In this document: positions 1 through 64,000 of the stretch, piece after piece
Position numbering within the stretch: the first letter of the stretch is position 1
How the letters are laid out: the number at the start of each line of letters is the position of its first letter
NCBI GenBank assembly: GCA_964596115.1
Contig: CAZQRW010000003.1
Location: 5,883 to 69,882 of the forward strand
Source of the DNA: an uncultured bacterium
GTDB lineage: Bacteria > Hydrothermota > UBA3072 > B12-G15
Reading direction: 5' to 3'
Length of the DNA: 64,000 nucleotides
Notes under the pieces: generated by a model
What the model was told of the DNA's origin: nothing
Databases searched by the model: none
What the model saw: only the letters and a program-made list of their open reading frames with translations
Position numbers and translations under genes: made by a program

Positions 1-299
1 TGTATGCGATAAAGGCTCATCCGGGGCATGTCCCTTTAAAATCAAAGCTTGATATAGCATTATACAGCAGTGACCCTCTATCTGGGCTTATTGTTGCTTC
101 TGCACTAATGCATCCATCTAAAAAACTTTCAGGGATTGATACATCTTTTATAATGAGGAGGTTTAAGGAGAAGAGGTTTGCAGCTGGAGCAAATAGAGAA
201 CAAATAAAGGAATGTGAAAAGCTGGGCATTTCGCTCGAGAAATTTATTGAGATATGTCTTGAAGGAATGAAGGAGGTAAGTGATGAACTTGGTCTTTAG
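1..299 (+). CDS. HD-domain phosphohydrolase-like protein, C-terminal fragment (5' end lies outside the window)
   Basis: Frame 3 is open from position 3 to the stop at 299. The tail ...HPGHVPLKSKLDIALYSSDPLSGLIVASALMHPSKKLSGIDTSFIMRRFKEKRFAAGANREQIKECEKLGISLEKFIEI resembles the C-terminus of HD/HDIG-type hydrolases. Truncated by the window edge. Confidence 0.4.
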   Translation, partial: YAIKAHPGHVPLKSKLDIALYSSDPLSGLIVASALMHPSKKLSGIDTSFIMRRFKEKRFAAGANREQIKECEKLGISLEKFIEICLEGMKEVSDELGL

Positions 300-600
300 T
301 GTATTAGTGCTCTTTTCTTTTATGAATCCAAAAAATGATAAGTGGATAGCAAAGGACAAGGGACTCCATATTATACATTCTGCCTGTGCAGTTGGATTGA
401 CTTATCATGTTTATCATTGCGAATTGAATAATAACTATAGCGGTGCTATAAAATTTTCTGTATCCCTTACAGGGCTTGCAGGAATAACAAAGGAAATTTT
501 TGATTCAAAGAAAAAACCATCTAGTTCGAGCTGGAGAGATCTTGTTGCAGATGCAATAGGTATTGGATTAGGTGTTCTATTATTTTGCAGGGGAGGATAA
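280..600 (+). CDS. small lipoprotein-like protein (DUF2279/YfiM-like)
   Basis: 106 aa with a hydrophobic N-terminus. It carries DKxxH, KExxDS and a SWRDLVADAIG..G motif pattern typical of DUF2279 periplasmic lipoproteins. Identified by pattern memory only. Confidence 0.35.
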   Translation: MMNLVFSVLVLFSFMNPKNDKWIAKDKGLHIIHSACAVGLTYHVYHCELNNNYSGAIKFSVSLTGLAGITKEIFDSKKKPSSSSWRDLVADAIGIGLGVLLFCRGG

Positions 601-603
601 GAA

Positions 604-1554
604 ATGAAGAAAGTTTTTCTCACCTTTCCCTTTCCAGAGGATTGGATAGACGAACTAAGGGAAAATGTTCAGGTGTATATGAATCCTGATAAGAGAATGC
701 TTAGCGAAGAAGAGCTTATGGAGAATTTTAAAGAAAAGGATGGTGTCATTACACTCCTTAGTGATAAGATTACGAAAAAAGTTATTGGAAGTGCTAACAG
801 GCTTAAAGTGATTTCCAATTATGCGGTTGGTTATGATAATATTGACATTGGATTTGCAAAAGAAAGAGGTATTGCGGTTACAAATACACCAGATGTGCTT
901 ACGAATGCCACTGCTGAGCTTACTATTTCTCTTATATTTGCAGTGGCAAGAAGAATAGTAGAAGCAGATAGGTTTACGAGGGAGGGTAGATTTGAAGGGT
1001 GGCAGCCTACATTACTTTTAGGAAAAGAAATAAAAGATTCGATTCTTGGCATCTTGGGGGCGGGAAGGATTGGTATTGCTGTAGCTAAGAAGGCTTATTC
1101 TCTTGGAATGAATGTAATTTATTACTCAAGAAAAGAGAAAGATGAGATGAAAGCATTAAACGCAAAATTCGTATCACTTGACTACCTGCTGAAAACTGCT
1201 GATTTTATTTCTCTTCATCTCCCTTTGACAGAAGAAACCTATCATGTTATTGGTGAAAAAGAGTTTAAGATAATGAAACAAGATTCAATTATTGTAAATA
1301 CTGGAAGGGGCGCACTTATTGATGAGGCCTCTTTGGCAGAGGCGTTGTTAAATAATAAAATAGGGGGAGCTGGTATTGATGTGTATGAGTTTGAACCAGG
1401 CGTTACTACAACCCTCTTAAAACTCCAAAATGTAATTCTTACGCCTCATATTGGAAGTGCCACATACAGAGCCAGGAGAATGATGGCAAAAATAGCGGTG
1501 AAGAATGTGCTTTTAGTTCTTAATGGGCAGGAACCTCTCTACAGAGTAGTATGA
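604..1554 (+). CDS. D-isomer-specific 2-hydroxyacid dehydrogenase (glyoxylate/hydroxypyruvate reductase family)
   Basis: 316 aa with the NAD-binding motif GILGAGRIGIAVAKKA and the catalytic region typical of this family. The RBS GGGAGGA lies just upstream of the ATG. Confidence 0.85.
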   Translation: MKKVFLTFPFPEDWIDELRENVQVYMNPDKRMLSEEELMENFKEKDGVITLLSDKITKKVIGSANRLKVISNYAVGYDNIDIGFAKERGIAVTNTPDVLTNATAELTISLIFAVARRIVEADRFTREGRFEGWQPTLLLGKEIKDSILGILGAGRIGIAVAKKAYSLGMNVIYYSRKEKDEMKALNAKFVSLDYLLKTADFISLHLPLTEETYHVIGEKEFKIMKQDSIIVNTGRGALIDEASLAEALLNNKIGGAGIDVYEFEPGVTTTLLKLQNVILTPHIGSATYRARRMMAKIAVKNVLLVLNGQEPLYRVV

Positions 1555-3308
1555 AAATTCCTGGTAAGATACCCCAATTACCAGGGGTATATATTTTTTT
1601 AAATCAGGATAAGAGTCCAATATATATTGGGAAGGCAAAAGACTTAAAGAAAAGAGTTGAGTCTCATTTCAGGAGTGATGCCCCTATAAAGTCTCAAATT
1701 GTAGTTAGAAATGCTGTCTCCATCGAATTTATAATTACTGAAAACGAAGAAGAAGCTTTACTTCTTGAAGATACATTAATAAAAAAGTACATACCTCGTT
1801 ATAATATAAGATTAAAGGATGATAAGAAATACCCATATATAAAGGTTACGATAAATGAGGATTATCCGAGGGTTTTTTATACCCGGAAGGTAGTAAAGGA
1901 TGGTTCAATATATTTTGGGCCATATACAAATGTGAAGTCAATTAAAAAATCGCTTCTTATACTAAATAGGATATTTCCATTGCGAAGATGCAGGACAAAA
2001 AAGCTCCCTGATAAAGTATGCCTTGATTATTATATTGGAAGGTGTTTAGGCCCCTGTGAAAATAAAATTACTAAGGAGGAATATAAAAATTTAGTAGAGG
2101 GTGCAATTGAGTTTCTTAAGGGTGATATAGATAAAGTTCAAACAAAAGTAGAAAAGATAATGTGGGCTTATGCAGAGAAAGAGGATTTTGAAAATGCTGC
2201 AAGAATGAGAAATCAGTTAATGGCTATAAGAGAGATTACCAAAAAACAGACTATGGTAACGGATCTCAAGGAAGATATTGATATTATTGGTCTTTACAGG
2301 GAATTGTCTTCTATCTGTATTTTTATATTTCAGTTGAGAAATGGTAGAATTATTGGGAAGGCACATTATTTTATTGAATCCAGTAAGGGAGATTCGGAAA
2401 GAGAAATCATTAGATATGCGCTTTTGAAACTTTATAATGATATTTTCTTTAAGCCCCAAAAGATTGTAGTGCCCATTATGCCATATGATCGAACATTGCT
2501 TGAAAAAGTACTTGGAACAAAAATAGTCACATCGAAGGGAGGTAAATTAAATAGAATAGTCAAACTTGCGGAGAAAAATGCATATGTTGAGTTTGAATCA
2601 AAAAAAATAGAGATAAAAAGGTCAGTACCTTACTTCTTAAAAGAACTGCAGAAATTAGTTCATCTAAAAAAACCACCAAGAAGAATTGAGGGTTTTGATA
2701 TATCAGATCTTTTTGGTAAAGATGCAGTAGGCTCCTGTGTAGTATTTATTAATGGGAAACCTAAAAAATCAGAATACAGGAGGTTTAAAATAAAGAGTGT
2801 AACAGGCATTAATGATTTTGCAATGATAGCTGAGGTTGTCTCCCGGAGGATTAATGTATTAATTAGAGAGGAGAAAGAGTTCCCAGATTTGATTTTGCTG
2901 GATGGTGGAAAAGGGCAATTAAACACAGTGCTAAATATAATGAAAGAAATTAACGTTGGTATACCAGTGTTGGGGCTTGCAAAGAGATTGGAGGAAATAT
3001 ATCTTCCTGACGGGAGAGTTGTTTCTCTGCCTGGAAATTCAAGTGTATTAAAGTTGTTGCAGAGAATAAGGGATGAAGCACACAGATTTGCAATTTCTTA
3101 TCATAAAAAACTAAGGTCAAAAAAATTAACCAAGTCAAAATTAGACAAAATACAAGGTATAGGAGAAAAGAGAAAACAATCACTTATATTATTCTTTGGA
3201 TCTGAAAAAAAAGTGGAAGAGGCATCTATAGAAGAGCTGATGAGAGTCAAGGGCATTGGCAAGAATGTAGCCAAAGTTATATATGAAAAATTTCACAAAC
3301 TCTATTGA
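1551..3308 (+). CDS. uvrC: excinuclease ABC subunit C
   Basis: 585 aa. N-terminal GIY-YIG motif (GVYIFLNQDKSPIYIGKAKDLKKRV), UvrBC-interaction region, and C-terminal RNaseH-like/HhH region (GIGEKRKQSL...). Overlaps the upstream gene by 4 nt. Confidence 0.95.
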   Translation: MKIPGKIPQLPGVYIFLNQDKSPIYIGKAKDLKKRVESHFRSDAPIKSQIVVRNAVSIEFIITENEEEALLLEDTLIKKYIPRYNIRLKDDKKYPYIKVTINEDYPRVFYTRKVVKDGSIYFGPYTNVKSIKKSLLILNRIFPLRRCRTKKLPDKVCLDYYIGRCLGPCENKITKEEYKNLVEGAIEFLKGDIDKVQTKVEKIMWAYAEKEDFENAARMRNQLMAIREITKKQTMVTDLKEDIDIIGLYRELSSICIFIFQLRNGRIIGKAHYFIESSKGDSEREIIRYALLKLYNDIFFKPQKIVVPIMPYDRTLLEKVLGTKIVTSKGGKLNRIVKLAEKNAYVEFESKKIEIKRSVPYFLKELQKLVHLKKPPRRIEGFDISDLFGKDAVGSCVVFINGKPKKSEYRRFKIKSVTGINDFAMIAEVVSRRINVLIREEKEFPDLILLDGGKGQLNTVLNIMKEINVGIPVLGLAKRLEEIYLPDGRVVSLPGNSSVLKLLQRIRDEAHRFAISYHKKLRSKKLTKSKLDKIQGIGEKRKQSLILFFGSEKKVEEASIEELMRVKGIGKNVAKVIYEKFHKLY

Positions 3309-3332
3309 ATAATTCTAAAATTTTGCTATAAT
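3305..3332 (+). promoter_or_regulatory. sigma70-like promoter (TTGAAT-16-TATAAT) for the paaI-like/ferritin-like/rex operon
   Basis: -35 TTGAAT at 3305-3310, a 16-nt spacer, and a perfect TATAAT at 3327-3332, located 7 nt upstream of the ATG at 3339. Confidence 0.4.
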
Positions 3333-3338
3333 ACTTGT

Positions 3339-3743
3339 ATGAATTTTATTAGTGATGATAACTATTGTGTTATGTGTGGAAAACTAAATCCAGTGGGTTT
3401 AAGGTTAGAGTTCAGACTTAACAATGGAGAATCTGAGGCTGATGTCATTTTCCCAAAATATTTTGAAGGGTATAATGGCATAACCCACGGTGGAATTGTT
3501 TCTTCTGTATTAGATGAAGCTTCTGTTTATGCTGCTACATCTATTGGGGAGGTTTGTGTTACAGGTGAATTGAAAGTTAGGTTCAAAAGACCTGTAAAGA
3601 CTAACGCTCCTTACGTAATTAAGGGTAAGATAATCGAAAGAAGAGGTAAGATAATATTAACAAAATCAAAGATAGTGGATAATGATGGTAACATTTATGC
3701 ATATGCAAATGCCAAGTTGTTTTCAGTAAAGGAGGACAGTTAG
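3339..3743 (+). CDS. PaaI-family hotdog-fold thioesterase
   Basis: 134 aa. N-terminal zinc-ribbon-like CVMCG, followed by the hotdog signature GITHGGIVSSVLDEASVYAA. Confidence 0.7.
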   Translation: MNFISDDNYCVMCGKLNPVGLRLEFRLNNGESEADVIFPKYFEGYNGITHGGIVSSVLDEASVYAATSIGEVCVTGELKVRFKRPVKTNAPYVIKGKIIERRGKIILTKSKIVDNDGNIYAYANAKLFSVKEDS

Positions 3744-4250
3744 ATGAAAAATGTGGTAGATCTATTAGAGCTGGCTTTAAAGGGGGAGAAAGAAAGCCTT
3801 TTGACCTATTTAAAATATGCGAGATCAACCAAGAATATCAGTGGTAAGAATATGTTTATCAGACTTGCTATTGATGAATATAACCATGCCGAGTTTATAC
3901 AGATGGAACTTAAATGTTATTATGAGAATGGTAAGACGATAGATGGAAAAATAGAAAAATCAGAGATTGAATTTATTATTCCACATTTAAAGAAAAGTAT
4001 TGTTGAGGGAAGGGGAGTGAAAGGAGTTACCGATCTCGATGCATTAAGAACTGCCCTCGATCTTGAACAAGCAGCCATTGACCTGTATAAAAAAATATAT
4101 GAAAAAGCGGAAGAAGAAAAGGTGAAAAAAATTGCTCAACGGTTAATGAAAATGGAAGAGGCTCATTTCGAATTAATACAAGCAGAAATTGATAATATAA
4201 AAAGAACCGGTTATTGGTTCGATTTCTCGGAGATAAATCTTGAACGATAG
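3744..4250 (+). CDS. ferritin-like/rubrerythrin-like diiron domain protein
   Basis: 168 aa with two ExxH motifs (DEYNHAEF and MEEAHFEL), spaced as in ferritin-like four-helix diiron proteins. Confidence 0.5.
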   Translation: MKNVVDLLELALKGEKESLLTYLKYARSTKNISGKNMFIRLAIDEYNHAEFIQMELKCYYENGKTIDGKIEKSEIEFIIPHLKKSIVEGRGVKGVTDLDALRTALDLEQAAIDLYKKIYEKAEEEKVKKIAQRLMKMEEAHFELIQAEIDNIKRTGYWFDFSEINLER

Positions 4251-4875
4251 ATTACCCCCACCAACTGTAAAAAGGTTTTCACTATACCTTCATACACTTG
4301 AAGCATTGGATAAAAAGGGAATTACGCATATTTCCTCTGTAGGTATGTCAGAATTACTTGAGATTCCAGATACCCAGATAAGAAAGGATTTAAGTTTTAT
4401 CGGGAAAACTGGTAAAAGGGGAAAGGGTTATCCTGTTGCAGAACTTATGTCTATCCTGAGGGAGATACTCTTTTTAAAATCTTTTATACCTGTTATTCTT
4501 GTGGGAGTTGGAAATCTTGGTACTGCTTTACTTGCCTCTAAGTTGTTGAGAAAAAGGGGATTTCGGATCGTAGGTGCATTTGACTCCGATCTTAGAAAGA
4601 TTGGCAAAAGGCTTTGTTACATAAGTATAATGGATGATTCAGAAATACCCAATATTGTAAAAGAATATAACGTTAAAATAGCTGTACTGACAACCCCTGG
4701 TGAGATTGCACAGTCTGTGGCAGACAATCTGTGCAAGGCAGGAATAAAAGGTATATTGAATTTTACCCCTGAAAATCTTAATGTGCCATCAGATGTAAAG
4801 GTACACAATGTTGATTATACCACCGAGCTTGAATTCTTAAACTACCTTGTATATAGCGAGGAAAAAGAGAGTTAA
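4240..4875 (+). CDS. rex: redox-sensing transcriptional repressor Rex
   Basis: 211 aa. N-terminal winged-helix region (RFSLYLHTLEALDKKGITHISSVGMSELLEI...) and a Rossmann NADH-binding region (ILVGVGNLGTALL). Confidence 0.9.
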   Translation: MNDRLPPPTVKRFSLYLHTLEALDKKGITHISSVGMSELLEIPDTQIRKDLSFIGKTGKRGKGYPVAELMSILREILFLKSFIPVILVGVGNLGTALLASKLLRKRGFRIVGAFDSDLRKIGKRLCYISIMDDSEIPNIVKEYNVKIAVLTTPGEIAQSVADNLCKAGIKGILNFTPENLNVPSDVKVHNVDYTTELEFLNYLVYSEEKES

Positions 4876-4937
4876 CGGGTTCATTTTAAGGGATTTTCAA
4901 ATTTCTATGATTATATGAAAGTTTTTTTTAAGATTTA

Positions 4938-6107
4938 CTAAGTCTTATGACCTTCCTCCTTTATGATACATAGAAGCAAGATAGATGCGAGACCTGCCAA
5001 ACTTGCACCATATTCAAAAGCCGCAGTTGGGCTTATTTTTTGCCAGATAATACCAAAAATTACACTTGCGGGGAAAGATGCTATACCAACTGCAAGATGA
5101 TAGAATCCAAACGCAGTTCCATGAAATTCGGGTACCACAAGATCACTTACGAAGGCTTTTTCAACTCCCTCAGTAAATCCAAAATAGATACCATATAAAG
5201 CAAATAATAACCAGATATGCCATATATTTTTGGAGAAACCAAATCCCAGGTAGATTAATGCATAAATGAGCCAGCCAAGCACAATAACTCTTCTCCTCCC
5301 GATTTTATCTGACCATATACCACCTGGCATAGAGGTAGCCATTTTAACAGTATGAAGGACGACCCAGAGGAGGGGTATTAGTGCAATCGTAATACCTACT
5401 TCCTTTGCTTTTAGTATCAAAAATGCATCAGAAGAATTCCCCAGAGTGAATAACACTATGACAAGCAGATAGTTTTTGAAATTTTTAGAGAGGACTGAAA
5501 ATCTAAACTCTCTCTTTTCTAATTTAGAGATTATCTTTTTTTCCTTTACAAGTGAAAGGAGAATAATAACTGTGATTATTCCCGGAAGGAAAGCCCATAG
5601 GAAAATGTTTCTGAGACTCATACCAAATTTCAGAAGCAACATAGCGATTATTGGTCCAAAAATTGCACCTGAATGGTCCATTGCCCTATGGAATCCAAAT
5701 GCCTTACCTCTTATGTTTTCTGGTGTGGAATGCGAAATCAGCGCATCCCTGGGAGAAGTTCTTATGCCCTTACCCAATCTATCTATAAATCGTATTATTG
5801 CTACCTGCCACCAGTATCTTGTAAGCGCTATAATAGGTCTTCCAAAACCAGCAAGGCAATACCCGATTACCACAAGAAATTTTCTTCTTCTTAATCGATC
5901 GGAGATCCAGCCAGTAAATAATTTTAGCAAACTCGCTGTTGTCTCTGCTATACCCTCTATTATGCCCAATACCTCTGCCCCGACACCGAGCACACTTGTA
6001 AGGAATATTGGAAGAAGCGGATAAATCATCTCGCTTGCAGTATCATTAAAGAGGCTTACAAATCCAAGCGCCTTAACATTTCCTGGTATGTCCTTTAGAA
6101 ATTTCAT
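4938..6107 (-). CDS. MFS transporter
   Basis: 389 aa with about 12 predicted TM helices and MFS-type loop motifs (GWISDRLRRRK; GIWSDKIGRRR). Confidence 0.8.
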   Translation of the reverse strand: MKFLKDIPGNVKALGFVSLFNDTASEMIYPLLPIFLTSVLGVGAEVLGIIEGIAETTASLLKLFTGWISDRLRRRKFLVVIGYCLAGFGRPIIALTRYWWQVAIIRFIDRLGKGIRTSPRDALISHSTPENIRGKAFGFHRAMDHSGAIFGPIIAMLLLKFGMSLRNIFLWAFLPGIITVIILLSLVKEKKIISKLEKREFRFSVLSKNFKNYLLVIVLFTLGNSSDAFLILKAKEVGITIALIPLLWVVLHTVKMATSMPGGIWSDKIGRRRVIVLGWLIYALIYLGFGFSKNIWHIWLLFALYGIYFGFTEGVEKAFVSDLVVPEFHGTAFGFYHLAVGIASFPASVIFGIIWQKISPTAAFEYGASLAGLASILLLCIIKEEGHKT

Positions 6108-6108
6108 T

Positions 6109-6753
6109 TTAGACTTTTTTTGAGATTGATAGTCTTAAAAATTTATAAAAAATCTTTTCTTCCATTTCGGTAAACCCATTTTCAGCAAGCATCTTCTTAA
6201 GTTTTCTATTTATAAAATCTTCAGCTAACGGGCATTCAACCTTTCTAACAAGATACTTTACAAAAAATGGGGAATAATCTATGTCAAAATTATTATAATC
6301 AAAAATATAAAAATATCCTTCGGGTTTTAGAGCCCTTAAGGCATTTACCAAAATTTTGATTCTATTTTCCTGAGTGAAACCATGAAGAACAAAAGAAATA
6401 AACACCTTATCAAATTCCTCTTTAAAGGGAAGTGGGTTTTCGATTCTGTAAGGTAAAAGATCAATTTTTTTACAAAGGTTTTTTCTTTTCAAGAATTGTC
6501 TTTGCATCTCTTTACTGATTTCAAGACCAATTACCTTTCCTGTGCTTAGGTATTTTGACATTATACAGGCATTTTTTCCAGTACCTGCCCCAAGATCGAG
6601 AATTTTATCATCCGGTTTTATACGCATATATGCTATAACTTTATTGATAAGTTTGGTGTATTTACCTAGGGATAGAAAATCCAGCATTCTATCATAGATC
6701 TTTGCCTCAAAATCGCCTATTTCAACAAAAGGCTTTGTATTCTTTTCATCCAT
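6109..6753 (-). CDS. class I SAM-dependent methyltransferase
   Basis: 214 aa with SAM-binding motif I (ILDLGAGTGKNA) and a downstream acidic motif. Abuts the MFS gene. Confidence 0.8.
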   Translation of the reverse strand: MDEKNTKPFVEIGDFEAKIYDRMLDFLSLGKYTKLINKVIAYMRIKPDDKILDLGAGTGKNACIMSKYLSTGKVIGLEISKEMQRQFLKRKNLCKKIDLLPYRIENPLPFKEEFDKVFISFVLHGFTQENRIKILVNALRALKPEGYFYIFDYNNFDIDYSPFFVKYLVRKVECPLAEDFINRKLKKMLAENGFTEMEEKIFYKFLRLSISKKV

Positions 6754-7094
6754 TAAATGATTATATACGTAAAAAAGAATTTTTCAATACACCTCTTGGT
6801 GTCAGTCTCTAAATTTTAAATTTTACTAAAGACATAAAGGCGGGTAATATAGTCAAAATGTAGTCAAGACGCAAAGGAGGATATAAAAGGCAGGATACAG
6901 GAGACAGAATATAGCAAAGACAAACGACGAGACATAAATCTCATCTTTCTGGTTAGTAAATTTTTTTCTTTTTGGGTTCTTAAACAGACAGAGTAGAAGA
7001 AATATAGAAAGAAAAACGAGTAGGAGAAAAATAGAAAAAGAGTAAGGCAGAGAACGATATGATATAAAATATAAAGAATAGGAAATGAAAAACC

Positions 7095-7122
7095 TTTACA
7101 CAATTTGATTTTTGTATATAAT
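7095..7122 (+). promoter_or_regulatory. sigma70-like promoter (TTTACA-16-TATAAT) for the M14 peptidase gene
   Basis: -35 TTTACA at 7095-7100, a 16-nt spacer, and a perfect TATAAT at 7117-7122. The RBS AAGGAGGAAGG at 7131-7140 and the GTG start at 7142 lie downstream. The ATG at 7112 used by the ORF track sits inside the -10 box, so it is unlikely to be the true start. Confidence 0.5.
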
Positions 7123-7141
7123 CTGTAAAAAGGAGGAAGGT

Positions 7142-9676
7142 GTGAGACAATTATTTACGTTCTTTTTATCATTATCTATTGTTTTGTTTCCCAAGTATAG
7201 TCAGGTAAGAGTTTATACAACTAATTACAATGCAGTAAAGGATATGGATATTGTAAGAACAAAGAGGGATGTTTTTTTTGAAATTATTGCAAATGATAAT
7301 GACCTTTCAAAACTTGATAAAAGAGGACTTAAATTTGAGGTTATCATCCCTGACCTTGAATCTTATTATAGTTCTAAAATGAGTGGGAAGGGAACATTCG
7401 GAAATTATTATACCTATAGTGAGGCAATTGCAATTCTTGATTCACTTCATAATGCCCACCCTGATATATCAACGTCTTTGTTTTCTATTGGGACGTCATG
7501 GGATGGTAATGATATGTGGGTTATGAAGATATCGGATAATCCTAATTTAGATGAAGATGAACCAGAGGTTTTTGCAGATGGGGTAATCCATGCCAGGGAG
7601 CCCATAGGAGCAAATATAATCGTTGAGACGGTCAGGAGGATTCTTGATGGATATGGCAATGATCCGACCATTACTTATCTTGTAAATAATAGGGAAATGT
7701 ATTTTATGCCCGTATTCAATCCCGATGGTTATTTATATAATGAAAGCACCAACCCTAACGGTGGAGGTATGTGGAGGAAAAACAGGAGAAACAACGGTGG
7801 TGGTATTTATGGGGTCGATCTCAACAGAAATTTTTCATATGAATGGGGGGTTGGTAATGTATCTTCAGATCCATCATCCAATGTATATATGGGTCCTGAT
7901 TCCTTTTCTGAGCCAGAAACACAGCACTTCAGGGCGTTTGTGGATTCACATAATATATATGTATATCTAAATATTCACTCTTATTCAGATGCTATACTTG
8001 TCCCCTGGTCCTGGGACCCAAACGGGCATTGGGCTCCCGCACCCGATAGTGAAATTTTTTACGAAATGGGAACACATATGCAGGCCTTCAACAATTATGA
8101 CCTTGGCACAACGGTGCAGACGATTGGCTATAATTGTGGAGGCACCGCTACTGACTGGATGTATGGACAACAATTAGAAAAACCAAAGGTATATGCATTT
8201 GTTACAGAGGTTGGGGAGTCATTCTGGCAGGAATCGGCTATTTCGAGGCAACTTGGAGAGATGGTTCCCGCAGTGCTGTTTTTAGAAAAGACAGCGGGTG
8301 TTTTTGTAGAACCCGGAGAATTGGTCATCGATGATACACTTGGAAATGGCAATGGGAAATTTGAGGCAGGAGAGGCAGGTAATCTCAATTTTAATATTAG
8401 TAATTTGGGTTTTAAAGATACTGCTGAAAACGTTATCATTAGATTGACAACGGACGATCCTTTTATTTACTTGCATAGTGCAATTGAAGGATTTTCTTCT
8501 ATATTGCCTTATGATTCTGTACAGTGTTCTTTTCCTGTTTCGATAGATTCATCTATTCCTGATGGCCACCTAATTAATATTTTAAGAACAATCTATCTCA
8601 GCGGTATTGAAGTGTATATGGATACAATAAAGATTGCAGTGGGAAACGAGGTCGCTCTTTTTTATGATGATTTTGAGGAGGGGCCGAGTCAATGGAACTG
8701 GGATTCGCCCTGGGCCATTACAACAGAGGATTATCATTCTCCAGATCATTCTGCAACCGATAGCCCTGGTGGATCATACAGCAACTATACAGATGCCAGT
8801 ATTACCACAGTTAATTCGATATCTATACCCAATTGGGATAACATTTCCCTCTCATTTTACCACAAATACCAGATTGAGACTGGATGGGACTATGGTTATT
8901 GTTTGGTATTCAATGGTACTGAATGGGATACATTGGATAGTTTTACTGGTACAAATAATGTATGGAGAAAAAAGAGTTACTCACTTAATTCCTACTGTGG
9001 GGAGAGTATTAAGCTAAAGTTTAGATTTTATTCAGATGTCTCTGTTACCTATGATGGATGGCATATCGATGACGTTTTGGTTTCTGGATTTCAACCGGTT
9101 GGGGATAGTATTCCTTCTACCCCTACTCTGGTCTCCCCTGTTAATGACACAGTTTATACAATTTATCCTGAATTAACAGTGAATAATTCCATTGATCCGG
9201 ATAATGATACGTTGTTCTATGGATTCAGGGTGTACTCTGATTCCCTTCAGACCAATATTGTTACGAAGATCGATAGTGTACCTGAAGGTAGTTCAACTAC
9301 GAGCTGGCAGGTAAGTGTTCCCCTTACGGAGGGAATGTATTATTGGCGTGCCTATGCGAGTGACGGTATTGAAAGAAGCAGGCTTTCTAATACAGGGATG
9401 TTTTATGTCAATACTGCTGGCATTGCAGAAAGAAAGGCGGTATTTTCTATAACCAGAGGTCTCATCCAAAGAAGCATATATATAAGTACGGATAAAATGA
9501 ATAACTATGAATTTAGCCTTTATGATATTGCTGGTAGAAAAGTTCTGGATTATAGGCTAAAGGGCTCACATTATATAGACCTTAAGAATGTAGGTCTTGG
9601 AAAAGGGAATTACTTTTTCATAATAAAGTCTGGGCAACAGAAGATTAAAGGGAAGCTCGTTTATATTGGAGGGTAG
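7142..9676 (+). CDS. secreted M14-family zinc carboxypeptidase with T9SS C-terminal sorting domain
   Basis: GTG start after a strong SD, then signal peptide VRQLFTFFLSLSIVLFPKYSQV. M14 motifs are present: HAREPIG (HxxE zinc ligands), NPDGY, DLNRNF, NIHSYSD. A middle beta-sandwich-like module (WNWDSPWAITTEDYHSPDHS...WHIDDVLVSG) follows. The C-terminal ~55 aa (FSLYDIAGRKVL...GNYFFIIKSGQQKIKGKLVYIGG) match the Por/T9SS CTD pattern. Confidence 0.85.
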   Translation: MRQLFTFFLSLSIVLFPKYSQVRVYTTNYNAVKDMDIVRTKRDVFFEIIANDNDLSKLDKRGLKFEVIIPDLESYYSSKMSGKGTFGNYYTYSEAIAILDSLHNAHPDISTSLFSIGTSWDGNDMWVMKISDNPNLDEDEPEVFADGVIHAREPIGANIIVETVRRILDGYGNDPTITYLVNNREMYFMPVFNPDGYLYNESTNPNGGGMWRKNRRNNGGGIYGVDLNRNFSYEWGVGNVSSDPSSNVYMGPDSFSEPETQHFRAFVDSHNIYVYLNIHSYSDAILVPWSWDPNGHWAPAPDSEIFYEMGTHMQAFNNYDLGTTVQTIGYNCGGTATDWMYGQQLEKPKVYAFVTEVGESFWQESAISRQLGEMVPAVLFLEKTAGVFVEPGELVIDDTLGNGNGKFEAGEAGNLNFNISNLGFKDTAENVIIRLTTDDPFIYLHSAIEGFSSILPYDSVQCSFPVSIDSSIPDGHLINILRTIYLSGIEVYMDTIKIAVGNEVALFYDDFEEGPSQWNWDSPWAITTEDYHSPDHSATDSPGGSYSNYTDASITTVNSISIPNWDNISLSFYHKYQIETGWDYGYCLVFNGTEWDTLDSFTGTNNVWRKKSYSLNSYCGESIKLKFRFYSDVSVTYDGWHIDDVLVSGFQPVGDSIPSTPTLVSPVNDTVYTIYPELTVNNSIDPDNDTLFYGFRVYSDSLQTNIVTKIDSVPEGSSTTSWQVSVPLTEGMYYWRAYASDGIERSRLSNTGMFYVNTAGIAERKAVFSITRGLIQRSIYISTDKMNNYEFSLYDIAGRKVLDYRLKGSHYIDLKNVGLGKGNYFFIIKSGQQKIKGKLVYIGG

Positions 9677-9783
9677 TAGTCGAAAAAAGAGAGCGGCCCC
9701 TTGACAGATTTAAGATGGATTCCGTGACGTGATAGCCTTCTTGTTAAAAGACAGGATCGCTGATTTTTAGGTGCGTATGTCAG

Positions 9784-10215
9784 TTAAGTTTCTTTTTTTC
9801 TCCATACCATTGCAATGTGTGGGATACCTGCCTCAAGAAATTCCTCCCCTATTGATTCAAATCCAAGATTCAGGTAGAAATCTTTTATGTATGTTTGGGA
9901 ATGAAGCCAGATTTCATTTATTCCCTTTGAAACTGCATAGTCAATCATTCTTTCCATAATTTTTTTTCCGATTCTTTTTCCTCTGTATTTTTTTATTACA
10001 GCTACCCTTCCAATATAGTATTTTTTACCATCATAAAAAAACCTTGCTGTGCCAATGGGCTTTTTATTTTGGTATACGACAAGATGAGTGGCGATATCAT
10101 CGTATACATCTATTTCAATTGAAGGATCGATACCTTCTTCATCTATAAAAACACTTTTCCTTACAGGATAAGCCCTTTTTAACCCATTTTTTCCTTTTAG
10201 AAATTTAAACATCAT
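9784..10215 (-). CDS. GNAT family N-acetyltransferase
   Basis: 143 aa with the acetyl-CoA binding motif IGRVAVIKKYRGKRIGKKIM. Confidence 0.8.
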   Translation of the reverse strand: MMFKFLKGKNGLKRAYPVRKSVFIDEEGIDPSIEIDVYDDIATHLVVYQNKKPIGTARFFYDGKKYYIGRVAVIKKYRGKRIGKKIMERMIDYAVSKGINEIWLHSQTYIKDFYLNLGFESIGEEFLEAGIPHIAMVWRKKET

Positions 10216-11270
10216 ATTGTATTTAATCTTTTAAATGCCTTTATTTTTTCGGTTTCTCCAATTCTTGCCTTTTCCAGGGCCACTTTCAGGAAGTTTATTG
10301 TATTTTCGTATGTCTCTCTGTCAACCGGGTAAGGAATACCATCCTTTCCTCCGTGTGCGAAGCTAAATCTCGCAGGGTCTTTGTAACTTGGGGATATATC
10401 GTATAAAAGTTCAGATAGAAGAGAGAGTGCCCTTATCGTTTTTGGACCAACCCCTTTCATACCAAGCAGTTTTTCAAAGTTTTCAGCTTTCCTTTCGTAG
10501 GTATTTAAAAATATTTTGTAGAGCCTGTGGGAATTCATATCTTTTAAAAAGATCTGGTGCCTTTTAGGGAGTTTTAGTTCCTCTAAATGATTTAATTCTT
10601 TAATGAGAGTATCTGGTTTTTCCCTTGATAAATTACAGATCTCAGAGCGGGCCTTATTACTTTCCTTTGCTATCAGATTTAAAGGATTTGTGAATGAATC
10701 AGAAATGATGCCAGTGTGCGGTTCATTTACAAAATCCTGAACTTTTTTGCCAAGCCAATGGTATCTTCTTGCCATTCTTTTCTCCGTATTCATTCCCTGC
10801 TGAATCACCCCCCAATTTCCATAGGAATCAAATATTATATTATGGTGATAGAGTTGATATCCATCTTGGATTGCATTATTATCTACCTTTGCCGTTATCT
10901 TACTGATATATATAAGTGCATCAGAATTAATTCCAGTCCTTTCACCGATAGTTCTCAATTCATCGGGTGTTTTTCTTGAAGTTCTTCCTTTTCCTCCAGC
11001 AATGAATATACCAGAGTTAATTCCTCTTATTGCCTCCTTTAACGCTCCCATAACTGTTGTTGTTAGACCGCTTGAATGCCAGTCGAATCCAAGTATGCAT
11101 CCAAAACTCTGAAACCAGAAGGGGTCAGAAAGTTTTTCAATAATAAAGCCAGGGGAATTGTCAAGGAGAATAGTCTCAACTATTGTTCGGGATAGGGTTA
11201 CCATTCGTGAGAATAGCCAGCGAGGTGCCTTTCCATAGTGAAGTGGGAGGCTTGCATAACCCCTTTTCAA
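10212..11270 (-). CDS. conserved hypothetical protein (DUF763-like)
   Basis: 352 aa. The N-terminus ASLPLHYGKAPRWLFSRM is reminiscent of the DUF763 family, but no catalytic motif was recognised. Overlaps the GNAT gene by 4 nt. Confidence 0.4.
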   Translation of the reverse strand: MKRGYASLPLHYGKAPRWLFSRMVTLSRTIVETILLDNSPGFIIEKLSDPFWFQSFGCILGFDWHSSGLTTTVMGALKEAIRGINSGIFIAGGKGRTSRKTPDELRTIGERTGINSDALIYISKITAKVDNNAIQDGYQLYHHNIIFDSYGNWGVIQQGMNTEKRMARRYHWLGKKVQDFVNEPHTGIISDSFTNPLNLIAKESNKARSEICNLSREKPDTLIKELNHLEELKLPKRHQIFLKDMNSHRLYKIFLNTYERKAENFEKLLGMKGVGPKTIRALSLLSELLYDISPSYKDPARFSFAHGGKDGIPYPVDRETYENTINFLKVALEKARIGETEKIKAFKRLNTI

Positions 11271-11271
11271 A

Positions 11272-12183
11272 TCAGTCCTCTCTTATAGTTTCGAGTAGGA
11301 GTTTAAACGAGAAACCCTTAAAGAGATCAGGAGGCGTTTTGAGTATAAATGTATTATTATCAGGGGTCTCTCCAAGAGAAAGCGTTTTTTTCTGAAATAA
11401 TGAGTAATCTTTCAACACAACATCAAATTTTAGTCCTTCAGAATGGTGATTGAGAGAGATTATTTTCGCAAAATAATCATCCATTGTTATTGGTTTGTAT
11501 ACAAAAGATCTAAGCTTATCTGGTTTTACCTTTATCTTTATATTATCATTGTATTTGAATTCAACTATTTTATGTTCCACAATGGGGTGTAAAACTTTTT
11601 TAAATTGCATATAGTATATTTTTTTACCTAAACTTCTCCATTTCCTTTCATATTTTGTCTCAAAATACCCTTCATTCCTCTGGACGAAGCCACTCTTAAA
11701 GATTGGTCTCCAGACCTTGTAATGAACTATTTCTTCAAGGGTGAAATCTCTATAGAATGGATCATCTGTAACTATGATTAGCCCCCCGTCTTTTTTTGAA
11801 CGAGATGCTGTTAGTAAACTGAAAGACCTGTCAATTAACCTTCTCTTATGGTGTTTTTTCTTTGGCCATGGATCCGGGAAATTTACATATATGTATTCCA
11901 ATGAGCATTCCGGTATAAGCAGTTGAAATGCAGATTCTGCATCAAGATTAATTAATATCACGTTCGAAAGATTAGAGTTTGATAGCTTTTTTGAAGCTTT
12001 TTTTGTAGAAACAATTGAGTAATCAATACCGATAAAATTTTTATCAGGATTCTCCTTTGCTTTATGGACAAGAAAGGAACCGTCACCAAAGCCAATTTCA
12101 CATTGGACGGCATTATTATTGCCAAATAGAAGTTCGAAGTTTAAAGGTTTTTTTTCTTTCACCCAATCTAGAACAAATTCCAT
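11272..12183 (-). CDS. trmB: tRNA (guanine46-N7)-methyltransferase TrmB with a C-terminal extension
   Basis: The N-terminal ~210 aa carry TrmB motifs (EIGFGDGSFL, NFPDPWPKKKHHKRRL). An extra ~90 aa C-terminal domain of unknown function follows. Confidence 0.75.
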   Translation of the reverse strand: MEFVLDWVKEKKPLNFELLFGNNNAVQCEIGFGDGSFLVHKAKENPDKNFIGIDYSIVSTKKASKKLSNSNLSNVILINLDAESAFQLLIPECSLEYIYVNFPDPWPKKKHHKRRLIDRSFSLLTASRSKKDGGLIIVTDDPFYRDFTLEEIVHYKVWRPIFKSGFVQRNEGYFETKYERKWRSLGKKIYYMQFKKVLHPIVEHKIVEFKYNDNIKIKVKPDKLRSFVYKPITMDDYFAKIISLNHHSEGLKFDVVLKDYSLFQKKTLSLGETPDNNTFILKTPPDLFKGFSFKLLLETIRED

Positions 12184-12295
12184 AGTATATAAATATTGCA
12201 GATTGCAACATTGTCAATATCTATTGGAAATAAAAAAATAGATTTAGAAATTTCTCAATATGTCCACATACTTGTATGAGGGACAAATCACTTTC

Positions 12296-12323
12296 TTGAC
12301 AAGATAACTGCATTCTCTATAAT
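12296..12323 (+). promoter_or_regulatory. sigma70-like promoter TTGACA-16-TATAAT, giving a leaderless transcript of the PduT-like gene
   Basis: Perfect -35 at 12296-12301 and perfect -10 at 12318-12323. The ATG at 12329 lies only 5 nt after the -10, and no SD is present. Confidence 0.5.
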
Positions 12324-12328
12324 AGGGT

Positions 12329-12877
12329 ATGACAAAGGCAATTGGTTTGCTTGAGTTTATAAGTATTGCGAAAGGGATTGAATCTACAGATGATGCTCTC
12401 AAGGCCTCTACTGTAGATTTGTTATTAGCACGACCAATTTGTCCCGGAAAGTATATTTTTCTTATCTCAGGTGATGTTTCTAATGTGAGAAATAGTATCG
12501 AGTCTGCAAAGAGAATTGGAATAGAGACGGTAGTGGACGAACTTATTATTCCTAATATCCATCCGGACTTAATCCCTGCTATTTCTGCTATTACTGTTAT
12601 TGAGGAAATCAATGCATTAGGGATTATAGAAACGTTTTCTTGTGCTTCTACTATTGAGGCAGCAGATGTAGCTGCAAAAACAGCCGAAGTTTCTCTTATA
12701 GAGGTCCGACTTGGAATGGGTATTGGTGGGAAGGCTTTTTTAACCCTAACTGGGGAAGTTGAGGCTGTTAAATCCTCTATTAGATCCGCTGCTATGATAC
12801 CTGAAAGAAAAGGTCTATTGGTTAGAAAAGTAGTAATCCCATCACCCCATAGAGACATAAAGAATTTTATACTTTAA
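12329..12877 (+). CDS. tandem-BMC-domain (BMC-T) shell protein, PduT-like
   Basis: 182 aa with two BMC repeats. The first repeat is MTKAIGLLEFISIAKGIESTDDALKASTVDLLLARPICPGKYIFLISGDV, including the ICPGK cysteine that ligates a 4Fe-4S cluster in PduT. The second is ALGIIETFSCASTIEAADVAAKTAEVSLIEVRLGMGIGGKAFLTLTGEVEAV. The antisense ORF 12244..12858 is low-complexity noise. Confidence 0.7.
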   Translation: MTKAIGLLEFISIAKGIESTDDALKASTVDLLLARPICPGKYIFLISGDVSNVRNSIESAKRIGIETVVDELIIPNIHPDLIPAISAITVIEEINALGIIETFSCASTIEAADVAAKTAEVSLIEVRLGMGIGGKAFLTLTGEVEAVKSSIRSAAMIPERKGLLVRKVVIPSPHRDIKNFIL

Positions 12878-12881
12878 ACTT

Positions 12882-13214
12882 ATGAATATAGGAACCGATA
12901 TTGTTTTTATCCCAAGGATTGAAAAAATACTAAAAAAATGGGGCAAGAGATTTTTAGAAAGGGTATTTACTTCTGAAGAGATCACATATTGCATAAAGAA
13001 ACAAAGGCCTGAGGTATGTTTTGCTGGGCGTTTTGCCGCAAAGGAGGCTATATTTAAGGCACTGGGGAGAGGGAATTTGGCTTTTAAAGATATTGAAATA
13101 ATTAGCGAGGGTCCTCCCTTCATTACTCTAAATAAGGGAGAGAAACCATCTATAAAAGTTAGTATCTCCCATGATGGAAATTATGCAGTGGCTACCGCCA
13201 TTGTTGAAAACTGA
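12882..13214 (+). CDS. acpS: holo-[acyl-carrier-protein] synthase
   Basis: 110 aa. GTDIVFIPRIEK..., FAAKEAIFKALG, ISISHDGNYAVATAIVE. Confidence 0.9.
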   Translation: MNIGTDIVFIPRIEKILKKWGKRFLERVFTSEEITYCIKKQRPEVCFAGRFAAKEAIFKALGRGNLAFKDIEIISEGPPFITLNKGEKPSIKVSISHDGNYAVATAIVEN

Positions 13215-13218
13215 GAAG

Positions 13219-13956
13219 TTATATCTCTTTTTTTATTTTTTGCCAGATTGAATCCATCTCTTGTAATGAAAGGTTTTTTTTACCATATTTTTCAATCTCT
13301 TTTTCGAGTCTTTCGAACCTCTTTGAAAATTTATCACATGCCTTGTGTAAGGCGATTTCTGGAGAAAAGTTTAAAAAATTACCCAGATGCGCTACAACGA
13401 ATAGAATATCACCAAATTCTTCTTCGACTTCTAACGGGTTTTTTGCGTTTTTTAATTCTTCTATTTCCTCTTCAATCTTGTCATAGACTCCAGAAATATT
13501 GTTCCATTCAAAGCCCTTTCTTTTAGCCCTTTCCTGGATTTTATAGGCTCTGATTAATGCTGGGATATCCTTTTCAATATTCCATTCTCTTCCCTTTCTC
13601 TTATCCCATTTTTCCAGAACTTCTTCAGCTGTTTTTGCTGTATCTTTTCCGAATACATGGGGATGCCTTGCAATTATTTTTTTCTTTATATGTTTTATCA
13701 CATCAGAACCCGAAATACCCTTTTCTTCAAGTAATACCATCATCATAACTACAACGAGTAGAACATCACCTAATTCTTCATTTGTTGCGGGGAGATTACT
13801 TTTCTTTATTGCAGCAATTAGTTCAAATCCTTCCTCAATGAGATATTCAGACATTGATTTGAGTGTTTGTTTTCTATCCCAGGGGCATTCTTGCCTCAAC
13901 CGTTTAACAATTGAGAAAAATTCGTTAAATTCCTGGTCCGTTTTCTTTTCAACCAT
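13219..13956 (-). CDS. mazG: nucleoside triphosphate pyrophosphohydrolase MazG
   Basis: 245 aa with two MazG EExxE repeats (LIEEGFELIAAIK, EELGDVLLVV and EEEFGDILFVVAHL). Confidence 0.85.
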   Translation of the reverse strand: MVEKKTDQEFNEFFSIVKRLRQECPWDRKQTLKSMSEYLIEEGFELIAAIKKSNLPATNEELGDVLLVVVMMMVLLEEKGISGSDVIKHIKKKIIARHPHVFGKDTAKTAEEVLEKWDKRKGREWNIEKDIPALIRAYKIQERAKRKGFEWNNISGVYDKIEEEIEELKNAKNPLEVEEEFGDILFVVAHLGNFLNFSPEIALHKACDKFSKRFERLEKEIEKYGKKNLSLQEMDSIWQKIKKEI

Positions 13957-14105
13957 ATTGGAAATAATATTACTACTTAAACATATGTCAAGTAAAATTA
14001 AGATTTATAGATGGTTGAATAACTTTGAGTCCTGAAATTTTTTAATGTGGATGCTCTAAATTTTGACCATTCTGATAGAGGTTGAATTCTGAGTAATGCA
14101 TATTT

Positions 14106-14123
14106 CCCAAAAATTCAGATAAG
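14106..14123. repeat. IS left terminal inverted repeat
   Basis: CCCAAAAATTCAGATAAG; identical to the reverse complement of 15747-15764. Confidence 0.8.
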
Positions 14124-14310
14124 GTTTTTTGAGTAGAAATTCAGGCTATATTTTGTCTTAAAGGGGAGGGGATAAGGGGATGTGATTAATTCATTGTAAA
14201 GAATTAGATAAATTACTTCTTTTTTATTGATATATCTTTATTTTTGGTATTTTTCTTCAGTATCCTATAAAAAGGTTTATGAATAAAAGATTTTTTCTTC
14301 TTTTATTTAA

Positions 14311-15684
14311 TTATACGTATACATAGGCATTGAGGGCTCGCCATCTCGTCCTCTGGAATAACTCATAGTATGGGTAATTGTTGGGTAGATTTAATATTAT
14401 TTCTCTTCCATGTTTTATCACGCTACCACCAATATTTATTAAAGTAAATCTGAGAGTTTTTAATCTATATATACTCCATCTATAAGGTAACACTGTTAAT
14501 GCAAATAATCTCATTAAATTAAATGCAAGTAATATTATCTGAAAAAATGCACTATTCGCTAATAACTCCCCTGTTGGTATACTATTGAGGGCATAGTCAC
14601 CTTTTAATTCTTTTATTGTATTCTCTGCATCACCACGCCTCTGATACCACCTCATTACTGCAGATTTATCCCAATTATATATATTCGTTATTATTGCATA
14701 ATAACTATACTTAAATTCTTCAAATAATACAGGATCCCTTACTTTTCTCCTCTTCACTATCAGTCTGTATGCATCCCCCTTCTGATCTGGACCTATAAAA
14801 TGTTGCGTCTCTGCTATCTCTTCACCCTCACTGAAATATTCCCATCTGTCCGAAGGTATCCACCTTATACCCCGCCTCACAGCTTTATCCATATCAGCAC
14901 CTATACCAAATAATATCCCTCTTAAATCACAAAACCTCATTATACGATACTGATAGGCAGCACTGTCTGAACGAAAATATATACGCCTTACTCCAAGCCC
15001 CTTAACTTTATTGTATATACCCCTCAATAATGATAAATTGTTGGCAGATGGTGAAGCATTCCCAGGCCTGAATACCCCGCTTATTACCATATCTAATTCC
15101 TTTATTATCCCCAAAAGTGGGTTGAAACCCTTCACCTTTTTATATGTATATTCCGCACTCTCTTTCTCACTCTCTATAACCGTAGAGTCTATGTCTATAG
15201 TAATATGACGAAGCCTTTTCCTCTTTATTGCCTTTTTTACCAATCCATTGCTTATTCCCCTTATTACATTGATATCCCTCCTTTTAAACTGCCTTAAAAA
15301 TTCCCCCATTGTGTTCGGTCTCGGTATATCTTTTCTGTCAAATAATCTCAAAAGCCCAGAATCTGATTCTATTATCCTTATATGCCTTAGCCTATCCCCA
15401 CCAGAAATTATCATCCCCATTAAGTAAAATATCTTCTCATAAACCCTGTATCCTCGCATCCTCCTCTTTAAATGCCCTAATCCTACCTCTATAACCTTGA
15501 ATATACCAAGAGATTTCATAAATGAACCTATAACACTAAGACCCGCATGTGATGTTACTGATAAATTTTTTGATTTTTTTACCTTGAATTTATCCAGATT
15601 ATCGTGTATCATTATACCTCCATAGGTTTGATTTTTTACTTCACCCACTTTCACCTGGTGGGTGAAGTTTTTTCTATTCCCCAT
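14311..15684 (-). CDS. IS1380-family DDE transposase
   Basis: 457 aa. The HAGLSVIGSF N-terminal region, the ITIDIDSTVIESEKE (DDE D1) region, and the C-terminal YQRRGDAENTIKELKGDYAL motif are characteristic of IS1380/IS4-like transposases. Confidence 0.85.
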   Translation of the reverse strand: MGNRKNFTHQVKVGEVKNQTYGGIMIHDNLDKFKVKKSKNLSVTSHAGLSVIGSFMKSLGIFKVIEVGLGHLKRRMRGYRVYEKIFYLMGMIISGGDRLRHIRIIESDSGLLRLFDRKDIPRPNTMGEFLRQFKRRDINVIRGISNGLVKKAIKRKRLRHITIDIDSTVIESEKESAEYTYKKVKGFNPLLGIIKELDMVISGVFRPGNASPSANNLSLLRGIYNKVKGLGVRRIYFRSDSAAYQYRIMRFCDLRGILFGIGADMDKAVRRGIRWIPSDRWEYFSEGEEIAETQHFIGPDQKGDAYRLIVKRRKVRDPVLFEEFKYSYYAIITNIYNWDKSAVMRWYQRRGDAENTIKELKGDYALNSIPTGELLANSAFFQIILLAFNLMRLFALTVLPYRWSIYRLKTLRFTLINIGGSVIKHGREIILNLPNNYPYYELFQRTRWRALNAYVYV

Positions 15685-15746
15685 AACTCCCTTATTCTAT
15701 AGAATTTACAATGCTTTTCAAGCCCTCTTATTGCTAAAATCTATCA

Positions 15747-15764
15747 CTTATCTGAATTTTTGGG
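15747..15764. repeat. IS right terminal inverted repeat
   Basis: CTTATCTGAATTTTTGGG, the reverse complement of the left IR. Confidence 0.8.
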
Positions 15765-15777
15765 TATTTCTTATCCC

Positions 15778-15805
15778 TTGACAATCATATAGATTAATGT
15801 ATATT
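15778..15805 (+). promoter_or_regulatory. sigma70-like promoter TTGACA-16-TATATT for tRNA-fMet
   Basis: -35 at 15778-15783 and -10 at 15800-15805, placed 9 nt upstream of tRNA position +1. It lies immediately outside the IS right end, so it appears intact. Confidence 0.55.
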
Positions 15806-15814
15806 TATTTATGA

Positions 15815-15886
<72 letters not shown>

Positions 15887-15891
15887 TTTTT

Positions 15892-16299
15892 ATGAATAGG
15901 ATTCTTATAATATTAGGTTCGAAAGAGGAAGAAATACTAAAAAAAAGGGTTTCTCTGGCAAAAAAGATTTCAGAGAAATTTTTTTTTAGTAATGTTATTC
16001 TTTCTGGTAGCAATGGTGAGGCAGAAAAAATGGAAAAATTATGGGGGAAAGATGCACTGCTTGAAAAGGCATCTTTAACCACCAGAGAGAATCTACTCCT
16101 CTCAAAAATTTTTACAGAGAATGGAGATATAATTACTATAGTAACGGATTGTACCCATAAGTTTCGGACCTATTATCTTGCCAAGAGAATATTTCCACAA
16201 AATAGAATTGAAATATATACCGTGAATCTCCCTTTAAAATCCATTGTCTCAAAAATATTATATGAGGTCTCAAGACTGATCAGGAATGCATTTGAATAA
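15892..16299 (+). CDS. DUF218 (YdcF/SanA-like) domain protein
   Basis: 135 aa from the ATG at 15892; the longer track ORF overlaps the tRNA. Motifs ILIILGS, ILSGSNGEAEKM, TTRENLLLS and IVTDCTHKFRTYYLAKR fit the DUF218 pattern. Confidence 0.6.
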   Translation: MNRILIILGSKEEEILKKRVSLAKKISEKFFFSNVILSGSNGEAEKMEKLWGKDALLEKASLTTRENLLLSKIFTENGDIITIVTDCTHKFRTYYLAKRIFPQNRIEIYTVNLPLKSIVSKILYEVSRLIRNAFE

Positions 16300-16708
16300 A
16301 CCATATAAATTATTAGATCATACAGCTGATATCGGTATTGAGACAACGGGGGATACGTTTATGAGTGCACTGTCAAATGTTATTTTTGCTATGTATGATT
16401 TGATGATTGATATGAAGAATGTTGAAATCATTACTGAGAGGAGATTTTCTTTAAAAAGAAGAACAGATGAGGATACAGTTGTTGATGTTTTAGAAAATGT
16501 ACTATTTTATTTCGAGACAGAGCATTTTATTGGGAAGAAAATAGAGATAATTAATAACGGATCCAGCATTGATATTGTTATGAAAGGAGAGAAATTCGAT
16601 CCATTAAAACATAAAACAAAATTTGAAATCAAAGCAATTACTTATCATAAATTGGTGGTTAAACGCAGAAAGGGTAAGTGGATAATGAGGGTAATATTTG
16701 ATGTATAA
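16286..16708 (+). CDS. archease (RtcB ligase cofactor family)
   Basis: 140 aa with the N-terminal signature YKLLDHTADIGIETTGDTFMSALSNVIFAMYDLM. Confidence 0.8.
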   Translation: MHLNKPYKLLDHTADIGIETTGDTFMSALSNVIFAMYDLMIDMKNVEIITERRFSLKRRTDEDTVVDVLENVLFYFETEHFIGKKIEIINNGSSIDIVMKGEKFDPLKHKTKFEIKAITYHKLVVKRRKGKWIMRVIFDV

Positions 16709-16735
16709 AAATATGCTTGATATTTTTCAAAATCA

Positions 16736-17434
16736 TTGCATAATTTCTCTATGAGATTTATAGTGGCTATTGATGGTACATGTGCTTCTGGTAAAAGTAC
16801 AACAGCGAGAATTGCTGCCAAAAGACTGAAGTGGCTTTTCCTCGATACAGGTGCAATGTACAGGGCTGTAGCATTTGAGATACTCAGGAGATGTGTGGAC
16901 CCTGAAGATGAGGAAAAGGTATCTGAAATTGTAGGAGAAATTACTCTAACTGTTAAGCCTTCATCTGACGGCCAGAGAACTTTCATTGGGAGTGAGGATA
17001 TCAGCAGTTTCCTTAGAACCCCGGAAATTGATAGAGCAGTAACCCCTGTATCAAAGTTTAAAAAGGTAAGAGAAAGAATGGTATATTTGCAGCGAAAAAT
17101 AGGTGGCGAAAGGGAAATCATTTGTGAAGGTAGAGATATGGGTACTATAGTTTTTCCTGACGCAGAGTTAAAAATATATATAGATGCTAATTTAGAGGTA
17201 AGAGCGTTGAGAAGACAGAAAGAAATGCAGAATAAAAATATTTTTCTAACATTAGAGGAGATAAAAGAAGACCTAAAAAGAAGAGATTTTGAAGATTCAT
17301 CAAGAGAAGAAAGCCCGTTAAAAATGGCAGCAGATGCGATTATGTTAGATACCACCAAGCTTACAATTGATCAGGAAGTGGATTGGGTGATAAAAAAAAT
17401 TAAGGAGAGATATAAACATGTCCTGGCAGTATAG
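16736..17434 (+). CDS. cmk: cytidylate kinase
   Basis: P-loop IVAIDGTCASGKST, then LDTGAMYRAV. The start is probably the internal MRFIVAIDG. Confidence 0.9.
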   Translation: MHNFSMRFIVAIDGTCASGKSTTARIAAKRLKWLFLDTGAMYRAVAFEILRRCVDPEDEEKVSEIVGEITLTVKPSSDGQRTFIGSEDISSFLRTPEIDRAVTPVSKFKKVRERMVYLQRKIGGEREIICEGRDMGTIVFPDAELKIYIDANLEVRALRRQKEMQNKNIFLTLEEIKEDLKRRDFEDSSREESPLKMAADAIMLDTTKLTIDQEVDWVIKKIKERYKHVLAV

Positions 17435-18029
17435 ACTTGGGAGTATCCTTATTAGATTTTTCTTTGGTGTCTTTCTGGGTTTTAAATGGCGGGGTACAGA
17501 GAATGTTCCGGAAAAAGGAGGAATAATTATTGCTCCCAATCACAGATCAAACTACGATCCCCCTCTTATTGGGAGTACAGTAAAACAGAGGGCTATATAT
17601 TATTTTGGAAAGAAAAGTCTCTTTGTGAATAAAATCTTTGGATGGTTTTTAGGTAGATTCAATGTTTTTCCTGCTGATACAGAAAAAAAGAACGATATCG
17701 GTTCTATAAGATTTTCTCTTAAACTTTTAAAAGAAGGTAAAGCATTGATGATATTCCCTGAAGGGACAAGATCGAAGACAGGAGAATTTCTTCCTGCGCA
17801 CCCAGGAGTAGGATATCTTGCGTTAAAGGCTGGAGTTCCTGTTATTCCCGTTATTATAAAAGGGACTCATGAATCTATGAAGGAGCATTTTCTAAGGAGG
17901 AAACCATTGTATGTAATATTTGGAAAGCCAATATTCCCTCCTAAAATACCGATTACACATAAAAATGCACAGGAATTTTCAGATAAAATTTTGGATAAAA
18001 TTAAAGAGATGGATAAGTGGAAATTTTAA
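17418..18029 (+). CDS. plsC: 1-acyl-sn-glycerol-3-phosphate acyltransferase
   Basis: 203 aa with acyltransferase motifs NHRSNYDP and FPEGTRS. Confidence 0.85.
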   Translation: MSWQYRLGSILIRFFFGVFLGFKWRGTENVPEKGGIIIAPNHRSNYDPPLIGSTVKQRAIYYFGKKSLFVNKIFGWFLGRFNVFPADTEKKNDIGSIRFSLKLLKEGKALMIFPEGTRSKTGEFLPAHPGVGYLALKAGVPVIPVIIKGTHESMKEHFLRRKPLYVIFGKPIFPPKIPITHKNAQEFSDKILDKIKEMDKWKF

Positions 18030-18853
18030 TCGCAAAGAAAGCAGGATTCTGCTTTGGTGTAATGAGGGCATTAGATATTACAAGGAGAATTAGGGAGGAA
18101 ACGAGTGAACCAGTTTATACATATGGACCAATTATACATAATCCACAAGTAGTTGAAAAATTAAAAAAAGAAGGTATAATACCATTAGAGGATCTGAATG
18201 AGGTAGTGCCAAAAGGTTATCTTGTAATTAGATCCCATGGTGTTTCTCCACAAATAGTGGAAGAGGCAAGGAGGAGTGGTTTTAAAATTATCGATGCGAC
18301 CTGCCCTTATGTAAAAAGGGCTCAGCAGTTTGCAAAGAAGTTAGTTGATGATGGCTATAGGGTGATAATTATTGGAGAAAAAAATCACCCTGAAGTCCAG
18401 GGGATTTTGGGTCATACAAGGAATAGAGCCGAGATCTACAATGATGACATTGAAATTGGTGAAGGTGAGAGAGTTGGATTGATAGCACAAACGACACAGT
18501 CTTTTAAGAAACTTGAAAAGGTAACCTTGAAGTTTTTGCCTAAAACAATAGAGCTTCGTGTTTTTAACACTATATGTAGCGCAACTTTAGAGAGACAAGA
18601 AGAAGCTGAAAAGCTCTCAAAGCTTGTAGATATTATGATTGTAATTGGAGGGAAAAATAGTGCAAACACAACTAGACTCGCAAAGATTGCTGCAATGAAT
18701 TGCTCCCAGGTTTTCCATATTGAAACGTCTGAAGAGCTTCAAGATTCTCTTTTTAAGAATGCAAAAAAGGTTGGTGTAACAGCAGGGGCTTCAACGCCAG
18801 ACTGGATAATAGAAGAAGTTATTAAAAAAATAAAAAGTTTTAAGGAGGTTTAG
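18017..18853 (+). CDS. ispH: 4-hydroxy-3-methylbut-2-enyl diphosphate reductase
   Basis: 278 aa with the LytB/IspH N-terminus AKKAGFCFGVMRALDI and conserved cysteines. Sits in the classic cmk-ispH-rpsA neighbourhood. Confidence 0.9.
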   Translation: MEILIAKKAGFCFGVMRALDITRRIREETSEPVYTYGPIIHNPQVVEKLKKEGIIPLEDLNEVVPKGYLVIRSHGVSPQIVEEARRSGFKIIDATCPYVKRAQQFAKKLVDDGYRVIIIGEKNHPEVQGILGHTRNRAEIYNDDIEIGEGERVGLIAQTTQSFKKLEKVTLKFLPKTIELRVFNTICSATLERQEEAEKLSKLVDIMIVIGGKNSANTTRLAKIAAMNCSQVFHIETSEELQDSLFKNAKKVGVTAGASTPDWIIEEVIKKIKSFKEV

Positions 18854-18855
18854 GT

Positions 18856-20535
18856 ATGAAAGAAAGCAAAAAGAATACAATAATTGAAGATATCGACGAA
18901 AAAGAAATCGAAAAGTTGCTCACTGAGTATTTTGAGAAGAAGGAGCCAAAGATTGGAATGGTAAAGGGAAGAATAGTTAAAATCACAAATAAGGAAATCG
19001 TTGTTAACGTTGGTCTTAAATCGGAAGGAATTTTGCCCCGCTCAGAATTCAGAGACGACGAGGATATAAAAGTCGGCGATGAGATAGATGTTTACCTGGA
19101 AGATCTTGAAGGAGAGGAGGGACTTGCACAAATATCAAAGAAAAAGGCCGATTTCCTTAAGGTCTGGGATGATGTTAAAGATTGCTATGAAAATGGTACA
19201 AATATAGATTGTAAGGTTATTAGAAGAGTTAAGGGTGGTTTAATGGTAAATGTGTTTGGGATAGAGGCTTTTCTCCCTGGATCACAGATAGATGTTAAAC
19301 CTGTTAATAATATCGATGATTTTGTAAACAAAACCATCCCTGTAAGGGTTATAAAACTTAACTGGAAAAGGAGGAATGTTGTAGTTTCCAGAAGGGTTAT
19401 TCTCGAGGAGGAAAAGGAGCTTGAGAGGAAAAGATTTTTCAACTCAATAAGTGAAGGTGATATAGTTGAGGGTGTTGTAAAAAATGTTACTGAATTTGGT
19501 GCTTTTATTGATCTTGGAGGAGTGGATGGGCTCCTGCATATTACAGATATGTCCTGGGGAAGAATAGCACACCCTTCTGAAGTACTTGCCATTGGTGATA
19601 TGATAAAGGTAAAAGTAATAAAAGTGGATAAGGAACAGGAAAGGGTTTCTCTTGGTTTAAAGCAGCTTGAGCCTAATCCATGGGATAGCATAGAAGAACG
19701 ATATCAGATAGGCAAGAGAGTAAAGGGACGAGTAGTTTCCCTTACGGATTATGGAGCTTTCATCGAGCTTGAGAAAGGTATTGAGGGTTTGATTCATGTT
19801 TCAGAGATGTCTTGGACCCAGCATATTCAACATCCTTCAGAAGTAATGAAAATTGGGGACATCGTAGAGGCGATTGTTCTGGATGTGGACAAAGATGAGC
19901 AAAAAATCTCTTTGGGCCTTAGGCAAGCAATCCCTGACCCCTGGAAAAATGTGGGAGAGAAGTACCCCGTTGATTCAACCGTTGAGGGTAAAATAACTAA
20001 TATCACCACTTTTGGAGTATTTGTTGAACTTGAAGAAGGTGTAGAAGGTTTGCTACATGTTTCTGATATTTCTTGGACGAAGAGGATTGTTCATCCGAGA
20101 GAGGTATTTAAGAAGGGTCAAAAGATAGAATGTAAGGTCTTGAGTATCGATGTGGAAAAAAGAAGAATTTCCCTCGGATTAAAACAATTGGGGCCAGATC
20201 CATTAAAGATCTTTGTAAGAAGGCATACAGTCGGGAGTGATATAAAAGGTGAGGTTGCAGAACTTATGCCTCGTGGAATGATTGTAGAACTTGAGAAGGG
20301 ATTAAAAGGGTTTGTGCCCTTTTCTCATCTATACAGAAAAGGGATGAAAATACCCGCTGATAAGTATAAGATGGGAGAGATTTTAGATTTAAAAATTATA
20401 GAAATAAATCAAAAAGGGAGAAATATAGTATTGTCCGAAAAGAAATTTTATGAAGAAGAAGGGAAGGAAGATACTGGAACTGCATCGGAAGAGAAAAAAG
20501 AAGAGGGGTCTTTCGATCAAAGAACACAAGAATAA
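18856..20535 (+). CDS. rpsA: 30S ribosomal protein S1
   Basis: 559 aa with six S1 repeats (GxVxxVxxFGAFIDLGGVDGLLHITDMSW...), a strong SD, and an acidic C-terminal tail. Confidence 0.9.
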   Translation: MKESKKNTIIEDIDEKEIEKLLTEYFEKKEPKIGMVKGRIVKITNKEIVVNVGLKSEGILPRSEFRDDEDIKVGDEIDVYLEDLEGEEGLAQISKKKADFLKVWDDVKDCYENGTNIDCKVIRRVKGGLMVNVFGIEAFLPGSQIDVKPVNNIDDFVNKTIPVRVIKLNWKRRNVVVSRRVILEEEKELERKRFFNSISEGDIVEGVVKNVTEFGAFIDLGGVDGLLHITDMSWGRIAHPSEVLAIGDMIKVKVIKVDKEQERVSLGLKQLEPNPWDSIEERYQIGKRVKGRVVSLTDYGAFIELEKGIEGLIHVSEMSWTQHIQHPSEVMKIGDIVEAIVLDVDKDEQKISLGLRQAIPDPWKNVGEKYPVDSTVEGKITNITTFGVFVELEEGVEGLLHVSDISWTKRIVHPREVFKKGQKIECKVLSIDVEKRRISLGLKQLGPDPLKIFVRRHTVGSDIKGEVAELMPRGMIVELEKGLKGFVPFSHLYRKGMKIPADKYKMGEILDLKIIEINQKGRNIVLSEKKFYEEEGKEDTGTASEEKKEEGSFDQRTQE

Positions 20536-20553
20536 GGTAGACGAAAAAAAAGA

Positions 20554-21279
20554 ATGACAAAAAAGAAGAATAAAATAATAGGTGTAATACCTGTAAGATT
20601 TTTTTCCACACGCTTCCCGGGAAAGCCTCTTGCTTTAATAGCTGGTAAACCAATGATTCAGTGGGTATGGGAAGGTGTCTCTTCTTCTAATTTGATTAAT
20701 AAAATAATAGTTGCAACAGACGATGCAAGAATAAAAAAGTTTGTTGAATCTATTGGGGGGGAAGCCAGGATGACTTCCCCTTCTCACTTTTCAGGGACAG
20801 ATAGAATATGGGAGGTGGTCAAAGAAGAGGCAATAGAGATCATAATAAACATACAGGGAGATGAGCCCCTTATAACAGGTAAAATATGCGATAACGTTAT
20901 AGAAACATTATTAGCTCATCCTCAAGCTGATATGGCAACGGTTGTTAAGCGTGAAAGAAAACCAGGAAATGAAAATATTGTAAAAGTAGTTGTTAATGAG
21001 AATGGATATGCCCTCTATTTTTCCCGGTCACCAATACCTTTTTACGTGGATGGGAATCCCTCTTATTTAATTCATAAAGGTATTTATGGATTTAGAAAGA
21101 ACTTTCTTGAAAGGTTTGTAAATTCTGACCAATGTTATCTTGAAAAAGCGGAAAAACTGGAACAACTAAGGGCACTTAGCATTGGAGGAAAAATAAAGGT
21201 TGTTGAGATTGAGGAAGAACTCATCTCTGTAGATGTACCTGCAGATATTGAAAAAGTGAAAAGGACGTTAGCATCATGA
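20554..21279 (+). CDS. kdsB: 3-deoxy-manno-octulosonate cytidylyltransferase (CMP-Kdo synthetase)
   Basis: 241 aa. IGVIPVRFFSTRFPGKPL..., DDARI, IINIQGDEP. Confidence 0.9.
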   Translation: MTKKKNKIIGVIPVRFFSTRFPGKPLALIAGKPMIQWVWEGVSSSNLINKIIVATDDARIKKFVESIGGEARMTSPSHFSGTDRIWEVVKEEAIEIIINIQGDEPLITGKICDNVIETLLAHPQADMATVVKRERKPGNENIVKVVVNENGYALYFSRSPIPFYVDGNPSYLIHKGIYGFRKNFLERFVNSDQCYLEKAEKLEQLRALSIGGKIKVVEIEEELISVDVPADIEKVKRTLAS

Positions 21280-24200
21280 TTATTTTAATCTTAGCGACAA
21301 TAATTAATGTAAATTTTCAACCCCGGATAATTTTTAGTGATGGCTATATCAAAATAGCAGAAAAAAAATGCGTTCCCTTTCCATCTCCAGGCGATCCGTC
21401 TATTCCCGTTTACCCCCTTGAAATTAAAGCAGATGGAAGGATAGATAATATCCACTGGGCTATAAAAGATATAAAATCTGTCAAGAAGAGTGTTAAGGGC
21501 GCTATTTTACCAAATCAGGTGCCTTCCATTTTGTCGCTACCCCCAAGGAAATGGATCTCATTAAAAAAATTTGATGTGTATCCAAAACAGATTGTTCAAT
21601 ACAAAGGTGTATCATATAAAGGAAATGAATCAATTATTTCATTTATTATTTTCCCTGCAAGGGTTAAGAATGATACAATTCAGCTTATTGAGGGTGTCAC
21701 AATATCTATAAAATATGATACTAAAAAAATATTACATAAAATATCAGATTCATTGGATCTTGCAATAATAACAAACCGAGAATTTAAAAATGCCTTTGAA
21801 GAGCTGAGAAATTGGAAAATGAAAGAAGGTATAAAAACAGGCATCTTTGAAGTTGATAGTATTGTTTCTTCTTGTGCTGGAAGAGATACACAGGAGAAAA
21901 TTAGAAATTTTGTGAAATCTCTGTATTATAACCGTGGTCTCAAATATCTTATTCTTGGAGGAGACGAGGATGTAATACCATCAAGAGTTGCATTTGCGAT
22001 GAGTTCTGAAGCAGGAATAATGCCTGACGAAGATAGCCTTCATGCCGATTTATACTACGGTGATTTGGATGGGGATTGGGATAGGGACCAAGATGGAATA
22101 TTTGGAGAAGTGGAGGATTCAGTCGATCTTTATCCCGAGGTTTCAGTGGGGAGAGTACCTGCTCGGAAAGACCATATAGAGGATGTTAATGCATTTATAG
22201 GAAAATTAATAAATTATGAAAAAAATCCTGGGAGTAATCTTCAAAAAGATCTTTTCCTGGGTATGATTCTCTGGGAGGATCCATATACAGATGGAGGAAA
22301 GGCAAAGGATAGAATAATCGATAGGTGTATACCTCCCTATATTAATGTGATGAGGATGTATGAATCAATTGGCAATTCTGATCATGATTCTGTTATCCAG
22401 GGGATGAATACTGGCCCCAATCTCATCAATCATAATGGACATGGGTGGTATACAGGTATGTGGATTAGAAGCGGCCAATACGTTTCTATTGGGGATATGG
22501 ATACACTTTCTAATGATACTTACGGAATTGTATATTCACTGGGATGTTGGGTTGGTGCTTTCGATTATGATGCGGTAAGTGAACATTATATTAGAAATCC
22601 AGGTGGAGGGGGTGTTGCTTTTATAGGTAATTCAAGGTATGGATGGGGTTCTCCTGGCAACCCTGGTTTTGGATATTCTGATATCATTGACGAGAAGTTT
22701 TTCAATATTCTTTATAATAAGGTGGATGACACAATAGGCAAAATTTTGGGGGATACCAAGGTATCCTTTATTCCTCTTTCAAGAGACAGAAACGTTTATA
22801 GATGGCATCAGTATCAAATAAACCTGCTTGGCGATCCCTCTATGAGGGTATGGAAGAAAAACCCAGATACAATGAGGGTTGTATTTCTTGATTCAAACAA
22901 TTGTATTGTTGTTCACAATAATACACCTGTTGAAAATGCAACCGTGGTTGAGTGGGGTAATAATTATAAAATACTCAAGACTGATTTTACAGGAGGATTT
23001 CCCATTTACGCAGATTCTTGTAATATAACAATTACAAAAGAAGGTTTTTTACCCATTGAGTTTACACATAACCGAAAATCTGGTATTAAATTGAATTTAA
23101 TTACATCAAATAATAAAAATATTTTGTTCCCCGGTAAGGGTATGTATTTTGATTTAAGTATAAAAAATAATACAGGTAAAGATATCGATTCAGCCCTGGC
23201 GAAAGTGACAGGTAACAGTATAGATATAACAGATAGCTTGACTGCAATAGAGAACCTTAACAACGGGGATTCTCTCTATATTGATAGTGCTTTTTATGGA
23301 ATTCCAGGTATAAATTTAATGGATGGAGATTTAGTGTCAATAAAATTGGCAGTATTAGGTGATACTTTAATTAAATATTTCGGTATTGGTACCCCTGTTA
23401 TGTCCCTAAACAATGTTGATTACAGGGGCGATGCTATTTTGTTTACATGGAAAAATGTTGGTCACTTCAGTGCAGCAGGTGTTACAAGGGCTATTTTCTC
23501 ATCTCCTTTTCCACTCAACCCAAACAGGAATATTGGAGAGATACTACCAGGCCAAAATATTCAAGATACTGTTTTTTTTCAATCTCCATTTATAGGTGAT
23601 TTAGAGACAGTATTGTCTACAGAAAATGGTAGTACAATTGATACAACTTTAAGATTTATGAATTATTATTCTTTTTATGATAATTGTGAACCACCAGACA
23701 CTTTTTTTACACATTCTGGTGTTAGGGACTATTGGCATCTTTCAAGTAGAAGATCCCATCAAGGTTCTTATTCCTGGTATTGTGGTATTGAGTCTACATA
23801 TACAGATTCTCAGGATGCCTCTCTTATATCTCTTCCTGTTATAGCCTCAAACATAAATAAACTCTCTTTTTATTATTACTACTCCTTCCCAAACTATGGT
23901 TCTGATGGATTGTATATTATTTTAATGGATGGAGACACGAATGATACCCTTGATTATATAGGTTCGGGGGGTGCCTTGAAGGCTATTCAGGGGGGATGGT
24001 ATAAGTCTGAGTTTGACTTGCCTGTACAAGAGGGTGATACTTTCTCAATATGTTTTTCGTGGAAGTCAGACAATGATAGTATGGTCGGAGAGGGAATTTA
24101 TATTGATGATATTATCATTACTGGGAATAAAGTTTCGCAAGCAATTAGTATATTTCCCAAGGATTCATTAAAAATAAGTTATAATACAGAAAATGGTACC

Positions 24201-24419
24201 TATGATATTTATTTTTTACTTGAAAAGTATAAAAATCTATCATTTAATGTATATGATATTATGGGAAGAAATATTTATACAAAAAAAATAAATTGTAATA
24301 CTGGTTTGAACCACATTGTGGCTGGGATAAGGGAGTTTAAAAAAGAGGGTGTTTATTTTATAAGGATAGGCGGTTTTCCTATAGAAAAAATTGTATTTTT
24401 AAGGAGGGAAGTGAAGTGA
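21276..24419 (+). CDS. C25 (gingipain-like) cysteine peptidase with T9SS C-terminal sorting domain
   Basis: 1047 aa. C25 catalytic-domain signatures: YLILGGDEDVIPSR, DLYYGDLDGDWDRDQDG, NHNGHGW (His), YSLGCWVGAFD (Cys). A beta-sandwich-like module (YWHLSSRRSHQGSYSWYCG...GIYIDDIIITG) is homologous to the one in the M14 protein at 7142-9676. The C-terminus FNVYDIMGRNIY...GVYFIRI fits the T9SS CTD pattern. Confidence 0.8.
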   Translation: MIILILATIINVNFQPRIIFSDGYIKIAEKKCVPFPSPGDPSIPVYPLEIKADGRIDNIHWAIKDIKSVKKSVKGAILPNQVPSILSLPPRKWISLKKFDVYPKQIVQYKGVSYKGNESIISFIIFPARVKNDTIQLIEGVTISIKYDTKKILHKISDSLDLAIITNREFKNAFEELRNWKMKEGIKTGIFEVDSIVSSCAGRDTQEKIRNFVKSLYYNRGLKYLILGGDEDVIPSRVAFAMSSEAGIMPDEDSLHADLYYGDLDGDWDRDQDGIFGEVEDSVDLYPEVSVGRVPARKDHIEDVNAFIGKLINYEKNPGSNLQKDLFLGMILWEDPYTDGGKAKDRIIDRCIPPYINVMRMYESIGNSDHDSVIQGMNTGPNLINHNGHGWYTGMWIRSGQYVSIGDMDTLSNDTYGIVYSLGCWVGAFDYDAVSEHYIRNPGGGGVAFIGNSRYGWGSPGNPGFGYSDIIDEKFFNILYNKVDDTIGKILGDTKVSFIPLSRDRNVYRWHQYQINLLGDPSMRVWKKNPDTMRVVFLDSNNCIVVHNNTPVENATVVEWGNNYKILKTDFTGGFPIYADSCNITITKEGFLPIEFTHNRKSGIKLNLITSNNKNILFPGKGMYFDLSIKNNTGKDIDSALAKVTGNSIDITDSLTAIENLNNGDSLYIDSAFYGIPGINLMDGDLVSIKLAVLGDTLIKYFGIGTPVMSLNNVDYRGDAILFTWKNVGHFSAAGVTRAIFSSPFPLNPNRNIGEILPGQNIQDTVFFQSPFIGDLETVLSTENGSTIDTTLRFMNYYSFYDNCEPPDTFFTHSGVRDYWHLSSRRSHQGSYSWYCGIESTYTDSQDASLISLPVIASNINKLSFYYYYSFPNYGSDGLYIILMDGDTNDTLDYIGSGGALKAIQGGWYKSEFDLPVQEGDTFSICFSWKSDNDSMVGEGIYIDDIIITGNKVSQAISIFPKDSLKISYNTENGTYDIYFLLEKYKNLSFNVYDIMGRNIYTKKINCNTGLNHIVAGIREFKKEGVYFIRIGGFPIEKIVFLRREVK

Positions 24420-26128
24420 AGTATATAGTAGTAGTTGGAGGGGTGTTAAGCGGAATCGGTAAGGGCGTCGCTACTGCTTCTATTGCAAGAATGCTGAAGG
24501 AGTATGGCTTTAAAACAACTGCAATTAAGATTGATCCTTACATAAACTATGATGCGGGGACATTGCGACCTACTGAACATGGCGAGGTTTGGGTTACAGA
24601 TGATGGGGGAGAGATCGATCAAGACCTTGGTAATTACGAGAGGTTTCTTGGAGAGAATCTTCCCAAAAGGAATAATATTACCACAGGTCAGATTTATAAG
24701 GCTGTTATCGATAGAGAGAGAAGAGGAGAATATCTGGGACAGACAGTCCAATTTATACCCCACATTCCTAATGAAATAAAAAGCAGGGTAAGGGACGCCT
24801 GTGGTGGGAATGATGTCTGTTTGATAGAAATTGGAGGAACCATAGGAGATTATGAAAATATTCCATTTCTTTTTGCAATGAAAAGTATGGAAAGGGAAGA
24901 AGGAAAAGAAAATTTCATCTATGTATTATTGACCTACCTTCCCATTCCATCTCATATTCATGAGATGAAGACAAAACCTACACAGCAGGCAATAAAATCG
25001 CTTTCTCAACACGGCATTTTCCCTGATTTTATTCTTTGTCGGTCAGAGGTGCCACTCGATCTTGTAAGAAAAAAGAAAATAGAAACCTATGCGAATATAG
25101 ATGCGGAATTTGTAATCTCCGCGCCAGATGTAGAAACTATATATCAGGTTCCGTTGAATTTTGAAAAGGAAAATCTTTCTATTAAAATAATGACTAAACT
25201 AGCACTTACTCCAAGAAGGAAACCGGATTGGTCTGACTGGCAAATACTTGTCAAAAGAATTCTGCAGCCTTCCAGAACTATTGATATAGCTATAGTTGGA
25301 AAGTACATCGATGTAGGAGAATTTACTTTGACTGATTCCTACATTTCAGTAAACCAGGCTGTTGAACATGCTGGTGCCCATACCGATACCCAATTAAAAA
25401 TCAATTGGGTAGATGCAAAAAGGTTGGAGGAAGAGGAGCCTGCAAAAGTTCTAAATGGGTTTTCAGGTATAATTGTGCCCGGTGGTTTTGGTAACAAAGG
25501 AATAGAGGGTAAAATAAATGCGATTAGGTTTGCTCGAGAGCAAGGTATACCATTTCTTGGTCTATGTCTTGGTATGCAGCTTGCTGTTGTTGAGTTTGCA
25601 AGAAATGTTTTAGGTATGGTAAAGGCAAATTCAACTGAATTTGACCCGAAGACTCCATATCCAGTAATTGATCTATTACCAAAACAAAAAGAAATACTTC
25701 AAATAAAGAAATACGGTGCCTCTATGCGACTTGGTGCATATGTAGCCCAGGTAATAGATGGGGTGAAGGTTTTTGAACTATATAAAAAAACTGGTAGGAT
25801 GATGAAGGATAAAGAAACTGTCGGCAATCTTGACCCTTTTAGGGTAGGGAATGTTCAATTGAATGATCCGTTCGTTGTTGAAAGACATAGGCATAGGTAT
25901 GAAGTAAATCCTGTATATATAGATAGTTTTGAAAAAGAGGGAATGATATTTTCTGGATATCACGTATCTATTGAGAATGAATACTTAATGGAGTTTGTTG
26001 AGTTAAAAGATCATATATATTTTGTTGCAACACAGGCTCATCCGGAATTTAAATCAAGAATAGAAGATCCAGCCCCTCTGTTTTTAGGATTTGCAGAAAA
26101 GGTGGTAGAATATGCAAAAAAAGATTAA
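24416..26128 (+). CDS. pyrG: CTP synthase
   Basis: 570 aa with an N-terminal synthase domain (VVVGGVLSGIGKG) and a C-terminal glutamine amidotransferase with catalytic GLCLGMQ. Confidence 0.95.
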   Translation: MKYIVVVGGVLSGIGKGVATASIARMLKEYGFKTTAIKIDPYINYDAGTLRPTEHGEVWVTDDGGEIDQDLGNYERFLGENLPKRNNITTGQIYKAVIDRERRGEYLGQTVQFIPHIPNEIKSRVRDACGGNDVCLIEIGGTIGDYENIPFLFAMKSMEREEGKENFIYVLLTYLPIPSHIHEMKTKPTQQAIKSLSQHGIFPDFILCRSEVPLDLVRKKKIETYANIDAEFVISAPDVETIYQVPLNFEKENLSIKIMTKLALTPRRKPDWSDWQILVKRILQPSRTIDIAIVGKYIDVGEFTLTDSYISVNQAVEHAGAHTDTQLKINWVDAKRLEEEEPAKVLNGFSGIIVPGGFGNKGIEGKINAIRFAREQGIPFLGLCLGMQLAVVEFARNVLGMVKANSTEFDPKTPYPVIDLLPKQKEILQIKKYGASMRLGAYVAQVIDGVKVFELYKKTGRMMKDKETVGNLDPFRVGNVQLNDPFVVERHRHRYEVNPVYIDSFEKEGMIFSGYHVSIENEYLMEFVELKDHIYFVATQAHPEFKSRIEDPAPLFLGFAEKVVEYAKKD

Positions 26129-26945
26129 AATAAGGGATGATTTATACATAGGTGGAGGTGCACCATTTGTTCTTATTTCTGGTCCCTGTGTAATTGAATC
26201 CAGAGACAATGTTTTTTTAATTGCTGAAACCCTAAAAAAACTGTCCAGTGAGTTGGGGATAGGATTTATCTTTAAGGCCTCTTTCCTGAAAGATAACAGA
26301 TCATCCCCTGAGAATTATATGGGTCCTGGCATAAAAGAAGGCTTGAAAATATTGAGAGAAGTAAAAGAATCCCTTGATATACCTGTTCTTTCCGATATTC
26401 ATTCTGTTGATCAAGTAGAGCCAGCTGCGGAAGTTCTGGATGTTCTTCAAATACCAGCTTTTCTTTCACAGCAGACATCTTTACTTTTTGCTGCAGGAAA
26501 AACGGGAAAACCAATAAATATAAAAAAATCCCAATTTATCCCACCAGAGGATGTTAAAAATTCAATTAGCAAAGTGGAGTATGTCGGAAATAAGAATATA
26601 ATAGTTACCGAGAGAGGAACATTCTTTGGGTATCATAGGCTTATTGTAGACATGCGTTCGTTCCCCATTATTAGGAAAACGGGCTACCCAGTAATTTTTG
26701 ATATTACACATTCTGTGCGAGTATACGGAATTCCTTCAAAGGATCCAAGAGGTGGAGAGAGGGAGTTTATTGAACCTCTTGGGAGGGCAGGTGTTGCTAC
26801 TGGTGTGAACGGGGTTTTTATAGAGACGCACCCTGAACCTTCTAAAGCATTGTCAGACGCTGCAAGTATGTATCCACTTGACAAAATGAAATCTTTTCTT
26901 ATTCAACTTCTCCGGATTCATAACCTTGTAAAAGAGTATGTATAA
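26112..26945 (+). CDS. kdsA: 3-deoxy-8-phosphooctulonate synthase
   Basis: 277 aa. LISGPCVIES..., KASFLKDNRSS, FDITHSV. Confidence 0.9.
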   Translation: MQKKIKIRDDLYIGGGAPFVLISGPCVIESRDNVFLIAETLKKLSSELGIGFIFKASFLKDNRSSPENYMGPGIKEGLKILREVKESLDIPVLSDIHSVDQVEPAAEVLDVLQIPAFLSQQTSLLFAAGKTGKPINIKKSQFIPPEDVKNSISKVEYVGNKNIIVTERGTFFGYHRLIVDMRSFPIIRKTGYPVIFDITHSVRVYGIPSKDPRGGEREFIEPLGRAGVATGVNGVFIETHPEPSKALSDAASMYPLDKMKSFLIQLLRIHNLVKEYV

Positions 26946-27456
26946 ATTTTTAGGTTTGGATGTTGATGGCGTTTTAACTAATGGTAGTATTGCATATACT
27001 GATGTGGGTGATGAATTCAAGATATTTAATGCTCATGATGGGCTGGGTTTGAACCTGTGTGTCCGTTCGGGTATCTTGGTCGCTATTATTACAGGTAGAA
27101 ATTCTAATATGATTTATAGAAGAGCGGAGGATCTCGGAATAAAAGAGGTATGGGTGGGTATAAGGAATAAAAAACGAATTGTTGAAGAACTTCTTTATAA
27201 TTACAATATTAAAAAAGAAGAGGCAGTCTTTATTGGTGATGATATTCTTGATATTCCAGCACTTGAAAGCGTTGGTTTTCCTGTTGCTGTGAGAAATGCC
27301 TGTAAAGAGGTTAAAGAGATATCTAAGTATATTACAAATGTTAATGGGGGCGACGGGGCAGTGAGAGAGGTATGTGAGTTAATCTTGAAAGAAAATGGTG
27401 TATGGAGAAAAACAGTAAATGAGTTACTCAAAGAACTTAGAGCAGCAGATTATTGA
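26938..27456 (+). CDS. kdsC: 3-deoxy-D-manno-octulosonate 8-phosphate phosphatase
   Basis: 172 aa with the HAD-IIIA motifs LGLDVDGVLTNG and GDDILD. Confidence 0.85.
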   Translation: MYKFLGLDVDGVLTNGSIAYTDVGDEFKIFNAHDGLGLNLCVRSGILVAIITGRNSNMIYRRAEDLGIKEVWVGIRNKKRIVEELLYNYNIKKEEAVFIGDDILDIPALESVGFPVAVRNACKEVKEISKYITNVNGGDGAVREVCELILKENGVWRKTVNELLKELRAADY

Positions 27457-28402
27457 GATAGCGAGAGGTATATTCGCTAAAGAAGGAAAGGAATTAATAA
27501 ATATTTCTAAGAGAATTGGGAAACATTTCTTTGAGGCTATTGGTATTTTATCTAAGTGTAAAGGAAGGGTAATTGTGACAGGTGTTGGCAAATCAGGCCT
27601 GGCAGGAAGAAAAATTGCCTCTACATTTTCCAGTACTGGTACACCTGCTTTTTTTATTCATCCTACGGAAGCCTTGCATGGAGAGATTGGTCTGGTGAGA
27701 AAAAATGACGTAGGACTCATTCTCTCTAAGAGCGGAGAATCCGAAGAGGTTATAAATGTAGCCCTTTTAATGAAAAATTTTGGGATACCTGTCATATCTA
27801 TTACTTCTTCTCCTCATTCCCAGATTGCAAAGATATCAGATGTATGTCTTGAAGTGAAGGTTAATGGAGAAGTCTGTCCTTACAATCTTTCCCCAACAAC
27901 CTCAACAACTGCTTCGCTTGTAATGGGAGATGCGCTTGCCATAGTATTATTAAAATTAAAAAATATTACAAAAGAAGAATTGGCACGAATTCATCCTGCG
28001 GGAACCATTGGTAAAAAATTAATGTATCTTGTAAAGGATTTAATGTTGACTGGATCTTATGTACCTATAGTAAAAACGGATGTAAGAATGGAAAAAGTTA
28101 TACTCGAAATGACTTCTAAGAGAGGAATTACCAGTGTAGTTGACAAGAGAAATAAGGTTGTTGGTGTTATTACAGATGGTGATTTGAGAAGGGCGTTGAA
28201 AGGCAACAAAAATATTTTTGAGTTTAAAGCAAGCGATATCATGACAAAGAACCCCAAAATAATATCACCAGATGAATATGTTGAGAGTGCAATCAAAAAA
28301 ATGGAAGAAAATAGGATAACAGCATTAATAGTGACAGATAAAAAAAATACTCCTATAGGGATAATTCATCTGCATGATATTATGCAGAGGGGGGTGATAT
28401 AA
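27419..28402 (+). CDS. kdsD: arabinose-5-phosphate isomerase (SIS plus tandem CBS domains)
   Basis: 327 aa. SIS domain GRVIVTGVGKSGLAGRKIASTFSSTGTPAFFIHPTEALHGEIG, followed by two CBS domains. The real start may lie at an internal Met. Confidence 0.85.
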   Translation: MSYSKNLEQQIIEIARGIFAKEGKELINISKRIGKHFFEAIGILSKCKGRVIVTGVGKSGLAGRKIASTFSSTGTPAFFIHPTEALHGEIGLVRKNDVGLILSKSGESEEVINVALLMKNFGIPVISITSSPHSQIAKISDVCLEVKVNGEVCPYNLSPTTSTTASLVMGDALAIVLLKLKNITKEELARIHPAGTIGKKLMYLVKDLMLTGSYVPIVKTDVRMEKVILEMTSKRGITSVVDKRNKVVGVITDGDLRRALKGNKNIFEFKASDIMTKNPKIISPDEYVESAIKKMEENRITALIVTDKKNTPIGIIHLHDIMQRGVI

Positions 28403-29157
28403 TCTTTGGATACAACATTTTTCCCAAAGTAGAATCCACTCTTGGAAGGGTTGATCCTCTCATAAAAATTGTATTTTCACTTATTTTTGCTGTTGTTGTA
28501 CTAATTACCAAAGATATAAAAGATTATCTTATTTTAACTATATTGGCGATTGCCCCTTTTTTCTTTTCAAGTATTTCTTTTAAAAGGGTCTTAAAAATCT
28601 TTACCCCTTTCCTGATTCTTTTCGTTTTTACGATGTTATTTCACGCATTTTTAACCCCCGGTGAAATTATATTTCAGGTTGGTTTTTTACACATTACAAA
28701 AGCTGGGTTAAGAAATGGTGTAATTTTTTCTATGCGTTTAATGTTGCTTATTCTATCTGCTTCTGTGTTTACATTGACAACTTATCCATTTGACCTTTCT
28801 GATAGATTAGCAGGACTTTTTTTCAATATCAAGAAAACCCTTCTTAGAGAGATACCTTTTATGCTTGGCCTATCAATGCGGTTTATCCCAACACTCTTTG
28901 CAGAAGGGCGAAGGATATTGTTAGCTCAAAGAGCGAGAGGTATTAACATTAAAATAGGAAAGGCTGTATTTTCTATATTATTCCCTGTTGTTCTATCTGC
29001 TATTAGAAAAGGAGATGAACTGGGGAATGCATTGTCAGCCAGAGGTTTTGAACCCGGTGAAAGAAGGACTCTACTTGTAAGAAAGAGAGAGTATTATCTT
29101 GATATAGCTTTCTTGATATATGCTTTTTTACCTATTTTTCTTGTTATATTTATATGA
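28399..29157 (+). CDS. ecfT: energy-coupling factor transporter transmembrane subunit EcfT (start codon uncertain)
   Basis: C-terminal ARGFEPGERRTLL and TM topology typical of EcfT/CbiQ. The conserved N-terminal region (FPKVESTLGRVDPLIKIVFSLIF) is in frame but lies upstream of the first canonical start (TTG at 28543). Translation probably starts at ATA/ATC/ATT overlapping the kdsD stop. Confidence 0.65.
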   Translation: MIFGYNIFPKVESTLGRVDPLIKIVFSLIFAVVVLITKDIKDYLILTILAIAPFFFSSISFKRVLKIFTPFLILFVFTMLFHAFLTPGEIIFQVGFLHITKAGLRNGVIFSMRLMLLILSASVFTLTTYPFDLSDRLAGLFFNIKKTLLREIPFMLGLSMRFIPTLFAEGRRILLAQRARGINIKIGKAVFSILFPVVLSAIRKGDELGNALSARGFEPGERRTLLVRKREYYLDIAFLIYAFLPIFLVIFI

Positions 29158-29864
29158 GGAATATAAAAATCACGATAGAATATGATGGGACAGATTTCTA
29201 TGGTTGGCAAAGGCAACCCTCAAAGAGAACTGTCCAGGGGGATATAGAAAGGGTCATAAGGCGTATTACTGGTGAAAAAACAAGTGTAAAAGGTTCGGGG
29301 AGAACAGATGCAGGAGTGCATGCAGTAGGTCAGGTCGCGAATTTTTTCTTAGAAAAAGATATACGTTTAGAAAGATTAATGGCAAGTATGAATAGTTTAC
29401 TTAATAATGATATTTACATAAAGTTCATAGAATCAGTTCCAAAAGATTTTGATGCCAGATTTTCCGCTATTTCTAGAACTTATAGATATTATTTGTTTTT
29501 AGGGAGGTCACCCATCAGAAGGAGGTATGTATGGGAATTTTCTCATCCTTTAAACCTCGATATAATGATAAAATCAACGGATATGTTTAGAGGAGAGAAG
29601 GATTATACTCATCTTTCTACAAAGGATTCTGGAAAATGCACGGTTCTGCGGGTAGATATGTTAAAAGATAATGAAACTGTCATTATTGAAATTGAAGCAA
29701 ATAGATTTCTCAGAAGGATGGTTAGGGGGATAATTGGTACACTTATTAGTCTGGGCACTGGCAAAATGAAGATCGAGGATTTAGCCCTTATTTTCTTGGG
29801 AAAAATAAAGAGGCCAGGAATAGCCCCTCCTCAAGGTTTATTCCTGTACAATGTAAGATATTAG
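29154..29864 (+). CDS. truA: tRNA pseudouridine(38-40) synthase
   Basis: 236 aa. IEYDGTDFYGWQRQP..., GRTDAGVHAVGQV. Confidence 0.9.
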   Translation: MRNIKITIEYDGTDFYGWQRQPSKRTVQGDIERVIRRITGEKTSVKGSGRTDAGVHAVGQVANFFLEKDIRLERLMASMNSLLNNDIYIKFIESVPKDFDARFSAISRTYRYYLFLGRSPIRRRYVWEFSHPLNLDIMIKSTDMFRGEKDYTHLSTKDSGKCTVLRVDMLKDNETVIIEIEANRFLRRMVRGIIGTLISLGTGKMKIEDLALIFLGKIKRPGIAPPQGLFLYNVRY

Positions 29865-29965
29865 ATTAGTAAAAAAAATTTTATCTTTAGTGATATTTTT
29901 TCCAGGGTTTTTGTTGATAGTAAAAGTGTTTCTCGTGATGTAATGTATAGTTGTTTTTAGTCCAA

Positions 29966-29996
29966 AGAAAAGGGGGGCTTTTCCCCCCCCTTTTTT
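29966..29996. terminator. bidirectional rho-independent terminator (A6-GGGGGG-cttt-CCCCCCCC-T6)
   Basis: A G6/C8 hairpin at 29972-29990, flanked by an A-run upstream and a T-run downstream. It sits between convergent truA (+) and hsp20 (-). Confidence 0.7.
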
Positions 29997-30441
29997 ACTT
30001 CACAGAGACCTCGATTTCTTTTGGTTTAGATTTCTCAGATTTAGGAAGATTTATTTTAAGGACACCATGTTCATAAGAAGCTTTAATTTTGTTCTCGTCA
30101 ACTTCTACAGGGAGTGTTATTACTCTTTGAAATTTACCATAGGAGCGTTCAATTCTGTGGTAAGTTTCATCTTTTTCCTCTTTTTCTAACTTCCTTTCAC
30201 CGCTTATAGATAGCTGGTCTCCGTGGATGGTAACCTTGACATCTTCCTTTTTCATACCGGGCAATTCTGCAGTAACAACAATGTTGTCTCTGGTTTCCTT
30301 TATGTCCACAGCTGGAAACCAAATTTCCTCACCTTTTTCGGGTAGAATTCCAAGATACTCCTTGAATATTCTGTCAAAGTCATCCTTAAGGGATATTAAA
30401 TCTCTGAATGGATCCCATTTAGCAATATCTCTTTTAGCCAT
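29995..30441 (-). CDS. Hsp20/alpha-crystallin family small heat-shock protein
   Basis: 148 aa alpha-crystallin domain (FPAVDIKETRDNIVVTAELPGMKKEDVKVTIHGDQLSISGERK) with a C-terminal IxI-like tail. RBS AAAGGAGGTGATAAT-ATG. Confidence 0.9.
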   Translation of the reverse strand: MAKRDIAKWDPFRDLISLKDDFDRIFKEYLGILPEKGEEIWFPAVDIKETRDNIVVTAELPGMKKEDVKVTIHGDQLSISGERKLEKEEKDETYHRIERSYGKFQRVITLPVEVDENKIKASYEHGVLKINLPKSEKSKPKEIEVSVK

Positions 30442-30569
30442 ATTATCACCTCCTTTTATCTATAATTATCTTTACACGATTTCCATAATAATAATAATTA
30501 AAAATTATCTTTTGTCAAGGGTTAACAATTATTTTTTTTAAAAAATTCTATTGACAAACCTGAAGAAGT

Positions 30570-31049
30570 ATGTTAAAAGGAGATATGAAGTTTAGAGAGA
30601 TTTTTAAATCTATAAAAGTTATCTTGGATCTTGAAGCAAAAGATAAAACAGAAGCGATTAAAAAGATAGTTGGATATCTTCCTATAAACAGTGATGAAAA
30701 AAAGGAAATATTATTTAGTGCCATAATAAGCAGAGAAAAATTAGGTTCTACAGGGATTGGGCACGGTATTGCTGTTCCTCATGCCAGAAGCCTTATTCCC
30801 AGAGATCTTTGTGTTGTTGTTGCAAGATTGAAAAACCCAATTGATTTTGAATCTCTTGACAATAAACCTGTTAGGTTGATTTTTCTTGTAGTTGCTCCCC
30901 CTATTGATTTCAAGAATAGATATTTAATAACCCTTGGCAAGATTGCAGAGATATCAAGAAAGATTGCAAACGATAAGAGGATATTTAATATTGAAAAAGA
31001 AGAAGAGTTTTTGAGAGAACTCGAACGGCTTTTAGATAAATCAAAATGA
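30570..31049 (+). CDS. ptsN: PTS EIIA type-2 domain protein (PtsN/EIIA-Ntr-like)
   Basis: Active-site GIAVPHARS, preceded by GSTGIGHG. The likely true start is the ATG at 30585, which follows the RBS AAAGGAG. Upstream TTGACA at 30551-30556. Confidence 0.7.
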   Translation: MLKGDMKFREIFKSIKVILDLEAKDKTEAIKKIVGYLPINSDEKKEILFSAIISREKLGSTGIGHGIAVPHARSLIPRDLCVVVARLKNPIDFESLDNKPVRLIFLVVAPPIDFKNRYLITLGKIAEISRKIANDKRIFNIEKEEEFLRELERLLDKSK

Positions 31050-31381
31050 ATTCTCAATTAGTTTATCTAATATCTCTACAGGAGATTGATATGCTTATTA
31101 AGGATAAGAAAAGGGAGGAAAAAGCAGGTTATAAAATGGAGGACATTGAGGAATTTAACAAAGCAAGGGAAAGTATACTCTCTCATATTGAACCACATCT
31201 CCTCAGAAAATACCAGCGATTAAAGGAACGATATGGTAATGCAGTAGTCCCAGTAGTTGCAGGCATATGTCAGGGTTGTTTTATGCTTCTTCCTACCTCT
31301 CTCGTTTCTCAGAAGGGTAAAAACGAACGTATACATACTTGCCCAAATTGTGGAAGAATCCTTTTTTGGGCAGACGAATAG
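31046..31381 (+). CDS. C4 zinc-ribbon domain protein (COG1579-like, short form)
   Basis: 111 aa with a coiled-coil N-terminus and the C-terminus GICQGCFMLLP...HTCPNCGRILFW. Confidence 0.5.
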   Translation: MNSQLVYLISLQEIDMLIKDKKREEKAGYKMEDIEEFNKARESILSHIEPHLLRKYQRLKERYGNAVVPVVAGICQGCFMLLPTSLVSQKGKNERIHTCPNCGRILFWADE

Positions 31382-31382
31382 T

Positions 31383-32372
31383 CTAATTTAAAGAGTTAGC
31401 AGAAAATACAAAATAAGAATGATATCCATTTCTTTTTAAGATATTTATCTCTTTTTTAATATTAGTTTGGTTGCATATGAAAGCTCCTAATGATGGATAG
31501 GCCTTTTTAGGGAGTTTTTTTATTTGCCTGTAGAAATTATTGGTGTCGTTTGTGTAAATCATTGGAATAACAAAATCCACGATACCTTTCGATAACCATG
31601 TTTCCCAATCTTGATAATAAAATCTTTTTGCAATTTTACTATCCGACATAACACAGACACCGCAAGGTAATGAGATATCAGAAATTAGTTTTTGTAGGAA
31701 TGCTGTAATTTGCGAAGTTCTGTCCTGCGAGAAAATTAATTTTATGTTCCCATTGAGTATGAAAGTCAGAGGATCTTTGGGGGTAATATAGTATTTCTTG
31801 AAGAAGCTTTCAACTGCAGGATTTTCATAACCGAAGATTGAGGATGGGTACCTTAAATAATCAAATATTATACCGTCTATGGGATAATTATTAATCAATG
31901 TAAACAAATATTTATGTAGCATTTTTTCATAATCCATTGCGTAAGGAGAAATGAAGTATCCTGGCAAACCTCTTTTTTTTAATTCAATAATACTCATATC
32001 TATGTTTTTTTCCCCATATTTGTCAACTATAAACCACTCAGGATGGCTAAAAACAAGATGGTGAGCCTTATGTGGGAATGGTGCTTGAGACCACGAGTAA
32101 AATACATTTATCCAGGAGAAGACTTTTATATTGTTCTTATGAGCACTTTCAATTAATATTTTCAGTATATCCTTGTTAGTTTTCAATTCTTCAAATCTCG
32201 GGAAAAATTTATTTTTGAATATAGATTCCCCCCTGGCAAATGTCTGTATAGCTATTGTATTCAGGTGATTTTTTTTGCATTTTTCAATAATAGTTTGTAC
32301 TTCCTGATCTTTTACCAGTTCCCATCTAATTACAAAAAGACCTTTAATAGAAAGGAATAAGAGAAAGAGCAT
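31383..32372 (-). CDS. secreted glycoside-hydrolase-like family 10 (GHL10/DUF187) protein
   Basis: 329 aa with an N-terminal signal peptide and TIM-barrel-like motifs (NTIAIQTF, GIIFDYLRYP) typical of GHL10. Confidence 0.55.
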   Translation of the reverse strand: MLFLLFLSIKGLFVIRWELVKDQEVQTIIEKCKKNHLNTIAIQTFARGESIFKNKFFPRFEELKTNKDILKILIESAHKNNIKVFSWINVFYSWSQAPFPHKAHHLVFSHPEWFIVDKYGEKNIDMSIIELKKRGLPGYFISPYAMDYEKMLHKYLFTLINNYPIDGIIFDYLRYPSSIFGYENPAVESFFKKYYITPKDPLTFILNGNIKLIFSQDRTSQITAFLQKLISDISLPCGVCVMSDSKIAKRFYYQDWETWLSKGIVDFVIPMIYTNDTNNFYRQIKKLPKKAYPSLGAFICNQTNIKKEINILKRNGYHSYFVFSANSLN

Positions 32373-33286
32373 TATAGATGGTTTCTAAACCAATCATACG
32401 TTCGTTTTAAACCTTCCTCAAGGGTAAATTGAGTAGACCATCCAAGTTTTTCTTTTGCCTTGGAGACATTTAGTGATATCCTATCAACCTCTCCTTCTCT
32501 CTTTGGCTTGTACACAGGTTTTGTATCCTTATGGGCTATTTTTTGAAGAAGGTTTAGAAGTTCTTCTACGCTTGTTTCTATCCCTGAGCTTATGTTGAAT
32601 GTATCTCTGTGACCTTTATGAATAGAAAGAATATTAGCAGAAACAACATCTTCTACGAATACGTAGTCTCTTTTCATTTTTCCAAAACCGTAAAGAATTG
32701 GTTTTGCATCTTCAATTAAAGCCTTTGAAAATATAGCAACTACACCTGCTTCTCCATAAGGATCTTGCCTTGGACCATAGACATTTCCATATCTCAGTAT
32801 AGTGTAATTCAAATCCTCCCAGAAGCCAAAAATACGCAAATAATGCTCTGCAGATAATTTCGAGACGCCATACGCAGACATTGGCTCAGGGATCATTTTT
32901 TCATCTGCAAACACTTTATCGCCATATATGGCCCCACCTGTGGATGAAAATATAAATTTTTTCACCCCTGCTTTGATGGAGGCTTTTATGATGTTAATCG
33001 TTCCACCAATATTAACAGATTGATCAAATAGTGGATCCTTCAGGGATTTCCTTACATCTATTTGTGCAGCAAGATGGAAAACAAGGTCAGGTTTAAAGGA
33101 TAAAAAAATGTGGTCAATTGTTCTATCCCGAATATCCAGTTTCAGAAATCGTGCCTTTGTATTAAGGTTATTTTTTTTACCTGTTGATAAGTCATCTATA
33201 ATTAAAACTTGATTCTTTTCTTTGAGTAGCCTATCAACAAGATGAGAGCCAATAAATCCAGCGCCTCCAGTAACAATTGCCTTCAT
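32372..33286 (-). CDS. NAD-dependent nucleotide-sugar epimerase/dehydratase (SDR, GalE/TviC-like)
   Basis: 304 aa. GGAGFIGSHLVDRLL Rossmann fold and the YxxxK catalytic pair (YGVSKLSAE). Confidence 0.85.
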   Translation of the reverse strand: MKAIVTGGAGFIGSHLVDRLLKEKNQVLIIDDLSTGKKNNLNTKARFLKLDIRDRTIDHIFLSFKPDLVFHLAAQIDVRKSLKDPLFDQSVNIGGTINIIKASIKAGVKKFIFSSTGGAIYGDKVFADEKMIPEPMSAYGVSKLSAEHYLRIFGFWEDLNYTILRYGNVYGPRQDPYGEAGVVAIFSKALIEDAKPILYGFGKMKRDYVFVEDVVSANILSIHKGHRDTFNISSGIETSVEELLNLLQKIAHKDTKPVYKPKREGEVDRISLNVSKAKEKLGWSTQFTLEEGLKRTYDWFRNHL

Positions 33287-34614
33287 TATCTTAAGCCAAG
33301 TTTATAAATTTTGTTTGAATTTATGCCTTTTGTGGCATTGCGGGTATCAAGAATTATTGTTGAGTGTTTTACAATAAAATTAAAATCATAAAAATCATGT
33401 GCATCGATAATTACAAGGGCATTTGCACTTTTTAAAGTTTTTTCAGTTATTTCTGTAGATTTATAGGTTTTGTTATTTATAGTAATCTGTGGAACGAAAG
33501 GATCATTATATAAGATTTTTCCTGCTCGAGGGGAGAGCAGTTTTATTATTCTAATCGCAGCAGAATTTCTCGTATCTTTTATATTTTCTTTAAATGCAAC
33601 GCCAAGAATAAATATAGTAGATCCCTTCAGCATAATATTATTTTGATTCAGGATATATTGAAGTTTATCTACAACATAGTATGGCATATTTTCGTTTACT
33701 CTTGCAGATAATTCAATAAAAGAAGTATGAAAATCATACTCTCTTGCTTTCCAGGAGAGATAATATGGATCAATTGGTATACAATGTCCGCCAAGGCCAG
33801 GGCCTGGGTAAAAGGGCATATACCCAAATGGTTTGGTTTTCGCAGCTTCAATAACTTCCCATATATCGATATTGCCCATTCTTTCACATAAGAGTGCAAG
33901 CTCGTTCACAAGTGCTATATTTACATTCCTGAATATATTCTCGAGTAATTTTGTCATTTCTGCAACCCTCGGTGAGGATACAATGTGAACCTTATCAACT
34001 ATTTTTTTATAGAGTAGGGCAGTTAGCCTTGTGCATTCAGGAGTGACACCACCAACTACAACGGGAATCTCGTGAGGCCTAAATTTTTTGTTTCCTGGAT
34101 CTACTCTTTCTGGAGCAAAAGAGAGAAAAAAATCTTTGCCGACACTTAGACCGCTTTTTTCAAGTATGGGGAGCACCTCTTTTTCTGTGGTTTCTGGATA
34201 TGTGGTACTTTTTAAAATAATGAGTTGGTCTTTTCTAAGGTATTTTGAAATTTCTTCTGCTGCTGCCATTACGAATCTGAGATCCGGATCCTTTGTTGCA
34301 GTAAACGGTGTAGGAACACAGATATTTATGACGTCACAATCAGAAATCATTTTGTAATCATTGTAAAAAGTAAATTGGCCATTCTTTACATAAGGTTTAA
34401 TATCTTCATTTGTAACATCATCTATGTATGAAATCCCCTTTTTTAACATATGGAGTTTTTCGTTAGAAAGGTCTATACCAATCACCTTATAGTTCTTTTG
34501 TAGAAAAGAAAAGGCCAATGGTATACCTACATAACCTAGACCCACTATTCCAATTACTGCAGTTTTTTCATTTATTTTTTTGTCAAGCATAATGAGATTA
34601 TATGATTCAGGCAT
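33286..34614 (-). CDS. UDP-sugar 6-dehydrogenase family protein (TviB/WbpA-like UDP-GlcNAc dehydrogenase)
   Basis: 442 aa. N-terminal GIVGLGYVGIPLA Rossmann fold and a catalytic Cys region (GGHCIPID). Overlaps the epimerase by 1 nt. Confidence 0.85.
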   Translation of the reverse strand: MPESYNLIMLDKKINEKTAVIGIVGLGYVGIPLAFSFLQKNYKVIGIDLSNEKLHMLKKGISYIDDVTNEDIKPYVKNGQFTFYNDYKMISDCDVINICVPTPFTATKDPDLRFVMAAAEEISKYLRKDQLIILKSTTYPETTEKEVLPILEKSGLSVGKDFFLSFAPERVDPGNKKFRPHEIPVVVGGVTPECTRLTALLYKKIVDKVHIVSSPRVAEMTKLLENIFRNVNIALVNELALLCERMGNIDIWEVIEAAKTKPFGYMPFYPGPGLGGHCIPIDPYYLSWKAREYDFHTSFIELSARVNENMPYYVVDKLQYILNQNNIMLKGSTIFILGVAFKENIKDTRNSAAIRIIKLLSPRAGKILYNDPFVPQITINNKTYKSTEITEKTLKSANALVIIDAHDFYDFNFIVKHSTIILDTRNATKGINSNKIYKLGLR

Positions 34615-34762
34615 ATTTTGTCAAGTGAGAAACAAGTTTTGAATCGCCGATTTATCATTCGGGAGATTTTTCTTAATATTAAGTTGCCATCTGATTGCTT
34701 TATAAGATATCATAGTCTTTATGAATGGGCATATAGTAGTAACTAGGGTAATAAAAATTTAT

Positions 34763-34789
34763 TGACATGATTTATAAGTAGTATATAAT
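34763..34789 (+). promoter_or_regulatory. sigma70-like promoter TTGACA-15-TATAAT upstream of tatA
   Basis: -35 at 34763-34768 and -10 at 34784-34789. The spacer is slightly short. SD AAGGAGAG follows. Confidence 0.35.
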
Positions 34790-34808
34790 TAAAAAAAAGG
34801 AGAGAAAT

Positions 34809-35033
34809 ATGTTTGGAACAATTGGATGGCCAGAGATTATTTTAATTCTGGTAGTTATTCTTCTTATTTTTGGTGCTAGAAAATTACCAGAGGCAGGTAA
34901 AGCACTTGGAAAGGGAATTAGGGAATTTAAAAAAGCCTTAAAGGGCATAGAAGAGGATATTGAGGAACCTGGAGAAGAAAAGGAAGAGAACAAATCAGAC
35001 GAAACACAGAAAAAGAAGGGGAAAAGAAAATGA
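34809..35033 (+). CDS. tatA: twin-arginine translocase subunit TatA/E
   Basis: 74 aa with a TM helix and amphipathic helix (GWPEIILILVVILLIFGARKLPEAGKALGKGIREFK), then a charged tail. Confidence 0.85.
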   Translation: MFGTIGWPEIILILVVILLIFGARKLPEAGKALGKGIREFKKALKGIEEDIEEPGEEKEENKSDETQKKKGKRK

Positions 35034-35887
35034 GAATATCAAGGAGGAATTTTTTAAAGATTGCTGGAATGAGCATTTTTTTTGGTGGGGGTATAACGCA
35101 GCTTTTTGGGGGTGAGTATGAACATTCGAGAAAATATCATTTCTGGAAAAACGGCAAATTTTCTCAGAAAACTGTTGACTCTTCTGAGGCGAACAATGGA
35201 ATAATAAGGGCTAAAATAGATGGAAGGTGGAGAGAGTATAGTATTAGAGCACTGCCAGAAAAATTTATGAAATGGAATGTTGCAAAAAGACTTGAGACAC
35301 TGAATAAAATGATGAAAGGTGAAGAACCTTCACTTGCTGGGCCTCATTCTGGTATGATCGCTTCTTATGGTGTTAAAAGGAGGGATTCAAAGTTTTCTCT
35401 GAATAACGCTGTCAAAGGAATAGGATTTGTTCCTAAAGAGGATTTAATTAAGGAAAAAATAAAATATATGAGGAATACTTTTTCAGATTCTCCTATGAAA
35501 AAGATGGAATTTATAAAGAGCCTATACAGAAACCCCGAACAATTAAATGATAAGCTTCAAGTGTCTCTAGAATTATATACGACCCCAGATTTTGAGACAC
35601 ATTCTTTTTTGAATCTGATGGCGAACCCAATAGCCACAATTGTTTTTCTAGATTTCCCCAGCTTTGAAATAAGAACTATCGCTAGGGTAATTCATCCTGA
35701 AGACAATACACCAGGAACATACGAAAAAGACTGCATTAAATACACAAATATGATCCATAGTTACTTTCATGGTGAGTTCAAAAGACAATTTATTGGACTT
35801 ATCTTTTATATTATTGAGGTTTTTGATAATACGCCTGGTGAAAAGGATGCACTTGGCCAGAGGATAGTCCCACCGATTCTAAAATAA
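35030..35887 (+). CDS. Tat-signal-bearing protein of unknown function
   Basis: 285 aa. The N-terminus MRISRRNFLKIAGMSIFFGGG is a canonical twin-arginine signal (SRRxFLK). The start overlaps the tatA stop by 4 nt. No cofactor motif was recognised. Confidence 0.55.
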   Translation: MRISRRNFLKIAGMSIFFGGGITQLFGGEYEHSRKYHFWKNGKFSQKTVDSSEANNGIIRAKIDGRWREYSIRALPEKFMKWNVAKRLETLNKMMKGEEPSLAGPHSGMIASYGVKRRDSKFSLNNAVKGIGFVPKEDLIKEKIKYMRNTFSDSPMKKMEFIKSLYRNPEQLNDKLQVSLELYTTPDFETHSFLNLMANPIATIVFLDFPSFEIRTIARVIHPEDNTPGTYEKDCIKYTNMIHSYFHGEFKRQFIGLIFYIIEVFDNTPGEKDALGQRIVPPILK

Positions 35888-35947
35888 TTATGGATTTATA
35901 GTAAAATCATTTTGTAAGATAGAGAGATATAAATATGAGATGTATTT

Positions 35948-37582
35948 TTAAAATATAGTTTTTAATTTATCCTGTTCTCCAATAATTTCTTTTATCCTAT
36001 CTTGTTTCACTTCGATCACATCGAGAAATGCTTCTACGATATTTGGATCAAAGTGGGTGCCAGCATCTTTCTTCAATCTTCTAACTGCTTCGGTAAGTGA
36101 CAATCTTTTTCTGTAAGGCCTGTCGGTTGTCATTGCGTCAAATGCATCTGCGACAGTTATTATCTTTGAAATAATAGGGATCTTTCTTCCTTTTAAACCA
36201 GCAGGATATCCTGAACCATCGTATTTTTCATGATGGTGAAGTATTCCTTGAATAACCAGTGGTTTATTCAATGGTTCCATAATTTTTGCTCCCCTTACAG
36301 GATGTTGTTTTATGACAGCGTACTCTTTTTTCGATAATTTCCCTGGTTTTAGTAGAATACTGTCAGGTATTCCTATTTTTCCTACGTCATGTAATAATGC
36401 AGCTAATTCAAGCGCATTTCTTTCATCAGGTGAAAGTTTTAGCGTCTTAGCAATAAGTGTTGAATATGAAGTTACCCTTGCCGTATGACCTTTTGTATAG
36501 GGATCTTTTGCTTCGATAGCATTCACTATCAATCTAATTGTATTCCTAAATAGTATTTCGAGTTCTTTATAAAGGCTGGCATTTTCTATTGCAACGGATG
36601 CCTGCTTTGCTATTGCCTCGAAAAGCGTAATGTCTTCCTCGCTGAAGTGCTCGCCTCCTCTTTTGTTAAGGACTTCTGAAACACCAACAATTCTATTTTT
36701 TCTTCTTAGGGGGACAGCAATAATTGATTTTGTAATGAACTTTGTCTTTTTATCCACGCCAGAGTAGAATCGAGGATCCTTTGAAACATCAGGAACATAA
36801 AGGGTCTCACCATGTGCAGCAACCCAGCCAGCAACCCCTTTTCCCCAGGGCACTCTTATTTCTCTTAATGACTCTTTTTTTTCTCCTGTAGCCGCAATGA
36901 AATAGAGGTCTTTTTTCTCTTCATCTATTAAAAAAATAGAACTTGCCTCGGCATTGAGGGTTTCTCTTGCAATTTCCATTATCTTTTCGAGGAGTGTCTG
37001 TAAGTCGAGCATTCCACCAAATTGGAGGGATATGTCGATGAGAGCTTTAAGCTTATCTAACTCTCTTTGGTTGATATCATATAATCTCATTCGTTCTATT
37101 TCAAAACCAAATACAGGAATTACACTCTTTATAATTTCTATGTCATCTTCGTTGAACCCATCCTTTTTATTCATTAATTCAATGACCCCTACAAGCCTGC
37201 CATCGATTATAATTGGAGCAGCAACAAGATTTATTGGATGGTAGTTTTCATCCTTTATCAATTCTAACCATCTCTTATCATTTTTAATATCATTCGAGAC
37301 AACTATACTTCTTTTTTTTGCGGCAATTCCAGAGAGCCCCATACCTATTTTTATTTCTTTGCCAACAATATTCTTTGGTCCTCTATAATTAGCAAAGAAA
37401 AAGAGCTTCTGATCTCTTTTAAGAAGGAGACTTCCTTCTCCTGCACTAATACCTTCAACGATTGTTTTTAAAAAGTTTGTAGCGACATTCTTCATATCAA
37501 AAGAAGTTGTCATTCCAGAAAGGAGATTTTCAATAATCTGAGTTTTTCTTATTGTCTTATGATCCAATTCTTTTGAGCTCAT
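35948..37582 (-). CDS. GAF-GAF-HD-GYP domain c-di-GMP phosphodiesterase
   Basis: 544 aa with two GAF domains, then an HD-GYP domain (HDVGKIGIPD..., HHEKYDGSGYP). Confidence 0.85.
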   Translation of the reverse strand: MSSKELDHKTIRKTQIIENLLSGMTTSFDMKNVATNFLKTIVEGISAGEGSLLLKRDQKLFFFANYRGPKNIVGKEIKIGMGLSGIAAKKRSIVVSNDIKNDKRWLELIKDENYHPINLVAAPIIIDGRLVGVIELMNKKDGFNEDDIEIIKSVIPVFGFEIERMRLYDINQRELDKLKALIDISLQFGGMLDLQTLLEKIMEIARETLNAEASSIFLIDEEKKDLYFIAATGEKKESLREIRVPWGKGVAGWVAAHGETLYVPDVSKDPRFYSGVDKKTKFITKSIIAVPLRRKNRIVGVSEVLNKRGGEHFSEEDITLFEAIAKQASVAIENASLYKELEILFRNTIRLIVNAIEAKDPYTKGHTARVTSYSTLIAKTLKLSPDERNALELAALLHDVGKIGIPDSILLKPGKLSKKEYAVIKQHPVRGAKIMEPLNKPLVIQGILHHHEKYDGSGYPAGLKGRKIPIISKIITVADAFDAMTTDRPYRKRLSLTEAVRRLKKDAGTHFDPNIVEAFLDVIEVKQDRIKEIIGEQDKLKTIF

Positions 37583-38636
37583 ATTGTCTTTTTCCTAATC
37601 CAATTTTTTCTGCATAGTCAAGTTGATACTCAGGGAAAGTTCCTCTATTAACTACTTCGAATTTATCAACTTTTTCTTGAGAATAGTCGTAATTCTGGGT
37701 CCAATTCGAACCCTTTACAAGATCAAAGGACGCCTGATCAATTGCAACAGGATCATTAGAGAGTAGTATTCCTATATCAGGAACAATGGGGGCATCGCTA
37801 AATGGGTAACAATCGCATTGGGGAGAAATATTTGTGAGAAAGTTTATGTAAATTGCCTGCTTGGAAAACACAACTCCATAGGCATACTCGACCATTTTTT
37901 CAACCAGACTTCTTATAGGTGCATCCCATTTTATCTTTATTGCATTGAAAGGACAGATTCCTATACATTCACCACATCCAATGCATTTTTTTTTATCTAT
38001 GACCGCAATTCTATTAACCATACTTATTGCATCAACAGGACAGAATATCTCACATTTTTTACATCCTGTGCAATATTCTTCTTTTATGATGGGAATTGCA
38101 TTTGAATGCATTGAGAGTTTGCCCTCTTTTATAGCACATCCCATTCCAAGATTCTTTATTGCCCCTCCAAAACCTGTTTGTTCGTGTCCTTTAAAGTGAG
38201 TAACTACAACAATTTTATCAGAATTTCTTATGGCTTCTGCGATTTTAACAGTACTATAATGTTTTTTGTTTATCTTGACAGGAACATAGGAAGTTCCAAA
38301 CATTCCGTCAGCGATGATGATGGGGGCGAAATTAAATCCATTCCAGCTGGCGGTATTTAGATAATCAACAGCCGTAGATCTTGAGCCTTTATACAAAGTT
38401 GTCGTATCTGTAAGGAAGGGTTTTGTGCCTAAGGAGATAAGGAATTCGTAAATTTGTTTAACAAATATTGGCCTTACAAAGCTAGTATTATTTTTTTCAC
38501 CCATATGAAGTTTAATAGCAATAATATCACCCTTCTCGAAGATTTTGTAGAATGTACTTCTTTGTAATACTTCAATTATTCTTTTGAGTAAACTTTTTCT
38601 TGTCTTTAGAGGGATAAAGTAAACTTTTTTATTCAT
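37557..38636 (-). CDS. DUF362 domain protein with 2x[4Fe-4S] ferredoxin domain
   Basis: 359 aa. The N-terminal DUF362 is followed by CTGCKKCEIFCP and CIGCGECIGICP cluster motifs. Confidence 0.7.
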   Translation of the reverse strand: MNKKVYFIPLKTRKSLLKRIIEVLQRSTFYKIFEKGDIIAIKLHMGEKNNTSFVRPIFVKQIYEFLISLGTKPFLTDTTTLYKGSRSTAVDYLNTASWNGFNFAPIIIADGMFGTSYVPVKINKKHYSTVKIAEAIRNSDKIVVVTHFKGHEQTGFGGAIKNLGMGCAIKEGKLSMHSNAIPIIKEEYCTGCKKCEIFCPVDAISMVNRIAVIDKKKCIGCGECIGICPFNAIKIKWDAPIRSLVEKMVEYAYGVVFSKQAIYINFLTNISPQCDCYPFSDAPIVPDIGILLSNDPVAIDQASFDLVKGSNWTQNYDYSQEKVDKFEVVNRGTFPEYQLDYAEKIGLGKRQYELKRIGS

Positions 38637-38874
38637 TCTCTATAAAATCTCTTATTCGTGGTTCAACGTAGATATTCTCATTTATCAATGTTTTTAGTAT
38701 TTCTTTGAGAATTCTTAGTCTATAGGGCTCAGGGATTTTGTTACTTATAATAATATATTTTTTGTTGTATAGCCTACAGTATCCTCCCGGGGATAGAATC
38801 CTATCCATAAAGACATTAATTCCTAATCCCTTTATTATTTCAATCAAATAATCAGAGTTGATCTTTTCTTTCAT
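38629..38874 (-). CDS. small hypothetical protein
   Basis: 81 aa, overlapping both neighbours (by 8 and 23 nt) within a co-directional operon. No recognisable motif. Confidence 0.3.
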   Translation of the reverse strand: MKEKINSDYLIEIIKGLGINVFMDRILSPGGYCRLYNKKYIIISNKIPEPYRLRILKEILKTLINENIYVEPRIRDFIENE

Positions 38875-40204
38875 TGATATATCCCAGGACTATATTTTCG
38901 ATTTCTTTTAACCTTTCCGGGGTTTTTGCTTCGAAACGAGCCACAATGACAGGTTGAGTATTTGACGCCCTGACGAGTCCCCAACCATCTTTAAATTTAA
39001 TCCTTGCACCATCGATATCTATAACAGGAAAATTTTTGCTGAAATGATTCTTTACATCCTCGACAATTTTCCATTTTTTATTTTCACTTGTTTCTAATCT
39101 AATTTCAGGCGTAGAATAGTATGCTGGTATCTCAGAAAGCATCTCTGAGATAGTTTTATCTGAACGAGATAATATTTCGTAAAGTTTGGCTGAAGCAAAA
39201 ATCGCATCATCATAGCCATAATAGTCACCGGCACAAAAAATATGGCCACTCATTTCACCTGCAAGTGGAGCATTTAATTGTTTCATCTTTGCCTTAATGA
39301 GTGAATGGCCTGTTTTCCACATAACGGGTCTTCCACCGATTGATTCAATATACTCTTCGACTCCCTGTGAACATTTTACATCAAAAATGACATAGGAATT
39401 TGGAAATCTTTTGATAGCATATTTTGCGAAAATGGCAAGTATTTTATCGCCCCATACTATATTTCCCTTTTCGTCTATAACACCTATCCTGTCAGCATCC
39501 CCATCATATCCAACCCCAATATCTGCTTTATTCTCAATTACCTCCTGTTTTAAGGATTCCATATATTCAGGAATAGTTGGATCAGGGAGATGGGCGGGAA
39601 ATCTTCCATCTGGTTCACAGTTTATACACTCAATAGAAGCTCCAAGTTTATTAAATATTTTCTTCGCAATGATTCCCCCTGTTCCATTGCCAGGATCGAT
39701 TACAATTTTCAGTTTTTTTAAAGGATAAATAATGGATAAAACCTTACTTATATAATCTTCTGAGAAATCTTTCGTTGTTTTCTTACCTTTACCTTCAAGA
39801 AATTCCTTGTTTAATATCATTTTTTTTAATATTTGAATATCCTCTCCATAAAGTGTCCGTTCGCCTAACATAATTTTGAATCCATTGTATTCAATAGGAT
39901 TATGGCTACCAGTGATCATTATCCCGCCATTCAGGTTGAAATGTATAACAGAAAAGTATAATAGCGGTGTTGGAACCATTCCAATAGAAATAACGTTTAC
40001 ACCTGTTGACGTTATCCCATCACATAGTGCATCATTAAGCCTGGGGGAACTTAGTCTTGCGTCATAACCTACTGCAACCTCAAGACCTTTATTTTTTCTC
40101 ACGAGTGTGCCATATGCCCGCCCTAAACTAAACGTAAAGGCATCAGTTAATTCCGAATCAGCTATTCCTCTTATATCATACATTCTAAAAATAGTATCAA
40201 ACAT
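38852..40204 (-). CDS. phosphomannomutase/phosphoglucomutase
   Basis: 450 aa with the active-site Ser loop TGSHNP, the Mg-binding DGDADR, and sugar-binding loops. Confidence 0.85.
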   Translation of the reverse strand: MFDTIFRMYDIRGIADSELTDAFTFSLGRAYGTLVRKNKGLEVAVGYDARLSSPRLNDALCDGITSTGVNVISIGMVPTPLLYFSVIHFNLNGGIMITGSHNPIEYNGFKIMLGERTLYGEDIQILKKMILNKEFLEGKGKKTTKDFSEDYISKVLSIIYPLKKLKIVIDPGNGTGGIIAKKIFNKLGASIECINCEPDGRFPAHLPDPTIPEYMESLKQEVIENKADIGVGYDGDADRIGVIDEKGNIVWGDKILAIFAKYAIKRFPNSYVIFDVKCSQGVEEYIESIGGRPVMWKTGHSLIKAKMKQLNAPLAGEMSGHIFCAGDYYGYDDAIFASAKLYEILSRSDKTISEMLSEIPAYYSTPEIRLETSENKKWKIVEDVKNHFSKNFPVIDIDGARIKFKDGWGLVRASNTQPVIVARFEAKTPERLKEIENIVLGYINERKDQL

Positions 40205-40522
40205 TTTCTCCCCAGGTAAAAAAATACCTCAAACGTTAGTTTTACTATAATAATACTATCTTGTCTTCTCTATTTCAACATAATTATATATGAAGTTACA
40301 AAGTATGTCAATAACATATTAGATTATTGTTATTACTATTTATAGATGTCACATTAGAGAAGGTATAGAAAATGCAGAAGTGAGAAGTGGGAATGCGGAA
40401 GTCATAAAGACCGTGAGGCTTTTCTTTTTATCTTGACTTCTACCTTGCTGCTCTCTCTACTTTACTTCTACCTTCTCCTGTGTAACATTTTTTTATAATA
40501 ATCACACAAAATAAAATATTTC

Positions 40523-40550
40523 TTGACTTTGTATTAAGAATCTTTAAAAT
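40523..40550 (+). promoter_or_regulatory. sigma70-like promoter TTGACT-16-TAAAAT upstream of accB
   Basis: -35 at 40523-40528 and -10 at 40545-40550, then RBS GAGAGGTGAGT-ATG. Confidence 0.4.
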
Positions 40551-40564
40551 ATATACAAAGAGAG

Positions 40565-41029
40565 GTGAGTATGAAAATAGAATTTATACGAAGGCTTATT
40601 AAAGTTGTAGAGGAGAGTAATATAAATGAAATTGAAATTTCCAGATTTGGAACAAGGATAAAAATAAGTAAGAATGGCAGTGTGATTGAAACCGAGGTAG
40701 CCAAATCTCCTGGAAAACAAAAGAAAACTAAGGTGCAAGAAAATATTGAAGAGGTAAGGGAAGAGGAACGAAAAGAACAGAGAAACCTTACTCCAATAAA
40801 ATCCCCTATGGTGGGGACATTTTACAGGGCACCTGCACCGAATGCACCGCCTTTTGTTGAGGTTGGTGATATGGTTAAGCCAGGTCAAACAGTATGTATA
40901 ATAGAAGCCATGAAATTGATGAATGAAATTACTGCAGATATAGCTGGTAGGGTTGTTGAGATATTGGTCAAGAATGAAGAGCCTGTAGAGTACGGTCAAG
41001 AATTATTCCTAATTGAACCTGTTTCATAA
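40565..41029 (+). CDS. accB: acetyl-CoA carboxylase biotin carboxyl carrier protein
   Basis: 154 aa with the biotinyl-lysine motif IEAMKLMNEI and a Pro/Ala-rich linker. Confidence 0.9.
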   Translation: MSMKIEFIRRLIKVVEESNINEIEISRFGTRIKISKNGSVIETEVAKSPGKQKKTKVQENIEEVREEERKEQRNLTPIKSPMVGTFYRAPAPNAPPFVEVGDMVKPGQTVCIIEAMKLMNEITADIAGRVVEILVKNEEPVEYGQELFLIEPVS

Positions 41030-41040
41030 GGAGGAATACC

Positions 41041-42126
41041 ATGGAACTAAAAAATCTCCTTGCAAAAATGATAAAGTTGGAGGCTTCAGACTTACATCTA
41101 AAGGTTGGTAGTCCTCCTGTAATGAGAATAAATGGTAGCCTTACTGCACTTAATATGGAGCCTTTGTCTAATGATGATTTAAGGAAAGCCGCTGCCTCAT
41201 TGATGACAAAGGAACAGCAGGAAAAATTTTCAAAACAGAAAGAGGCAGATTTTGCTATTGGGTTAAAGGGTCTTGCAAGATTCAGAGTAAATATATACGT
41301 TCAGAGAGGGAGTATTGCAATCGCAATGAGGATAATACCTCACCAGATAAAAACAATTGAAGAATTGAATCTCCCAGGTGTATTGAGAGATTTTTCAATG
41401 AGACCGAGGGGTCTTGTTCTCGCAACTGGTACAACAGGTTCTGGAAAATCAACAACACTTGCAGCAATGATAGAACATATTAATTTGAATGTGAATAAAC
41501 ATATTATAACAGTTGAGGATCCTATTGAATATCTTTTTAAGGATAAAAAATCTATTATTTCTCAAAGAGAGGTCGGAAGTGATACAAACTCTTTTGGCAA
41601 TTCCCTTCGCTATATTCTAAGACAAGATCCTGACGTTATAATGATCGGTGAAATCAGGGATGTTGAAACAATGGATATTGCTCTAAAGGCTGCTGATACA
41701 GGTCATCTTGTATTTTCTACGCTTCATACACTAAATGCTGCTGAGACAATAAACAGAATAATAAGTTTTTATCCACCCTATCAACAGCAACATATAAGAG
41801 TGCTTCTTTCAGCTACCCTTGTTGGCGTTATATCACTCAGACTTCTTCCAACTAAAGATGGCAAGGGAAGAATGCCTGCAACTGAGATACTTGTTGCAAC
41901 ACCCCTGATAAGGGAATACCTTCTGGATGAAGTTAAGACATTAAAAATTCCAGACGCAATTGTAGAGGGTGACCAGTATGGTATGCATTCTTTTGACCAG
42001 TCTATCATGGAGTATTATAAACGTGGTGTAATCGATTTAGAAACTGCCATTGAAAATGTAACAAATCCTGATGAATTTAAGATGAAATTAAAGGGTATAG
42101 AAACGATGCAAGCGGGGTGGGGATAG
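41041..42126 (+). CDS. pilT: type IV pilus twitching-motility ATPase PilT family
   Basis: 361 aa. Walker A GTTGSGKSTT, Asp box HIITVEDPIEY, Walker B/His box VIMIGEIRD, and a PilT N-terminal domain. Confidence 0.9.
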   Translation: MELKNLLAKMIKLEASDLHLKVGSPPVMRINGSLTALNMEPLSNDDLRKAAASLMTKEQQEKFSKQKEADFAIGLKGLARFRVNIYVQRGSIAIAMRIIPHQIKTIEELNLPGVLRDFSMRPRGLVLATGTTGSGKSTTLAAMIEHINLNVNKHIITVEDPIEYLFKDKKSIISQREVGSDTNSFGNSLRYILRQDPDVIMIGEIRDVETMDIALKAADTGHLVFSTLHTLNAAETINRIISFYPPYQQQHIRVLLSATLVGVISLRLLPTKDGKGRMPATEILVATPLIREYLLDEVKTLKIPDAIVEGDQYGMHSFDQSIMEYYKRGVIDLETAIENVTNPDEFKMKLKGIETMQAGWG

Positions 42127-43472
42127 AATTAATGATAAAGAAACTTCTTGTTGCAAATAGAGGAGAGATTGCTGTTAGAATTATAAGAGCAGCCAAAGAG
42201 CTCGGAATTGCCACTGTCGCCGTATTTTCCGAAGGCGACGAAAATGCCCTACATGTATATCTCGCAGATGAGTCCATCAGAATCGGCCCAGCTCAACCAG
42301 CCAGGAGTTATCTAAATATACCAATGATTATTGCAGCTGCAGAAGTAACAGGTGCAGATGCTATTCATCCCGGGTACGGTTTCCTTGCAGAAAACCCTGT
42401 ATTTGCTGATACTTGTATTACAAGTGGTTTTATTTTTGTTGGACCATCTCCTGCATCAATTTCAAAGATGGGAGATAAGTCAGAGGCGAAACGAACTATG
42501 AAAAATGCAGGTGTACCTGTTATTCCAGGTAGTGATGGTCCAGTATTAAAAGTAGAAAAAGCCCTTGAGATAGCTGATTCTACGGGATATCCAGTAATCA
42601 TTAAAGCTGTAAGTGGGGGAGGAGGTAGGGGTATGAGAATTGCACGAGATGCAAAGGAGTTATCTTCTTCCTTCAGAATGGCTATGTCGGAAGCAGAGGC
42701 ATCTTTCGGTGATGGAAGACTCTATATTGAAAAATATATTGAAAATCCCAGGCATATTGAGGTACAAATTTTAGGAGATAAAGATGGGAATATCATTCAT
42801 TTAGGCGAGAGAGAGTGTTCTATTCAAAGAAGACACCAAAAGCTACTGGAAGAGTCACCCTCTACGATTGTTACGCCAGAGACGAGGAAGAAAATGGGTA
42901 ACATAGCGATACAGGGAGCGAAATCTATAGGTTATTATTCAGCTGGAACTATGGAATTTATTATGGATAAAAAGAAAAAATTTTATTTTATGGAAATGAA
43001 TACAAGGATTCAAGTTGAACACCCTGTTACTGAACTGGTTACAGGAATCGATATTGTGAAGGAGCAAATTAAGATTGCGATGGGAGAGAAGATTACTTAT
43101 AGACAGAAAGACGTAAAATTTAATGGTCATTCAATAGAGGTTAGGATTAACGCAGAAAACCCTTCGTCTGGTTTTGTACCTAGCGTTGGTAAAATAGAAA
43201 ATCTGCATATTCCAGGTGGACCTGGAATCAGGGTGGATACCCATATTTATCAGGGATATCAAATCCCTTCATTTTATGACTCTCTTTTAATGAAATTAGT
43301 TTCGTATGGTATTGATAGAAATGAATCAATCAATCGAATGAGAAGGGCTTTAAATGAGATTATAATTGAAGGTGTTGATACTACTATACCACTTCACAAA
43401 AAGATAATTGATAGTGAGGGTTTTCAAAAAGGAGAAATAGATACTGAATATATCAAGAAATTGGGATATTAA
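42117..43472 (+). CDS. accC: acetyl-CoA carboxylase biotin carboxylase subunit
   Basis: 451 aa ATP-grasp protein (KKLLVANRGEIAVRIIRAAKELGI...), with biotin carboxylase C-terminal motifs. Confidence 0.95.
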   Translation: MGIELMIKKLLVANRGEIAVRIIRAAKELGIATVAVFSEGDENALHVYLADESIRIGPAQPARSYLNIPMIIAAAEVTGADAIHPGYGFLAENPVFADTCITSGFIFVGPSPASISKMGDKSEAKRTMKNAGVPVIPGSDGPVLKVEKALEIADSTGYPVIIKAVSGGGGRGMRIARDAKELSSSFRMAMSEAEASFGDGRLYIEKYIENPRHIEVQILGDKDGNIIHLGERECSIQRRHQKLLEESPSTIVTPETRKKMGNIAIQGAKSIGYYSAGTMEFIMDKKKKFYFMEMNTRIQVEHPVTELVTGIDIVKEQIKIAMGEKITYRQKDVKFNGHSIEVRINAENPSSGFVPSVGKIENLHIPGGPGIRVDTHIYQGYQIPSFYDSLLMKLVSYGIDRNESINRMRRALNEIIIEGVDTTIPLHKKIIDSEGFQKGEIDTEYIKKLGY

Positions 43473-43473
43473 G

Positions 43474-44076
43474 ATTATTGGGATTACTGATAGGAAATAT
43501 CTTGGAGAAAACATAGAGAAAGGTGTAGAACTCGCCCTTAAGGGTGGAATAAAAGCTATCCAATACAGGGAGAAAGAGATGGATGATAGATATAAATACA
43601 AAAAGGCTTTGGTGTTAAGAGAATTATGTGATAATTATGGTGCTATCTTAATTGTAAATGACAGGCCTGATATAGCAATTCTCTCCCATTCACATGGTGT
43701 TCATCTTGGGCAGAGTGATTTACCTGTTGATAAAGTGAGAGGAATATTCCAGGGTTTAATTGGGGTTAGTGTTGGGAATAAAAAAGAAGCGGAAGAGGCT
43801 GAGGTAAAGGGTGCAGATTATTTAGGGTTAGGAGCGTTTTATCATAGTAATACAAAACAAGATATAGCAGAGGTAGAGGATAAGGTTGTTAAAGAAATAA
43901 AAAAAAGTGTGAAAATCCCTGTCATTGCCATTGGGGGCATCAATATTAGTAATGTTAGAGCTGTAATGAAGAAGGGTGTGGATGGGATTGCTCTTAGTGA
44001 AGGATTATTTACAGGAGATATTTTTGTAAATGCCTCAAGATTGGTTGATTTGGTAAATAAATATGTCTCTCATTAA
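43474..44076 (+). CDS. thiE: thiamine-phosphate synthase (start codon uncertain)
   Basis: ThiE motifs ALKGGIKAIQYREKE, LIVNDRPDIA, HLGQSDLP, IAIGGIN. The conserved N-terminal ~35 aa lie upstream of the first ATG (43579) with no canonical start in frame. Initiation is probably at ATT (43474/43477), abutting the accC stop. Confidence 0.7.
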   Translation: MIGITDRKYLGENIEKGVELALKGGIKAIQYREKEMDDRYKYKKALVLRELCDNYGAILIVNDRPDIAILSHSHGVHLGQSDLPVDKVRGIFQGLIGVSVGNKKEAEEAEVKGADYLGLGAFYHSNTKQDIAEVEDKVVKEIKKSVKIPVIAIGGINISNVRAVMKKGVDGIALSEGLFTGDIFVNASRLVDLVNKYVSH

Positions 44077-44659
44077 GTACGCGTCAAAAGAAATTACATG
44101 TAAAATTGTATACTACGGGCCGGGTAGAGCTGGTAAGACTACAAATTTAAAATTTCTATTTACGAAGATTCCTGTGGATAAAAAAAGCGACCTCGTATCC
44201 CTTGCAACTGAATCAGATAGAACACTATTTTTTGATTTTTTACCCATAGAACTTGGTAATTTTCGTGGTTTCAGAACGAGATTTCAGCTTTATACAGTTC
44301 CTGGCCAGGTATATTACGATTCGACAAGAAGACTTGTACTTCAGGGTGCAGATGGCATTGTTTTCGTTGCCGATTCTTCAGATTCAAGATTTGAGGATAA
44401 TATCGTTAGTATGGAAAATATGATTGAAAATATGGAAAAAAACGGATTGTCAGTGGATGAAGTCCCGATTGTTATACAATACAATAAAAGAGATTTACCC
44501 GATGTAGTTTCGGTATCACAACTTGAAAAGTCATTGAATCCAAACGGATTTAAGTATTTTGAGTCAATAGCAATTAAAGGTGAAGGCGTAGCATCCACAT
44601 TCAAAGAAATTGGGATGCAGGTTTTAAAATCAATAAAAATGAAATTGGGGCTTGAATGA
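44063..44659 (+). CDS. mglA: MglA-type Ras-like small GTPase (gliding/polarity regulator)
   Basis: 198 aa, near-colinear with Myxococcus MglA. P-loop KIVYYGPGRAGKTTN, switch TESDRTLFFDFLP, YTVPGQVYYDS, and NKRDL for guanine specificity. Confidence 0.85.
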   Translation: MSLIKYASKEITCKIVYYGPGRAGKTTNLKFLFTKIPVDKKSDLVSLATESDRTLFFDFLPIELGNFRGFRTRFQLYTVPGQVYYDSTRRLVLQGADGIVFVADSSDSRFEDNIVSMENMIENMEKNGLSVDEVPIVIQYNKRDLPDVVSVSQLEKSLNPNGFKYFESIAIKGEGVASTFKEIGMQVLKSIKMKLGLE

Positions 44660-46371
44660 TCATTTCGAATTTTAATAAGGAAGCAGCAAAGGCAATTCAG
44701 TTTGCCTGTGAAAGAAAAAGTGAATATAATCCTATATACATATATGGCCAAAGGGGTAGTGGTAAGACTGAGATAATTAAAGAGATATTCAATAAATTTA
44801 AAGGCAAAAAAATGATTTTGACTCCTTCGGAATTCTGTGAAAAAAGCATTGAGGATATTAATAGAAATGATCTGCTTATTATTGAGGATATTGGTTTAAT
44901 AAGACCCAATAAAGAGAACGAAAAAAAACTTATTTCCTTGATGAATAAATTTTTTGAAGAAGGTAGACAGATCGTATTAACGGGTGTATATGAGCCTGAT
45001 AAGCTTCCTTTTAATGAAGAGATCGTGAACAAAATAAAAAGGGGTATAACCCTGAAGATATACCCACTTGATGACGAAGATAAAAAATTATTATTTAGAA
45101 ATTATGCCCCAGATTTAGATGAAGGTATGCAGCAGAACATTCTTAAAAGCGAGGTTTCAACTGTCAAGGAATTTTTTGGATATCTCAATAATATCAGGAC
45201 TTATAAGAAGAAAGAAGGGGAGAAACCACTTACGCAATCCAATGTATTTAAGGAATTTATAAAAGAGATTGAAAATGATATGCCAGAAACCCTCAAGAAG
45301 GGTTCAGTAGAGGAAGAGCTGAGGGAAGAGTATAGAGCCAAATTGTATGTTTGGAAAATGAAGGGTTTTCGATGTGATAGAGTTGAATCAGTAATTGATG
45401 GTAATATTGAGGATATAACCAGGGAGTTTGTAACATTTACAACAAATGTGCAGAGGTTGATTGAGTTACAGAGAAGGTATGGAAGTATTGATCAATCTAT
45501 TATTCCGAAAGAAGAAAAAAGCCAGATAGAGGAGCGTCTTTTTAACCCTGAAGACATTCCCGAACTGGAAGAGACAATAGCACGATATGAATTGCTTTCA
45601 GAAATAAGAAGGAATGTTGCCAAATATATTAATTGGGATAAATCTTTTGATGATTATGTGGTTAGTGAACCCAATAAAGAGGCATACGATTTTGTAATTG
45701 ACATCATAGATAATCCACGACAGAAGGGGGTATACTTAATTGAGGGTTGTATGGGCTGTGGAAAAACAGAGATTGTAAACCTTCTTGCACAGGGGCTTTT
45801 CAAAATGTATCCTGATGTTACCTTTTTGTTTTACAAATTTGAATATTTGATTTCAAGAGATTATCCGGAGTATATTAGCGAAAACATTGATGTGATACTT
45901 ATAGATGATGTTGATATGTTTATAAATAAATCTGGGTGGGAGAAATTTGAATCTATTATCAATAGATGTAGTAATAGGTTGTGTATCTTTACTCTTACAA
46001 AGTATCCCAGAGCTGAAAAATTTAATGAATATGTTGATAACTCACGTATAGTTAAGATCCGCAAACCAGATAGACGCATTCTAAAAAAAATGTTAGAGGA
46101 CGTTGAAAATATCAAAGGAATTGATTTAACGCTCGAGACAGAAAAAGACATATTGGATAAAGCAAAAGGTGGATTTTATGACCTTGAGGCACTGGTATCT
46201 TTACAACTAAGTAAGGGGTTGAGTAGGGAAGAGACGACGGATTTAAGAGAAAAATCTATAAAAAACAGACCCGAAGCAATAGATAAACTCAAAAGGAGGG
46301 GGCATGAATTGATAGATGGCATAGCGCAGGAGTTTCAGGACGATGATTTCAGATTGGGTAAGGAGATATAA
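44656..46371 (+). CDS. protein with two tandem DnaA/Hda-like AAA+ modules
   Basis: 571 aa. Module 1: YNPIYIYGQRGSGKTEI (Walker A), LLIIEDIG (Walker B), GRQIVLTGVYEPDKLPF..IKRGITLKIYPLDDEDK (sensor/box VII-like region as in DnaA domain III/Hda). Module 2: GVYLIEGCMGCGKTEI, VILIDDVDMF, NRLCIFTLTKYP...IVKIRKPDRR. Neither module has a DnaA domain I or IV. Confidence 0.6.
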   Translation: MIISNFNKEAAKAIQFACERKSEYNPIYIYGQRGSGKTEIIKEIFNKFKGKKMILTPSEFCEKSIEDINRNDLLIIEDIGLIRPNKENEKKLISLMNKFFEEGRQIVLTGVYEPDKLPFNEEIVNKIKRGITLKIYPLDDEDKKLLFRNYAPDLDEGMQQNILKSEVSTVKEFFGYLNNIRTYKKKEGEKPLTQSNVFKEFIKEIENDMPETLKKGSVEEELREEYRAKLYVWKMKGFRCDRVESVIDGNIEDITREFVTFTTNVQRLIELQRRYGSIDQSIIPKEEKSQIEERLFNPEDIPELEETIARYELLSEIRRNVAKYINWDKSFDDYVVSEPNKEAYDFVIDIIDNPRQKGVYLIEGCMGCGKTEIVNLLAQGLFKMYPDVTFLFYKFEYLISRDYPEYISENIDVILIDDVDMFINKSGWEKFESIINRCSNRLCIFTLTKYPRAEKFNEYVDNSRIVKIRKPDRRILKKMLEDVENIKGIDLTLETEKDILDKAKGGFYDLEALVSLQLSKGLSREETTDLREKSIKNRPEAIDKLKRRGHELIDGIAQEFQDDDFRLGKEI

Positions 46372-47969
46372 TGGCAATAAAAGGATCACTTAGAGAAGCA
46401 TCCTTACCTGATGTGGTACAGATGCTGGCTTTAGGAAGAAAAACTGGTATTCTGAGTGTTACCAATGGTGAAATGCTTGCACATATTTACTTTGAAGAAG
46501 GCAAATTAACAGGGGCTGATATTGTCAATAGGGAAAATAAAGTAGGGGAGCTGCTGGTAAAGGCTGGTAAGATAACCCCTGAACAGCTTGACAGTGCACT
46601 GGAGAAACAAAAAAGTAGACGAGGTGTACCCATTGGGGAGATATTATATGAAATGGGGTTAATTGATGAGAAGACTCTTCAGGACGCATTAATAGGACAG
46701 ATGAAAGAGACACTTTTTAATTTATTTTCCTGGAAAGACGGTCTTTTTAATTTCGAACCAGGCGAAAGTAAGGTTAAGAAAATAATTTCTATCAGCATAA
46801 AGGCAGAAGACTTACTTCTTGAAGCAGCAAGGCTCGCAGACGAGATTGGTGTTGTGGACCTACCTCCAGCAGATAGTATTCTTCAGAAGATGGGCGGTGT
46901 AAATATTGAAGAACTCGATGAATTTGAAAGACAAGTATTTGAAGTCATTGATAATAAAAAAACAATGGAAGAAATCCTTTCCTCTATAAGTATGGATGAA
47001 TTTGAGACGATGAAAGCAATTGGAAGATTAAAAAAGAAAGGTGTTATTACATCACGCAAGTTTACCAATATTGCGCCTGAGAAGGCGGCTTCAAAAATTG
47101 CTGAACATGAGAATCTTGGATTGGCGTTTCTACAGATGCATATGTATGAAGAAGCTGAGAGAGAATTCAAGAGGATTTTAGATTTTCGTCCCGATGATTA
47201 CAGGGCAATGTTTTATCTTTCAATTATAAGGTATAAATTAGAAGATTACAAGGAAGCGGCAAGTCTTATAGAAAAAATTAAAGATAGTCAATTTGAACAT
47301 CCATATATTTACTCTAACCTTGCAGTTTATTATGAAAAACTTAACGATTTAAACAAGGCATTAACTTTAGTTGATCACGGGCTTCAGAGATGGAATTCAA
47401 ATTTAGAACTTTTGTTAAATAGAGGTATAATTTTGATGAAAATGGGTCGATACGATGATGCTATCAATGCATTTAACAATCTTTTGAAGGTTAATAATGA
47501 AAATACATATGCATATTTTTTTATAGCTCTAATAAATATACTCCAAAATAAGATTGAGCATGCATTAAATTTTTTACTTGATGGATTACGCTACAAACCA
47601 AAGTTTCCTGAGTACTATAATAATATTGCCCGTGTATACGAAGAAACTGCTGAGTTTGAAAAAGCAGAGGAGATGTATAAAAGGGGACTCGAAATAGATC
47701 CTGCGTATCAACTTATCCGACTTAATCTTGCTAATTTCTATTATAAAAATGGTTACTATTCATTAGCAGAGGAAGAATATCTTAAGCTTATTTCATCTGA
47801 TTATAAAAATGGGGATATATTTGCGAAACTTGGGAATATTTATTTTAAAAAGGGAAACAAAAAAGAGGCACTGCTTTATTGGGAAGAATCGCTTAAATTC
47901 AATCCAGATGATTTGACTGTATTAAAGAATATAAAAATTGTAAAACAGGATTATGGATTGGGCATTTGA
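46371..47969 (+). CDS. PATAN (DUF4388) domain protein with C-terminal TPR repeats
   Basis: 532 aa. The N-terminus GSLREASLPDVVQMLALGRKTGILSVTNGEMLAHIYFEEGKLTGADI has an alpha-helical insert (GELLVKAGKITPEQLDSALEKQ...GEILYEMGLIDEKTLQDAL) typical of PATAN. Then at least 6 TPR-like repeats. Confidence 0.65.
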   Translation: MAIKGSLREASLPDVVQMLALGRKTGILSVTNGEMLAHIYFEEGKLTGADIVNRENKVGELLVKAGKITPEQLDSALEKQKSRRGVPIGEILYEMGLIDEKTLQDALIGQMKETLFNLFSWKDGLFNFEPGESKVKKIISISIKAEDLLLEAARLADEIGVVDLPPADSILQKMGGVNIEELDEFERQVFEVIDNKKTMEEILSSISMDEFETMKAIGRLKKKGVITSRKFTNIAPEKAASKIAEHENLGLAFLQMHMYEEAEREFKRILDFRPDDYRAMFYLSIIRYKLEDYKEAASLIEKIKDSQFEHPYIYSNLAVYYEKLNDLNKALTLVDHGLQRWNSNLELLLNRGIILMKMGRYDDAINAFNNLLKVNNENTYAYFFIALINILQNKIEHALNFLLDGLRYKPKFPEYYNNIARVYEETAEFEKAEEMYKRGLEIDPAYQLIRLNLANFYYKNGYYSLAEEEYLKLISSDYKNGDIFAKLGNIYFKKGNKKEALLYWEESLKFNPDDLTVLKNIKIVKQDYGLGI

Positions 47970-48720
47970 GTATCTGAAAAGAACTATTAAAGAAATATTG
48001 AATTTTGAACCGGAGAATTATAAGGTTAGGCCATTTATAAGGAGGATAAGGTCAAGGATGAGAAGTGTAGGTATAATGGAATATTCTAAATATGCTGATT
48101 TCTTAAAAAATCATCCAGAGGAAGTAATTAAACTCAAAGAGACATTGACCATTAATGTTTCGAAATTTTTCAGGAATCCATCTGTATTTTCCATTATAGA
48201 GAATGAGATTTTTAAAAGACTTTCTTCTCCTATCACAATATGGAGTGCCGGTTGCGCAACAGGTGAGGAACCTTATACTCTTTCAATGATCTTGTTAGAA
48301 TCTGGAAAGACAGGTAAGATCATAGCTACAGATGTTGATGCATCAGCAATAAAAAAAGCACAGGATGGTGTATATGAAAAGACATCCCTCTCGGAAATGT
48401 CTCCCTATATCATTTCTCGGCATTTTAGTAAAGAAAATGGTAAGTATAGAGTAAATGATAATGTCAAAAAACTTGTTGAATTTAGAATTCTTGATCTGAA
48501 GGAGCTTGAAGAATTTAAAATGATTTTTGATGTCATTGTCTGCAGAAATGTATTAATATATCTTTCAAAGGAGTTCCAAGGGGAGCTCATTAAGGGTTTT
48601 GCTAATCATTTAAAGGAGAGAGGATTTCTTATTCTCGGTATGGTGGAGGGAATGTTCGGTATTGGCGAGGATTTCTTCGTTCCATATAATTTAAGGGAGA
48701 GAATCTACGTAAAAAAATGA
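47953..48720 (+). CDS. cheR: chemotaxis protein methyltransferase CheR
   Basis: 255 aa with an N-terminal helical domain and a SAM-binding domain (IWSAGCATGEEPYTLSMIL, VIATDVD). Confidence 0.9.
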   Translation: MDWAFEYLKRTIKEILNFEPENYKVRPFIRRIRSRMRSVGIMEYSKYADFLKNHPEEVIKLKETLTINVSKFFRNPSVFSIIENEIFKRLSSPITIWSAGCATGEEPYTLSMILLESGKTGKIIATDVDASAIKKAQDGVYEKTSLSEMSPYIISRHFSKENGKYRVNDNVKKLVEFRILDLKELEEFKMIFDVIVCRNVLIYLSKEFQGELIKGFANHLKERGFLILGMVEGMFGIGEDFFVPYNLRERIYVKK

Positions 48721-49193
48721 AAAAGTTATTTGTAAAGGTAGGAGATATGAAGGCTGCCAAAGATTCATCCCTGTTAATTACACTTGGGCTTGGCTCATGC
48801 GTTGCAGTAACAATTTATGAACCAGAAAAAAAGATTGGGGCGTTACTCCATTTTCTTTTGCCAGAGGGAGATAGAAACGGAAGTTCACCATTTAAATACG
48901 GAGATAAAGGCATAGAAATGATGGTTAAAGCTTTGGAAAATTTAGGTGCACAGAGGAACAAAATGGTCGCTAAACTATTCGGGGGGGCATTAATGTTTGC
49001 CCAATTGATAAGAACACCGGAGAATTCTATAGGGGTGAGAAATTTAAAGAAGGCAAGGGAAGTTCTTAATAGATTAAATATACCAATTGTTGGCGAGGAT
49101 ACAAACGGTGATTACGGAAGAAGTATTGAGTTTAACCTGAAAGACGGATCAGTTCGTGTTTCCTCGTATAAAGCTGGGGTTAAAGTTATATGA
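48717..49193 (+). CDS. cheD: chemoreceptor glutamine deamidase CheD
   Basis: 158 aa with the conserved GLGSCVAV and catalytic Cys/His region. Confidence 0.85.
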   Translation: MKKLFVKVGDMKAAKDSSLLITLGLGSCVAVTIYEPEKKIGALLHFLLPEGDRNGSSPFKYGDKGIEMMVKALENLGAQRNKMVAKLFGGALMFAQLIRTPENSIGVRNLKKAREVLNRLNIPIVGEDTNGDYGRSIEFNLKDGSVRVSSYKAGVKVI

Positions 49194-50209
49194 TAAGGGT
49201 GCTCGTAGTAGACGATTCGCTATTTATAAGAAGTCTATTAACAGACATACTTGAATCGGAAAAAGATATTGATGTAATCGATACAGCTAAGGATGGGATT
49301 GAGGCAATTTCAAAGACCCTAAACTTTAGGCCAGATGTTATAACAATGGATGTAGAAATGCCTCGTTTAAATGGTATTAAGACCGTTGAAAAAATAATGA
49401 AGGAAAGACCCACGCCAATTATTATGATAAGTGCATACACCAAGAGAAATGCGGAGATAACCCTGGAAGCACTTTCAAAAGGTGCTATTGATTTTATAAC
49501 CAAACCTGGTGGACCTGTAAGTTCGGATATAGGGAAATTGAAGAACGATATAATTACAAAGGTTAAAATAGCCTATAGGGCAAATATTACTTCATTAAAT
49601 ATAAAACCTACCAGGGATGTAGTACCTGGTTCAGAGAAAAGAACATTTAAAATTGTAGTAATTGCTTCTTCCACTGGTGGCCCAAAGGCACTCTCTCACA
49701 TAATCCCAAGATTACCAAAAGATTTTGCAGGTTCCATTCTCGTTATTCAGCATATGCCAATGGGCTTTACAGGACCACTTGCTGAAAGGCTTGACAGGGT
49801 TTCAAATGTTAAGGTTCTTGAGGGGAAAAATGGAACAAATGTCAGACCTGGAACAGTGTACATTGCTCCCGCAGGTTTTCATATGAAGGTTGATTCGAAA
49901 TTAACTATCTTTTTGACAAAGGATCCTCCTCTGCATGGAGTAAGACCATCTGCAGATGTAACTATGATGGATGTTGCCAGACTTATGCAAAAGAATTCAA
50001 TTGGCGTAATTCTGACAGGAATGGGTAGAGATGGTAGTATGGGTGTTAAGCAGATTAAAAAAATGGGTGGTAAAGTAATCGTTCAGGATAAAGAGACTTC
50101 TACTGTTTATGGAATGCCGAAATCTGCACTTTCCACTATTACTCCTGATATCATTTCCCCTCTTGATAATATTGCAGAGGAAGTGATCAGGTTTATTGAA
50201 AATGATTGA
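49190..50209 (+). CDS. cheB: chemotaxis response-regulator protein-glutamate methylesterase CheB
   Basis: 339 aa. REC domain (VLVVDDS..., DVITMDVEMP) plus a C-terminal methylesterase (SSTGGP, HMPMGFTG). Confidence 0.9.
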   Translation: MIRVLVVDDSLFIRSLLTDILESEKDIDVIDTAKDGIEAISKTLNFRPDVITMDVEMPRLNGIKTVEKIMKERPTPIIMISAYTKRNAEITLEALSKGAIDFITKPGGPVSSDIGKLKNDIITKVKIAYRANITSLNIKPTRDVVPGSEKRTFKIVVIASSTGGPKALSHIIPRLPKDFAGSILVIQHMPMGFTGPLAERLDRVSNVKVLEGKNGTNVRPGTVYIAPAGFHMKVDSKLTIFLTKDPPLHGVRPSADVTMMDVARLMQKNSIGVILTGMGRDGSMGVKQIKKMGGKVIVQDKETSTVYGMPKSALSTITPDIISPLDNIAEEVIRFIEND

Positions 50210-50966
50210 AGAAATAGAAAACAGGATAAAAGAAATTGAAGATAAAATAAGAAAAAAGAAGGATTTTACTATTGAACTTAAATTACTTAAAAAAGAATTT
50301 TTAAAATACAAGGCTTATATATTTTCTGTCGAAAATAGAATACAGGATATCGAGGCAAAACTAGCCCCTGCCAGGATGATGGGAAAGTTGAGGTCTGCTG
50401 ATGTTGATATTCAAACTCTTCTGGATAGTGCCTGGAATAATATAGTAAATGGTAATTATAAGGAAGCCGTTAAAGTGTTAAAAAAAGCACGAGCCCTTTC
50501 TCCAAATAATGAAAAAGTTCATTTATATCTGGGTTGGGCATTTACTTTACTTGGGAAGTATAATGAGGCAATGGCTGCCTATCAAAATGTGCTAAAAAAA
50601 GATCCCTTTAATCAACTTGCTTTGACAAATATAGGATTTATTAATTACAAATTAGGAATATATGGAGAGGCAATCGAAAGATTATCAAAAATAATAAAGG
50701 AAAATAAAGATAGACTGGCTGTATTGTATGCAAATTTTTATCTTGGCATAATATATTATGAAAGAGAAATGTATTTTGATGCCATTGAATTTTTTAATAA
50801 GGCAATAAAGGCTGGACCAAATCTTTTTGAAGCATACTATTATCTTGGAAAGGCATATATGAAGTCAGGAAATAAGAAATTAGGTGATGAGGTCTGGGAT
50901 AAGTTGCTGTCTTTAAAGACAACGAATATATGGTCTCAGAAGATCGAGGAGGAAAGAAATGGTTGA
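50196..50966 (+). CDS. TPR-repeat protein
   Basis: 256 aa with an N-terminal coiled coil, then TPR repeats (AWNNIVNGNYKEAVKVLKKARALSPNN...). Confidence 0.7.
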   Translation: MKMIEEIENRIKEIEDKIRKKKDFTIELKLLKKEFLKYKAYIFSVENRIQDIEAKLAPARMMGKLRSADVDIQTLLDSAWNNIVNGNYKEAVKVLKKARALSPNNEKVHLYLGWAFTLLGKYNEAMAAYQNVLKKDPFNQLALTNIGFINYKLGIYGEAIERLSKIIKENKDRLAVLYANFYLGIIYYEREMYFDAIEFFNKAIKAGPNLFEAYYYLGKAYMKSGNKKLGDEVWDKLLSLKTTNIWSQKIEEERNG

Positions 50967-51771
50967 AGAATATTGGGGTTTTAAGCTTAAGCCCTTTCTG
51001 AATACGCCTGATACTCAATTTTTATTCAGAAGCGAGTGTTTTAATGAAGGGTATGCCAGAATTTTATACAATATTAAAGAAATCAGGGGAGGACTGACAT
51101 TGATTACCGGAGAAATTGGCAGTGGTAAAACATACCTTGCCTATGCTTTGAAAGAAGATCTTGGCAAAGAAGGGGAACCAGTGGTTCTTCTAACAAACCC
51201 CACTTTTTCTCCTACTGGCTTTTTGAAAACTATAATTGAACAATTTGGCATTGGAGAAAACGAAAAGATCTCGAGATACAGGGTGAAACTTTTAAAGAAG
51301 ATAGAGAATATTCTTAATGAAATCAAGAGAGAGGGTAAAAATGCAGTTATTATGATTGATGAAGCCCAGGTGTTGAGGAAAGCCTTATTAGAGGAGATAA
51401 GATTACTGCTTAACTTTGAAGATAAAGATGGTAAACTTTTGCAAATCGTAATGCTAGGGCAGCCCGAAATGGCAAAAAAAATCAAAAAAATGCCTCAGGT
51501 TAAACAAAGAATAAATGTTAGGTACCATATTGGACCTCTCAGTAAGGAGGAAACTATAGAATATATTTCTCATAGATTAAATGTTGCAGGTGGTGAGATA
51601 AATATATTTAAAAAAGAAGCAATTGATAGAATATTTAAATATTCTAAAGGAATACCCAGGGTTATAAACAATATTGCACAAAATGCATTATTTGTTGGTA
51701 TGAGTATGGAGGCTAAAAATATAAATGGAGAAATAATAGATGCAGTAGCAGTAGATTTGAGGATATTATAG
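50959..51771 (+). CDS. ExeA/GspA/MshM-family AAA+ ATPase
   Basis: 270 aa. PFLNTPDTQFLFRSECFNEGYARILYNIKE, Walker A GEIGSGKT, Walker B VIMIDEAQ, and LGQPEM...RYHIGPL...Y, as in ExeA-type secretion/pilus assembly ATPases. Confidence 0.75.
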   Translation: MVEEYWGFKLKPFLNTPDTQFLFRSECFNEGYARILYNIKEIRGGLTLITGEIGSGKTYLAYALKEDLGKEGEPVVLLTNPTFSPTGFLKTIIEQFGIGENEKISRYRVKLLKKIENILNEIKREGKNAVIMIDEAQVLRKALLEEIRLLLNFEDKDGKLLQIVMLGQPEMAKKIKKMPQVKQRINVRYHIGPLSKEETIEYISHRLNVAGGEINIFKKEAIDRIFKYSKGIPRVINNIAQNALFVGMSMEAKNINGEIIDAVAVDLRIL

Positions 51772-51772
51772 A

Positions 51773-52465
51773 ATGAAAAAGAGAAAAAAGATTTCCTTCC
51801 AAAAAATGCTTGAATTAAAGGAAAAATCAGAAAAGAAGATAAATAAATCAATAAAGAGTAAAACGGTTAAGGCAGAGGCTGCAAATATCAAGGAAGAACC
51901 AAAGCAACCAGCAAAGCTATCAGTACAGAAACAGCACAAAAAAATAGAAAAGGAGCAGAAAATAGTTGAGGATACAGGTTTACCGTTATTAGAACCAAAT
52001 CAGATAGATAAAGGTAAAGCCATTGTGTTAGATGAAATTTTGGTAGTAAAGATAAAAAACGAATTTTATGGACTTCCGGTTGAGTATGTCACTGAAATAT
52101 CAGAGCTTAAGGCCGTCCCAACACCTGATATGCCTGATTTCATCGCAGGTATAGTTGAAGTAAGAGAGAAGGTTATTCCAGTTATTGATCTTGCGGCAAG
52201 ATTTGGTCTTGGGAAAATAGAAGGTAAAGTTTTACCTGTAGTTATAATTAATGTAGGAGATGAATCAATCGGTTTTCAAATCGAGAAGATCATTGAAATA
52301 GAAAAAATGAAAGACAGGGTAATAATGGCTTTACCAGATAACTTTAAGGAGAGATATCTTTTAGGAGCAATTGAATATAAAGGCAGGGTTTTAGCGATTA
52401 TTGACCCCGGTTCCCTTCTAAGAGAAAGTGAATATAAGGGATTAAAGAAGATTAGAAATGAATAG
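51773..52465 (+). CDS. cheW: CheW-like coupling protein with Lys-rich N-terminal extension
   Basis: The C-terminal ~140 aa form a CheW domain ([44 protein letters not shown]). The N-terminal ~70 aa are K/E-rich and low-complexity. Confidence 0.8.
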
Positions 52466-54140
52466 CATATCAAAAAAATATGCACTTTATACAGTTTTAC
52501 CAGGAATTGTAGGCACTATTCCTGTTGAGATTGTGGGTATAAGGTTTTATGCAGGTTTACCAGCAGAAAGACTACTTCCCCTATGCCTTTTAGTTTTTAT
52601 CATTGCATCATCCTTATCCGTTATTTATTATTTTTTTCACTATTACAGGATGGAAAGGATTATTTCGGAAGATAATGCGAATGGATTGTTCCAGAGTCCA
52701 ATCATTTCTGGAATTCATACATTGATAAATTTTGCTATTTTGGCCCCAATAATTTTTGTTATATATAATCACTTTAATGAACTTATTAGCAATACACAAA
52801 TTGGTAAGGTGTTTTTGGTCAATATTTTTGCAGGTTTGATTGTATCGGGGATTGTATACCCCCTTGGGGAATTGATAATAATGCCATATCTATACAAATA
52901 TGAACGAAAATTTAAAGGGATATCTTTATTTGTAAAATTATGCATTGTTCTATTAATTGGGTTAATCTTTTCGTGGTTTACTGGTGTACTATTTATCCGA
53001 TATAATCCATCGATATTTCTAATTTTATTGCCCATTTTTCTGACGCTTCTAACAATATTCAGAGTTCTTAAACCAATGAGGCTTTTTAATGAAGGCTTAG
53101 ACCAATTTATCTCTGATAAACCCAATCTAAGGTTGAAGATGAAAGTAAAGACAGGCGATGAATTCGAAGATCTGTCTGAGAAGGTAAATAAGTTTGTAGA
53201 AATAGTATCAGAGATTGTTAGTAGAATTAAAGAAATCTCAGAAAAAATGATGAAATCTTCAGAATCAATTTCTACCTTATGTAAGAAATTAGCATCTTCT
53301 ATCAAGGAAATTATCAGCAGTATTAATAAACTCAACAATGAAAATATTAATTCTCACCAATATGTAAAGCATGTTAACGTAGAAGCTAGAAACGTCACTT
53401 CAATGGCAGAGAATATTGAATCTCAAATGAAAATGCTAACAAAAGTTACACAGGATTCAGATAAAAGAGCAGTTGAAGGAGAAAAAAAGGCAGAAGAGGT
53501 TCTTTCGAGGATAAAAGAGAATATCAACTCTATAAAGTCAACAGAGGAGAGAATGAAGGACCTTATTGCAACTGTTCAAGAGGTTAACAGTTTTGCAGAT
53601 ATTTTATCAGAAGTGACAGAGGATACAGATCTCCTTTCATTGAATGCTTCAGTAGAAGCTGCCCGTGCTGGGGAATACGGTAAAGGATTTGCAATAATTG
53701 CAGAAGAAATAAGAGGGCTCTCTAACCAATCAAAGGAATATCTTGATAGAGTTGTTTCAGTCTTAGATAGAGTAACCACTGCTTTTGAAAACTTCAGGAA
53801 TACACTTTCAGAAGGTATTAGCAAGATTTCAGGAAGTGTGGAATCAATGGATAATATTAAGGGTGCATTAAGTGAGATATCAGAAAATGTTACACTTGGT
53901 ACCAATATGACAAATCAGGTATCTGATACTATCAAAGAGGAAATAAATAGTATATCAAAGTTGTATAGTGTAATAAGCAATGTTTCTGAGACCTTTGGGG
54001 CAACTACTTCTGCTATAGAGGGAATTTCTTCTTCTTTAGAAGAACAAATGGCATCGATGGAGGAACTTAAAGGTATGACGGAAAACATGCTAAAAGTTTC
54101 CCAAGAGATGAAATTATCTATTGAGAGGTTCGAGGTTTGA
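52458..54140 (+). CDS. methyl-accepting chemotaxis protein
   Basis: 560 aa with multiple N-terminal TM helices, a HAMP-like region, and a C-terminal MCP signalling domain with the highly conserved [30 protein letters not shown]. Confidence 0.85.
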
Positions 54141-54565
54141 AATATTTGATTTTTAATTTAGGTGAGAATACATTTGGAATTTCCATAGATAAAGTTAAAG
54201 AGCTTGTAAAATTTAAAAGGTTGCGTAGGTTGTCGCAAATGCCTAAGTGGCTTTCGGGAATAGTTTCTTATAGAAAAGAGAATTATGGATATGTAAGATT
54301 GTGGGAGATTCTTAAGACCCCCTCCCCTGAAAAGGAAATAATTCTTTTTTTAACAGGGGTTGATCTGGTAAGCTTTGGTATTGGTAATTTGGCAGGGATC
54401 AAAGACATTTCAGTAAAGGGGGTATCACACTCTTTTTTAAGGCTAAAGTATATAGAAGGGATTGGTAATTTAAATGGTAATATTGTATTAATTATTTCTC
54501 CTGTAAATCTTATTGGATCAAGGAAAATAAATACGATTAAACAGTTACTTAAGGGGAGAAAATGA
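54137..54565 (+). CDS. cheW: CheW-like coupling protein
   Basis: 142 aa single CheW domain ([20 protein letters not shown]...). Confidence 0.75.
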
Positions 54566-55770
54566 GGAAGAAAGCATCTGTTATTGCAATCGGAAATGAA
54601 ATTTTAATGGGGGAAATAACAGATACAAACTCTACTTTTATTTCAAGAAAATTGTTTGAAAAAGGTATATTGACAGTCGTCAGATTGCAGATACCAGATA
54701 AAAGAGAAGATATTGAGCAGGCCTTGAGATTCTGTATGGAAAAAAGTAATATTATTATTACCACAGGTGGTTTGGGCCCAACGAATGATGATATCACAAA
54801 GAAGACAATTGCCAATTTTCTTGGCAGAGATCTTGTACTTGTGGATGATTTAAAAAATTGGGTAGAGGGTTTTTTTCAACGCAGAGGAATTCCAATGTCA
54901 GATGTGAATCTATCTCAGGCAGAGATTATAGAAGGTTCAAGATATATAATGAATCCTATTGGCACTGCTCCCGCCATTATCATAAATGTAGGCAAGAAAA
55001 AGATTGCAATGTTTCCAGGTGTACCATCAGAGTTATATGTAATGTTTGATAAATTTCTTGAAGGAATAGAGGGGAGTATACCAGTTACTACATTGCTCAG
55101 GACAACTGGAATAGCAGAATCGGACATATATAACGAGGTGAAAAAGGATGCACCCCAAAAGATACAAAAGATTATATATTATTATCCTACCTGGAGAGGA
55201 GTTGATTTAAGAATAGTGAGTTATGATATTGATTTACAAAAAGATGCAGTTAATTTTTTAAAGCATAAATTCGGCAACTATATTTATTCGTTAGAAGAAA
55301 AAGAGATTGAAGAAATTGTTGGCATTATGTTGAGGAATAAAGGCATTTCAATTTCTGTTGCTGAATCCTGCACGGGTGGTCTGGTTGCAGATTATATAAC
55401 TGACGTTCCTGGCAGCTCGGATTATTTTATTGGAGGAGTGGTTACATACTCAAATAAATCCAAGATAAACATCCTTGGTGTAAGGCAAAATGATATCGAC
55501 AGATTTGGTGCCGTAAGTGAAATAGTCGCAAGGGAGATGGCTGAAGGTGTTAAAAGTTTATTTAATGCTGATATTGGGGTTTCAACAACGGGTATTGCGG
55601 GCCCTACGGGTGAGAGACCGGGGAAGCCATTGGGACTTGTTTATATGGCAGTATCTTACAAAAATGAGACCATTGTTAAAAAACAAATTTTTCTTTCGCC
55701 ACGAAAAAGGGTAAAGGTAGCAGCCGCAACCTTCCTCCTTAATATGGTCAGGGAGGTAATAAAGGGATGA
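54562..55770 (+). CDS. cinA: CinA-family competence/damage-inducible protein (MoCF-like N-domain plus PncC deamidase C-domain)
   Basis: 402 aa. VIAIGNEILMGEITDTN, TTGGLGPTNDD, and the C-terminal AESCTGGL. Confidence 0.9.
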   Translation: MRKKASVIAIGNEILMGEITDTNSTFISRKLFEKGILTVVRLQIPDKREDIEQALRFCMEKSNIIITTGGLGPTNDDITKKTIANFLGRDLVLVDDLKNWVEGFFQRRGIPMSDVNLSQAEIIEGSRYIMNPIGTAPAIIINVGKKKIAMFPGVPSELYVMFDKFLEGIEGSIPVTTLLRTTGIAESDIYNEVKKDAPQKIQKIIYYYPTWRGVDLRIVSYDIDLQKDAVNFLKHKFGNYIYSLEEKEIEEIVGIMLRNKGISISVAESCTGGLVADYITDVPGSSDYFIGGVVTYSNKSKINILGVRQNDIDRFGAVSEIVAREMAEGVKSLFNADIGVSTTGIAGPTGERPGKPLGLVYMAVSYKNETIVKKQIFLSPRKRVKVAAATFLLNMVREVIKG

Positions 55771-56294
55771 GATTATTTTTTGGTATTGATATACCTTTAG
55801 ATGCAAAAGAGGCAATTTTTCAACTAACACATTTATTCTCAGCAAACTCAGTAAGGGTAAAATGGGTAAGAAAGGAAAACCTACATATTACCCTTCGATT
55901 TTTGGGAGATAACGATCCCCACAAAGTGTTAGAAATTATAGGGAATTCTTGCCCTGAAGAACCTTTTTATATAAGTCTAAAATCTATTGGAGCATTTCCT
56001 AATCGTTTAAAGCCGAGAATTTTATGGGTTGGCGTTGAGACAGGTGAAGAAAAGGTAAGATCTATCTATAAATGGCTTGATGAAAGATTAAATTCTCTTA
56101 AGCTGAAAAAGGAGAATAATTTTCTTCCTCATATTACCTTTGGGAGAGTAAAGCAGGGGAGGCTTAAAATCCCTCCTTTGGATTTTGAGTATCCTGAGTT
56201 TAAGATTGATAGGTTTTACCTGTTTAGTTCGGTTTTAAAAATAGGGGGACCGGAATACAGTAAAATTAGCGAAATTAAACTGGGAGGGAGATGA
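55767..56294 (+). CDS. thpR: RNA 2',3'-cyclic phosphodiesterase (2H family)
   Basis: 175 aa with two HxT/Sx motifs (HITLRFLG and HITFGR). Confidence 0.85.
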   Translation: MRLFFGIDIPLDAKEAIFQLTHLFSANSVRVKWVRKENLHITLRFLGDNDPHKVLEIIGNSCPEEPFYISLKSIGAFPNRLKPRILWVGVETGEEKVRSIYKWLDERLNSLKLKKENNFLPHITFGRVKQGRLKIPPLDFEYPEFKIDRFYLFSSVLKIGGPEYSKISEIKLGGR

Positions 56295-57271
56295 TGAGTT
56301 TTGGTCAATATCTTGGTATAGAATACGTTTTAACTATGTTTATTATGCTTGTTTATGCGGCATCATTAAAAAAATCGGGTTTATTTGATATTTTCTTTCA
56401 AGAAGTTTTTAAGAGGACAGGACCTAAGACTGGGTTTTTAATCGTTTTGACAATTATATATTTTTTCTCCCCTCTTTTTTTAATACCTGTTTTAATAGGT
56501 AGCATACAGGATATTAGTATGAGGTATAAAAATAAGAATATAGCTCTTTCTATCTTATTGTCTGCCTTAACATTTGGTAGTGTCATTTTGCCTTTCGGTA
56601 ATCCCAGAAATTTTTATTATATTATTTATTATAAGAGCGTTAATGGGACTCCGCTCTTTTTTTCAGAGTTTTTAAGAATTATGTTCCCTATTTGGATTAT
56701 GATGTACTTTGTAATTTTATTTACCGCAATCATTGTTTTAAAACCAGAGCTTAATGGTGAAATTAGTTTAAGAAGCAAAAAGTTTAGATACAAAGAAATA
56801 ATTTTTGTAAGTTTTCTTCTTATATTTATTATTGCATATGCGATGGGGAAGATGAATTTTCTTGGATTCTTTTTTGTGACTGGATTTTTCATTTTTACAT
56901 TTGTTGGGAAGGATACATTAAAGAAGGTTGAATGGTGGATGTTAATTCCTATCTCACTATCGATACCATTAGGAATACTTATTTTTACACATCCAGTGAA
57001 AATGACAGGTATTTTTACATATCTTGTCACATTTTTCTCTTCAGGGATAATCACTTCTGATGTTTCTACTTTTATTTTTCCATATCCCCTTGCGAAACCA
57101 ATTAATTTCCTGTATGGTATATCGGCAGGTGCTACGTTTGGTATATTAGGTTCTAGTTTAAGTATTTATTTATGGAAGAAGGGACGGGTGAAGCCCGATA
57201 TGAGGACTTTATTTATTATTTCAGCACTGGCTTTTTTGGTGGGCTTAATTATAATTATTATATGGAGGTGA
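56291..57271 (+). CDS. polytopic membrane protein of unknown function
   Basis: 326 aa with about 9-10 predicted TM helices. No diagnostic motif recognised. Confidence 0.5.
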
Positions 57272-57275
57272 AAGT

Positions 57276-58298
57276 ATGGAAGAAAAGAAAAAAAAGGCAA
57301 TAGAAGAAGCAATGAAGCAAATTGAGAGACAGTTTGGCAAGGGAGCTGTAATGGTCCTGGGTGGGAAGGAGATTGTTCAGGTTGATGTTATTCCTACCGG
57401 TTCTATCTCACTTGATTATGCACTGGGTGTTGGGGGGGTGCCACGGGGTAGGGTGGTGGAGATATTTGGTCAGGAGGCCTCAGGTAAAACTACCCTTGCC
57501 CTTCATATCATAGCCCAGGCACAGAGGTTGGGTGGTGCTGCGGCATTTATAGATGCTGAGCATGCACTTGATCCAGCTTATGCAAAAGTCCTTGGGGTTG
57601 ATGTAGACGATTTATTAATTTCACAACCAGATACAGGGGAGCAGGCGTTGGAAATCGCGGAAATGCTCACGAGAAGTGCTGCTGTCGACCTAATTGTTGT
57701 TGACTCAGTTGCTGCCCTTGTTCCAAAGGCTGAAATCGAGGGTGAAATGGGGGATTCTCATATAGGGCTTCAAGCAAGATTGATGTCACAGGCACTTAGG
57801 AAATTAACAGGTGTTTTGAGTAAATCTTCCACCTGTGCAATTTTTGTAAACCAGGTAAGGTATAAGATAGGTGTAATGTTTGGTAATCCCTTGACGACAC
57901 CTGGGGGGCTTGCATTGAAATTTCATACTTCAGTAAGATTGGAAATTAAACATATAGGTTCTTTGAAAGAAGGTGATAATAGTGTTGGAATAAGGGTACA
58001 GGTTAAGGTTGTAAAAAATAAACTCGCCCCTCCTTTTAAAACTGCCCAGTTTGATATAATATATGGTGAGGGAATCTCAAGGGAAGGGGAACTTCTCGAC
58101 CTTGGCGTACAGAATGGCGTGGTTATAAAATCAGGTGCCTGGTATACATATAGAGAGGAAAAGCTTGGTCAGGGAAAAGAAAATGCTCGAAGGTTTTTGA
58201 AGGAAAACAAAGACATTGCTGAAAAAATAGAGGGTGAAATAAAGGAGAAGTTAGGTATTGGAGGAGAAAAGGCTAAGACTGAACAGGATAAAGAATAA
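57276..58298 (+). CDS. recA: recombinase RecA
   Basis: 340 aa. Walker [23 protein letters not shown], and L2 loop [22 protein letters not shown]. Confidence 0.95.
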
Positions 58299-58845
58299 AT
58301 ACCAGGTTTTTTATGAAGATAAATTAATCGGTGAATTCCCTGTAAGACTCATAAATAAGATAGGTATAAAAGATGAAAAAATTGATGAGGAAAGATTTCT
58401 TCAAATTTTAAGTGATTATTTTATTCCTTACACCAAGGAAAGGGTATTAAGACTTATTACTTATAGGCAGAGAAGTAAGGAAGAAATAAGAAGATACCTT
58501 AACAGGCATAAATTCTCAAAAGATATAGCAGATGCCATAATAAAAGATTTTACACGGGCAGGATTGATAGATGACGTTTCTTTTGCCGAATTTTTTGCCC
58601 TTTCAAGATTTCGAATGAAACCTGTAGGTAAATTTTATATAGAACAAGAACTAAAAAAGAAGGGCATTTCATCTGATATTATTCACCGTATACTTTCCAA
58701 TTACGATGAGGAAGAAGCCCTTAAGAATGCATATGAAAGGGCAAAAAAAATATATCCCGATAACAAAGAAAAGAAGATCCAGTTTCTTATGAGAAGGGGT
58801 TTTGATATTTCAATGATTTTTGAAATTATTAATGAAAAAATGTAA
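58258..58845 (+). CDS. recX: recombination regulator RecX
   Basis: 195 aa helical-repeat protein directly after recA. The real start may lie downstream of 58258. Confidence 0.75.
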
Positions 58846-58963
58846 TTCGTGAATTGTGAGAATAGACAATAACTACGATATTATCCTCTCAGAGAGATAC
58901 AGGGATTGAATTTATATTGCCATTAATCAGAGTGAAAAATAGAATATAGGATAAAAAGGATTA

Positions 58964-58984
58964 CCCGGGGGCATCGCCCCCGGG
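58964..58984 (-). terminator. rho-independent terminator of the minus-strand OMP operon
   Basis: 9-bp GC stem CCCGGGGGC/GCCCCCGGG with a 3-nt loop. On the minus strand it is followed by TAATCCTTTTTATCC, and it lies 14 nt after the OMP stop codon. Confidence 0.6.
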
Positions 58985-58997
58985 TAAAAAGGATTGA

Positions 58998-60218
58998 TCA
59001 AAATCCCTTTGCGACAAACAGGTATCCTGCCATCATAGGATCTGTGCCTGTGAAATAGTCCCCAGGCATCCAGTATCCACCAGTAGCACCAATGGAGAAT
59101 TCCTTATTCAGATTTAATGATGCATAGAGGGCTATCTCATTACCCATTGCATTGGGCGTACCCTGTACAGTTTTATACATAAAGTAGTCAGCACGAATGC
59201 TGAATGCGGCAGCATCGTAACCAATATGTCCATTGATCACATTGAGGTTCGGTGTCACAAGATTAAATCCATAAGGGCTCCAGAGTGTGTAGGCAGGACC
59301 AAATCCTACCCATCCCTTATAAAAATCATTGGGATAGGGACCGTATGTTGGAGAGCCATAATCCTCATTCTCCGCAGTAGCAGGGTCATCACCTGAGAAA
59401 TAGTAGTATCCACCACCCACTGTAACAGGGGTAAATGTATAGTTAAGTCTTGCTGAATAATACATACCCTTGTAATCAACAGGTGTAGCTGCGCCATTAT
59501 TTCCCATCATCATTGCAAAATCACCAGTGTAGGAGAGACCCTTCATCGGTGAACCAGCAGAACGGACGCCTACCCACATTGGCTTATCATCACCCTCTGA
59601 TCTCAGGAAGCCAAAACCATTGACCTCAACGTTGCCTTCCATAAGCTTAACGGTAGCCCATACACCGCTAAGATCCTGATCAGGTGGAGGTGTTCCTGCT
59701 GTACCCATCAACATATAACCCATACCACCATTCTCTATAGCCCTGTAGGTGAAAAGATCAATACCCATCATATCGGTATTCACATTGATCTTTACACCTG
59801 TAAATCCATCCTCGCCACCATCAAAGGCAATGTCACCATAAGCCATAGGGATAATACCCACAGTAAATCCTACAGGGGTATCAAATAGATTCTGTGCACT
59901 AACATAGGCATGCATAATATGAGCGCCCATTCCAGCAACACCACTACCCAGTATAGGATGCATACCGTAGTTACCCCAGTCACCAATCCTGACAAGGGCA
60001 GTTACACCATTGCCAAAGTCAGCAGTTGCATTTAAATCTCCGTGAATATAATAGTGCATATCTCCGTCTGCAACACTCGAGTTAAAATCTGCATTCTGCC
60101 ACATAAATGCATAATCATAGAAAAGACCATGCCATTCAACAGTTACTCCCTGAACTGAAAATGTAGCAAGTAGAGTAATAGCTAAAATAGCCATTAATTT
60201 CTTCATAAAACCTCCCAA
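58998..60218 (-). CDS. putative outer-membrane beta-barrel (porin-like) protein
   Basis: 406 aa with a signal peptide (MKKLMAILAITLLATFSVQG) and a Gly/Tyr/Asp-rich sequence of alternating pattern. The C-terminal residue is Phe (...YLFVAKGF), as in outer-membrane beta-barrels. RBS GGGAGG. Confidence 0.5.
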   Translation of the reverse strand: MGGFMKKLMAILAITLLATFSVQGVTVEWHGLFYDYAFMWQNADFNSSVADGDMHYYIHGDLNATADFGNGVTALVRIGDWGNYGMHPILGSGVAGMGAHIMHAYVSAQNLFDTPVGFTVGIIPMAYGDIAFDGGEDGFTGVKINVNTDMMGIDLFTYRAIENGGMGYMLMGTAGTPPPDQDLSGVWATVKLMEGNVEVNGFGFLRSEGDDKPMWVGVRSAGSPMKGLSYTGDFAMMMGNNGAATPVDYKGMYYSARLNYTFTPVTVGGGYYYFSGDDPATAENEDYGSPTYGPYPNDFYKGWVGFGPAYTLWSPYGFNLVTPNLNVINGHIGYDAAAFSIRADYFMYKTVQGTPNAMGNEIALYASLNLNKEFSIGATGGYWMPGDYFTGTDPMMAGYLFVAKGF

Positions 60219-60240
60219 TTTAGATTTAATGTTAACAGTA

Positions 60241-61170
60241 TTATCTTACCCTCATTCCTGCAGTTTCATCCCAATGGAGTGGTTTGTCAAATTTAGGAAG
60301 TGGTGCACCAGGGACTTCCTTTATAGATACACCATATTTCCAATTAGGTGGGCATACTGCGATATAACGTGCATAACCACCAGCTCCATTTTTTGGCTTT
60401 GCAAATCCTATTACTATTAATGCACCAGCCTCAGGGACCTTGTCAAGATTTGTTACACCCTCTGCCTGGCAATAATGGTTATGCATAAGCCAATATTCAC
60501 CTTCAAGTGATGCAGTGGTATCTGTATCAAGTGGTTCGTGACCATGGAATAATATATGTCTCTCCAAATGAAGGAACTTTATGGCATCAAGACCGACACC
60601 AGCAAAGGGGAATTCGTCACATTTTTTCTTATCAGGCCATCTCTTTGACCAATCAGAACGAACCATCACTACAGAGCCAGCGGGTATTTTGCCGTGCTTT
60701 GCTTCCCAATCCTTGATATCCTGAACAGAACAATGATAACCAGGATCCTTAGCCACCTTGTCATGGATATCTATTACTACAAGGGGTCTTATCGCATAGG
60801 TTGCAGGAAGGTCACTTATAGTTGCTGCATATGGTTCCCAGTGAGCAGGTGGGTCTAACTGTGTCCCATACTGGTCAGTTGGGATATAGTAAGCTGTAGC
60901 AATAAATCCATGTTCCTTGTAGGTAAATACCTGGCCCTTTTTGACATAACCTGGCATTTCTTTACCAGCCTTGGCGGGGTAAAATTTTGCATTACCAAAG
61001 CCTACCCAGACAGGGATCGTAGGGGTCATATCATGCGTCAAATCCACATACTTTGCATTCACGAAGTACTTGTTATACACCTTCCATAACGGATAACCTC
61101 TTCCATGGACGTTCACAGAAATCCCGAACAACAAAACAACAGCACCAACAACATAAAACCTTCTGGACAT
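60241..61170 (-). CDS. secreted cyclase-family protein (PF04199-like; kynurenine-formamidase/arylformamidase fold), copy 1
   Basis: Signal peptide MSRRFYVVGAVVLLFGISVNVHG. Motifs QYGTQLDPPAHW and HGHEPLDTDT resemble the HxGTHxDAPxH and second metal-binding motifs of the cyclase family. The likely start is the ATG at 61170; the track's GTG at 61176 lies inside the SD. Confidence 0.65.
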   Translation of the reverse strand: MSRRFYVVGAVVLLFGISVNVHGRGYPLWKVYNKYFVNAKYVDLTHDMTPTIPVWVGFGNAKFYPAKAGKEMPGYVKKGQVFTYKEHGFIATAYYIPTDQYGTQLDPPAHWEPYAATISDLPATYAIRPLVVIDIHDKVAKDPGYHCSVQDIKDWEAKHGKIPAGSVVMVRSDWSKRWPDKKKCDEFPFAGVGLDAIKFLHLERHILFHGHEPLDTDTTASLEGEYWLMHNHYCQAEGVTNLDKVPEAGALIVIGFAKPKNGAGGYARYIAVCPPNWKYGVSIKEVPGAPLPKFDKPLHWDETAGMRVR

Positions 61171-61191
61171 GAACACCTCCTTAGTTTGTTT

Positions 61192-61227
61192 TCACGGATT
61201 TACATCTTTCCTGTTATCTTTTCTCAT
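61192..61227 (-). other. leader mini-ORF (MRKDNRKDVNP) with strong SD, upstream of cyclase copy 1
   Basis: AACAAGGAGGTGCG-ATG, then 11 codons and TGA. It ends 21 nt before the SD of the cyclase gene. Confidence 0.3.
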
Positions 61228-61312
61228 CGCACCTCCTTGTTATTTATTTTTACTTTCTGTTATGATAGACGAAGCAACCAACATATCTATCTGCTTCCCT
61301 GTATTTTTAGAA

Positions 61313-61341
61313 ATTTTAAGTAAAAATAAAAAATTTGTCAA
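61313..61341 (-). promoter_or_regulatory. sigma70-like promoter TTGACA-17-TAAAAT internal to the operon (drives leader plus cyclase copy 1)
   Basis: On the minus strand, TTGACA (complement of 61336-61341), a 17-nt spacer, then TAAAAT (complement of 61313-61318). Confidence 0.4.
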
Positions 61342-61391
61342 GTGTTTTTTTAGTATTATCGATTGCAAAATTCCACAGGAAAATCATATTA

Positions 61392-62318
61392 TTATCTCGT
61401 TCTATAACCCTTTGTTTCATCGTAATAGAGTGGTTTGTCATATGTCGGAAGAGGATACCCTGGATTTTCTTTTATAGATACACCATATTTCCAATCAGGC
61501 GGGCAGATAGCGATATATCTTGCATAAGAACCTGTACCGCCCAGGAATTTTGGGAAACCAACTGCAATAAGGGCACCAGCCTCTGGAACCTTGTCAAGAT
61601 TTGTTACGCCCTCTGCCTGTGTAAAGTTCTGATGTAAGATCCATGCTTCACTGGCAAAATTACTTGTAGTATCAGTGTCCAAACATTCATGTCCGTGGAA
61701 TAATATATGCCTTTGTTCATGGAGGAATTTTACAGCCTCGAGGCATATGCCAGGAAGATGAGATTCAAATGCTTCTCTATCGTCCCATTTCTTTGACCAA
61801 TCAGAACGAATCATTACCACAGAGCCTGCTGGTATTTTGCCGTGCTTTGCTTCCCAGGCCTTTATGTCTTTGATCTGACAGTGATAATCGGGTTCCTTTT
61901 CTGTCTGTTTATGGACATCTATTACTACAAGTGGCCTTATGACATATGTAACTGGTATCTTATCTTGTGTGGTTCCATATGGGTTGAAATGTGCTGGTGC
62001 ATCTAATTGCGTCCCCATTTGATCGGTTGGCAAATAGTAAGCATTACAACAAAAACCATGCTTTTTGTAATTGAAAACCTCACCTTTTTTTGCAAAACCT
62101 GGCACCTCAACACCACATTTGGTAGCGTAGAACTTCGGTTGCCCAAATCCTTTCCAAATTGACATATAGGGAGTGATTGTGTGACTTAAGTCTACAAGCT
62201 TTGCATTTTCGAAATACTTGTAGTACACATTCCATAATGGATACTTTGTTGCATAGACGTTCACAGAAATTCCGAATAACATAACTACTACACCACATAC
62301 ATAAAACCTTTTGGACAT
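61392..62318 (-). CDS. secreted cyclase-family protein, copy 2 (tandem paralog)
   Basis: About 65% identical to copy 1 over the full length, with the same motifs (QMGTQLDAPAHF, HGHECLDTDT) and signal peptide. Likely start at the ATG at 62318. Confidence 0.65.
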   Translation of the reverse strand: MSKRFYVCGVVVMLFGISVNVYATKYPLWNVYYKYFENAKLVDLSHTITPYMSIWKGFGQPKFYATKCGVEVPGFAKKGEVFNYKKHGFCCNAYYLPTDQMGTQLDAPAHFNPYGTTQDKIPVTYVIRPLVVIDVHKQTEKEPDYHCQIKDIKAWEAKHGKIPAGSVVMIRSDWSKKWDDREAFESHLPGICLEAVKFLHEQRHILFHGHECLDTDTTSNFASEAWILHQNFTQAEGVTNLDKVPEAGALIAVGFPKFLGGTGSYARYIAICPPDWKYGVSIKENPGYPLPTYDKPLYYDETKGYRTR

Positions 62319-62376
62319 AAACACCTCCTTACGTTTGTTTTTACAGATTTAAAACTCTCCTTTCATCATTATCATC

Positions 62377-62385
62377 TTACCTCAT
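62377..62385 (-). other. degenerate leader mini-ORF (ATG AGG TAA), homologous to the copy-1 leader
   Basis: Same AACAAGGAGGTGCT SD and ATG AG(A/G) opening as the 11-codon leader of copy 1, but codon 3 is TAA. Confidence 0.25.
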
Positions 62386-62397
62386 AGCACCTCCTTG

Positions 62398-62493
62398 TTA
62401 TTTGTGTTTCATTGCCCTTGATATAAAATAGGCAAGGCCACCGTATAGAATCACAACACCTATGACGAGCATAGCTATAGCAGATGCATTCAT
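62398..62493 (-). CDS. 31-aa hydrophobic peptide (MetS-like small subunit of the NSS transporter)
   Basis: MNASAIAMLVIGVVILYGGLAYFISRAMKHK forms a single TM helix. RBS GGTAAGGAGGAATA-ATG. The start overlaps the transporter stop (TAATG). Not in the ORF track because it is under 60 aa. Confidence 0.45.
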   Translation of the reverse strand: MNASAIAMLVIGVVILYGGLAYFISRAMKHK

Positions 62494-63956
62494 TATTCCT
62501 CCTTACCTTTTATTTTCATTAAGACTACAGATAGAATGATAAATAGAGCCACTATACCAAATCCCACGAATGAGACCCAGCCTGGATATCCACCGTATCC
62601 CTTTCTTACAGTGTTTATGATCTCCATTACGAGTGAGATACCCAGAATTATTGGCGTAATTATCATTATACAGACATCCCACCACCTGCCTATCTTTACT
62701 TCAGAAACACTGTTAACATATTCCCTCATCTTCGATGCCTTAATTACATATCCTACAACTATTGCTTCCAGCAGTCCCACCAATGTTAAAATATATGAGC
62801 AGGTAAAATGGTCAAAGATATCAATCCAGTAATAACCCGCACGAGTGGTAAAAAACAATCCCCCCAAAAATCCAAAAATTACAACGATGGGTAGTATAAA
62901 TTTTCTCGGGAATTTCCATTTATCCATAAAACCTGCGGTAAATGGCTCCACCTGGGATATTTGGGAATCAATCCCAAGTGTTAAAAGTAATATAAAGAAA
63001 ATCACACCAAAGAAGGCAGCCCCAAAAGGTAAAAGAGATATTGTAGTTGGATAAGTGATAAATGCCAGACCGATGCCACTTGATGCTACCTGAGGTACTG
63101 TGACACCCTTTGCCACGGCAAGATATCCGAGGGTGGAGAATACTGCAAATCCAGCAAAGAATGCTGTGCCACAGTTTGCAAGTGATGTTATGAACGCATT
63201 ATTTGCTATATCCGAATCCTTCGGAAGGTAACTGGAATAGATTATAAGAGACCCCATTCCAAGACTCAGGGTAAAAAATATCTGGCCATATGCAGCAAGC
63301 CATGGTTCCGGATTCAGCAGGGACTTAAAATTAGGTGTAAGGTAGTAATTTAAACCATCAACAGCACCCGGTAGGGTCAGACCCCTGACAACCATTATAA
63401 TCAGGATTACCCAGGGGATTGAAACTGTCCAGTAGATTTCTTTACCTATGCTTTTTGTTCCCCTTCTCAGGTAGTTATAAGACCACAGCCATGTTAATGC
63501 AAGACCAATAATAATCATCCAGTTAAGTCCCCCCAATTGACCGGGACCTGAAGAAATATGAAGGAATTTATTAAAGAAGAATGCATTTGGGTTTGCTCCC
63601 CACATTGCCTTAACAGAAAATACGATGTAATTCCATATCCATCCCATTATTACTGAGTAATATAGGAAAATAGACATAACAGCAAAGAGGGCAAGCCAGC
63701 CAATCCATTCCAATCCCTTTTTGATCTTTGCAAATGCTAAGGGTGCTCCGCCCTGTGCCATCCTCCCAAGCCCAAATTCAACAATTACAAGTGGTATACC
63801 AGCTGTAATAAGTGCAATAAAATAAGGAATTAAAAAGGCACCTCCTCCATACCGATAGGTAATATACGGAAACCTCCATACATTACCAAGGCCAATTGCA
63901 GCACCTATTGATGCAAATAGAAAATCAGACCTTCTATTCCATCTTTCTCTTTCCAT
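62493..63956 (-). CDS. neurotransmitter:sodium symporter (NSS/SNF) family transporter
   Basis: N-terminal NSS signature RERWNRRSDFLFASIGAAIGLGNVWRFPY and 11-12 TM helices. Likely start at the ATG at 63956 (RBS AAAGGAGAG); the track's upstream GTG at 63971 falls in the SD region. Confidence 0.85.
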   Translation of the reverse strand: MERERWNRRSDFLFASIGAAIGLGNVWRFPYITYRYGGGAFLIPYFIALITAGIPLVIVEFGLGRMAQGGAPLAFAKIKKGLEWIGWLALFAVMSIFLYYSVIMGWIWNYIVFSVKAMWGANPNAFFFNKFLHISSGPGQLGGLNWMIIIGLALTWLWSYNYLRRGTKSIGKEIYWTVSIPWVILIIMVVRGLTLPGAVDGLNYYLTPNFKSLLNPEPWLAAYGQIFFTLSLGMGSLIIYSSYLPKDSDIANNAFITSLANCGTAFFAGFAVFSTLGYLAVAKGVTVPQVASSGIGLAFITYPTTISLLPFGAAFFGVIFFILLLTLGIDSQISQVEPFTAGFMDKWKFPRKFILPIVVIFGFLGGLFFTTRAGYYWIDIFDHFTCSYILTLVGLLEAIVVGYVIKASKMREYVNSVSEVKIGRWWDVCIMIITPIILGISLVMEIINTVRKGYGGYPGWVSFVGFGIVALFIILSVVLMKIKGKEE

Positions 63957-64000
63957 ATTCTCTCCTTTCACTTTTTAGTAAAGATAACCATCTTTACCTC

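Follow-up and report, generated by a model that had tools for sequence, protein, structure and literature searches.

A PduT-class shell protein gene under selection and without nearby microcompartment genes in candidate division WOR-3

Microcompartment (BMC) shell proteins are used as diagnostic markers of microcompartments. One of them, the tandem-domain protein (BMC-T) PduT of propanediol utilisation, carries at its pore a [4Fe-4S] cluster which has no established function. The Fe-S-binding homologs of PduT share the pore signature C-[PSA]-G-[KRS]-[YF], PduS almost always adjoins the cysteine-bearing ones, and the N-terminus of PduS binds PduT directly (PMC6325248). According to the 2021 BMC catalog, the shell genes of FRAG microcompartments lie at up to six sites, far from the enzymes, in hosts which are Ignavibacteriae-related or belong to candidate phyla; PduS/T satellite pairs are found in the FRAG1, FRAG6 and ACI types, and ACT proteins are typical of the FRAG4, ACI and MIC3 types (PMC8217296).

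We describe here a BMC-T gene in a window of 64,000 nucleotides (the whole stretch of DNA that was analysed) from a bacterium of the candidate division WOR-3, as indicated by the clusters to which the neighbouring proteins and the nearest BMC-T relatives belong. What is new is a PduT-class BMC-T detached from PduS, in a phylum for which we found none described. A tile which is under selection, lacks PduS and has no shell genes nearby bears on the use of shell proteins as markers: either WOR-3 is a further phylum with fragmented microcompartments, or life outside the organelle is possible for a shell protein. Being apart from PduS and accompanied by small, putatively helix-tagged partners, such a tile might also help to reveal the function of the pore cluster.

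The locus and its protein

The features of the locus are listed below in coordinates of the window, with the evidence in brackets.

11272..12183, minus strand: trmB-like methyltransferase gene, divergent (PF02390)
12184..12328, no strand: intergenic region of 145 bp from which trmB and the BMC-T gene diverge (sequence)
12296..12301, plus strand: -35 hexamer TTGACA (sequence; identical in the 97% strain L097)
12318..12323, plus strand: -10 hexamer TATAAT after a 16-nt spacer, followed by AGGGT and the ATG at 12329
12329..12877, plus strand: BMC-T coding sequence, tandem BMC-domain, PduT-class, 182 aa (Pfam, PDB search, AF2, Foldseek); domain 1 at residues ~4-76, domain 2 at residues ~95-180
12440..12442, plus strand: Cys38 codon TGT in the pore motif I-C-P-G-K-Y (aligned to ICPGK of PduT)
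12882..13214, plus strand: acpS, encoding holo-ACP synthase, separated from the BMC-T stop codon by 4 nt (PF01648)
13219..13956, minus strand: mazG, convergent (PF03819)
13991-13964, minus strand: mazG promoter TTGACA-16-TATTAT, 7 nt, ATG (promoter scan)

The start of the BMC-T ORF (12329-12877, plus strand) cannot be extended upstream. The original prediction had taken its product for a PduT-like tandem protein of 182 aa with the ICPGK cysteine of PduT. Against Pfam PF00936 the protein scores 145.6 bits (gathering score 24.5) over two stretches of one chain, that is, it has the two domains above the gathering score which characterise the tandem BMC-T class. In a search of PDB sequences the closest solved relative is the BMC-T of Desulfitobacterium hafniense (3NWG, E 7e-60), and the PduT structures 3PAC and 3N79 (Salmonella/Citrobacter) follow at E ~1e-43. 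The AlphaFold2 model, calculated with 13 homologs as input, is confident (pLDDT 93.5) and has two alpha/beta BMC domains; compared by Foldseek with solved BMC-T trimers, it reaches a TM score of 0.93 against 3NWG, 0.84-0.86 against PduT and 0.75-0.80 against HO BMC-T1, so that the predicted fold is that of a BMC-T. The ICPGK of the protein stands opposite the ICPGK of PduT in the alignment, C38-P-G-K-Y of domain 1 conforms to the signature of the Fe-S-binding homologs, and Cys38 is invariant in all the WOR-3 copies as well as in the 63 homologs embedded in BMC loci (63/63). The score with the NCBIfam equivalog model TIGR02526 (eut_PduT) is 151 bits over a full-length alignment, below the cutoff of 250.3. 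Hence, the protein is of the PduT class, with the cysteine where it had been announced, and is not a PduT equivalog. From these likenesses we infer that it forms a trimer, a pseudo-hexagonal tile in which the three Cys38 at the central pore would hold a [4Fe-4S] cluster. On the opposite strand, an antisense ORF of 204 aa (12244-12858) has no Pfam match and was set aside as a shadow ORF.

The neighbours trmB, acpS and mazG had been named correctly from the sequence. Upstream of acpS we saw neither a Shine-Dalgarno (SD) sequence nor a promoter of its own; since, moreover, only 4 nt separate it from the BMC-T stop, acpS is probably co-transcribed and translationally coupled with the BMC-T gene. 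The intergenic region 12184..12328 matches no Rfam family. The GC content of the BMC-T gene, 38.1% against 35.7% for the window, resembles that of its neighbours. An IS4-family transposase gene is located 1.4 kb from the BMC-T gene. At least 24 metagenome contigs (ENA, JGI and Logan assemblies) encode the identical BMC-T protein, with the ORF intact in all 24, and the order trmB(-), BMC-T, acpS, mazG(-) was found on every one of the ten contigs, among these 24, which we inspected in detail. The junctions trmB/BMC-T-acpS/mazG recur in the 97% strain.

Three WOR-3 lineages: conservation and promoters

Beyond the strain with 97% identity, the identity of the BMC-T relatives drops to 63-68%, and those relatives which can be placed belong to two further lineages of WOR-3. 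The gene orders of the three lineages are as follows.

Lineage A (window, L097): trmB, then BMC-T and acpS, then mazG
Lineage B (L015-L017, L098, L155): hypF, then BMC-T, a 127-aa ACT protein and acpS, then mazG
Lineage C (L013, L018, L154): FlpD/Fer4 cluster on the other strand, then a 101-aa CxxC...CxxC protein, BMC-T and an Ldh_2 oxidoreductase

The order BMC-T...acpS/mazG is thus kept in lineage B, and trmB is found next to the BMC-T gene in lineage A only. In lineage C the stop codon of the CxxC...CxxC protein overlaps the start of BMC-T (TAATG), the two genes being translationally coupled. A functional link of BMC-T to acpS, to hypF or to the FlpD/Fer4 cluster was considered and is not claimed, as none of these neighbours is common to the three lineages. 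Scanning with two peptide patterns, we found a copy of the WOR-3 type in two GTDB species representatives; a scan of metagenome contigs contributed L098 and L099 as full loci, together with two fragments, and no new contexts. A neighbor-joining (NJ) tree unites the WOR-3 sequences in a single clade, but its deep branches are so short that no donor lineage can be named. WOR-3 is probably related to the FCB group. The WOR-3 proteins are 59-61% identical to those of Bacillota, encoded in compact loci, versus 49-54% to the copies of FCB type, which fits the transfer of a single gene.

For three pairs of closely related BMC-T genes we calculated dN/dS at 0.20, 0.12 and 0.18, which means purifying selection; between the WOR-3 lineages dN is ~0.25 and dS is saturated (66-68% amino-acid identity). 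This pattern of substitutions clearly indicates a functional gene under purifying selection. As a reference for conservation we took the 63 homologs embedded in BMC loci and the positions conserved in at least 85% of them. The WOR-3 copies retain nearly all of these positions, including Cys-Pro-Gly-Lys of the pore; they also retain both D-x-x-x-K edge motifs (D21/K25 and D113/K117), P75-N76-x-H78 in domain 1 and G133-G134-K135 in domain 2. M23A is their sole consistent change at the conserved positions, and R35, R54, K61, T67, C105 and R166 are invariant residues specific to WOR-3. Such retention of the edge and pore residues is to be expected of a tile which continues to pack with others.

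The original prediction had also pointed to a promoter TTGACA-16-TATAAT which ends 5 nt before the ATG with no SD, and had deduced a leaderless mRNA from it. The promoter reads as described: it is the sole 12/12 match between 9 and 16.5 kb of the window, and the 20 nt upstream of the ATG do not contain any SD of GGAG type, so that the gene has the layout of leaderless genes (a -10 element 5-8 nt before the start codon, no SD). The strain L097 retains this promoter. In lineage B, L017 has TTGACA at 9967-9972, 16 nt, TATAAT at 9989-9994, 6 nt and the ATG at 10001 (coordinates of L017), with an ortholog 66% identical and an intergenic region which, judged by eye without alignment, is otherwise unlike that of the window. 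In lineage C, TTGACT-16-TATAAT is followed after 7 nt by the ATG of the small protein which precedes the BMC-T gene.

The same arrangement, always with a 16-nt spacer, abuts the ATG of the genes at 3339 (plus strand), 6753, 13956 and 15684 (minus strand), and probably that of the UDP-glucose dehydrogenase gene, if its start is the ATG at 34590. Our promoter scan of the window gave six sites located 5-9 nt from a start, those of five protein genes and of a tRNA, for an expectation of 0.29 under the assumption of uniform placement; with UDP-glucose dehydrogenase, which was found outside this count, the protein genes are six, that is, five besides BMC-T. A promoter at 15778-15805, examined as that of a leaderless protein ORF, was rejected because it belongs to tRNA-Met. 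The mature 5' end of this tRNA lies 9 nt after a similar -10 element; this spacing is consistent with a transcription start 6-8 nt past the -10 element. Many other genes of the window are preceded by AGGAGG Shine-Dalgarno sequences. Hence, at the level of sequence, the layout in L017 and L097 and the tRNA-Met spacing give good support to a leaderless transcript of BMC-T, which would start at the ATG. Since five other protein genes have the layout too, it characterises this genome and is not specific to BMC-T. Its recurrence suggests a wide use of leaderless mRNAs in WOR-3, a subject on which our literature search found no paper.

A proposed dispersed shell component and its rivals

The absence of any other BMC gene in the 64 kb, stated by the original prediction, could be extended to source contig positions 7,065-88,779 (~82 kb of a contig of 123 kb). 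Among the Pfam families of the genes called there, PF00936 occurs in no second protein, PF03319 does not occur, and neither PduS, PduL, a glycyl radical enzyme nor a diol/ethanolamine lyase is present; a separate Pfam scan of the last genes of the window agrees with this absence of BMC genes. We also built one HMM per BMC-T domain and an HMM of BMC-P from 103 ORFs, seeded by three Pfam-verified ones, and with these we obtained no further match in stop-to-stop six-frame translations, even at E<=10. Altogether, no other shell gene, PduS, PduL, EutQ or acylating aldehyde dehydrogenase (AldDH) is found in the ~82 kb here or within ±10 kb in lineages B and C, which makes 0/3 WOR-3 lineages with a second shell gene within ±10 kb. 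A phmmer search with the PduS of the Bacillota locus L026 found no homolog at the WOR-3 loci, the window included, so that the usual adjacency to PduS (a protein with Complex1_51K, Fer4_17 and RnfC_N domains) is missing. Just outside the window, an AldDH gene was considered as a BMC core enzyme and discarded: its product is non-acylating, lactaldehyde-dehydrogenase-like and without extensions, and an alignment of 167 aa with an acylating BMC AldDH shows 26% identity. With the BMC-T gene as sole PF00936 gene and PF03319 absent in ~82 kb, the locus has shell genes of one Pfam kind only (BMC-H/T or BMC-P) and could not form a shell on its own. This is one of the two marks of a satellite locus, the second being a main locus with BMC-H and BMC-P at another place in the genome (Axen 2014, Sutter 2021).

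Such isolation is rare elsewhere. Among the 54 non-WOR-3 loci which have at least 8 kb on each side of the BMC-T gene, 50 have another shell gene at 10 kb or less. The remaining four come from Thermoanaerobaculum (Acidobacteria; one locus), from Sumerlaeota (two loci) and from a source labelled Bacteroidaceae (one locus); PduS is directly upstream of the BMC-T gene in two of these four and in most lonely loci overall. The Thermoanaerobaculum and Sumerlaeota loci fall in phyla with FRAG or satellite types, and the PduS/T satellite pairs of the catalog cover them (PMC8217296). PduS adjoins the BMC-T gene in L026 and in 11 loci of other phyla. L026 (~59% identity), the sole Bacillota locus annotated in full, is a full metabolosome locus with EutJ-like, PduS, BMC-T, EutQ, two BMC-H, another BMC protein, an acylating AldDH and PduL; in all the other close relatives from Bacillota, BMC-H genes lie 1-2 kb downstream of the BMC-T gene.

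One neighbour bears on possible partners of the tile. The ACT protein of lineage B (127 aa), encoded between BMC-T and acpS, has an N-terminal extension which begins with MELTQEDLKKLVAMIAEELNRGKTPSIEPEIPESS and contains a conserved helix at 5-21, MELTQEDLK[KR]LVAMIAEEL. We know this extension from only two database clusters, between which the helix is conserved while the linker varies both in its sequence and in its length; all the other homologs are ACT proteins of 81-102 aa without it. AlphaFold2 predicts the helix 5-21, a disordered stretch 22-37 and a confident ACT domain. The N-terminus resembles the encapsulation peptides of the BMC cargo proteins PduP, PduD, EutC and EutE. This encapsulation-peptide (EP) architecture points to the ACT protein as a candidate partner which binds shell protein, and by analogy its helix may dock on BMC-T itself. 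The helix is not a proof of a closed shell, because the N-terminus of PduS binds PduT directly. When the 42-aa EP-like region was used as a protein query, no other helix-tagged cargo candidates appeared, and no EP-like motif was found among the ORFs of the window.

For the role of the gene, the original prediction had offered two choices, a satellite of a remote BMC locus or a BMC-T protein turned into an independent Fe-S or electron-transfer protein. We lean, with slightly better than even confidence, towards BMC-T being a dispersed component, FRAG-like or satellite, of a microcompartment encoded elsewhere in the genome. The gene would have been acquired once by a common ancestor and inherited by a small WOR-3 clade. 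A consensus sigma-70 promoter would drive a leaderless mRNA which carries BMC-T and acpS, and the other shell and cargo genes would lie elsewhere, as in the FRAG types and the PduS/T satellite loci. BMC-T would then be a redox-active tile which lets electrons or an Fe-S cluster through and offers a docking site to helix-tagged partners of the predicted remaining shell. In favour of the dispersed component are the intact residues of edge and pore and the EP-like ACT neighbour of lineage B, together with the strong precedent which the catalog offers for scattered shell genes in uncultured phyla from similar habitats (PMC8217296). Against it stand the lack of PduS in all three lineages, the lack of other shell genes and of core genes nearby, and the promoter: BMC-T shares an operon with acpS, a housekeeping gene, and comes first in it after a perfect consensus promoter, which is not the manner of inducible catabolic BMC loci. 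The closer similarity to Bacillota genes of compact loci fits the acquisition of one gene only. The distribution is also narrow, with two GTDB species representatives only, and WOR-3 is unmentioned in the catalog's text and in the searched parts of its supplement, a weak negative (PMC8217296).

The main rival, which we rate as a serious possibility of clearly lower probability, is that a WOR-3 ancestor acquired the BMC-T gene alone and that the trimer now functions free of any shell, as a constitutive [4Fe-4S] disc, soluble or sheet-forming, which would carry electrons or clusters or serve as a docking platform, for instance for the ACT protein. The contrast of 0/3 WOR-3 lineages with a shell gene within ±10 kb to 50/54 fully flanked relatives elsewhere speaks for this, as does the fact that PduS is near BMC-T in no WOR-3 lineage. 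The acpS operon behind the 12/12 promoter is kept in two lineages and looks constitutive; the clade is monophyletic, with invariant residues of its own and a consistent M23A. The downstream partners are three different ones (acpS, ACT and acpS, Ldh_2), the coupled CxxC...CxxC protein lies upstream in one lineage, and the GC content is native-like (38.1% vs 35.7%). Finally, we found no report of a WOR-3 microcompartment in the searchable literature, and the distribution within WOR-3 is narrow. On the other side, the view is of ~82 kb of one genome and ~20 kb of each of two others, and scattering is what defines FRAG-type systems; the conservation of the tile edges is also easier to explain with tiling partners. 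To our knowledge, no natural BMC shell protein works without a shell, and our literature search for a natural BMC tile working alone found none; if this alternative were true, it would be the first natural BMC tile working outside the organelle. Its fullest form, in which the WOR-3 clade is free of microcompartments and the captured shell protein is a constitutive free-standing Fe-S trimer recruiting partners via EP-like helices, seems to us a little more doubtful still. We weighted the dispersed component and the tile working alone in this way because about 5% of one genome is visible, if this genome measures a few megabases, as we assumed. The molecular role would be the same for both, a conduit for electrons or clusters and a docking surface, as homology leads us to expect.

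The other two explanations are very unlikely because of the purifying selection, the conserved residues and the native-like GC. The gene could be a non-functional relic, left either by a microcompartment locus since lost or by a horizontal transfer of recent date, as its isolation from all partner genes and the transposase at 1.4 kb might suggest; we consider this very improbable, given a dN/dS of 0.12-0.20, a dS saturated at 66-68% amino-acid identity, an ORF intact in 24/24 contigs from several samples, a promoter layout kept across lineages, a confident AF2 model and a GC content close to the native one. That an assembly or binning artefact joined a Bacillota BMC gene to a WOR-3 contig, an idea to which the closest non-WOR-3 relatives being Bacillota lends some colour, is refuted for practical purposes by the same junctions on the ten detailed contigs of the 24 in independent ENA, JGI and Logan assemblies and in the 97% strain, by an identity to Bacillota of only ~60% and by a GC content which matches the flanks.

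Comparison with described systems

PduT of Salmonella/Citrobacter (3N79, 3PAC), the [4Fe-4S] BMC-T of propanediol utilisation, has the same length as the BMC-T of the window and likewise consists of tandem non-permuted domains; the two are 41% identical (TM 0.84-0.86) and share the ICPGK pore cysteine, the D-x-x-x-K edge motifs and I-P-N-x-H in domain 1, whereas IPRPH in domain 2 of PduT is IPSPH in the window. In contrast to PduT, the gene of the window has no adjacent pduS, lies outside any pdu/eut/grm locus and is presumably co-transcribed with acpS. The BMC-T of Desulfitobacterium hafniense (3NWG, 182 aa) is closer, with 56% identity, TM 0.93 and an rmsd of 1.3 Å; among its Bacillota relatives, the gene lies in a complete metabolosome locus (L026) or has BMC-H genes nearby, while none of the BMC genes of L026 surrounds the WOR-3 gene.

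The ACT protein, for its part, is comparable to proteins with encapsulation peptides: it likewise joins a conserved amphipathic N-terminal helix to a globular domain by a linker which is disordered and variable, and its homologs are without the extension. It is encoded in lineage B, not in the window, and its binding to shell protein is putative.

The closest parallel for the locus as a whole is given by the FRAG and satellite PduS-PduT loci. The WOR-3 locus differs from them in that it has no PduS and that no BMC-P triplet or BMC-H was seen for the clade. In both cases a shell gene stands amid unrelated housekeeping genes, far from shell and enzyme genes, the hosts belong to uncultured phyla of similar sediment or anoxic communities, and ACT-domain proteins are associated (PMC8217296).

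Putative leaderless genes and start codons

The layout seen at the BMC-T gene, in which a promoter abuts the start codon and no SD is present, is found again in the window: at four further genes a near-consensus promoter, its spacer 16 nt long, ends 6-9 nt upstream of the start codon, without any SD.

Regions from the near-consensus promoter to the start codon, no SD
3305-3339, plus strand: 4HBT thioesterase
6753-6787, minus strand: methyltransferase
13956-13991, minus strand: mazG
15684-15721, minus strand: transposase

AGGAGG is present at many other genes of the window, and the genome appears to be a mixture of SD-led and leaderless genes. A full-text literature search pairing "WOR-3" with "leaderless" returned no papers.

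At two genes the called start is probably wrong.

34590-34624, minus strand: promoter and start region of UDP-glucose 6-dehydrogenase, 12/12 promoter TTGACA-16-TATAAT
15815-15886, plus strand: tRNA-Met (within the region 15778-15892)

The called start of UDP-glucose 6-dehydrogenase (34614) is overlapped by the 12/12 promoter. Since the -10 is followed after 6 nt by an in-frame ATG (34590), this start was probably mis-called and the gene is probably leaderless. The tRNA-Met has a TTGACA-16-TATATT promoter 9 nt upstream, and the DUF218 ORF, as gene callers start it (15811 or 15829), overruns the tRNA; its true start is probably the ATG at 15892, 6 nt past the tRNA.

Genes around the BMC-T gene and at the right end

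12244-12858, minus strand: antisense ORF, 204 aa, spanning almost the entire BMC-T gene
14311-15684, minus strand: IS4/DDE transposase (Pfam PF13701, PF01609)
60241-62324 and 62493-63971, both minus strand: a tandem pair of PF04199 "putative cyclase" paralogues
L156 (source contig k141_88340) 6936-8351, about 1.5-3 kb past the window's right end: PF00171 aldehyde dehydrogenase

The antisense ORF exceeds the real BMC-T gene in length, has no match in Pfam and is very likely a shadow ORF; length-based gene callers could be misled by it. A terminator-like hairpin (15638-15668) follows the transposase. This genome probably carries the transposase as a repeat in multiple copies, because 3 of the 10 metagenome contigs examined in detail stop at it.

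In each of the PF04199 genes the longest ORF contains, two codons in, an ATG closely preceded by AAGGAG, and the pair adjoins a sodium:neurotransmitter symporter-family transporter gene. The aldehyde dehydrogenase gene adjoins genes for an SNF-family transporter, homoserine dehydrogenase, a GHMP kinase and DHDPS. As a BMC core enzyme it is ruled out, being of the non-acylating, lactaldehyde-dehydrogenase-like type.

Small proteins encoded beside the BMC-T gene, and lonely PduT-like genes elsewhere

L017 10558-10938 (also L015, L016, L098, L155; not in the window): ACT-domain protein, 127 aa
L018 9693-9998 and L154 9696-10001: small protein with two CxxC pairs, 101 aa

In a sister WOR-3 lineage, the BMC-T gene and acpS flank the gene of the ACT-domain protein. 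The N-terminal helix of this protein is amphipathic and conserved, its linker disordered and variable, an architecture which is encapsulation-peptide-like; the N-terminal extension is missing from all other homologs. In the third lineage, the BMC-T gene is translationally coupled through TAATG to the gene of the 101-aa protein, which has a TTGACT-16-TATAAT-7 nt-ATG layout of its own, and an Ldh_2-family oxidoreductase gene comes after the BMC-T gene. The 101-aa protein, whose middle helix is acidic and amphipathic, has no match in Pfam.

Outside WOR-3, the lonely PduT-like genes of Sumerlaeota (L066, L068, L083) have no adjacent PduS, the usual partner of PduT, and have another conserved neighbourhood in common (gene clusters 4-7 of this analysis); those of Acidobacteria (L051, L078) have PduS directly upstream. 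These loci agree only in part with the catalog descriptions of the microcompartment types FRAG6 and ACI.

Follow-up and report, generated by a model that had tools for sequence, protein, structure and literature searches.

Eleven consecutive plus-strand genes occupy positions 44063 to 54565 of the window (the whole 64,000-nucleotide stretch of DNA analyzed here, from a bacterium of candidate division WOR-3). The string opens with mglA (44063 to 44659), followed by a tandem DnaA-like AAA+ protein, AAA2x (44656 to 46371), and a PATAN(DUF4388)-TPR protein (46371 to 47969) with matches to multiple TPR families. Pfam then placed cheR (47953 to 48720), cheD (48717 to 49193), a cheB with receiver and methylesterase domains (49190 to 50209), and a TPR protein with an N-terminal coiled coil (50196 to 50966). 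The remaining genes encode an AAA_22 P-loop protein resembling ExeA and PEP-CTERM ATPases (50959 to 51771; AAA_22 E = 4.4e-22), a CheW with an 85-aa Lys-rich N-terminal extension (51773 to 52465), an MCP (52458 to 54140; MCPsignal E = 4.4e-25), and a second CheW (54137 to 54565). Profiling of all eleven products against Pfam, NCBIfam, and PDB found every open reading frame (ORF) in place with its expected domains and bore out the gene order given in the initial annotation, which had also described every junction as an overlap of 1 to 17 nt. Nine of the ten junctions do overlap within that range (1, 4, 4, 4, 4, 8, 8, 14, and 17 nt), but the tenth is a 1-nt gap.

Neither 44063 nor 54565 marks a boundary of the block, since a thiE-like gene (TMP-TENI; plus strand, 43474 to 44076) overlaps mglA by 14 nt and the last cheW overlaps cinA by 4 nt. 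The listed ATG of thiE is at 43579; the ThiE N terminus extends in frame to 43474 without a canonical start codon. Farther upstream on the same strand, pilT (41041 to 42126) lies between accB (40565 to 41029) and accC (42117 to 43472), and downstream the housekeeping genes cinA, ligT, a membrane protein gene, recA, and recX (54562 to 58845, plus strand) are coupled to the end of the string. These last are conserved downstream neighbors and are not claimed as functional parts. The packed co-directional string thus comprises 20 genes, from accB (40565) to recX (58845), with no plus-strand terminator-like site of note within it and with promoter-like and terminator-like counts at chance level. 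Tight co-directional packing is general in the genome, and the string includes the unrelated accB, accC, thiE, cinA, and recA, which counts against the explanation proposed below. Other co-directional blocks of the window show gene overlaps of a similar kind, so coupling by itself is not above background; what makes the block non-random is conserved synteny across phyla.

MglA and PilT

Comparison with PDB by phmmer matched MglA to the Thermus thermophilus (3T12; E = 2.6e-68) and Myxococcus xanthus (5YMX; E = 4.8e-68) MglA structures, compared with 3.8e-8 for the best non-MglA match, a Rab. A generic Ras-like GTPase was therefore rejected and the protein is a true MglA, as first annotated; the identical protein in NCBI is named [quoted passage not shown] Following the group 1 criteria of Wuichet and Sogaard-Andersen (2014), the motifs DRTLFFDF (switch I, with the intrinsic Arg), TVPGQ, and NKRD were conserved in 17/17 aligned orthologs. 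The TVPGQ motif is G3, in which Thr replaces Asp and the Gln is catalytic. The P-loop of the window protein, GPGRAGKTT, has Arg in place of the Leu seen in the solved T. thermophilus MglA, while the position equivalent to Ras G12 is Gly in WOR-3 MglA. Given this Gly and the full set of catalytic residues, the protein looks like a hydrolysis-competent switch of the M. xanthus and T. thermophilus type.

A further group 1 characteristic, an MglB (Roadblock/LC7) gene within four genes, was found neither in the window nor in the WOR-3/TA06 loci. Orphan MglAs without an adjacent MglB include Bdellovibrio bacteriovorus MglA and M. xanthus SofG (PMC4316618), so a coupled MglB is typical of the family and not obligatory. 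The window MglA resembles these orphans in having no adjoining MglB gene but differs from them in keeping the catalytic residues and the Gly, and its close Gemmatimonadota relatives do have an adjacent MglB.

The pilT gene, correctly noted upstream on the mglA strand, encodes a type IV pilus retraction ATPase that scored 467 bits against TIGR01420 (PilT/PilU; cut-off, 319) and matched T2SSE at E = 5.3e-47. All WOR-3/TA06 loci with sufficient upstream sequence have pilT upstream of mglA, and in the short variants the two are directly adjacent. A cultured WOR-3 isolate has pili, and swimming motility was not observed (PMC12285271). In the Gemmatimonadota loci, pilT is not adjacent to the module, an observation that tells against the pilus-related explanation below.

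AAA2x, PATAN-TPR, and accessory proteins

AAA2x consists of two DnaA/Hda-like AAA+ modules (about aa 1 to 190 and 335 to 520), with Walker A motifs at residues 34 to 37 and 364 to 370. A helical domain of ~110 aa (aa ~215 to 330) connects the two; it is highly conserved, has no Pfam model, and carries the motif EELREEYRAKLYVWKMKGF...FTTNVQRLIELQRRYG...LFNPE; the most conserved segment of the protein starts with EELREEY. Close homologs numbered only 23 among 5.8 billion protein clusters. Both modules matched the DnaA ATPase domain best (Bac_DnaA E = 1.2e-21), which places AAA2x near the DnaA/Hda clade, but it is not a mis-called member of either family: it scored 108 bits against TIGR00362 (DnaA; cut-off, 343.9), with no Bac_DnaA_C match and hence no domain IV, and 85 bits against TIGR03420 (Hda; cut-off, 194.8). 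It differs from DnaA in lacking domains I and IV, in its tandem arrangement around a novel central domain, and in its signaling rather than replication context.

The PATAN domain of PATAN-TPR (PF14332, DUF4388; E = 1.2e-33) is N-terminal and spans residues 4 to 158. An insertion within it (aa 58 to 107) matched the MshE-related c-di-GMP-binding motif NF053729 at 54.5 bits (cut-off, 38). MshEN-type motifs are defined as tandem 24-residue RLGxx(L/I)(L/I)xxG...Q motifs; in an alignment of 18 orthologs, the first residue of each MshE-like motif was Arg in several orthologs but Lys or Pro in the window protein, which makes c-di-GMP binding by PATAN-TPR uncertain. The C-terminal half consists of TPR repeats with no Response_reg match. 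PATAN-TPR is therefore not a PatA-type response regulator, in which the PATAN domain is accompanied by a C-terminal receiver.

The AAA_22 protein aligned over its full length with TIGR03015 (E = 5.8e-64) but scored 216 bits, below the 324.5-bit cut-off, and no secretin or exosortase genes were found in the window, so membership in this family (ExeA/GspA, PEP-CTERM ATPase) was rejected. It resembles the XrtA/PEP-CTERM ATPase in its end-to-end alignment and in its pairing with a TPR protein (the TIGR03015 partner is PrsT). Besides its sub-cut-off score, it departs from ExeA/GspA/TIGR03015 in lacking a peptidoglycan-binding or membrane segment and in having no exosortase or secretin genes nearby.

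Chemosensory proteins

The locus has the MCP and CheW found in CheA-classified Che systems. The MCP has about six hydrophobic segments in aa 10 to 208 and no periplasmic domain, a hairpin tip (EAARAGE) at aa 400 with ~22 heptads per arm, and one methylation-consensus motif, EEQMAS, at aa 528; the two CheW proteins matched Pfam at E = 2.3e-26 and 2.7e-16. A second, GAF-containing MCP lies 6 to 8 kb past the end of the window. The adaptation enzymes CheR, CheB, and CheD have intact catalytic and receiver residues. CheR itself lacks TPRs but is flanked by TPR proteins. In CheB, the esterase catalytic residues and the acidic pair, phospho-acceptor Asp, Ser, and Lys of the receiver were kept in 14/14 orthologs, and this receiver conservation argues that a phosphodonor exists.

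Conservation across phyla

The mglA-AAA2x-PATAN-TPR-cheR-cheD-cheB-TPR core was syntenic in about 25 distinct WOR-3/Stahlbacteria/TA06 loci, with 26 to 37% identity to the window protein for AAA2x and 58 to 74% for MglA. PATAN-TPR always comes next after AAA2x in module loci, and thiE upstream of mglA is conserved in the full-variant WOR-3 loci. The AAA_22, cheW, MCP, and cheW tail is optional: the cheW-MCP-cheW part is present in the window and in L001, L002, L004, L007, L088, and L089 and is missing or detached in L008/L096, L011/L102, L003, L112, and L108, with MCP-CheW split from the rest of the module in L108/L109. The AAA_22 protein is 55 to 63% identical in full-variant WOR-3 loci and 41% identical in Gemmatimonadaceae L013. 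Flanks vary among loci, with efp or accBC upstream and pgpA-cinA, polysaccharide genes, CN_hydrolase, or Peptidase_MA downstream.

The mglA-AAA2x-PATAN-TPR triad also occurs in three Gemmatimonadota-type loci (L013, L110, and L111), so the linkage of MglA with the DnaA-like and PATAN proteins, flagged at the outset for a co-occurrence search, is conserved in WOR-3, TA06, and Gemmatimonadota. Their MglAs share 54 to 62% identity with that of the window and have the P-loop GPGR[SA]GKTT, and their AAA2x, PATAN-TPR, CheR, CheD, and CheB are orthologous and in window order (L110 has no che genes); L013 additionally shares AAA_22 and CheW. They differ from the window in having no adjoining pilT and in their two or three Roadblock/MglB genes, with a kinase, CheY, and CheC added in L013 and L111. 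In L013 and L111 the triad and cheR-cheD-cheB are preceded by cheW-cheY-cheA-cheC, and in all three loci two of the Roadblock/MglB genes lie directly upstream of mglA. In the literature searched, we found no description of the mglA/AAA2x/PATAN-TPR/CheR-CheD-CheB/TPR linkage, in agreement with the initial view of the module as undescribed, or of the Gemmatimonadota clusters. Gene order suggests that AAA2x and PATAN-TPR are new conserved partners of MglA.

Absence of kinase, CheY, and MglB at the locus

A Pfam scan of nearly all ORFs of at least 110 aa found no CheA (Hpt/H-kinase_dim/HATPase_c), stand-alone receiver, or Robl_LC7 domain among the window's likely-gene ORFs, matching the reported absence of cheA, stand-alone cheY, and mglB; the sole receiver domain in the window is that of CheB. 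CheA, CheY, and MglB were also absent from the 10 kb past either window end, searched on a 123-kb contig with the same genes (about 84 kb overall), which removes the possibility that they lie directly outside the window. The about 25 WOR-3/TA06 loci gave the same picture: the 10 kb to either side of the module contained no CheA, CheY, CheC, or Roadblock gene. The locus therefore lacks the CheA and cognate CheY of the CheA-based Che classes (F, Tfp, and ACF).

"Kinase-less" describes the locus rather than a demonstrated pathway. Short variants have no MCP and CheW in cis, so these must lie elsewhere and che genes are dispersed in such genomes; absence from the locus is consequently a poor guide to the genome as a whole. 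The second MCP beyond the window and the split MCP-CheW of L108/L109 are further cases of such dispersal. Direct wiring of receptors and adaptation enzymes to MglA, bypassing CheA-CheY and MglB, was not supported, because the Gemmatimonadota strings carry both kinase and MglB and the CheB receiver is intact. Since AAA2x and PATAN-TPR coexist there with kinase and GAP, they are not replacements for them. The Gemmatimonadota CheW-CheY-CheA-CheC and two Roadblock/MglB genes, together with the phosphorylatable WOR-3 CheB, point to a kinase that is encoded elsewhere or was secondarily lost. For WOR-3, we rate a kinase (and perhaps a GAP) encoded at another site as somewhat likelier than secondary loss, although the absence pattern in WOR-3/TA06 would also fit true loss.

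Comparison with known systems

In Myxococcus, the link between Frz and MglA is made in trans, through FrzE (CheA-CheY), FrzZ/FrzX, and RomR. The window shares with the Frz and MglA/MglB/RomR systems of M. xanthus a receptor, CheW, CheR, and CheB tied to a group 1 MglA, the same MglA catalytic Arg, TVPGQ, and NKRD, and a putative pilus-based surface motility target. An association of TPRs with the methyltransferase is shared as well: M. xanthus FrzF is a CheR-TPR fusion (compare PMC3447774), and TPR proteins flank CheR in the window. The window differs from Myxococcus in placing MglA within the che gene string, in having no CheA, CheY, MglB, or RomR at the locus, and in a membrane-embedded MCP where the Myxococcus receptor, FrzCD, is cytoplasmic; CheD, the tandem AAA+ protein, PATAN-TPR, and the AAA_22 ATPase are additions. 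With no kinase or FrzZ, an MCP with about six hydrophobic segments, and a CheR without TPRs, the locus is not a Frz-type pathway proper.

Cyanobacterial Tax/Pix (with PatA-type PATAN-REC) and Pseudomonas Pil-Chp are chemosensory systems that steer type IV pili, and their cyanobacterial output is the PATAN domain, which binds PilB and PilC. The window, in contrast, has no ChpA/PilL kinase and no PilG/PilH, and its PATAN domain is fused to TPRs and not to a receiver, making direct phosphorylation impossible.

Proposed function and alternatives

On balance, we lean slightly toward reading the locus as a Frz-like chemosensory and MglA polarity system in reduced form, a variant that appears not to have been described before and that probably steers type IV pili. 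The module would most likely set the place and timing of pilus extension and retraction. Homology shows that the membrane-embedded MCP and two CheW proteins form a receptor layer adapted by CheR, CheB, and CheD through methylation and deamidation, with MglA as the switch and PilT as the retraction motor. Gene order suggests the roles of AAA2x, PATAN-TPR, and the TPR protein alongside MglA: PATAN-TPR may be a scaffold coupling MglA to the pilus motor, its MshE-like insertion perhaps adding a c-di-GMP input; AAA2x may spend ATP to assemble, remodel, or relocate the complex, with its conserved central helical domain as the likely docking surface; and the TPR protein and AAA_22 ATPase may be accessory adaptors. 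Such a module would not be self-sufficient, its kinase and perhaps its GAP being elsewhere or lost. The predicted outcome is Frz-like, with receptor state biasing the MglA-defined pole and, through it, pilus-driven surface movement or attachment.

We consider it unlikely that the WOR-3/TA06 pathway is kinase independent, operating without CheA, CheY, and MglB, with an MCP-CheW array tuned by CheR, CheB, and CheD that acts directly, via AAA2x, AAA_22, and PATAN-TPR, on the bound nucleotide or the position of MglA. The absence of cheA, cheY, cheC, and Roadblock genes within 10 kb in all of the about 25 loci is what such a pathway predicts; the gap is conspicuous in the full variant, which has all other core che genes, and two ATPases of unassigned role sit inside the string. 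The invariant phospho-acceptor site of CheB argues against it, as do the Gemmatimonadota strings, where AAA2x and PATAN-TPR accompany CheA-CheY-CheC and MglB and hence are no substitutes, and the dispersal of che genes evident from the short variants.

Less probable again is that CheR, CheD, and CheB act on a non-MCP substrate, such as the Glu-rich central domain of AAA2x or the TPR proteins, with the receptor optional. The three genes do stay with AAA2x-PATAN-TPR-TPR where MCP and CheW are lacking in cis (L003, L008/L096, and L111), PATAN-TPR and cheR overlap by 17 nt in the window, and EELREEY begins the most conserved AAA2x segment. However, that segment is off the MCP methylation consensus, which the MCP itself carries in EEQMAS; MCPs are nearby in other arrangements (L112, upstream, and L113); and we know of no precedent for such a substrate. 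A neighborhood without function, in which a chemotaxis fragment came to lie beside an unrelated MglA/AAA+/PATAN unit through the packed co-directional strings of a small genome, seems slightly more remote still. The equally tight junctions of accB, accC, thiE, cinA, ligT, recA, and recX and the chance-level promoter-like and terminator-like counts fit this account, yet the mglA-AAA2x-PATAN-TPR-cheR-cheD-cheB order persists in WOR-3 classes, TA06, and Gemmatimonadota despite changing housekeeping flanks.

Implications

Even in Myxococcus, whose genes for the two systems lie at distant sites, the route from chemosensory input to the MglA polarity switch is only partly worked out. In the window, one gene string unites Che proteins and MglA, and more completely in Gemmatimonadota, where it takes in MglB as well. 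To our knowledge, nothing is known of motility control in these phyla. As conserved members of the string, AAA2x and PATAN-TPR are concrete candidates for the missing link that would tie receptor arrays and MglA to the type IV pilus motor. Should the WOR-3/TA06 module have truly shed the CheA-CheY phosphorelay and the MglB GAP, with the receptor array or CheR/CheD/CheB controlling MglA via AAA2x and PATAN-TPR, which we regard as doubtful, the result would be a system of chemosensory type that ends in a small GTPase and not in a phosphorylated response regulator. The WOR-3 locus, without kinase and GAP, offers a natural test of their dispensability.

Gene content and limits of the mglA locus

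All eleven plus-strand genes described in the initial annotation were found where it placed them, and profiling against Pfam, NCBIfam, and PDB sequences returned matching domains. In order, they encode MglA (44063 to 44659; Ras-like, matching the Arf and Ras families), the tandem DnaA/Hda-like AAA+ protein AAA2x (44656 to 46371; 571 aa, with Bac_DnaA-type P-loop modules in two stretches), PATAN-TPR (46371 to 47969; DUF4388/PATAN, E = 1.2e-33, plus TPR), CheR (47953 to 48720; E = 1.5e-49), CheD (48717 to 49193; E = 6.4e-29), CheB (49190 to 50209; receiver plus methylesterase), a TPR protein (50196 to 50966; multiple TPR families), an AAA_22 protein (50959 to 51771; E = 4.4e-22), CheW (51773 to 52465; E = 2.3e-26), an MCP (52458 to 54140; MCPsignal, E = 4.4e-25), and a second CheW (54137 to 54565; E = 2.7e-16). 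A pilT gene on the same strand (41041 to 42126) matched TIGR01420 at 467 bits (cutoff, 319). The eleven genes overlap by 1 to 17 nt at every junction except one, which is a 1-nt gap. The overlaps cited as translational coupling are thus real, but coupling alone does not make the block special, since other co-directional blocks in the window also overlap tightly.

The limits drawn at 44063 and 54565 were wrong: thiE overlaps mglA by 14 nt, and the last cheW overlaps cinA by 4 nt. Genes from accB (40565) through recX (58845) form one packed co-directional string with no convincing terminator; promoter and terminator scans gave counts at chance level and no operon limits. An apparent 106-nt gap before thiE was considered as a TPP or other riboswitch and ruled out, with Rfam matching only one tRNA, elsewhere in the window. 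The "gap" is an in-frame ThiE N terminus (IIGITDRKYLGENIEKGVELALKGGIKAIQYREKE; 43474 to 43578) preceding the listed ATG at 43579, and because it fills this interval, the string contains no gap of more than 11 nt. The stretch lacks ATG, GTG, and TTG codons, so that thiE either begins with ATT at 43474 or 43477 or has no start codon.

Outside the string, a DDE transposase gene (14311 to 15684, minus strand) adjoins a tRNA gene (15815 to 15886, plus strand) that overlaps the start of a listed DUF218 ORF. Large C25 (gingipain-type) and M14 peptidases are encoded in the window (21276 to 24419 and 7112 to 9676) and on the related locus L108 (3404 to 9533). Some such peptidases on related contigs (L105 and L108) have faint or weak matches to Por_Secre_tail, which suggests from sequence that these WOR-3 peptidases may be type IX secretion cargo. 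In L108 and L109, C25 peptidases lie directly upstream of an MCP-cheW pair.

Conservation of gene order

Relatives of AAA2x were collected by scanning one genome per species and by a metagenome scan that added 21 loci, and arrangements were read from tblastn maps and called-gene tables. In the one-genome-per-species scan, true relatives belonged to candidate division WOR-3, "Ca. Stahlbacteria," TA06, and Gemmatimonadaceae. Four arrangements were distinguished among AAA2x- and MCP-related loci. The full WOR-3 variant, accB-pilT-accC-thiE-mglA-AAA2x-PATAN-TPR-cheR-cheD-cheB-TPR-AAA_22-cheW-MCP-cheW-cinA-ligT, occurs in the window and in L001, L002, L004, L007, L088, and L089. The short variant reads efp-pilT-mglA-AAA2x-PATAN-TPR-cheR-cheD-cheB-TPR-cheW-pgpA-cinA-ligT-recA-recX in L102, stops after TPR in TA06 locus L096, has a divergent MCP upstream in L112, and lacks mglA in L003. 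In the split variant (L108 and L109), MCP-cheW-pgpA-cinA-recA stands with the mglA side missing. The Gemmatimonadota type (L013 and L111) comprises cheW-cheY-cheA-cheC, large TPR, PATAN, TPR/Robl, Robl, mglB, mglA, AAA2x, PATAN-TPR, and cheR-cheD-cheB, to which L013 alone adds AAA_22-cheW-cheW-TPR; region 8343 to 9203 of the GC-rich L013 codes for Robl and MglB. A complete Gemmatimonadota genome (L110) has REC ... PATAN-TPR/Robl-Robl-mglB-mglA-DnaA-like-PATAN-TPR without che enzymes.

The linkage of MglA to DnaA-like and PATAN proteins therefore recurs in WOR-3, TA06, and Gemmatimonadota: mglA-AAA2x-PATAN-TPR is a triad conserved across phyla and repeatedly joined to cheR-cheD-cheB. The proposal that AAA2x and PATAN-TPR stand in for CheA-CheY and MglB did not survive this comparison. 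Both sets coexist in Gemmatimonadota-type loci, and AAA2x and PATAN-TPR are therefore additions to the CheA-CheY/MglB circuitry rather than replacements for it.

accB and accC are normally adjacent; here pilT is inserted between them (40565 to 43472), an order kept in all full-variant WOR-3 loci and replaced by efp-pilT-mglA in short-variant loci. Downstream of the module, or of MCP-cheW alone, WOR-3 loci always carry (pgpA-)cinA-ligT-recA-recX (window, 54137 to 58845; L102 and L108). In Acinetobacter, RecA is reported to bind CheW directly, with an effect on surface motility (PMC7161683).

MglA and its partner proteins

The GTPase is a genuine MglA rather than a generic Ras-like protein. Against PDB sequences, phmmer returned E values of 2.6e-68 for Thermus thermophilus MglA and 4.8e-68 for Myxococcus xanthus MglA, and no other small GTPase scored better than 4e-8; an alignment of 17 orthologues shows the switch-I Arg, TVPGQ, and NKRD conserved, and the identical protein at NCBI is named [quoted passage not shown] Every module-associated MglA from WOR-3, TA06, and Gemmatimonadota has the P-loop GPGR[SA]GKTT (window, 44117 to 44143; residues 19 to 27), with Arg at a position that is Leu in the solved T. 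thermophilus MglA and in canonical 192-aa MglAs from other phyla. In Gemmatimonadota, this P-loop is found together with MglB. The corresponding P-loop residue is a catalytic Arg in GBP and atlastin GTPases.

AAA2x is not a miscalled DnaA (108 bits against a cutoff of 344, and no DnaA domain IV) or Hda (85 bits against a cutoff of 195). In the orthologue alignment, the Walker A motif of each module and the Walker B motif of the second are invariant, while the acidic pair of the first Walker B varies. The most conserved part is a helical segment of ~110 residues between the two modules (residues ~215 to 330; window, 45298 to 45645), which matched nothing in Pfam at E values up to 1 and was modeled confidently by AlphaFold2, with a pLDDT of 85 to 92 (whole model, 77). 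The best PDB matches of the predicted fold were p97/Cdc48-type double AAA+ rings at a TM score of only 0.27, so that the model confirms no more than two AAA+ modules. The central domain (motif WK.KGF..D..E..I.G) recurs as 5 to 11 tandem repeats in unrelated long proteins (P0223, P0231, P0268, and P0274), some such proteins ending in zinc ribbons, and it looks like an undescribed domain family. AAA2x is rare: a search of 5.8 billion clusters gave 23 close homologues, and one of 1.84 billion gave roughly 20 to 40 full-length representatives. A 607-aa AAA2x-like gene of another low-GC lineage lies between lptC-lptA and rpoN (L099, 8659 to 13226; also L010, L100, and L101), the usual position of lptB.

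The PATAN insertion of PATAN-TPR scored above the cutoff for the MshE-related c-di-GMP motif, with the leading Arg of each motif being Lys or Pro here. A GAF-GAF-HD_5 (HD-GYP-type) protein encoded at 35948 to 37582 (minus strand) is a candidate c-di-GMP phosphodiesterase and may be relevant to that motif. The AAA_22 protein matched the PEP-CTERM/ExeA-type ATPase model over the full length, at a score under the cutoff. The MCP has ~6 hydrophobic segments, no periplasmic domain, a single methylation-type motif, and ~22 heptads per arm, a number compatible with the 44-heptad class.

Distribution of the kinase and the GTPase-activating protein

As had been claimed, the window contains no CheA, stand-alone receiver, or Roadblock/LC7 domain (Pfam searches of long ORFs judged likely genes, covering nearly all ORFs of at least 110 aa). 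Flanks of 10 kb on each side were read on a 123-kb metagenome contig with the same genes and likewise lacked cheA, stand-alone cheY, and mglB. The left flank holds housekeeping genes. The right flank (L113, 1 to 4978; ~5 to 10 kb past the window) encodes a second, cytoplasmic GAF-containing MCP (685 aa) adjoining a 112-aa protein without a family, as well as a second AAA_22, 39% identical to that of the module and paired with a 604-aa TPR protein. A hidden Roadblock domain in WOR-3 proteins was sought by tblastn with three Gemmatimonadota Robl/MglB proteins and rejected, as only TPR regions were matched, although the fast divergence of Roadblock proteins tempers this result.

"Kinase-less" hence holds for the locus, but it is unproven for the pathway. 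That the pathway is truly kinase-free would explain a striking pattern, namely, no match to CheA, CheC, or Roadblock in any of the ~25 WOR-3 and TA06 loci (10 kb on either side of the module). A search with the window MCP for WOR-3 paralogues beside cheA found only two further arrangements, both MCP-CheW-pgpA-cinA-recA without a kinase, and there are no chemotaxis entries in the supplements of two WOR-3 genome papers, the WOR-3 literature examined being silent on chemotaxis. Three findings nevertheless count against a kinase-free pathway. The CheB receiver keeps its acidic pair, phospho-acceptor Asp (MDVEMP/LDIEMP), Ser, and Lys in 14/14 orthologues, including those from loci that lack MCP and CheW genes in cis; che genes plainly lie scattered through WOR-3-type genomes; and the sister clusters of Gemmatimonadota have the kinase. 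On balance, we lean slightly toward a CheA encoded elsewhere in the genome, with a kinase-free pathway as the leading, though improbable, alternative.

Proposed function and relation to known systems

By homology, the genes encode a receptor layer (the MCP and two CheW proteins) adapted by CheR, CheB, and CheD, an MglA switch competent for hydrolysis, and an adjoining retraction motor, PilT. PATAN-TPR may couple MglA to the pilus motor, by analogy with cyanobacterial regulators in which the PATAN domain, a binding partner of PilB1 and PilC, is enough for output. PATAN genes have often been noted beside MglA and MglB genes; a survey of prokaryotic small GTPases describes such neighbors as only "occasional" (PMC4316618). 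AAA2x could be an ATP-driven assembler or remodeler whose central domain docks a partner, and the TPR and AAA_22 proteins could be adaptors, the former perhaps taking the role of the TPR domain in CheR-TPR fusions of nonflagellar pathways (PMC3447774). With a GAF-HD_5 protein also encoded in the window, c-di-GMP is a possible input. In the sole WOR-3 bacterium in culture, pili are present and microscopy revealed no motility (PMC12285271), which fits a pilus-based surface behavior.

In its workings, the module would resemble the Myxococcus circuit of Frz with MglA/MglB, as well as pilus-taxis systems of the Tax/Pix and Pil-Chp kinds. Four features place it outside these systems: its locus lacks CheA, CheY, FrzZ, and RomR; PATAN is fused to TPR instead of to a receiver; the MCP is a membrane protein; and MglA is encoded in cis with che genes. 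The small-GTPase survey records group-1 MglA in Gemmatimonadetes and reports neither che linkage nor an AAA+ partner (PMC4316618), a study of Frz evolution does not mention such clusters, and no published description of the module was found in the literature searched. The module holds two uncharacterized conserved protein families and is of moderate to high interest for research on bacterial polarity and pilus taxis.

Follow-up and report, generated by a model that had tools for sequence, protein, structure and literature searches.

A PATAN–TPR protein encoded within a conserved mglA–AAA+–cheRDB cluster as a candidate c-di-GMP-sensing adaptor in type IV pilus control

In the surface motility of Myxococcus and Bdellovibrio, cross-talk between c-di-GMP, a polarity GTPase and chemosensory systems is known via dispersed genes only. 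As for the PATAN domain, described in 2006, it is known so far that in cyanobacteria it contacts the pilus motor, and its genes tend to neighbour mglA and mglB. According to the account of Makarova 2006 given in a later article (10.1101/2021.06.11.447907), the helical insertion of PATAN, termed alpha-clip, also occurs at the N-termini of ATPases from secretion and pilus systems, and the same article describes the binding of PilB1 and PilC by PATAN domains of cyanobacterial PatA-type regulators. The presence of mglA and mglB near PATAN genes had also been remarked on earlier (PMC4316618). On the side of the GTPase, MglA is bound by the C-terminal TPRs of SgmX (PMC11580455) and by the TPR protein Bd2492 (PMC3983030). 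Finally, the extended consensus of MshEN domains allows K and L at position 1, and PilF contains two proven c-di-GMP binders, namely GSPII-B (K167/L196; KD 6 nM) and GSPII-C (P335; KD about 460 nM) (PMC11731258).

The gene considered here, referred to as PATAN–TPR, belongs to a 64-kb window (the whole stretch of DNA that was analysed, 64,000 nucleotides from an uncultured bacterium), in which the following features bear on its function:

35948–37582, minus strand: GAF–GAF–HD-GYP protein of c-di-GMP phosphodiesterase type (PF13487 HD_5, E 2e-43; GAF domains)
41041–42126, plus strand: PilT-type pilus retraction ATPase, between accB and accC (PF00437 T2SSE, E 5e-47)
44063–44659, plus strand: mglA, 198 aa (E 3e-68 to the T. 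thermophilus and M. xanthus MglA structures 3t12 and 5ymx)
44656–46371, plus strand: two-module DnaA/Hda-like AAA+ protein, 571 aa (PF00308, E 1e-21; second P-loop at aa 340–460)
46360–46373, plus strand: AAGGAG Shine–Dalgarno sequence and TAATG stop/start overlap (read from the sequence)
46371–47969, plus strand: PATAN (with MshEN-type insert)–winged-helix-like–8xTPR gene, 532 aa, ATG start (PF14332 and TPR families)
47953–50209, plus strand: cheR–cheD–cheB, overlapping or abutting one another and PATAN–TPR (Pfam CheR, CheD, CheB_methylest, Response_reg)
50196–54565, plus strand: TPR protein, AAA_22/ExeA-like ATPase, CheW, MCP and CheW (Pfam, NCBIfam)

The open reading frame at 46371–47969 is a genuine conserved gene, with more than 1000 full-length homologues at 30–50% identity, and its start codon is backed by the N-terminal residues M1, I3, G5 and L7, which are invariant in the homologues. 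The AAGGAG sequence occupies positions 46360–46365, the stop codon of the AAA+ gene (TAA, 46369–46371) shares 1 nt with the ATG of PATAN–TPR (46371–46373), and the ATG of cheR at 47953 lies upstream of the PATAN–TPR stop codon (47967–47969), giving an overlap of 17 nt. These overlaps bear out the translational coupling to the AAA+ gene and to cheR that had been proposed in the original prediction. The AAA+ protein resembles DnaA in the PDB (2z4r, E 1e-11), and the neighbour taken to be mglA is a true one, whose product keeps the equivalents of G21, R53 and Q82 among the P-loop and switch residues checked. Moreover, pilT occupies the same position in loci of WOR-3 and Cloacimonadota, pilMNOPQ is also found upstream in the TA06 locus, and the downstream TPR protein (TPR2) is conserved in most loci.

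The domains of the PATAN–TPR protein, as delimited by profile matches and by an AF2 model (pLDDT 87.7 at full length and 83.5 for the N-terminal PATAN model), are arranged as follows:

46371–46529, plus strand: PATAN core, N-terminal half, aa 1–53 (strand, helix, three strands; PF14332, AF2)
46530–46706, plus strand: four-helix insert, aa 54–112, predicted c-di-GMP-binding module of the MshEN_N type (NF053729.1, phmmer of PDB, Foldseek)
46539–46610, plus strand: motif I, aa 57–80, KVGELLVKAGKITPEQLDSALEKQ (motif scan)
46629–46700, plus strand: motif II, aa 87–110, PIGEILYEMGLIDEKTLQDALIGQ (strict fit to the relaxed Wang 2016 pattern)
46707–46850, plus strand: PATAN core, C-terminal half, aa 113–160 (strand 125–130, helix 145–160; PF14332, AF2)
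46863–47066, plus strand: small winged-helix-like domain, aa 165–232 (AF2)
47076–47954, plus strand: eight TPR repeats and a capping helix, aa 236–528 (Pfam TPR_1/2/8/11/16/19 and others; AF2)

The PATAN (DUF4388) assignment of the N-terminal region is confirmed by a Pfam match to PF14332 (E 1.2e-33; 116.2 bits against a gathering cutoff of 25) that covers aa 4–158 and profile positions 1–120 of 122, although the domain spans about 158 residues rather than the roughly 130 first assigned to it. No Response_reg match was found by Pfam anywhere in the protein, neither at the N-terminus, where a receiver had been envisaged as the alternative fold, nor at the C-terminus, which is formed by the TPR array. 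In the model, the N-terminal half of PATAN comprises strands 3–6, 26–31, 36–42 and 45–51 and helix 12–21, and the C-terminal half contains W121, G124, F126 and F128, invariant in the homologues. The characteristic helical insert is also present, as four helices (57–64, 70–82, 88–94 and 100–119) between the fourth strand (45–51) and the fifth (125–130). PATAN is followed by the winged-helix-like domain (strand 169–173, helices 184–192, 199–205 and 210–222, strand 226–230), which is conserved across the family and whose matches to HTH regulators in sequence are weak (E 0.02–0.45). The TPR region, in which many Pfam TPR families score above their cutoffs, folds into 17 helices, forming eight hairpins at aa 236–510 and a capping helix at aa 515–528, so that the earlier estimate of at least six repeats becomes eight, and its top Foldseek matches are an eight-repeat consensus TPR (8chy, E 2e-16) and the TPR domain of OGT.

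The sequence and modelled fold of the insert identify it as carrying an MshEN-type c-di-GMP-binding motif, which had been overlooked in the original prediction and through which the protein may bind this nucleotide. The NCBIfam model NF053729.1 (c-di-GMP_motif, cutoff 38) scores 54.5 bits with the full protein and 57.1 bits with aa 1–238, and a phmmer search of PDB aligns the insert with PilF (6f8l, E 1e-12), PilB (5tsg) and MshE (5htl). A Foldseek search of PDB with the N-terminal model returned nothing at E <= 0.001, 5htl being the sole match with probability above 0.6, and the local match of the insert to MshE/c-di-GMP (5htl_A) has a probability of 0.99 and an rmsd of 2.3 A over 58 columns at 33% identity. 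When two tandem 24-residue motifs of the form (R/K/L)hGxxhhxxGhhxxxxLxxxLxxQ were looked for, motif II fitted the published relaxed pattern exactly and motif I fitted it except at position 11, where K67 replaces a hydrophobic residue, a departure that counts against c-di-GMP binding. So does the absence from both motifs of the Arg found at position 1 in the original consensus, replaced here by K57 and P87. Nonetheless, these two residues do not exclude binding, since K and L are allowed by the extended consensus and GSPII-C binds with P335; K57 corresponds to K167 of GSPII-B and P87 to P335 of GSPII-C. A further point against binding is the spacer, which has six residues (KSRRGV) instead of five; its length varies from 5 to 7 across the family, and in the phmmer alignment more than five residues lie between the two aligned motifs of GSPII-C.

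Conservation bears directly on an alternative that we regard as rather unlikely, in which the insert would be a structural or protein-interaction alpha-clip only, binding no nucleotide, and PATAN–TPR a ligand-independent scaffold. In 121 homologues, G59, L73, G89 and Q110 are present in all, Q80 in 118 and L62 in 116, and the mean frequency of the top residue is 0.78 at motif positions versus 0.49 at other positions of the insert. Such conservation could partly reflect a role in protein–protein contacts, and the original interpretation of PATAN, as far as the later account of it goes, predates the knowledge of c-di-GMP binding (Makarova 2006, via 10.1101/2021.06.11.447907). In addition, the window protein is off consensus at three positions (K57, K67 and P87), and the MshEN homologues XpsE (PMC5013675) and PilF GSPII-A (PMC11731258) do not bind. 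However, non-binders have lost Gly, Leu or Gln positions (PMC5013675) that are invariant or nearly so in PATAN–TPR, proven binders include some with K or P at position 1 (PMC11731258), and no structural need for invariance is evident for the surface-polar residues Q80 and Q110. Moreover, each of the six clades of PATAN–TPR homologues has retained the motif, whereas it is often degenerate in the PATAN2 paralogues of Gemmatimonadota, none of which (0/36, by regular expression) keeps both motifs. Since PATAN2 has let the motif decay despite the same fold, the fold by itself does not enforce it.

PATAN–TPR is the only motif-bearing ORF in the 64-kb window. The HD-GYP protein encoded nearby has its HD398, HHE450 and GYP458 signatures, and its presence suggests that the organism uses c-di-GMP; against a c-di-GMP reading, no diguanylate cyclase was seen in the window. 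A literature search found no paper stating c-di-GMP binding by any PATAN protein.

The gene order mglA–AAA+–PATAN/TPR–cheR–cheD–cheB–TPR recurs in WOR-3, TA06, Cloacimonadota, Stahlbacteria and Gemmatimonadota. Among 66 loci informative for MglA, MglB and AAA+, mglA lies at most 3.5 kb upstream of PATAN–TPR, as the second gene before it and in the same orientation, in 57, which represent four or five phyla. The claimed genetic coupling to mglA therefore extends well beyond the window, and its strong conservation lends good support to a functional tie with the MglA pathway. The most constant partners are, nevertheless, the DnaA-like AAA+ gene and cheR–cheD–cheB, a point missed earlier: the AAA+ gene is directly upstream in 55/66 loci and, in a set of 73 loci examined for CheR and CheB, cheR comes directly after PATAN–TPR in 62, with cheB downstream in 66. 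Furthermore, in at least one lineage a natural fusion of the Rosetta-stone type (P0255) joins AAA+ to PATAN–wH–TPR in one chain. The tie to MglA is not obligatory, because one WOR-3 subclade has mglB–AAA+–PATAN/TPR without mglA nearby and one contig of Gemmatimonadota (present in the sample as both L003 and L021) encodes a full-length orthologue without any other gene of the cluster. As a separate observation, which the original prediction did not contain, the module of Gemmatimonadota forms part of a complete chemosensory operon (cheY–cheA–cheC/X–TPR–PATAN2–Roadblock x2–mglB–mglA–AAA+–PATAN/TPR–cheR–cheD–cheB–cheW–TPR).

These data also allow the two roles originally suggested for PATAN–TPR with respect to MglA to be weighed. 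As a direct effector, its TPR superhelix would bind MglA-GTP by analogy with SgmX and Bd2492 and recruit downstream machinery, a possibility to which we give tentative standing and which is compatible with our preferred explanation as one branch of it. The conserved position of mglA and the existence of MglA-binding TPR proteins are consistent with such a role, as are the previously noted proximity of mglA and mglB to PATAN genes and the phylogenetic co-occurrence of SgmX with the PATAN proteins MXAN_3211 and MXAN_4965 (PMC11580455). However, the likeness of the TPR arrays is generic, as indicated by the best structural matches (consensus TPR and OGT), the gene directly adjacent and fused to PATAN–TPR is that of the AAA+ protein and not mglA, and neither the WOR-3 subclade with mglB nor the solitary Gemmatimonadota orthologue has mglA nearby.

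The second suggested role, replacement of the absent MglB as the GAP of MglA, is very improbable even for the lineage of the window. The premise holds for the window, in which no Roadblock/MglB protein is encoded: a profile built from MglB sequences of related loci reached a best E of only 0.35 against its six frames, and Pfam scans of its small ORFs revealed no Roadblock domain. As positive controls, MglB from one related locus (L014) matches PF03259 and that from another (L023) matches M. xanthus MglB with an E of 5e-12. The loci lacking mglB are those of the window's clade, TA06-like WOR-3 and Cloacimonadota only. In addition, MglA from mglB-less loci retains its residues for hydrolysis (G21, R53 and Q82), unlike the MglA of Bdellovibrio, which lacks MglB and has S21 (PMC3983030), and thus some GAP is probably still needed. 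Nevertheless, bona fide mglB is found beside PATAN–TPR orthologues in 54/66 loci, comprising every one from Gemmatimonadota and some of those from WOR-3/Stahlbacteria, and the conserved role of the family therefore cannot be the replacement of MglB, which moreover persists in the WOR-3 subclade that has no mglA nearby. In most related lineages the operon also encodes MglB, the Roadblock/LC7 GAP of MglA, and the two proteins, unrelated in sequence, co-exist rather than alternate: PATAN–TPR has no Pfam match to Roadblock/LC7 (PF03259), and when the PATAN core is compared by hhalign with a profile of 62 MglB sequences, the probability is 0.6%. Loss of mglB is not accompanied by any lineage-specific change in PATAN–TPR other than that of Arg to Lys/Leu/Pro in the nucleotide motif, and the gene may just be located outside this locus, like mglA in the WOR-3 subclade that retains only mglB. 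For the suggested GAP role the outcome is negative, yet useful.

The proximity of cheR invites a further interpretation, in our view rather improbable, according to which PATAN–TPR would mainly regulate the methylation of chemoreceptors in response to c-di-GMP, with its TPR array acting on CheR (and CheD/CheB). FrzF, a CheR homologue of Myxococcus in which CheR is combined with a TPR domain, serves here as a functional comparison. Besides the 17-nt overlap and the frequent linkage to cheR and cheB, this interpretation can draw on the fusion of c-di-NMP-binding ComFB domains to PATAN and to CheR (PMC12448109) and on MapZ of P. aeruginosa, a c-di-GMP-binding adaptor that modulates the methyltransferase CheR1 and is thus a precedent for such control (PMC6370697). 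Against it, PATAN–TPR and TPR2 persist in the 11/73 loci where cheR is not the next gene, cheA and cheY are missing from the 64-kb window, and there is no specific similarity to the TPR of FrzF or to MapZ, a single PilZ domain unrelated to PATAN–TPR in sequence and fold.

We favour, with moderate confidence, the reading of PATAN–TPR as a c-di-GMP-sensing adaptor that would work with the AAA+ protein, MglA and the Che enzymes in the regulation of type IV pili. It is a cytoplasmic protein combining PATAN, the inserted four-helix module of MshEN_N type, the winged-helix-like domain and the eight-repeat TPR superhelix. By analogy with MshE and PilF, the two tandem motifs of the insert, 24 residues each, would bind a single molecule of cyclic di-GMP, with contacts from backbone amides after G59 and G89, from Leu triads and from Q80/Q110. 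As the insert is embedded in the fold of PATAN, binding could alter the engagement of partners by the PATAN and TPR surfaces, the candidate partners being the DnaA-like AAA+ ATPase, MglA (together with MglB where present) and CheR/CheD/CheB. Since these partners are genetically fixed, we propose that the level of c-di-GMP is coupled to an MglA/chemosensory module setting the activity of type IV pili or their polarity. PATAN–TPR thus probably feeds a second-messenger signal into the control of pilus-based motility rather than replacing the missing GAP of MglA.

A bolder and more doubtful extension is that the PATAN insert in general is a c-di-GMP sensor and that PATAN–TPR and the AAA+ protein form a node joining c-di-GMP, MglA/MglB and CheR/CheD/CheB to steer type IV pili. 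The motif is present in 71/71 tested relatives of other architectures from the nearest PATAN clade. If the insert works as a c-di-GMP site, PATAN proteins would form a large group of c-di-GMP receptors that has so far escaped recognition; a search with aa 1–162 alone retrieves about 12,000 clusters at 50% identity. Likewise, Gemmatimonadota, WOR-3, Cloacimonadota and their relatives would share a single conserved "supermodule" without characterised counterpart, a concrete wiring of second-messenger level, Ras-like polarity GTPase and chemosensory adaptation. The presence of the cluster in culturable Gemmatimonas makes it experimentally reachable.

Among described systems, the cyanobacterial regulators PixG, PixE and PilG, of the PatA type, have the same PATAN N-terminal domain with its alpha-clip, and both groups are tied to chemosensory clusters and to type IV pilus control; unlike these regulators, PATAN–TPR has no receiver and carries the winged-helix-like domain and eight TPRs at its C-terminus, and it belongs to a fixed mglA–AAA+–X–cheRDB cluster of WOR-3, Cloacimonadota and Gemmatimonadota instead of cyanobacterial tax operons. 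SgmX of M. xanthus and Bd2492 of B. bacteriovorus, which act as TPR effectors of MglA in promoting the formation of type IV pili, likewise associate TPRs with MglA and pili, but no specific homology to them was detected beyond the generic TPR fold, and SgmX has 14 TPRs and neither a PATAN nor an MshEN module. Finally, the MshEN/GSPII domains of V. cholerae MshE (5HTL) and T. thermophilus PilF (GSPII-B and GSPII-C) share with the insert the two tandem 24-residue motifs and the four-helix bundle, and their ligand-contacting Gly, Leu and Gln residues are kept in PATAN–TPR. Whereas MshEN is located N-terminal to a T2SSE ATPase, PATAN–TPR has the MshEN_N subdomain only, inserted inside another domain, and the spacer of its predicted site has six residues.

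The open reading frame at 46371..47969 (+) encodes a 532-aa product, and its predicted coupling between the AAA+ gene and cheR is evident at both ends: the TAA of the upstream frame (46369-46371) overlaps the ATG at 46371-46373 (TAATG), with AAGGAG at 46360-46365, while cheR begins within the last 17 nt of the PATAN-TPR gene, with its ATG at 47953 and the stop codon of the latter at 47967-47969. The start codon is correct, since the N-terminal residues M1/I3/G5/L7 are invariant among homologues. The family comprises over 1000 full-length homologues of 520-545 aa (30-50% identity at 99% coverage), the named ones belonging to WOR-3, TA06 or Gemmatimonadota/Longimicrobiaceae; in their sources the proteins are labelled simply "tetratricopeptide repeat protein" or "DUF4388 domain-containing". 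PF14332 (DUF4388/PATAN) matches aa 4-158 (E 1.2e-33, 116 bits vs a Pfam cutoff of 25), which confirms the proposed PATAN identity and extends the domain from the suggested ~130 aa to ~158 aa; about 12 TPR families exceed the Pfam cutoff at aa ~245-520. Structure models, with pLDDT values of 83.5 (N-terminal) and 87.7 (full-length), give the following layout.

Architecture of the PATAN-TPR protein in the structure models (amino acids)
strand 3-6, helix 12-21, strands 26-31, 36-42 and 45-51: first half of the PATAN core
helices 57-64, 70-82, 88-94 and 100-119: insert
strand 125-130 and helix 145-160: remainder of the PATAN core
165-232 (window 46863-47066, +): winged-helix-like unit
236-510: TPR array of eight hairpins, followed by a capping helix at 515-528

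The helical insert foreseen in the original prediction is thus present as four helices at 57-119, and the expectation of at least six TPRs is exceeded by the eight of the full-length model. The best structural match of this model is an 8-repeat consensus TPR, and the full-length Foldseek search, meant to reveal a more specific relative (for instance, a TPR in complex with MglA), retrieved generic TPR superhelices only. In the segment that joins PATAN to the TPR array, aa 165-232 form a conserved small strand-helix-helix-helix-strand unit, winged-helix-like in shape, with weak sequence matches to HTH regulators (E 0.02-0.45).

What the original prediction missed is that the PATAN insert is, as read from its residues, an MshEN-type c-di-GMP motif. 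Over aa 58-107 it scores 54.5-57.1 bits, vs a cutoff of 38, with the NCBIfam model NF053729.1 ("cyclic di-GMP-binding domain, MshE-related"). When aa 1-235 are compared with the PDB by sequence, aa 54-110 align with each of the three GSPII repeats in Thermus PilF (6f8l, E 1e-12), as well as with MshE of V. cholerae (5htl) and PilB of Geobacter (5tsg) and Myxococcus (3jc8). Motif I (aa 57-80) reads KVGELLVKAGKITPEQLDSALEKQ and motif II (aa 87-110) reads PIGEILYEMGLIDEKTLQDALIGQ; the published consensus is RLGxx(L/V/I)(L/V/I)xxG(L/V/I)(L/V/I)xxxxLxxxLxxQ, in two copies joined by a 5-residue link, and ligand contacts in MshEN are made by Gly backbone amides, Leu triads and the terminal Gln (PMC5013675). 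A motif scan found the pattern in no other ORF of the 64 kb. Among 121 family members, G59, L73, G89 and Q110 are invariant, and Q80, L62 and L103 are kept in 118, 116 and 114, respectively; position 1 is R/K in 121/121 for motif I and in 109/121 for motif II. The motif is retained in 6/6 clades, and the most common residue has a mean frequency of 0.78 at motif positions vs 0.49 at other insert positions, a pattern in which constraint falls on the motif rather than on the whole insert. Moreover, a shorter PATAN-TPR paralogue of Gemmatimonadota clusters has the same fold with an often decayed motif and, therefore, the fold alone does not enforce the motif residues. When the N-terminal model was compared with the PDB in Foldseek, no match reached E <= 0.001; the sole match with a probability above 0.6 was 5htl_A, MshE with c-di-GMP (probability 0.99, rmsd 2.3 A, 58 columns, 33% identity).

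The consensus opens each motif with Arg; the window protein carries K57 and P87 instead. These residues are no argument against binding, since PilF GSPII-B (K167/L196) binds at 6 nM and GSPII-C (P335) at ~460 nM; the consensus has been widened to (R/K/L) (PMC11731258). The window also encodes, at 35948-37582 (-), a GAF-GAF-HD-GYP protein of 543 aa in which the HD, HHE and GYP motifs are all intact. This argues for c-di-GMP use by the organism; the protein is of the c-di-GMP phosphodiesterase type and is encoded ~9 kb from the PATAN-TPR gene. The PATAN-TPR protein itself probably binds c-di-GMP.

The motif is not peculiar to the PATAN-TPR family. A search with aa 1-162 against 1.84 billion representative proteins gave 11,965 clusters at E <= 1e-3, and 71/71 tested relatives of other architectures hit PF14332 as well as the NCBIfam c-di-GMP motif, in a sample biased by the presence of the insert in the query. 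Motifs in these distant relatives were scored by the NCBIfam HMM, as regular-expression counts undercount. Among the tested architectures are multi-PATAN proteins as well as fusions in which PATAN is joined to a DnaA-type ATPase, a protein kinase, REC, DnaJ or CarboxypepD_reg. Three proteins of ~1,450-1,490 aa (P0122-P0124) carry five tandem PATAN domains, with four c-di-GMP motif stretches scored in P0122 (195 bits), which suggests multi-site receptors.

Gene order around the PATAN-TPR gene (all +)
accB, pilT (41041-42126), accC, thiE
44063-44659: mglA
44656-46371: protein with two DnaA/Hda-like AAA+ modules
46371-47969: PATAN-TPR protein
then cheR, cheD, cheB, 256-aa TPR protein, AAA_22/ExeA-like ATPase
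then cheW, MCP, cheW, followed by cinA and other housekeeping genes

The chemosensory genes at 47953-54565 (+) are cheR, cheD, cheB, cheW, MCP and cheW; neither cheA nor cheY occurs anywhere in the 64 kb. The PilT-type ATPase gene splits the normally adjacent accB and accC (40565-43472, +), an arrangement conserved in WOR-3 and Cloacimonadota relatives (L001, L004, L006-L008). At 50196-51771 (+), the 256-aa coiled-coil/TPR protein gene overlaps that of the AAA_22 ATPase, an enzyme similar to ExeA and to the PEP-CTERM-associated ATPase (TIGR03015: 216 bits, under the cutoff of 324.5); together the two may resemble the pairing of a TPR protein with an ExeA-like ATPase in MSHA pilus operons. Elsewhere in the window, a DDE transposase (14311-15684, -; PF13701, E 3e-44) marks a mobile element, and two large predicted proteases are encoded at 7112-9676 (+) and 21276-24419 (+), the first an M14 carboxypeptidase of 854 aa that includes an InhA-like MAM domain and the second a C25 (gingipain-family) peptidase of 1047 aa.

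The cluster was compared with 83 related loci, 80 of them from species-representative genomes, annotated with the window proteins as queries; among the matches listed, 593/600 candidate stretches from such genomes were confirmed as relatives. Also among the matches listed, MglA is encoded <=3.5 kb upstream of the PATAN-TPR gene in 57/66 informative loci, the AAA+ gene lies directly upstream in 55/66 and MglB within 4.5 kb in 54/66, while cheR follows directly in 62/73, cheB is found downstream in 66/73 and the gene for the TPR2 protein downstream in the majority. One Gemmatimonadota locus (L014) reads cheY-cheA-cheC/X, 900-aa TPR protein, a second, shorter PATAN-TPR paralogue (PATAN2), TPR+Roadblock, Roadblock, mglB, mglA, AAA+, PATAN-TPR, cheR, cheD, cheB, cheW-cheW, TPR. 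In L014 (5436-8207) and other Gemmatimonadota loci, PATAN2 (~380 aa), the TPR+Roadblock fusion and the stand-alone Roadblock lie upstream of mglB. In the TA06 locus L002, pilMNOPQ and pilT precede the cluster. The conserved mglA neighbourhood upholds the MglA-pathway link of the original prediction, and the PATAN-TPR protein is likely to belong functionally to the MglA/Che/pilus module.

The AAA+ gene is the most constant neighbour (55/66 loci); the AAA+ protein retains intact Walker A and B motifs in both modules and has no DnaA domain IV. In P0255, a database protein of 1026 aa, the AAA+ protein is fused in frame to PATAN-wH-TPR across a junction that lacks the usual Met-Ala start, and by the Rosetta-stone argument the two proteins would work together. 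This argument rests on P0255; P0176, a candidate second fusion, was discounted, as its low-complexity linker resembles an out-of-frame gene call.

The MglA link had been extended to a candidate role for the PATAN-TPR protein as MglA effector or GAP substitute in the absence of mglB. The small ORFs adjoining mglA in related loci are genuine MglB: that of L014 matches PF03259 and that of L023 matches M. xanthus MglB (6h5b, E 5e-12). Gene orders differ between lineages (X, PATAN-TPR gene).

Gemmatimonadota: mglB-mglA-AAA+-X
WOR-3/Stahlbacteria group A: mglA-mglB-AAA+-X
WOR-3 group B: mglB-AAA+-X, mglA absent from the flanks
the window's clade, TA06-like WOR-3 and Cloacimonadota: mglA-AAA+-X, mglB absent from the locus

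No MglB was found in six frames of the window with a custom profile (best E 0.35) or in a Pfam scan of 20 small window ORFs. Thus, the absence of mglB holds within the 64-kb window and as a lineage-specific operon loss; relocation elsewhere in the genome is just as probable as loss, because mglA and mglB are each missing in different clades. In a WOR-3 subclade (L012, L015, L028, L047, L075) the order is mglB-AAA+-PATAN/TPR-cheRDB, with no mglA detected in the flanks (tblastn, E < 1), and this orphan mglB mirrors the orphan mglA of the window. MglA of mglB-less loci retains G21, R53 and Q82 and, by these residues, is still hydrolysis-competent, unlike the S21-bearing, MglB-less MglA of Bdellovibrio, thought to be GTP-locked (PMC3983030). 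Therefore, a GAP is probably still needed, and nothing points to the PATAN-TPR protein as its source. A Roadblock-/longin-like GTPase-regulatory fold for the PATAN core, with weak Foldseek matches of the N-terminal model to GATOR1 and SEAC chains (probability <=0.54, TM <0.3), was rejected at the sequence level by hhalign against a 62-sequence MglB profile (0.6% with and 0.3% without the insert). As the PATAN-TPR protein co-exists with MglB in most lineages, lacks Roadblock similarity and has no compensatory change in mglB-less loci, the GAP substitute falls away, and such an activity is highly improbable.

The insert would bind one c-di-GMP, as MshEN_N does, and, with the module spliced into the PATAN fold, occupancy could change the binding of partners by PATAN and TPRs. 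The first candidate partner is the AAA+ ATPase, which has the strongest genetic evidence; others may be MglA-GTP, on the model of SgmX and Bd2492, and/or CheR, for which MapZ-CheR1 offers the analogy (PMC6370697). Direct binding to MglA is doubtful, and regulation of CheR slightly more so. The output might be the activity or polarity of type IV pili, because pilT is in the cluster and pilMNOPQ are adjacent in TA06, and because in cyanobacterial regulators it is the PATAN domain that binds PilB1 and PilC (10.1101/2021.06.11.447907).

PATAN with its "alpha-clip" insertion was defined in 2006; as relayed by later citations, that work also noted similar helical repeats in the N-terminal regions of pilus and secretion ATPases, and the proximity of PATAN genes to mglB (10.1101/2021.06.11.447907; PMC4316618). 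Proximity of mglA to PATAN genes was reported in 2015 (PMC4316618) and MshEN as a c-di-GMP receptor in 2016 (PMC5013675). Han et al. placed alpha-clip repeats also in PilB/GspE N-termini, with some DUF4388 proteins annotated GspE_N (10.1101/2021.06.11.447907), and a supplementary table of Wang 2016 lists one "MshEN-HD-GYP-REC-DUF4388" architecture. In the literature searched, no statement or test of a c-di-GMP motif or binding in the PATAN insert was found, and the PATAN(MshEN)-wH-TPR8 architecture and its cluster appear undescribed. The key activities that we infer for this protein form a directly testable reading for a domain defined two decades ago. Every component is known, and what is new is a PATAN protein that combines an MshEN-type insert with a TPR array and is encoded within a conserved MglA-chemosensory cluster.
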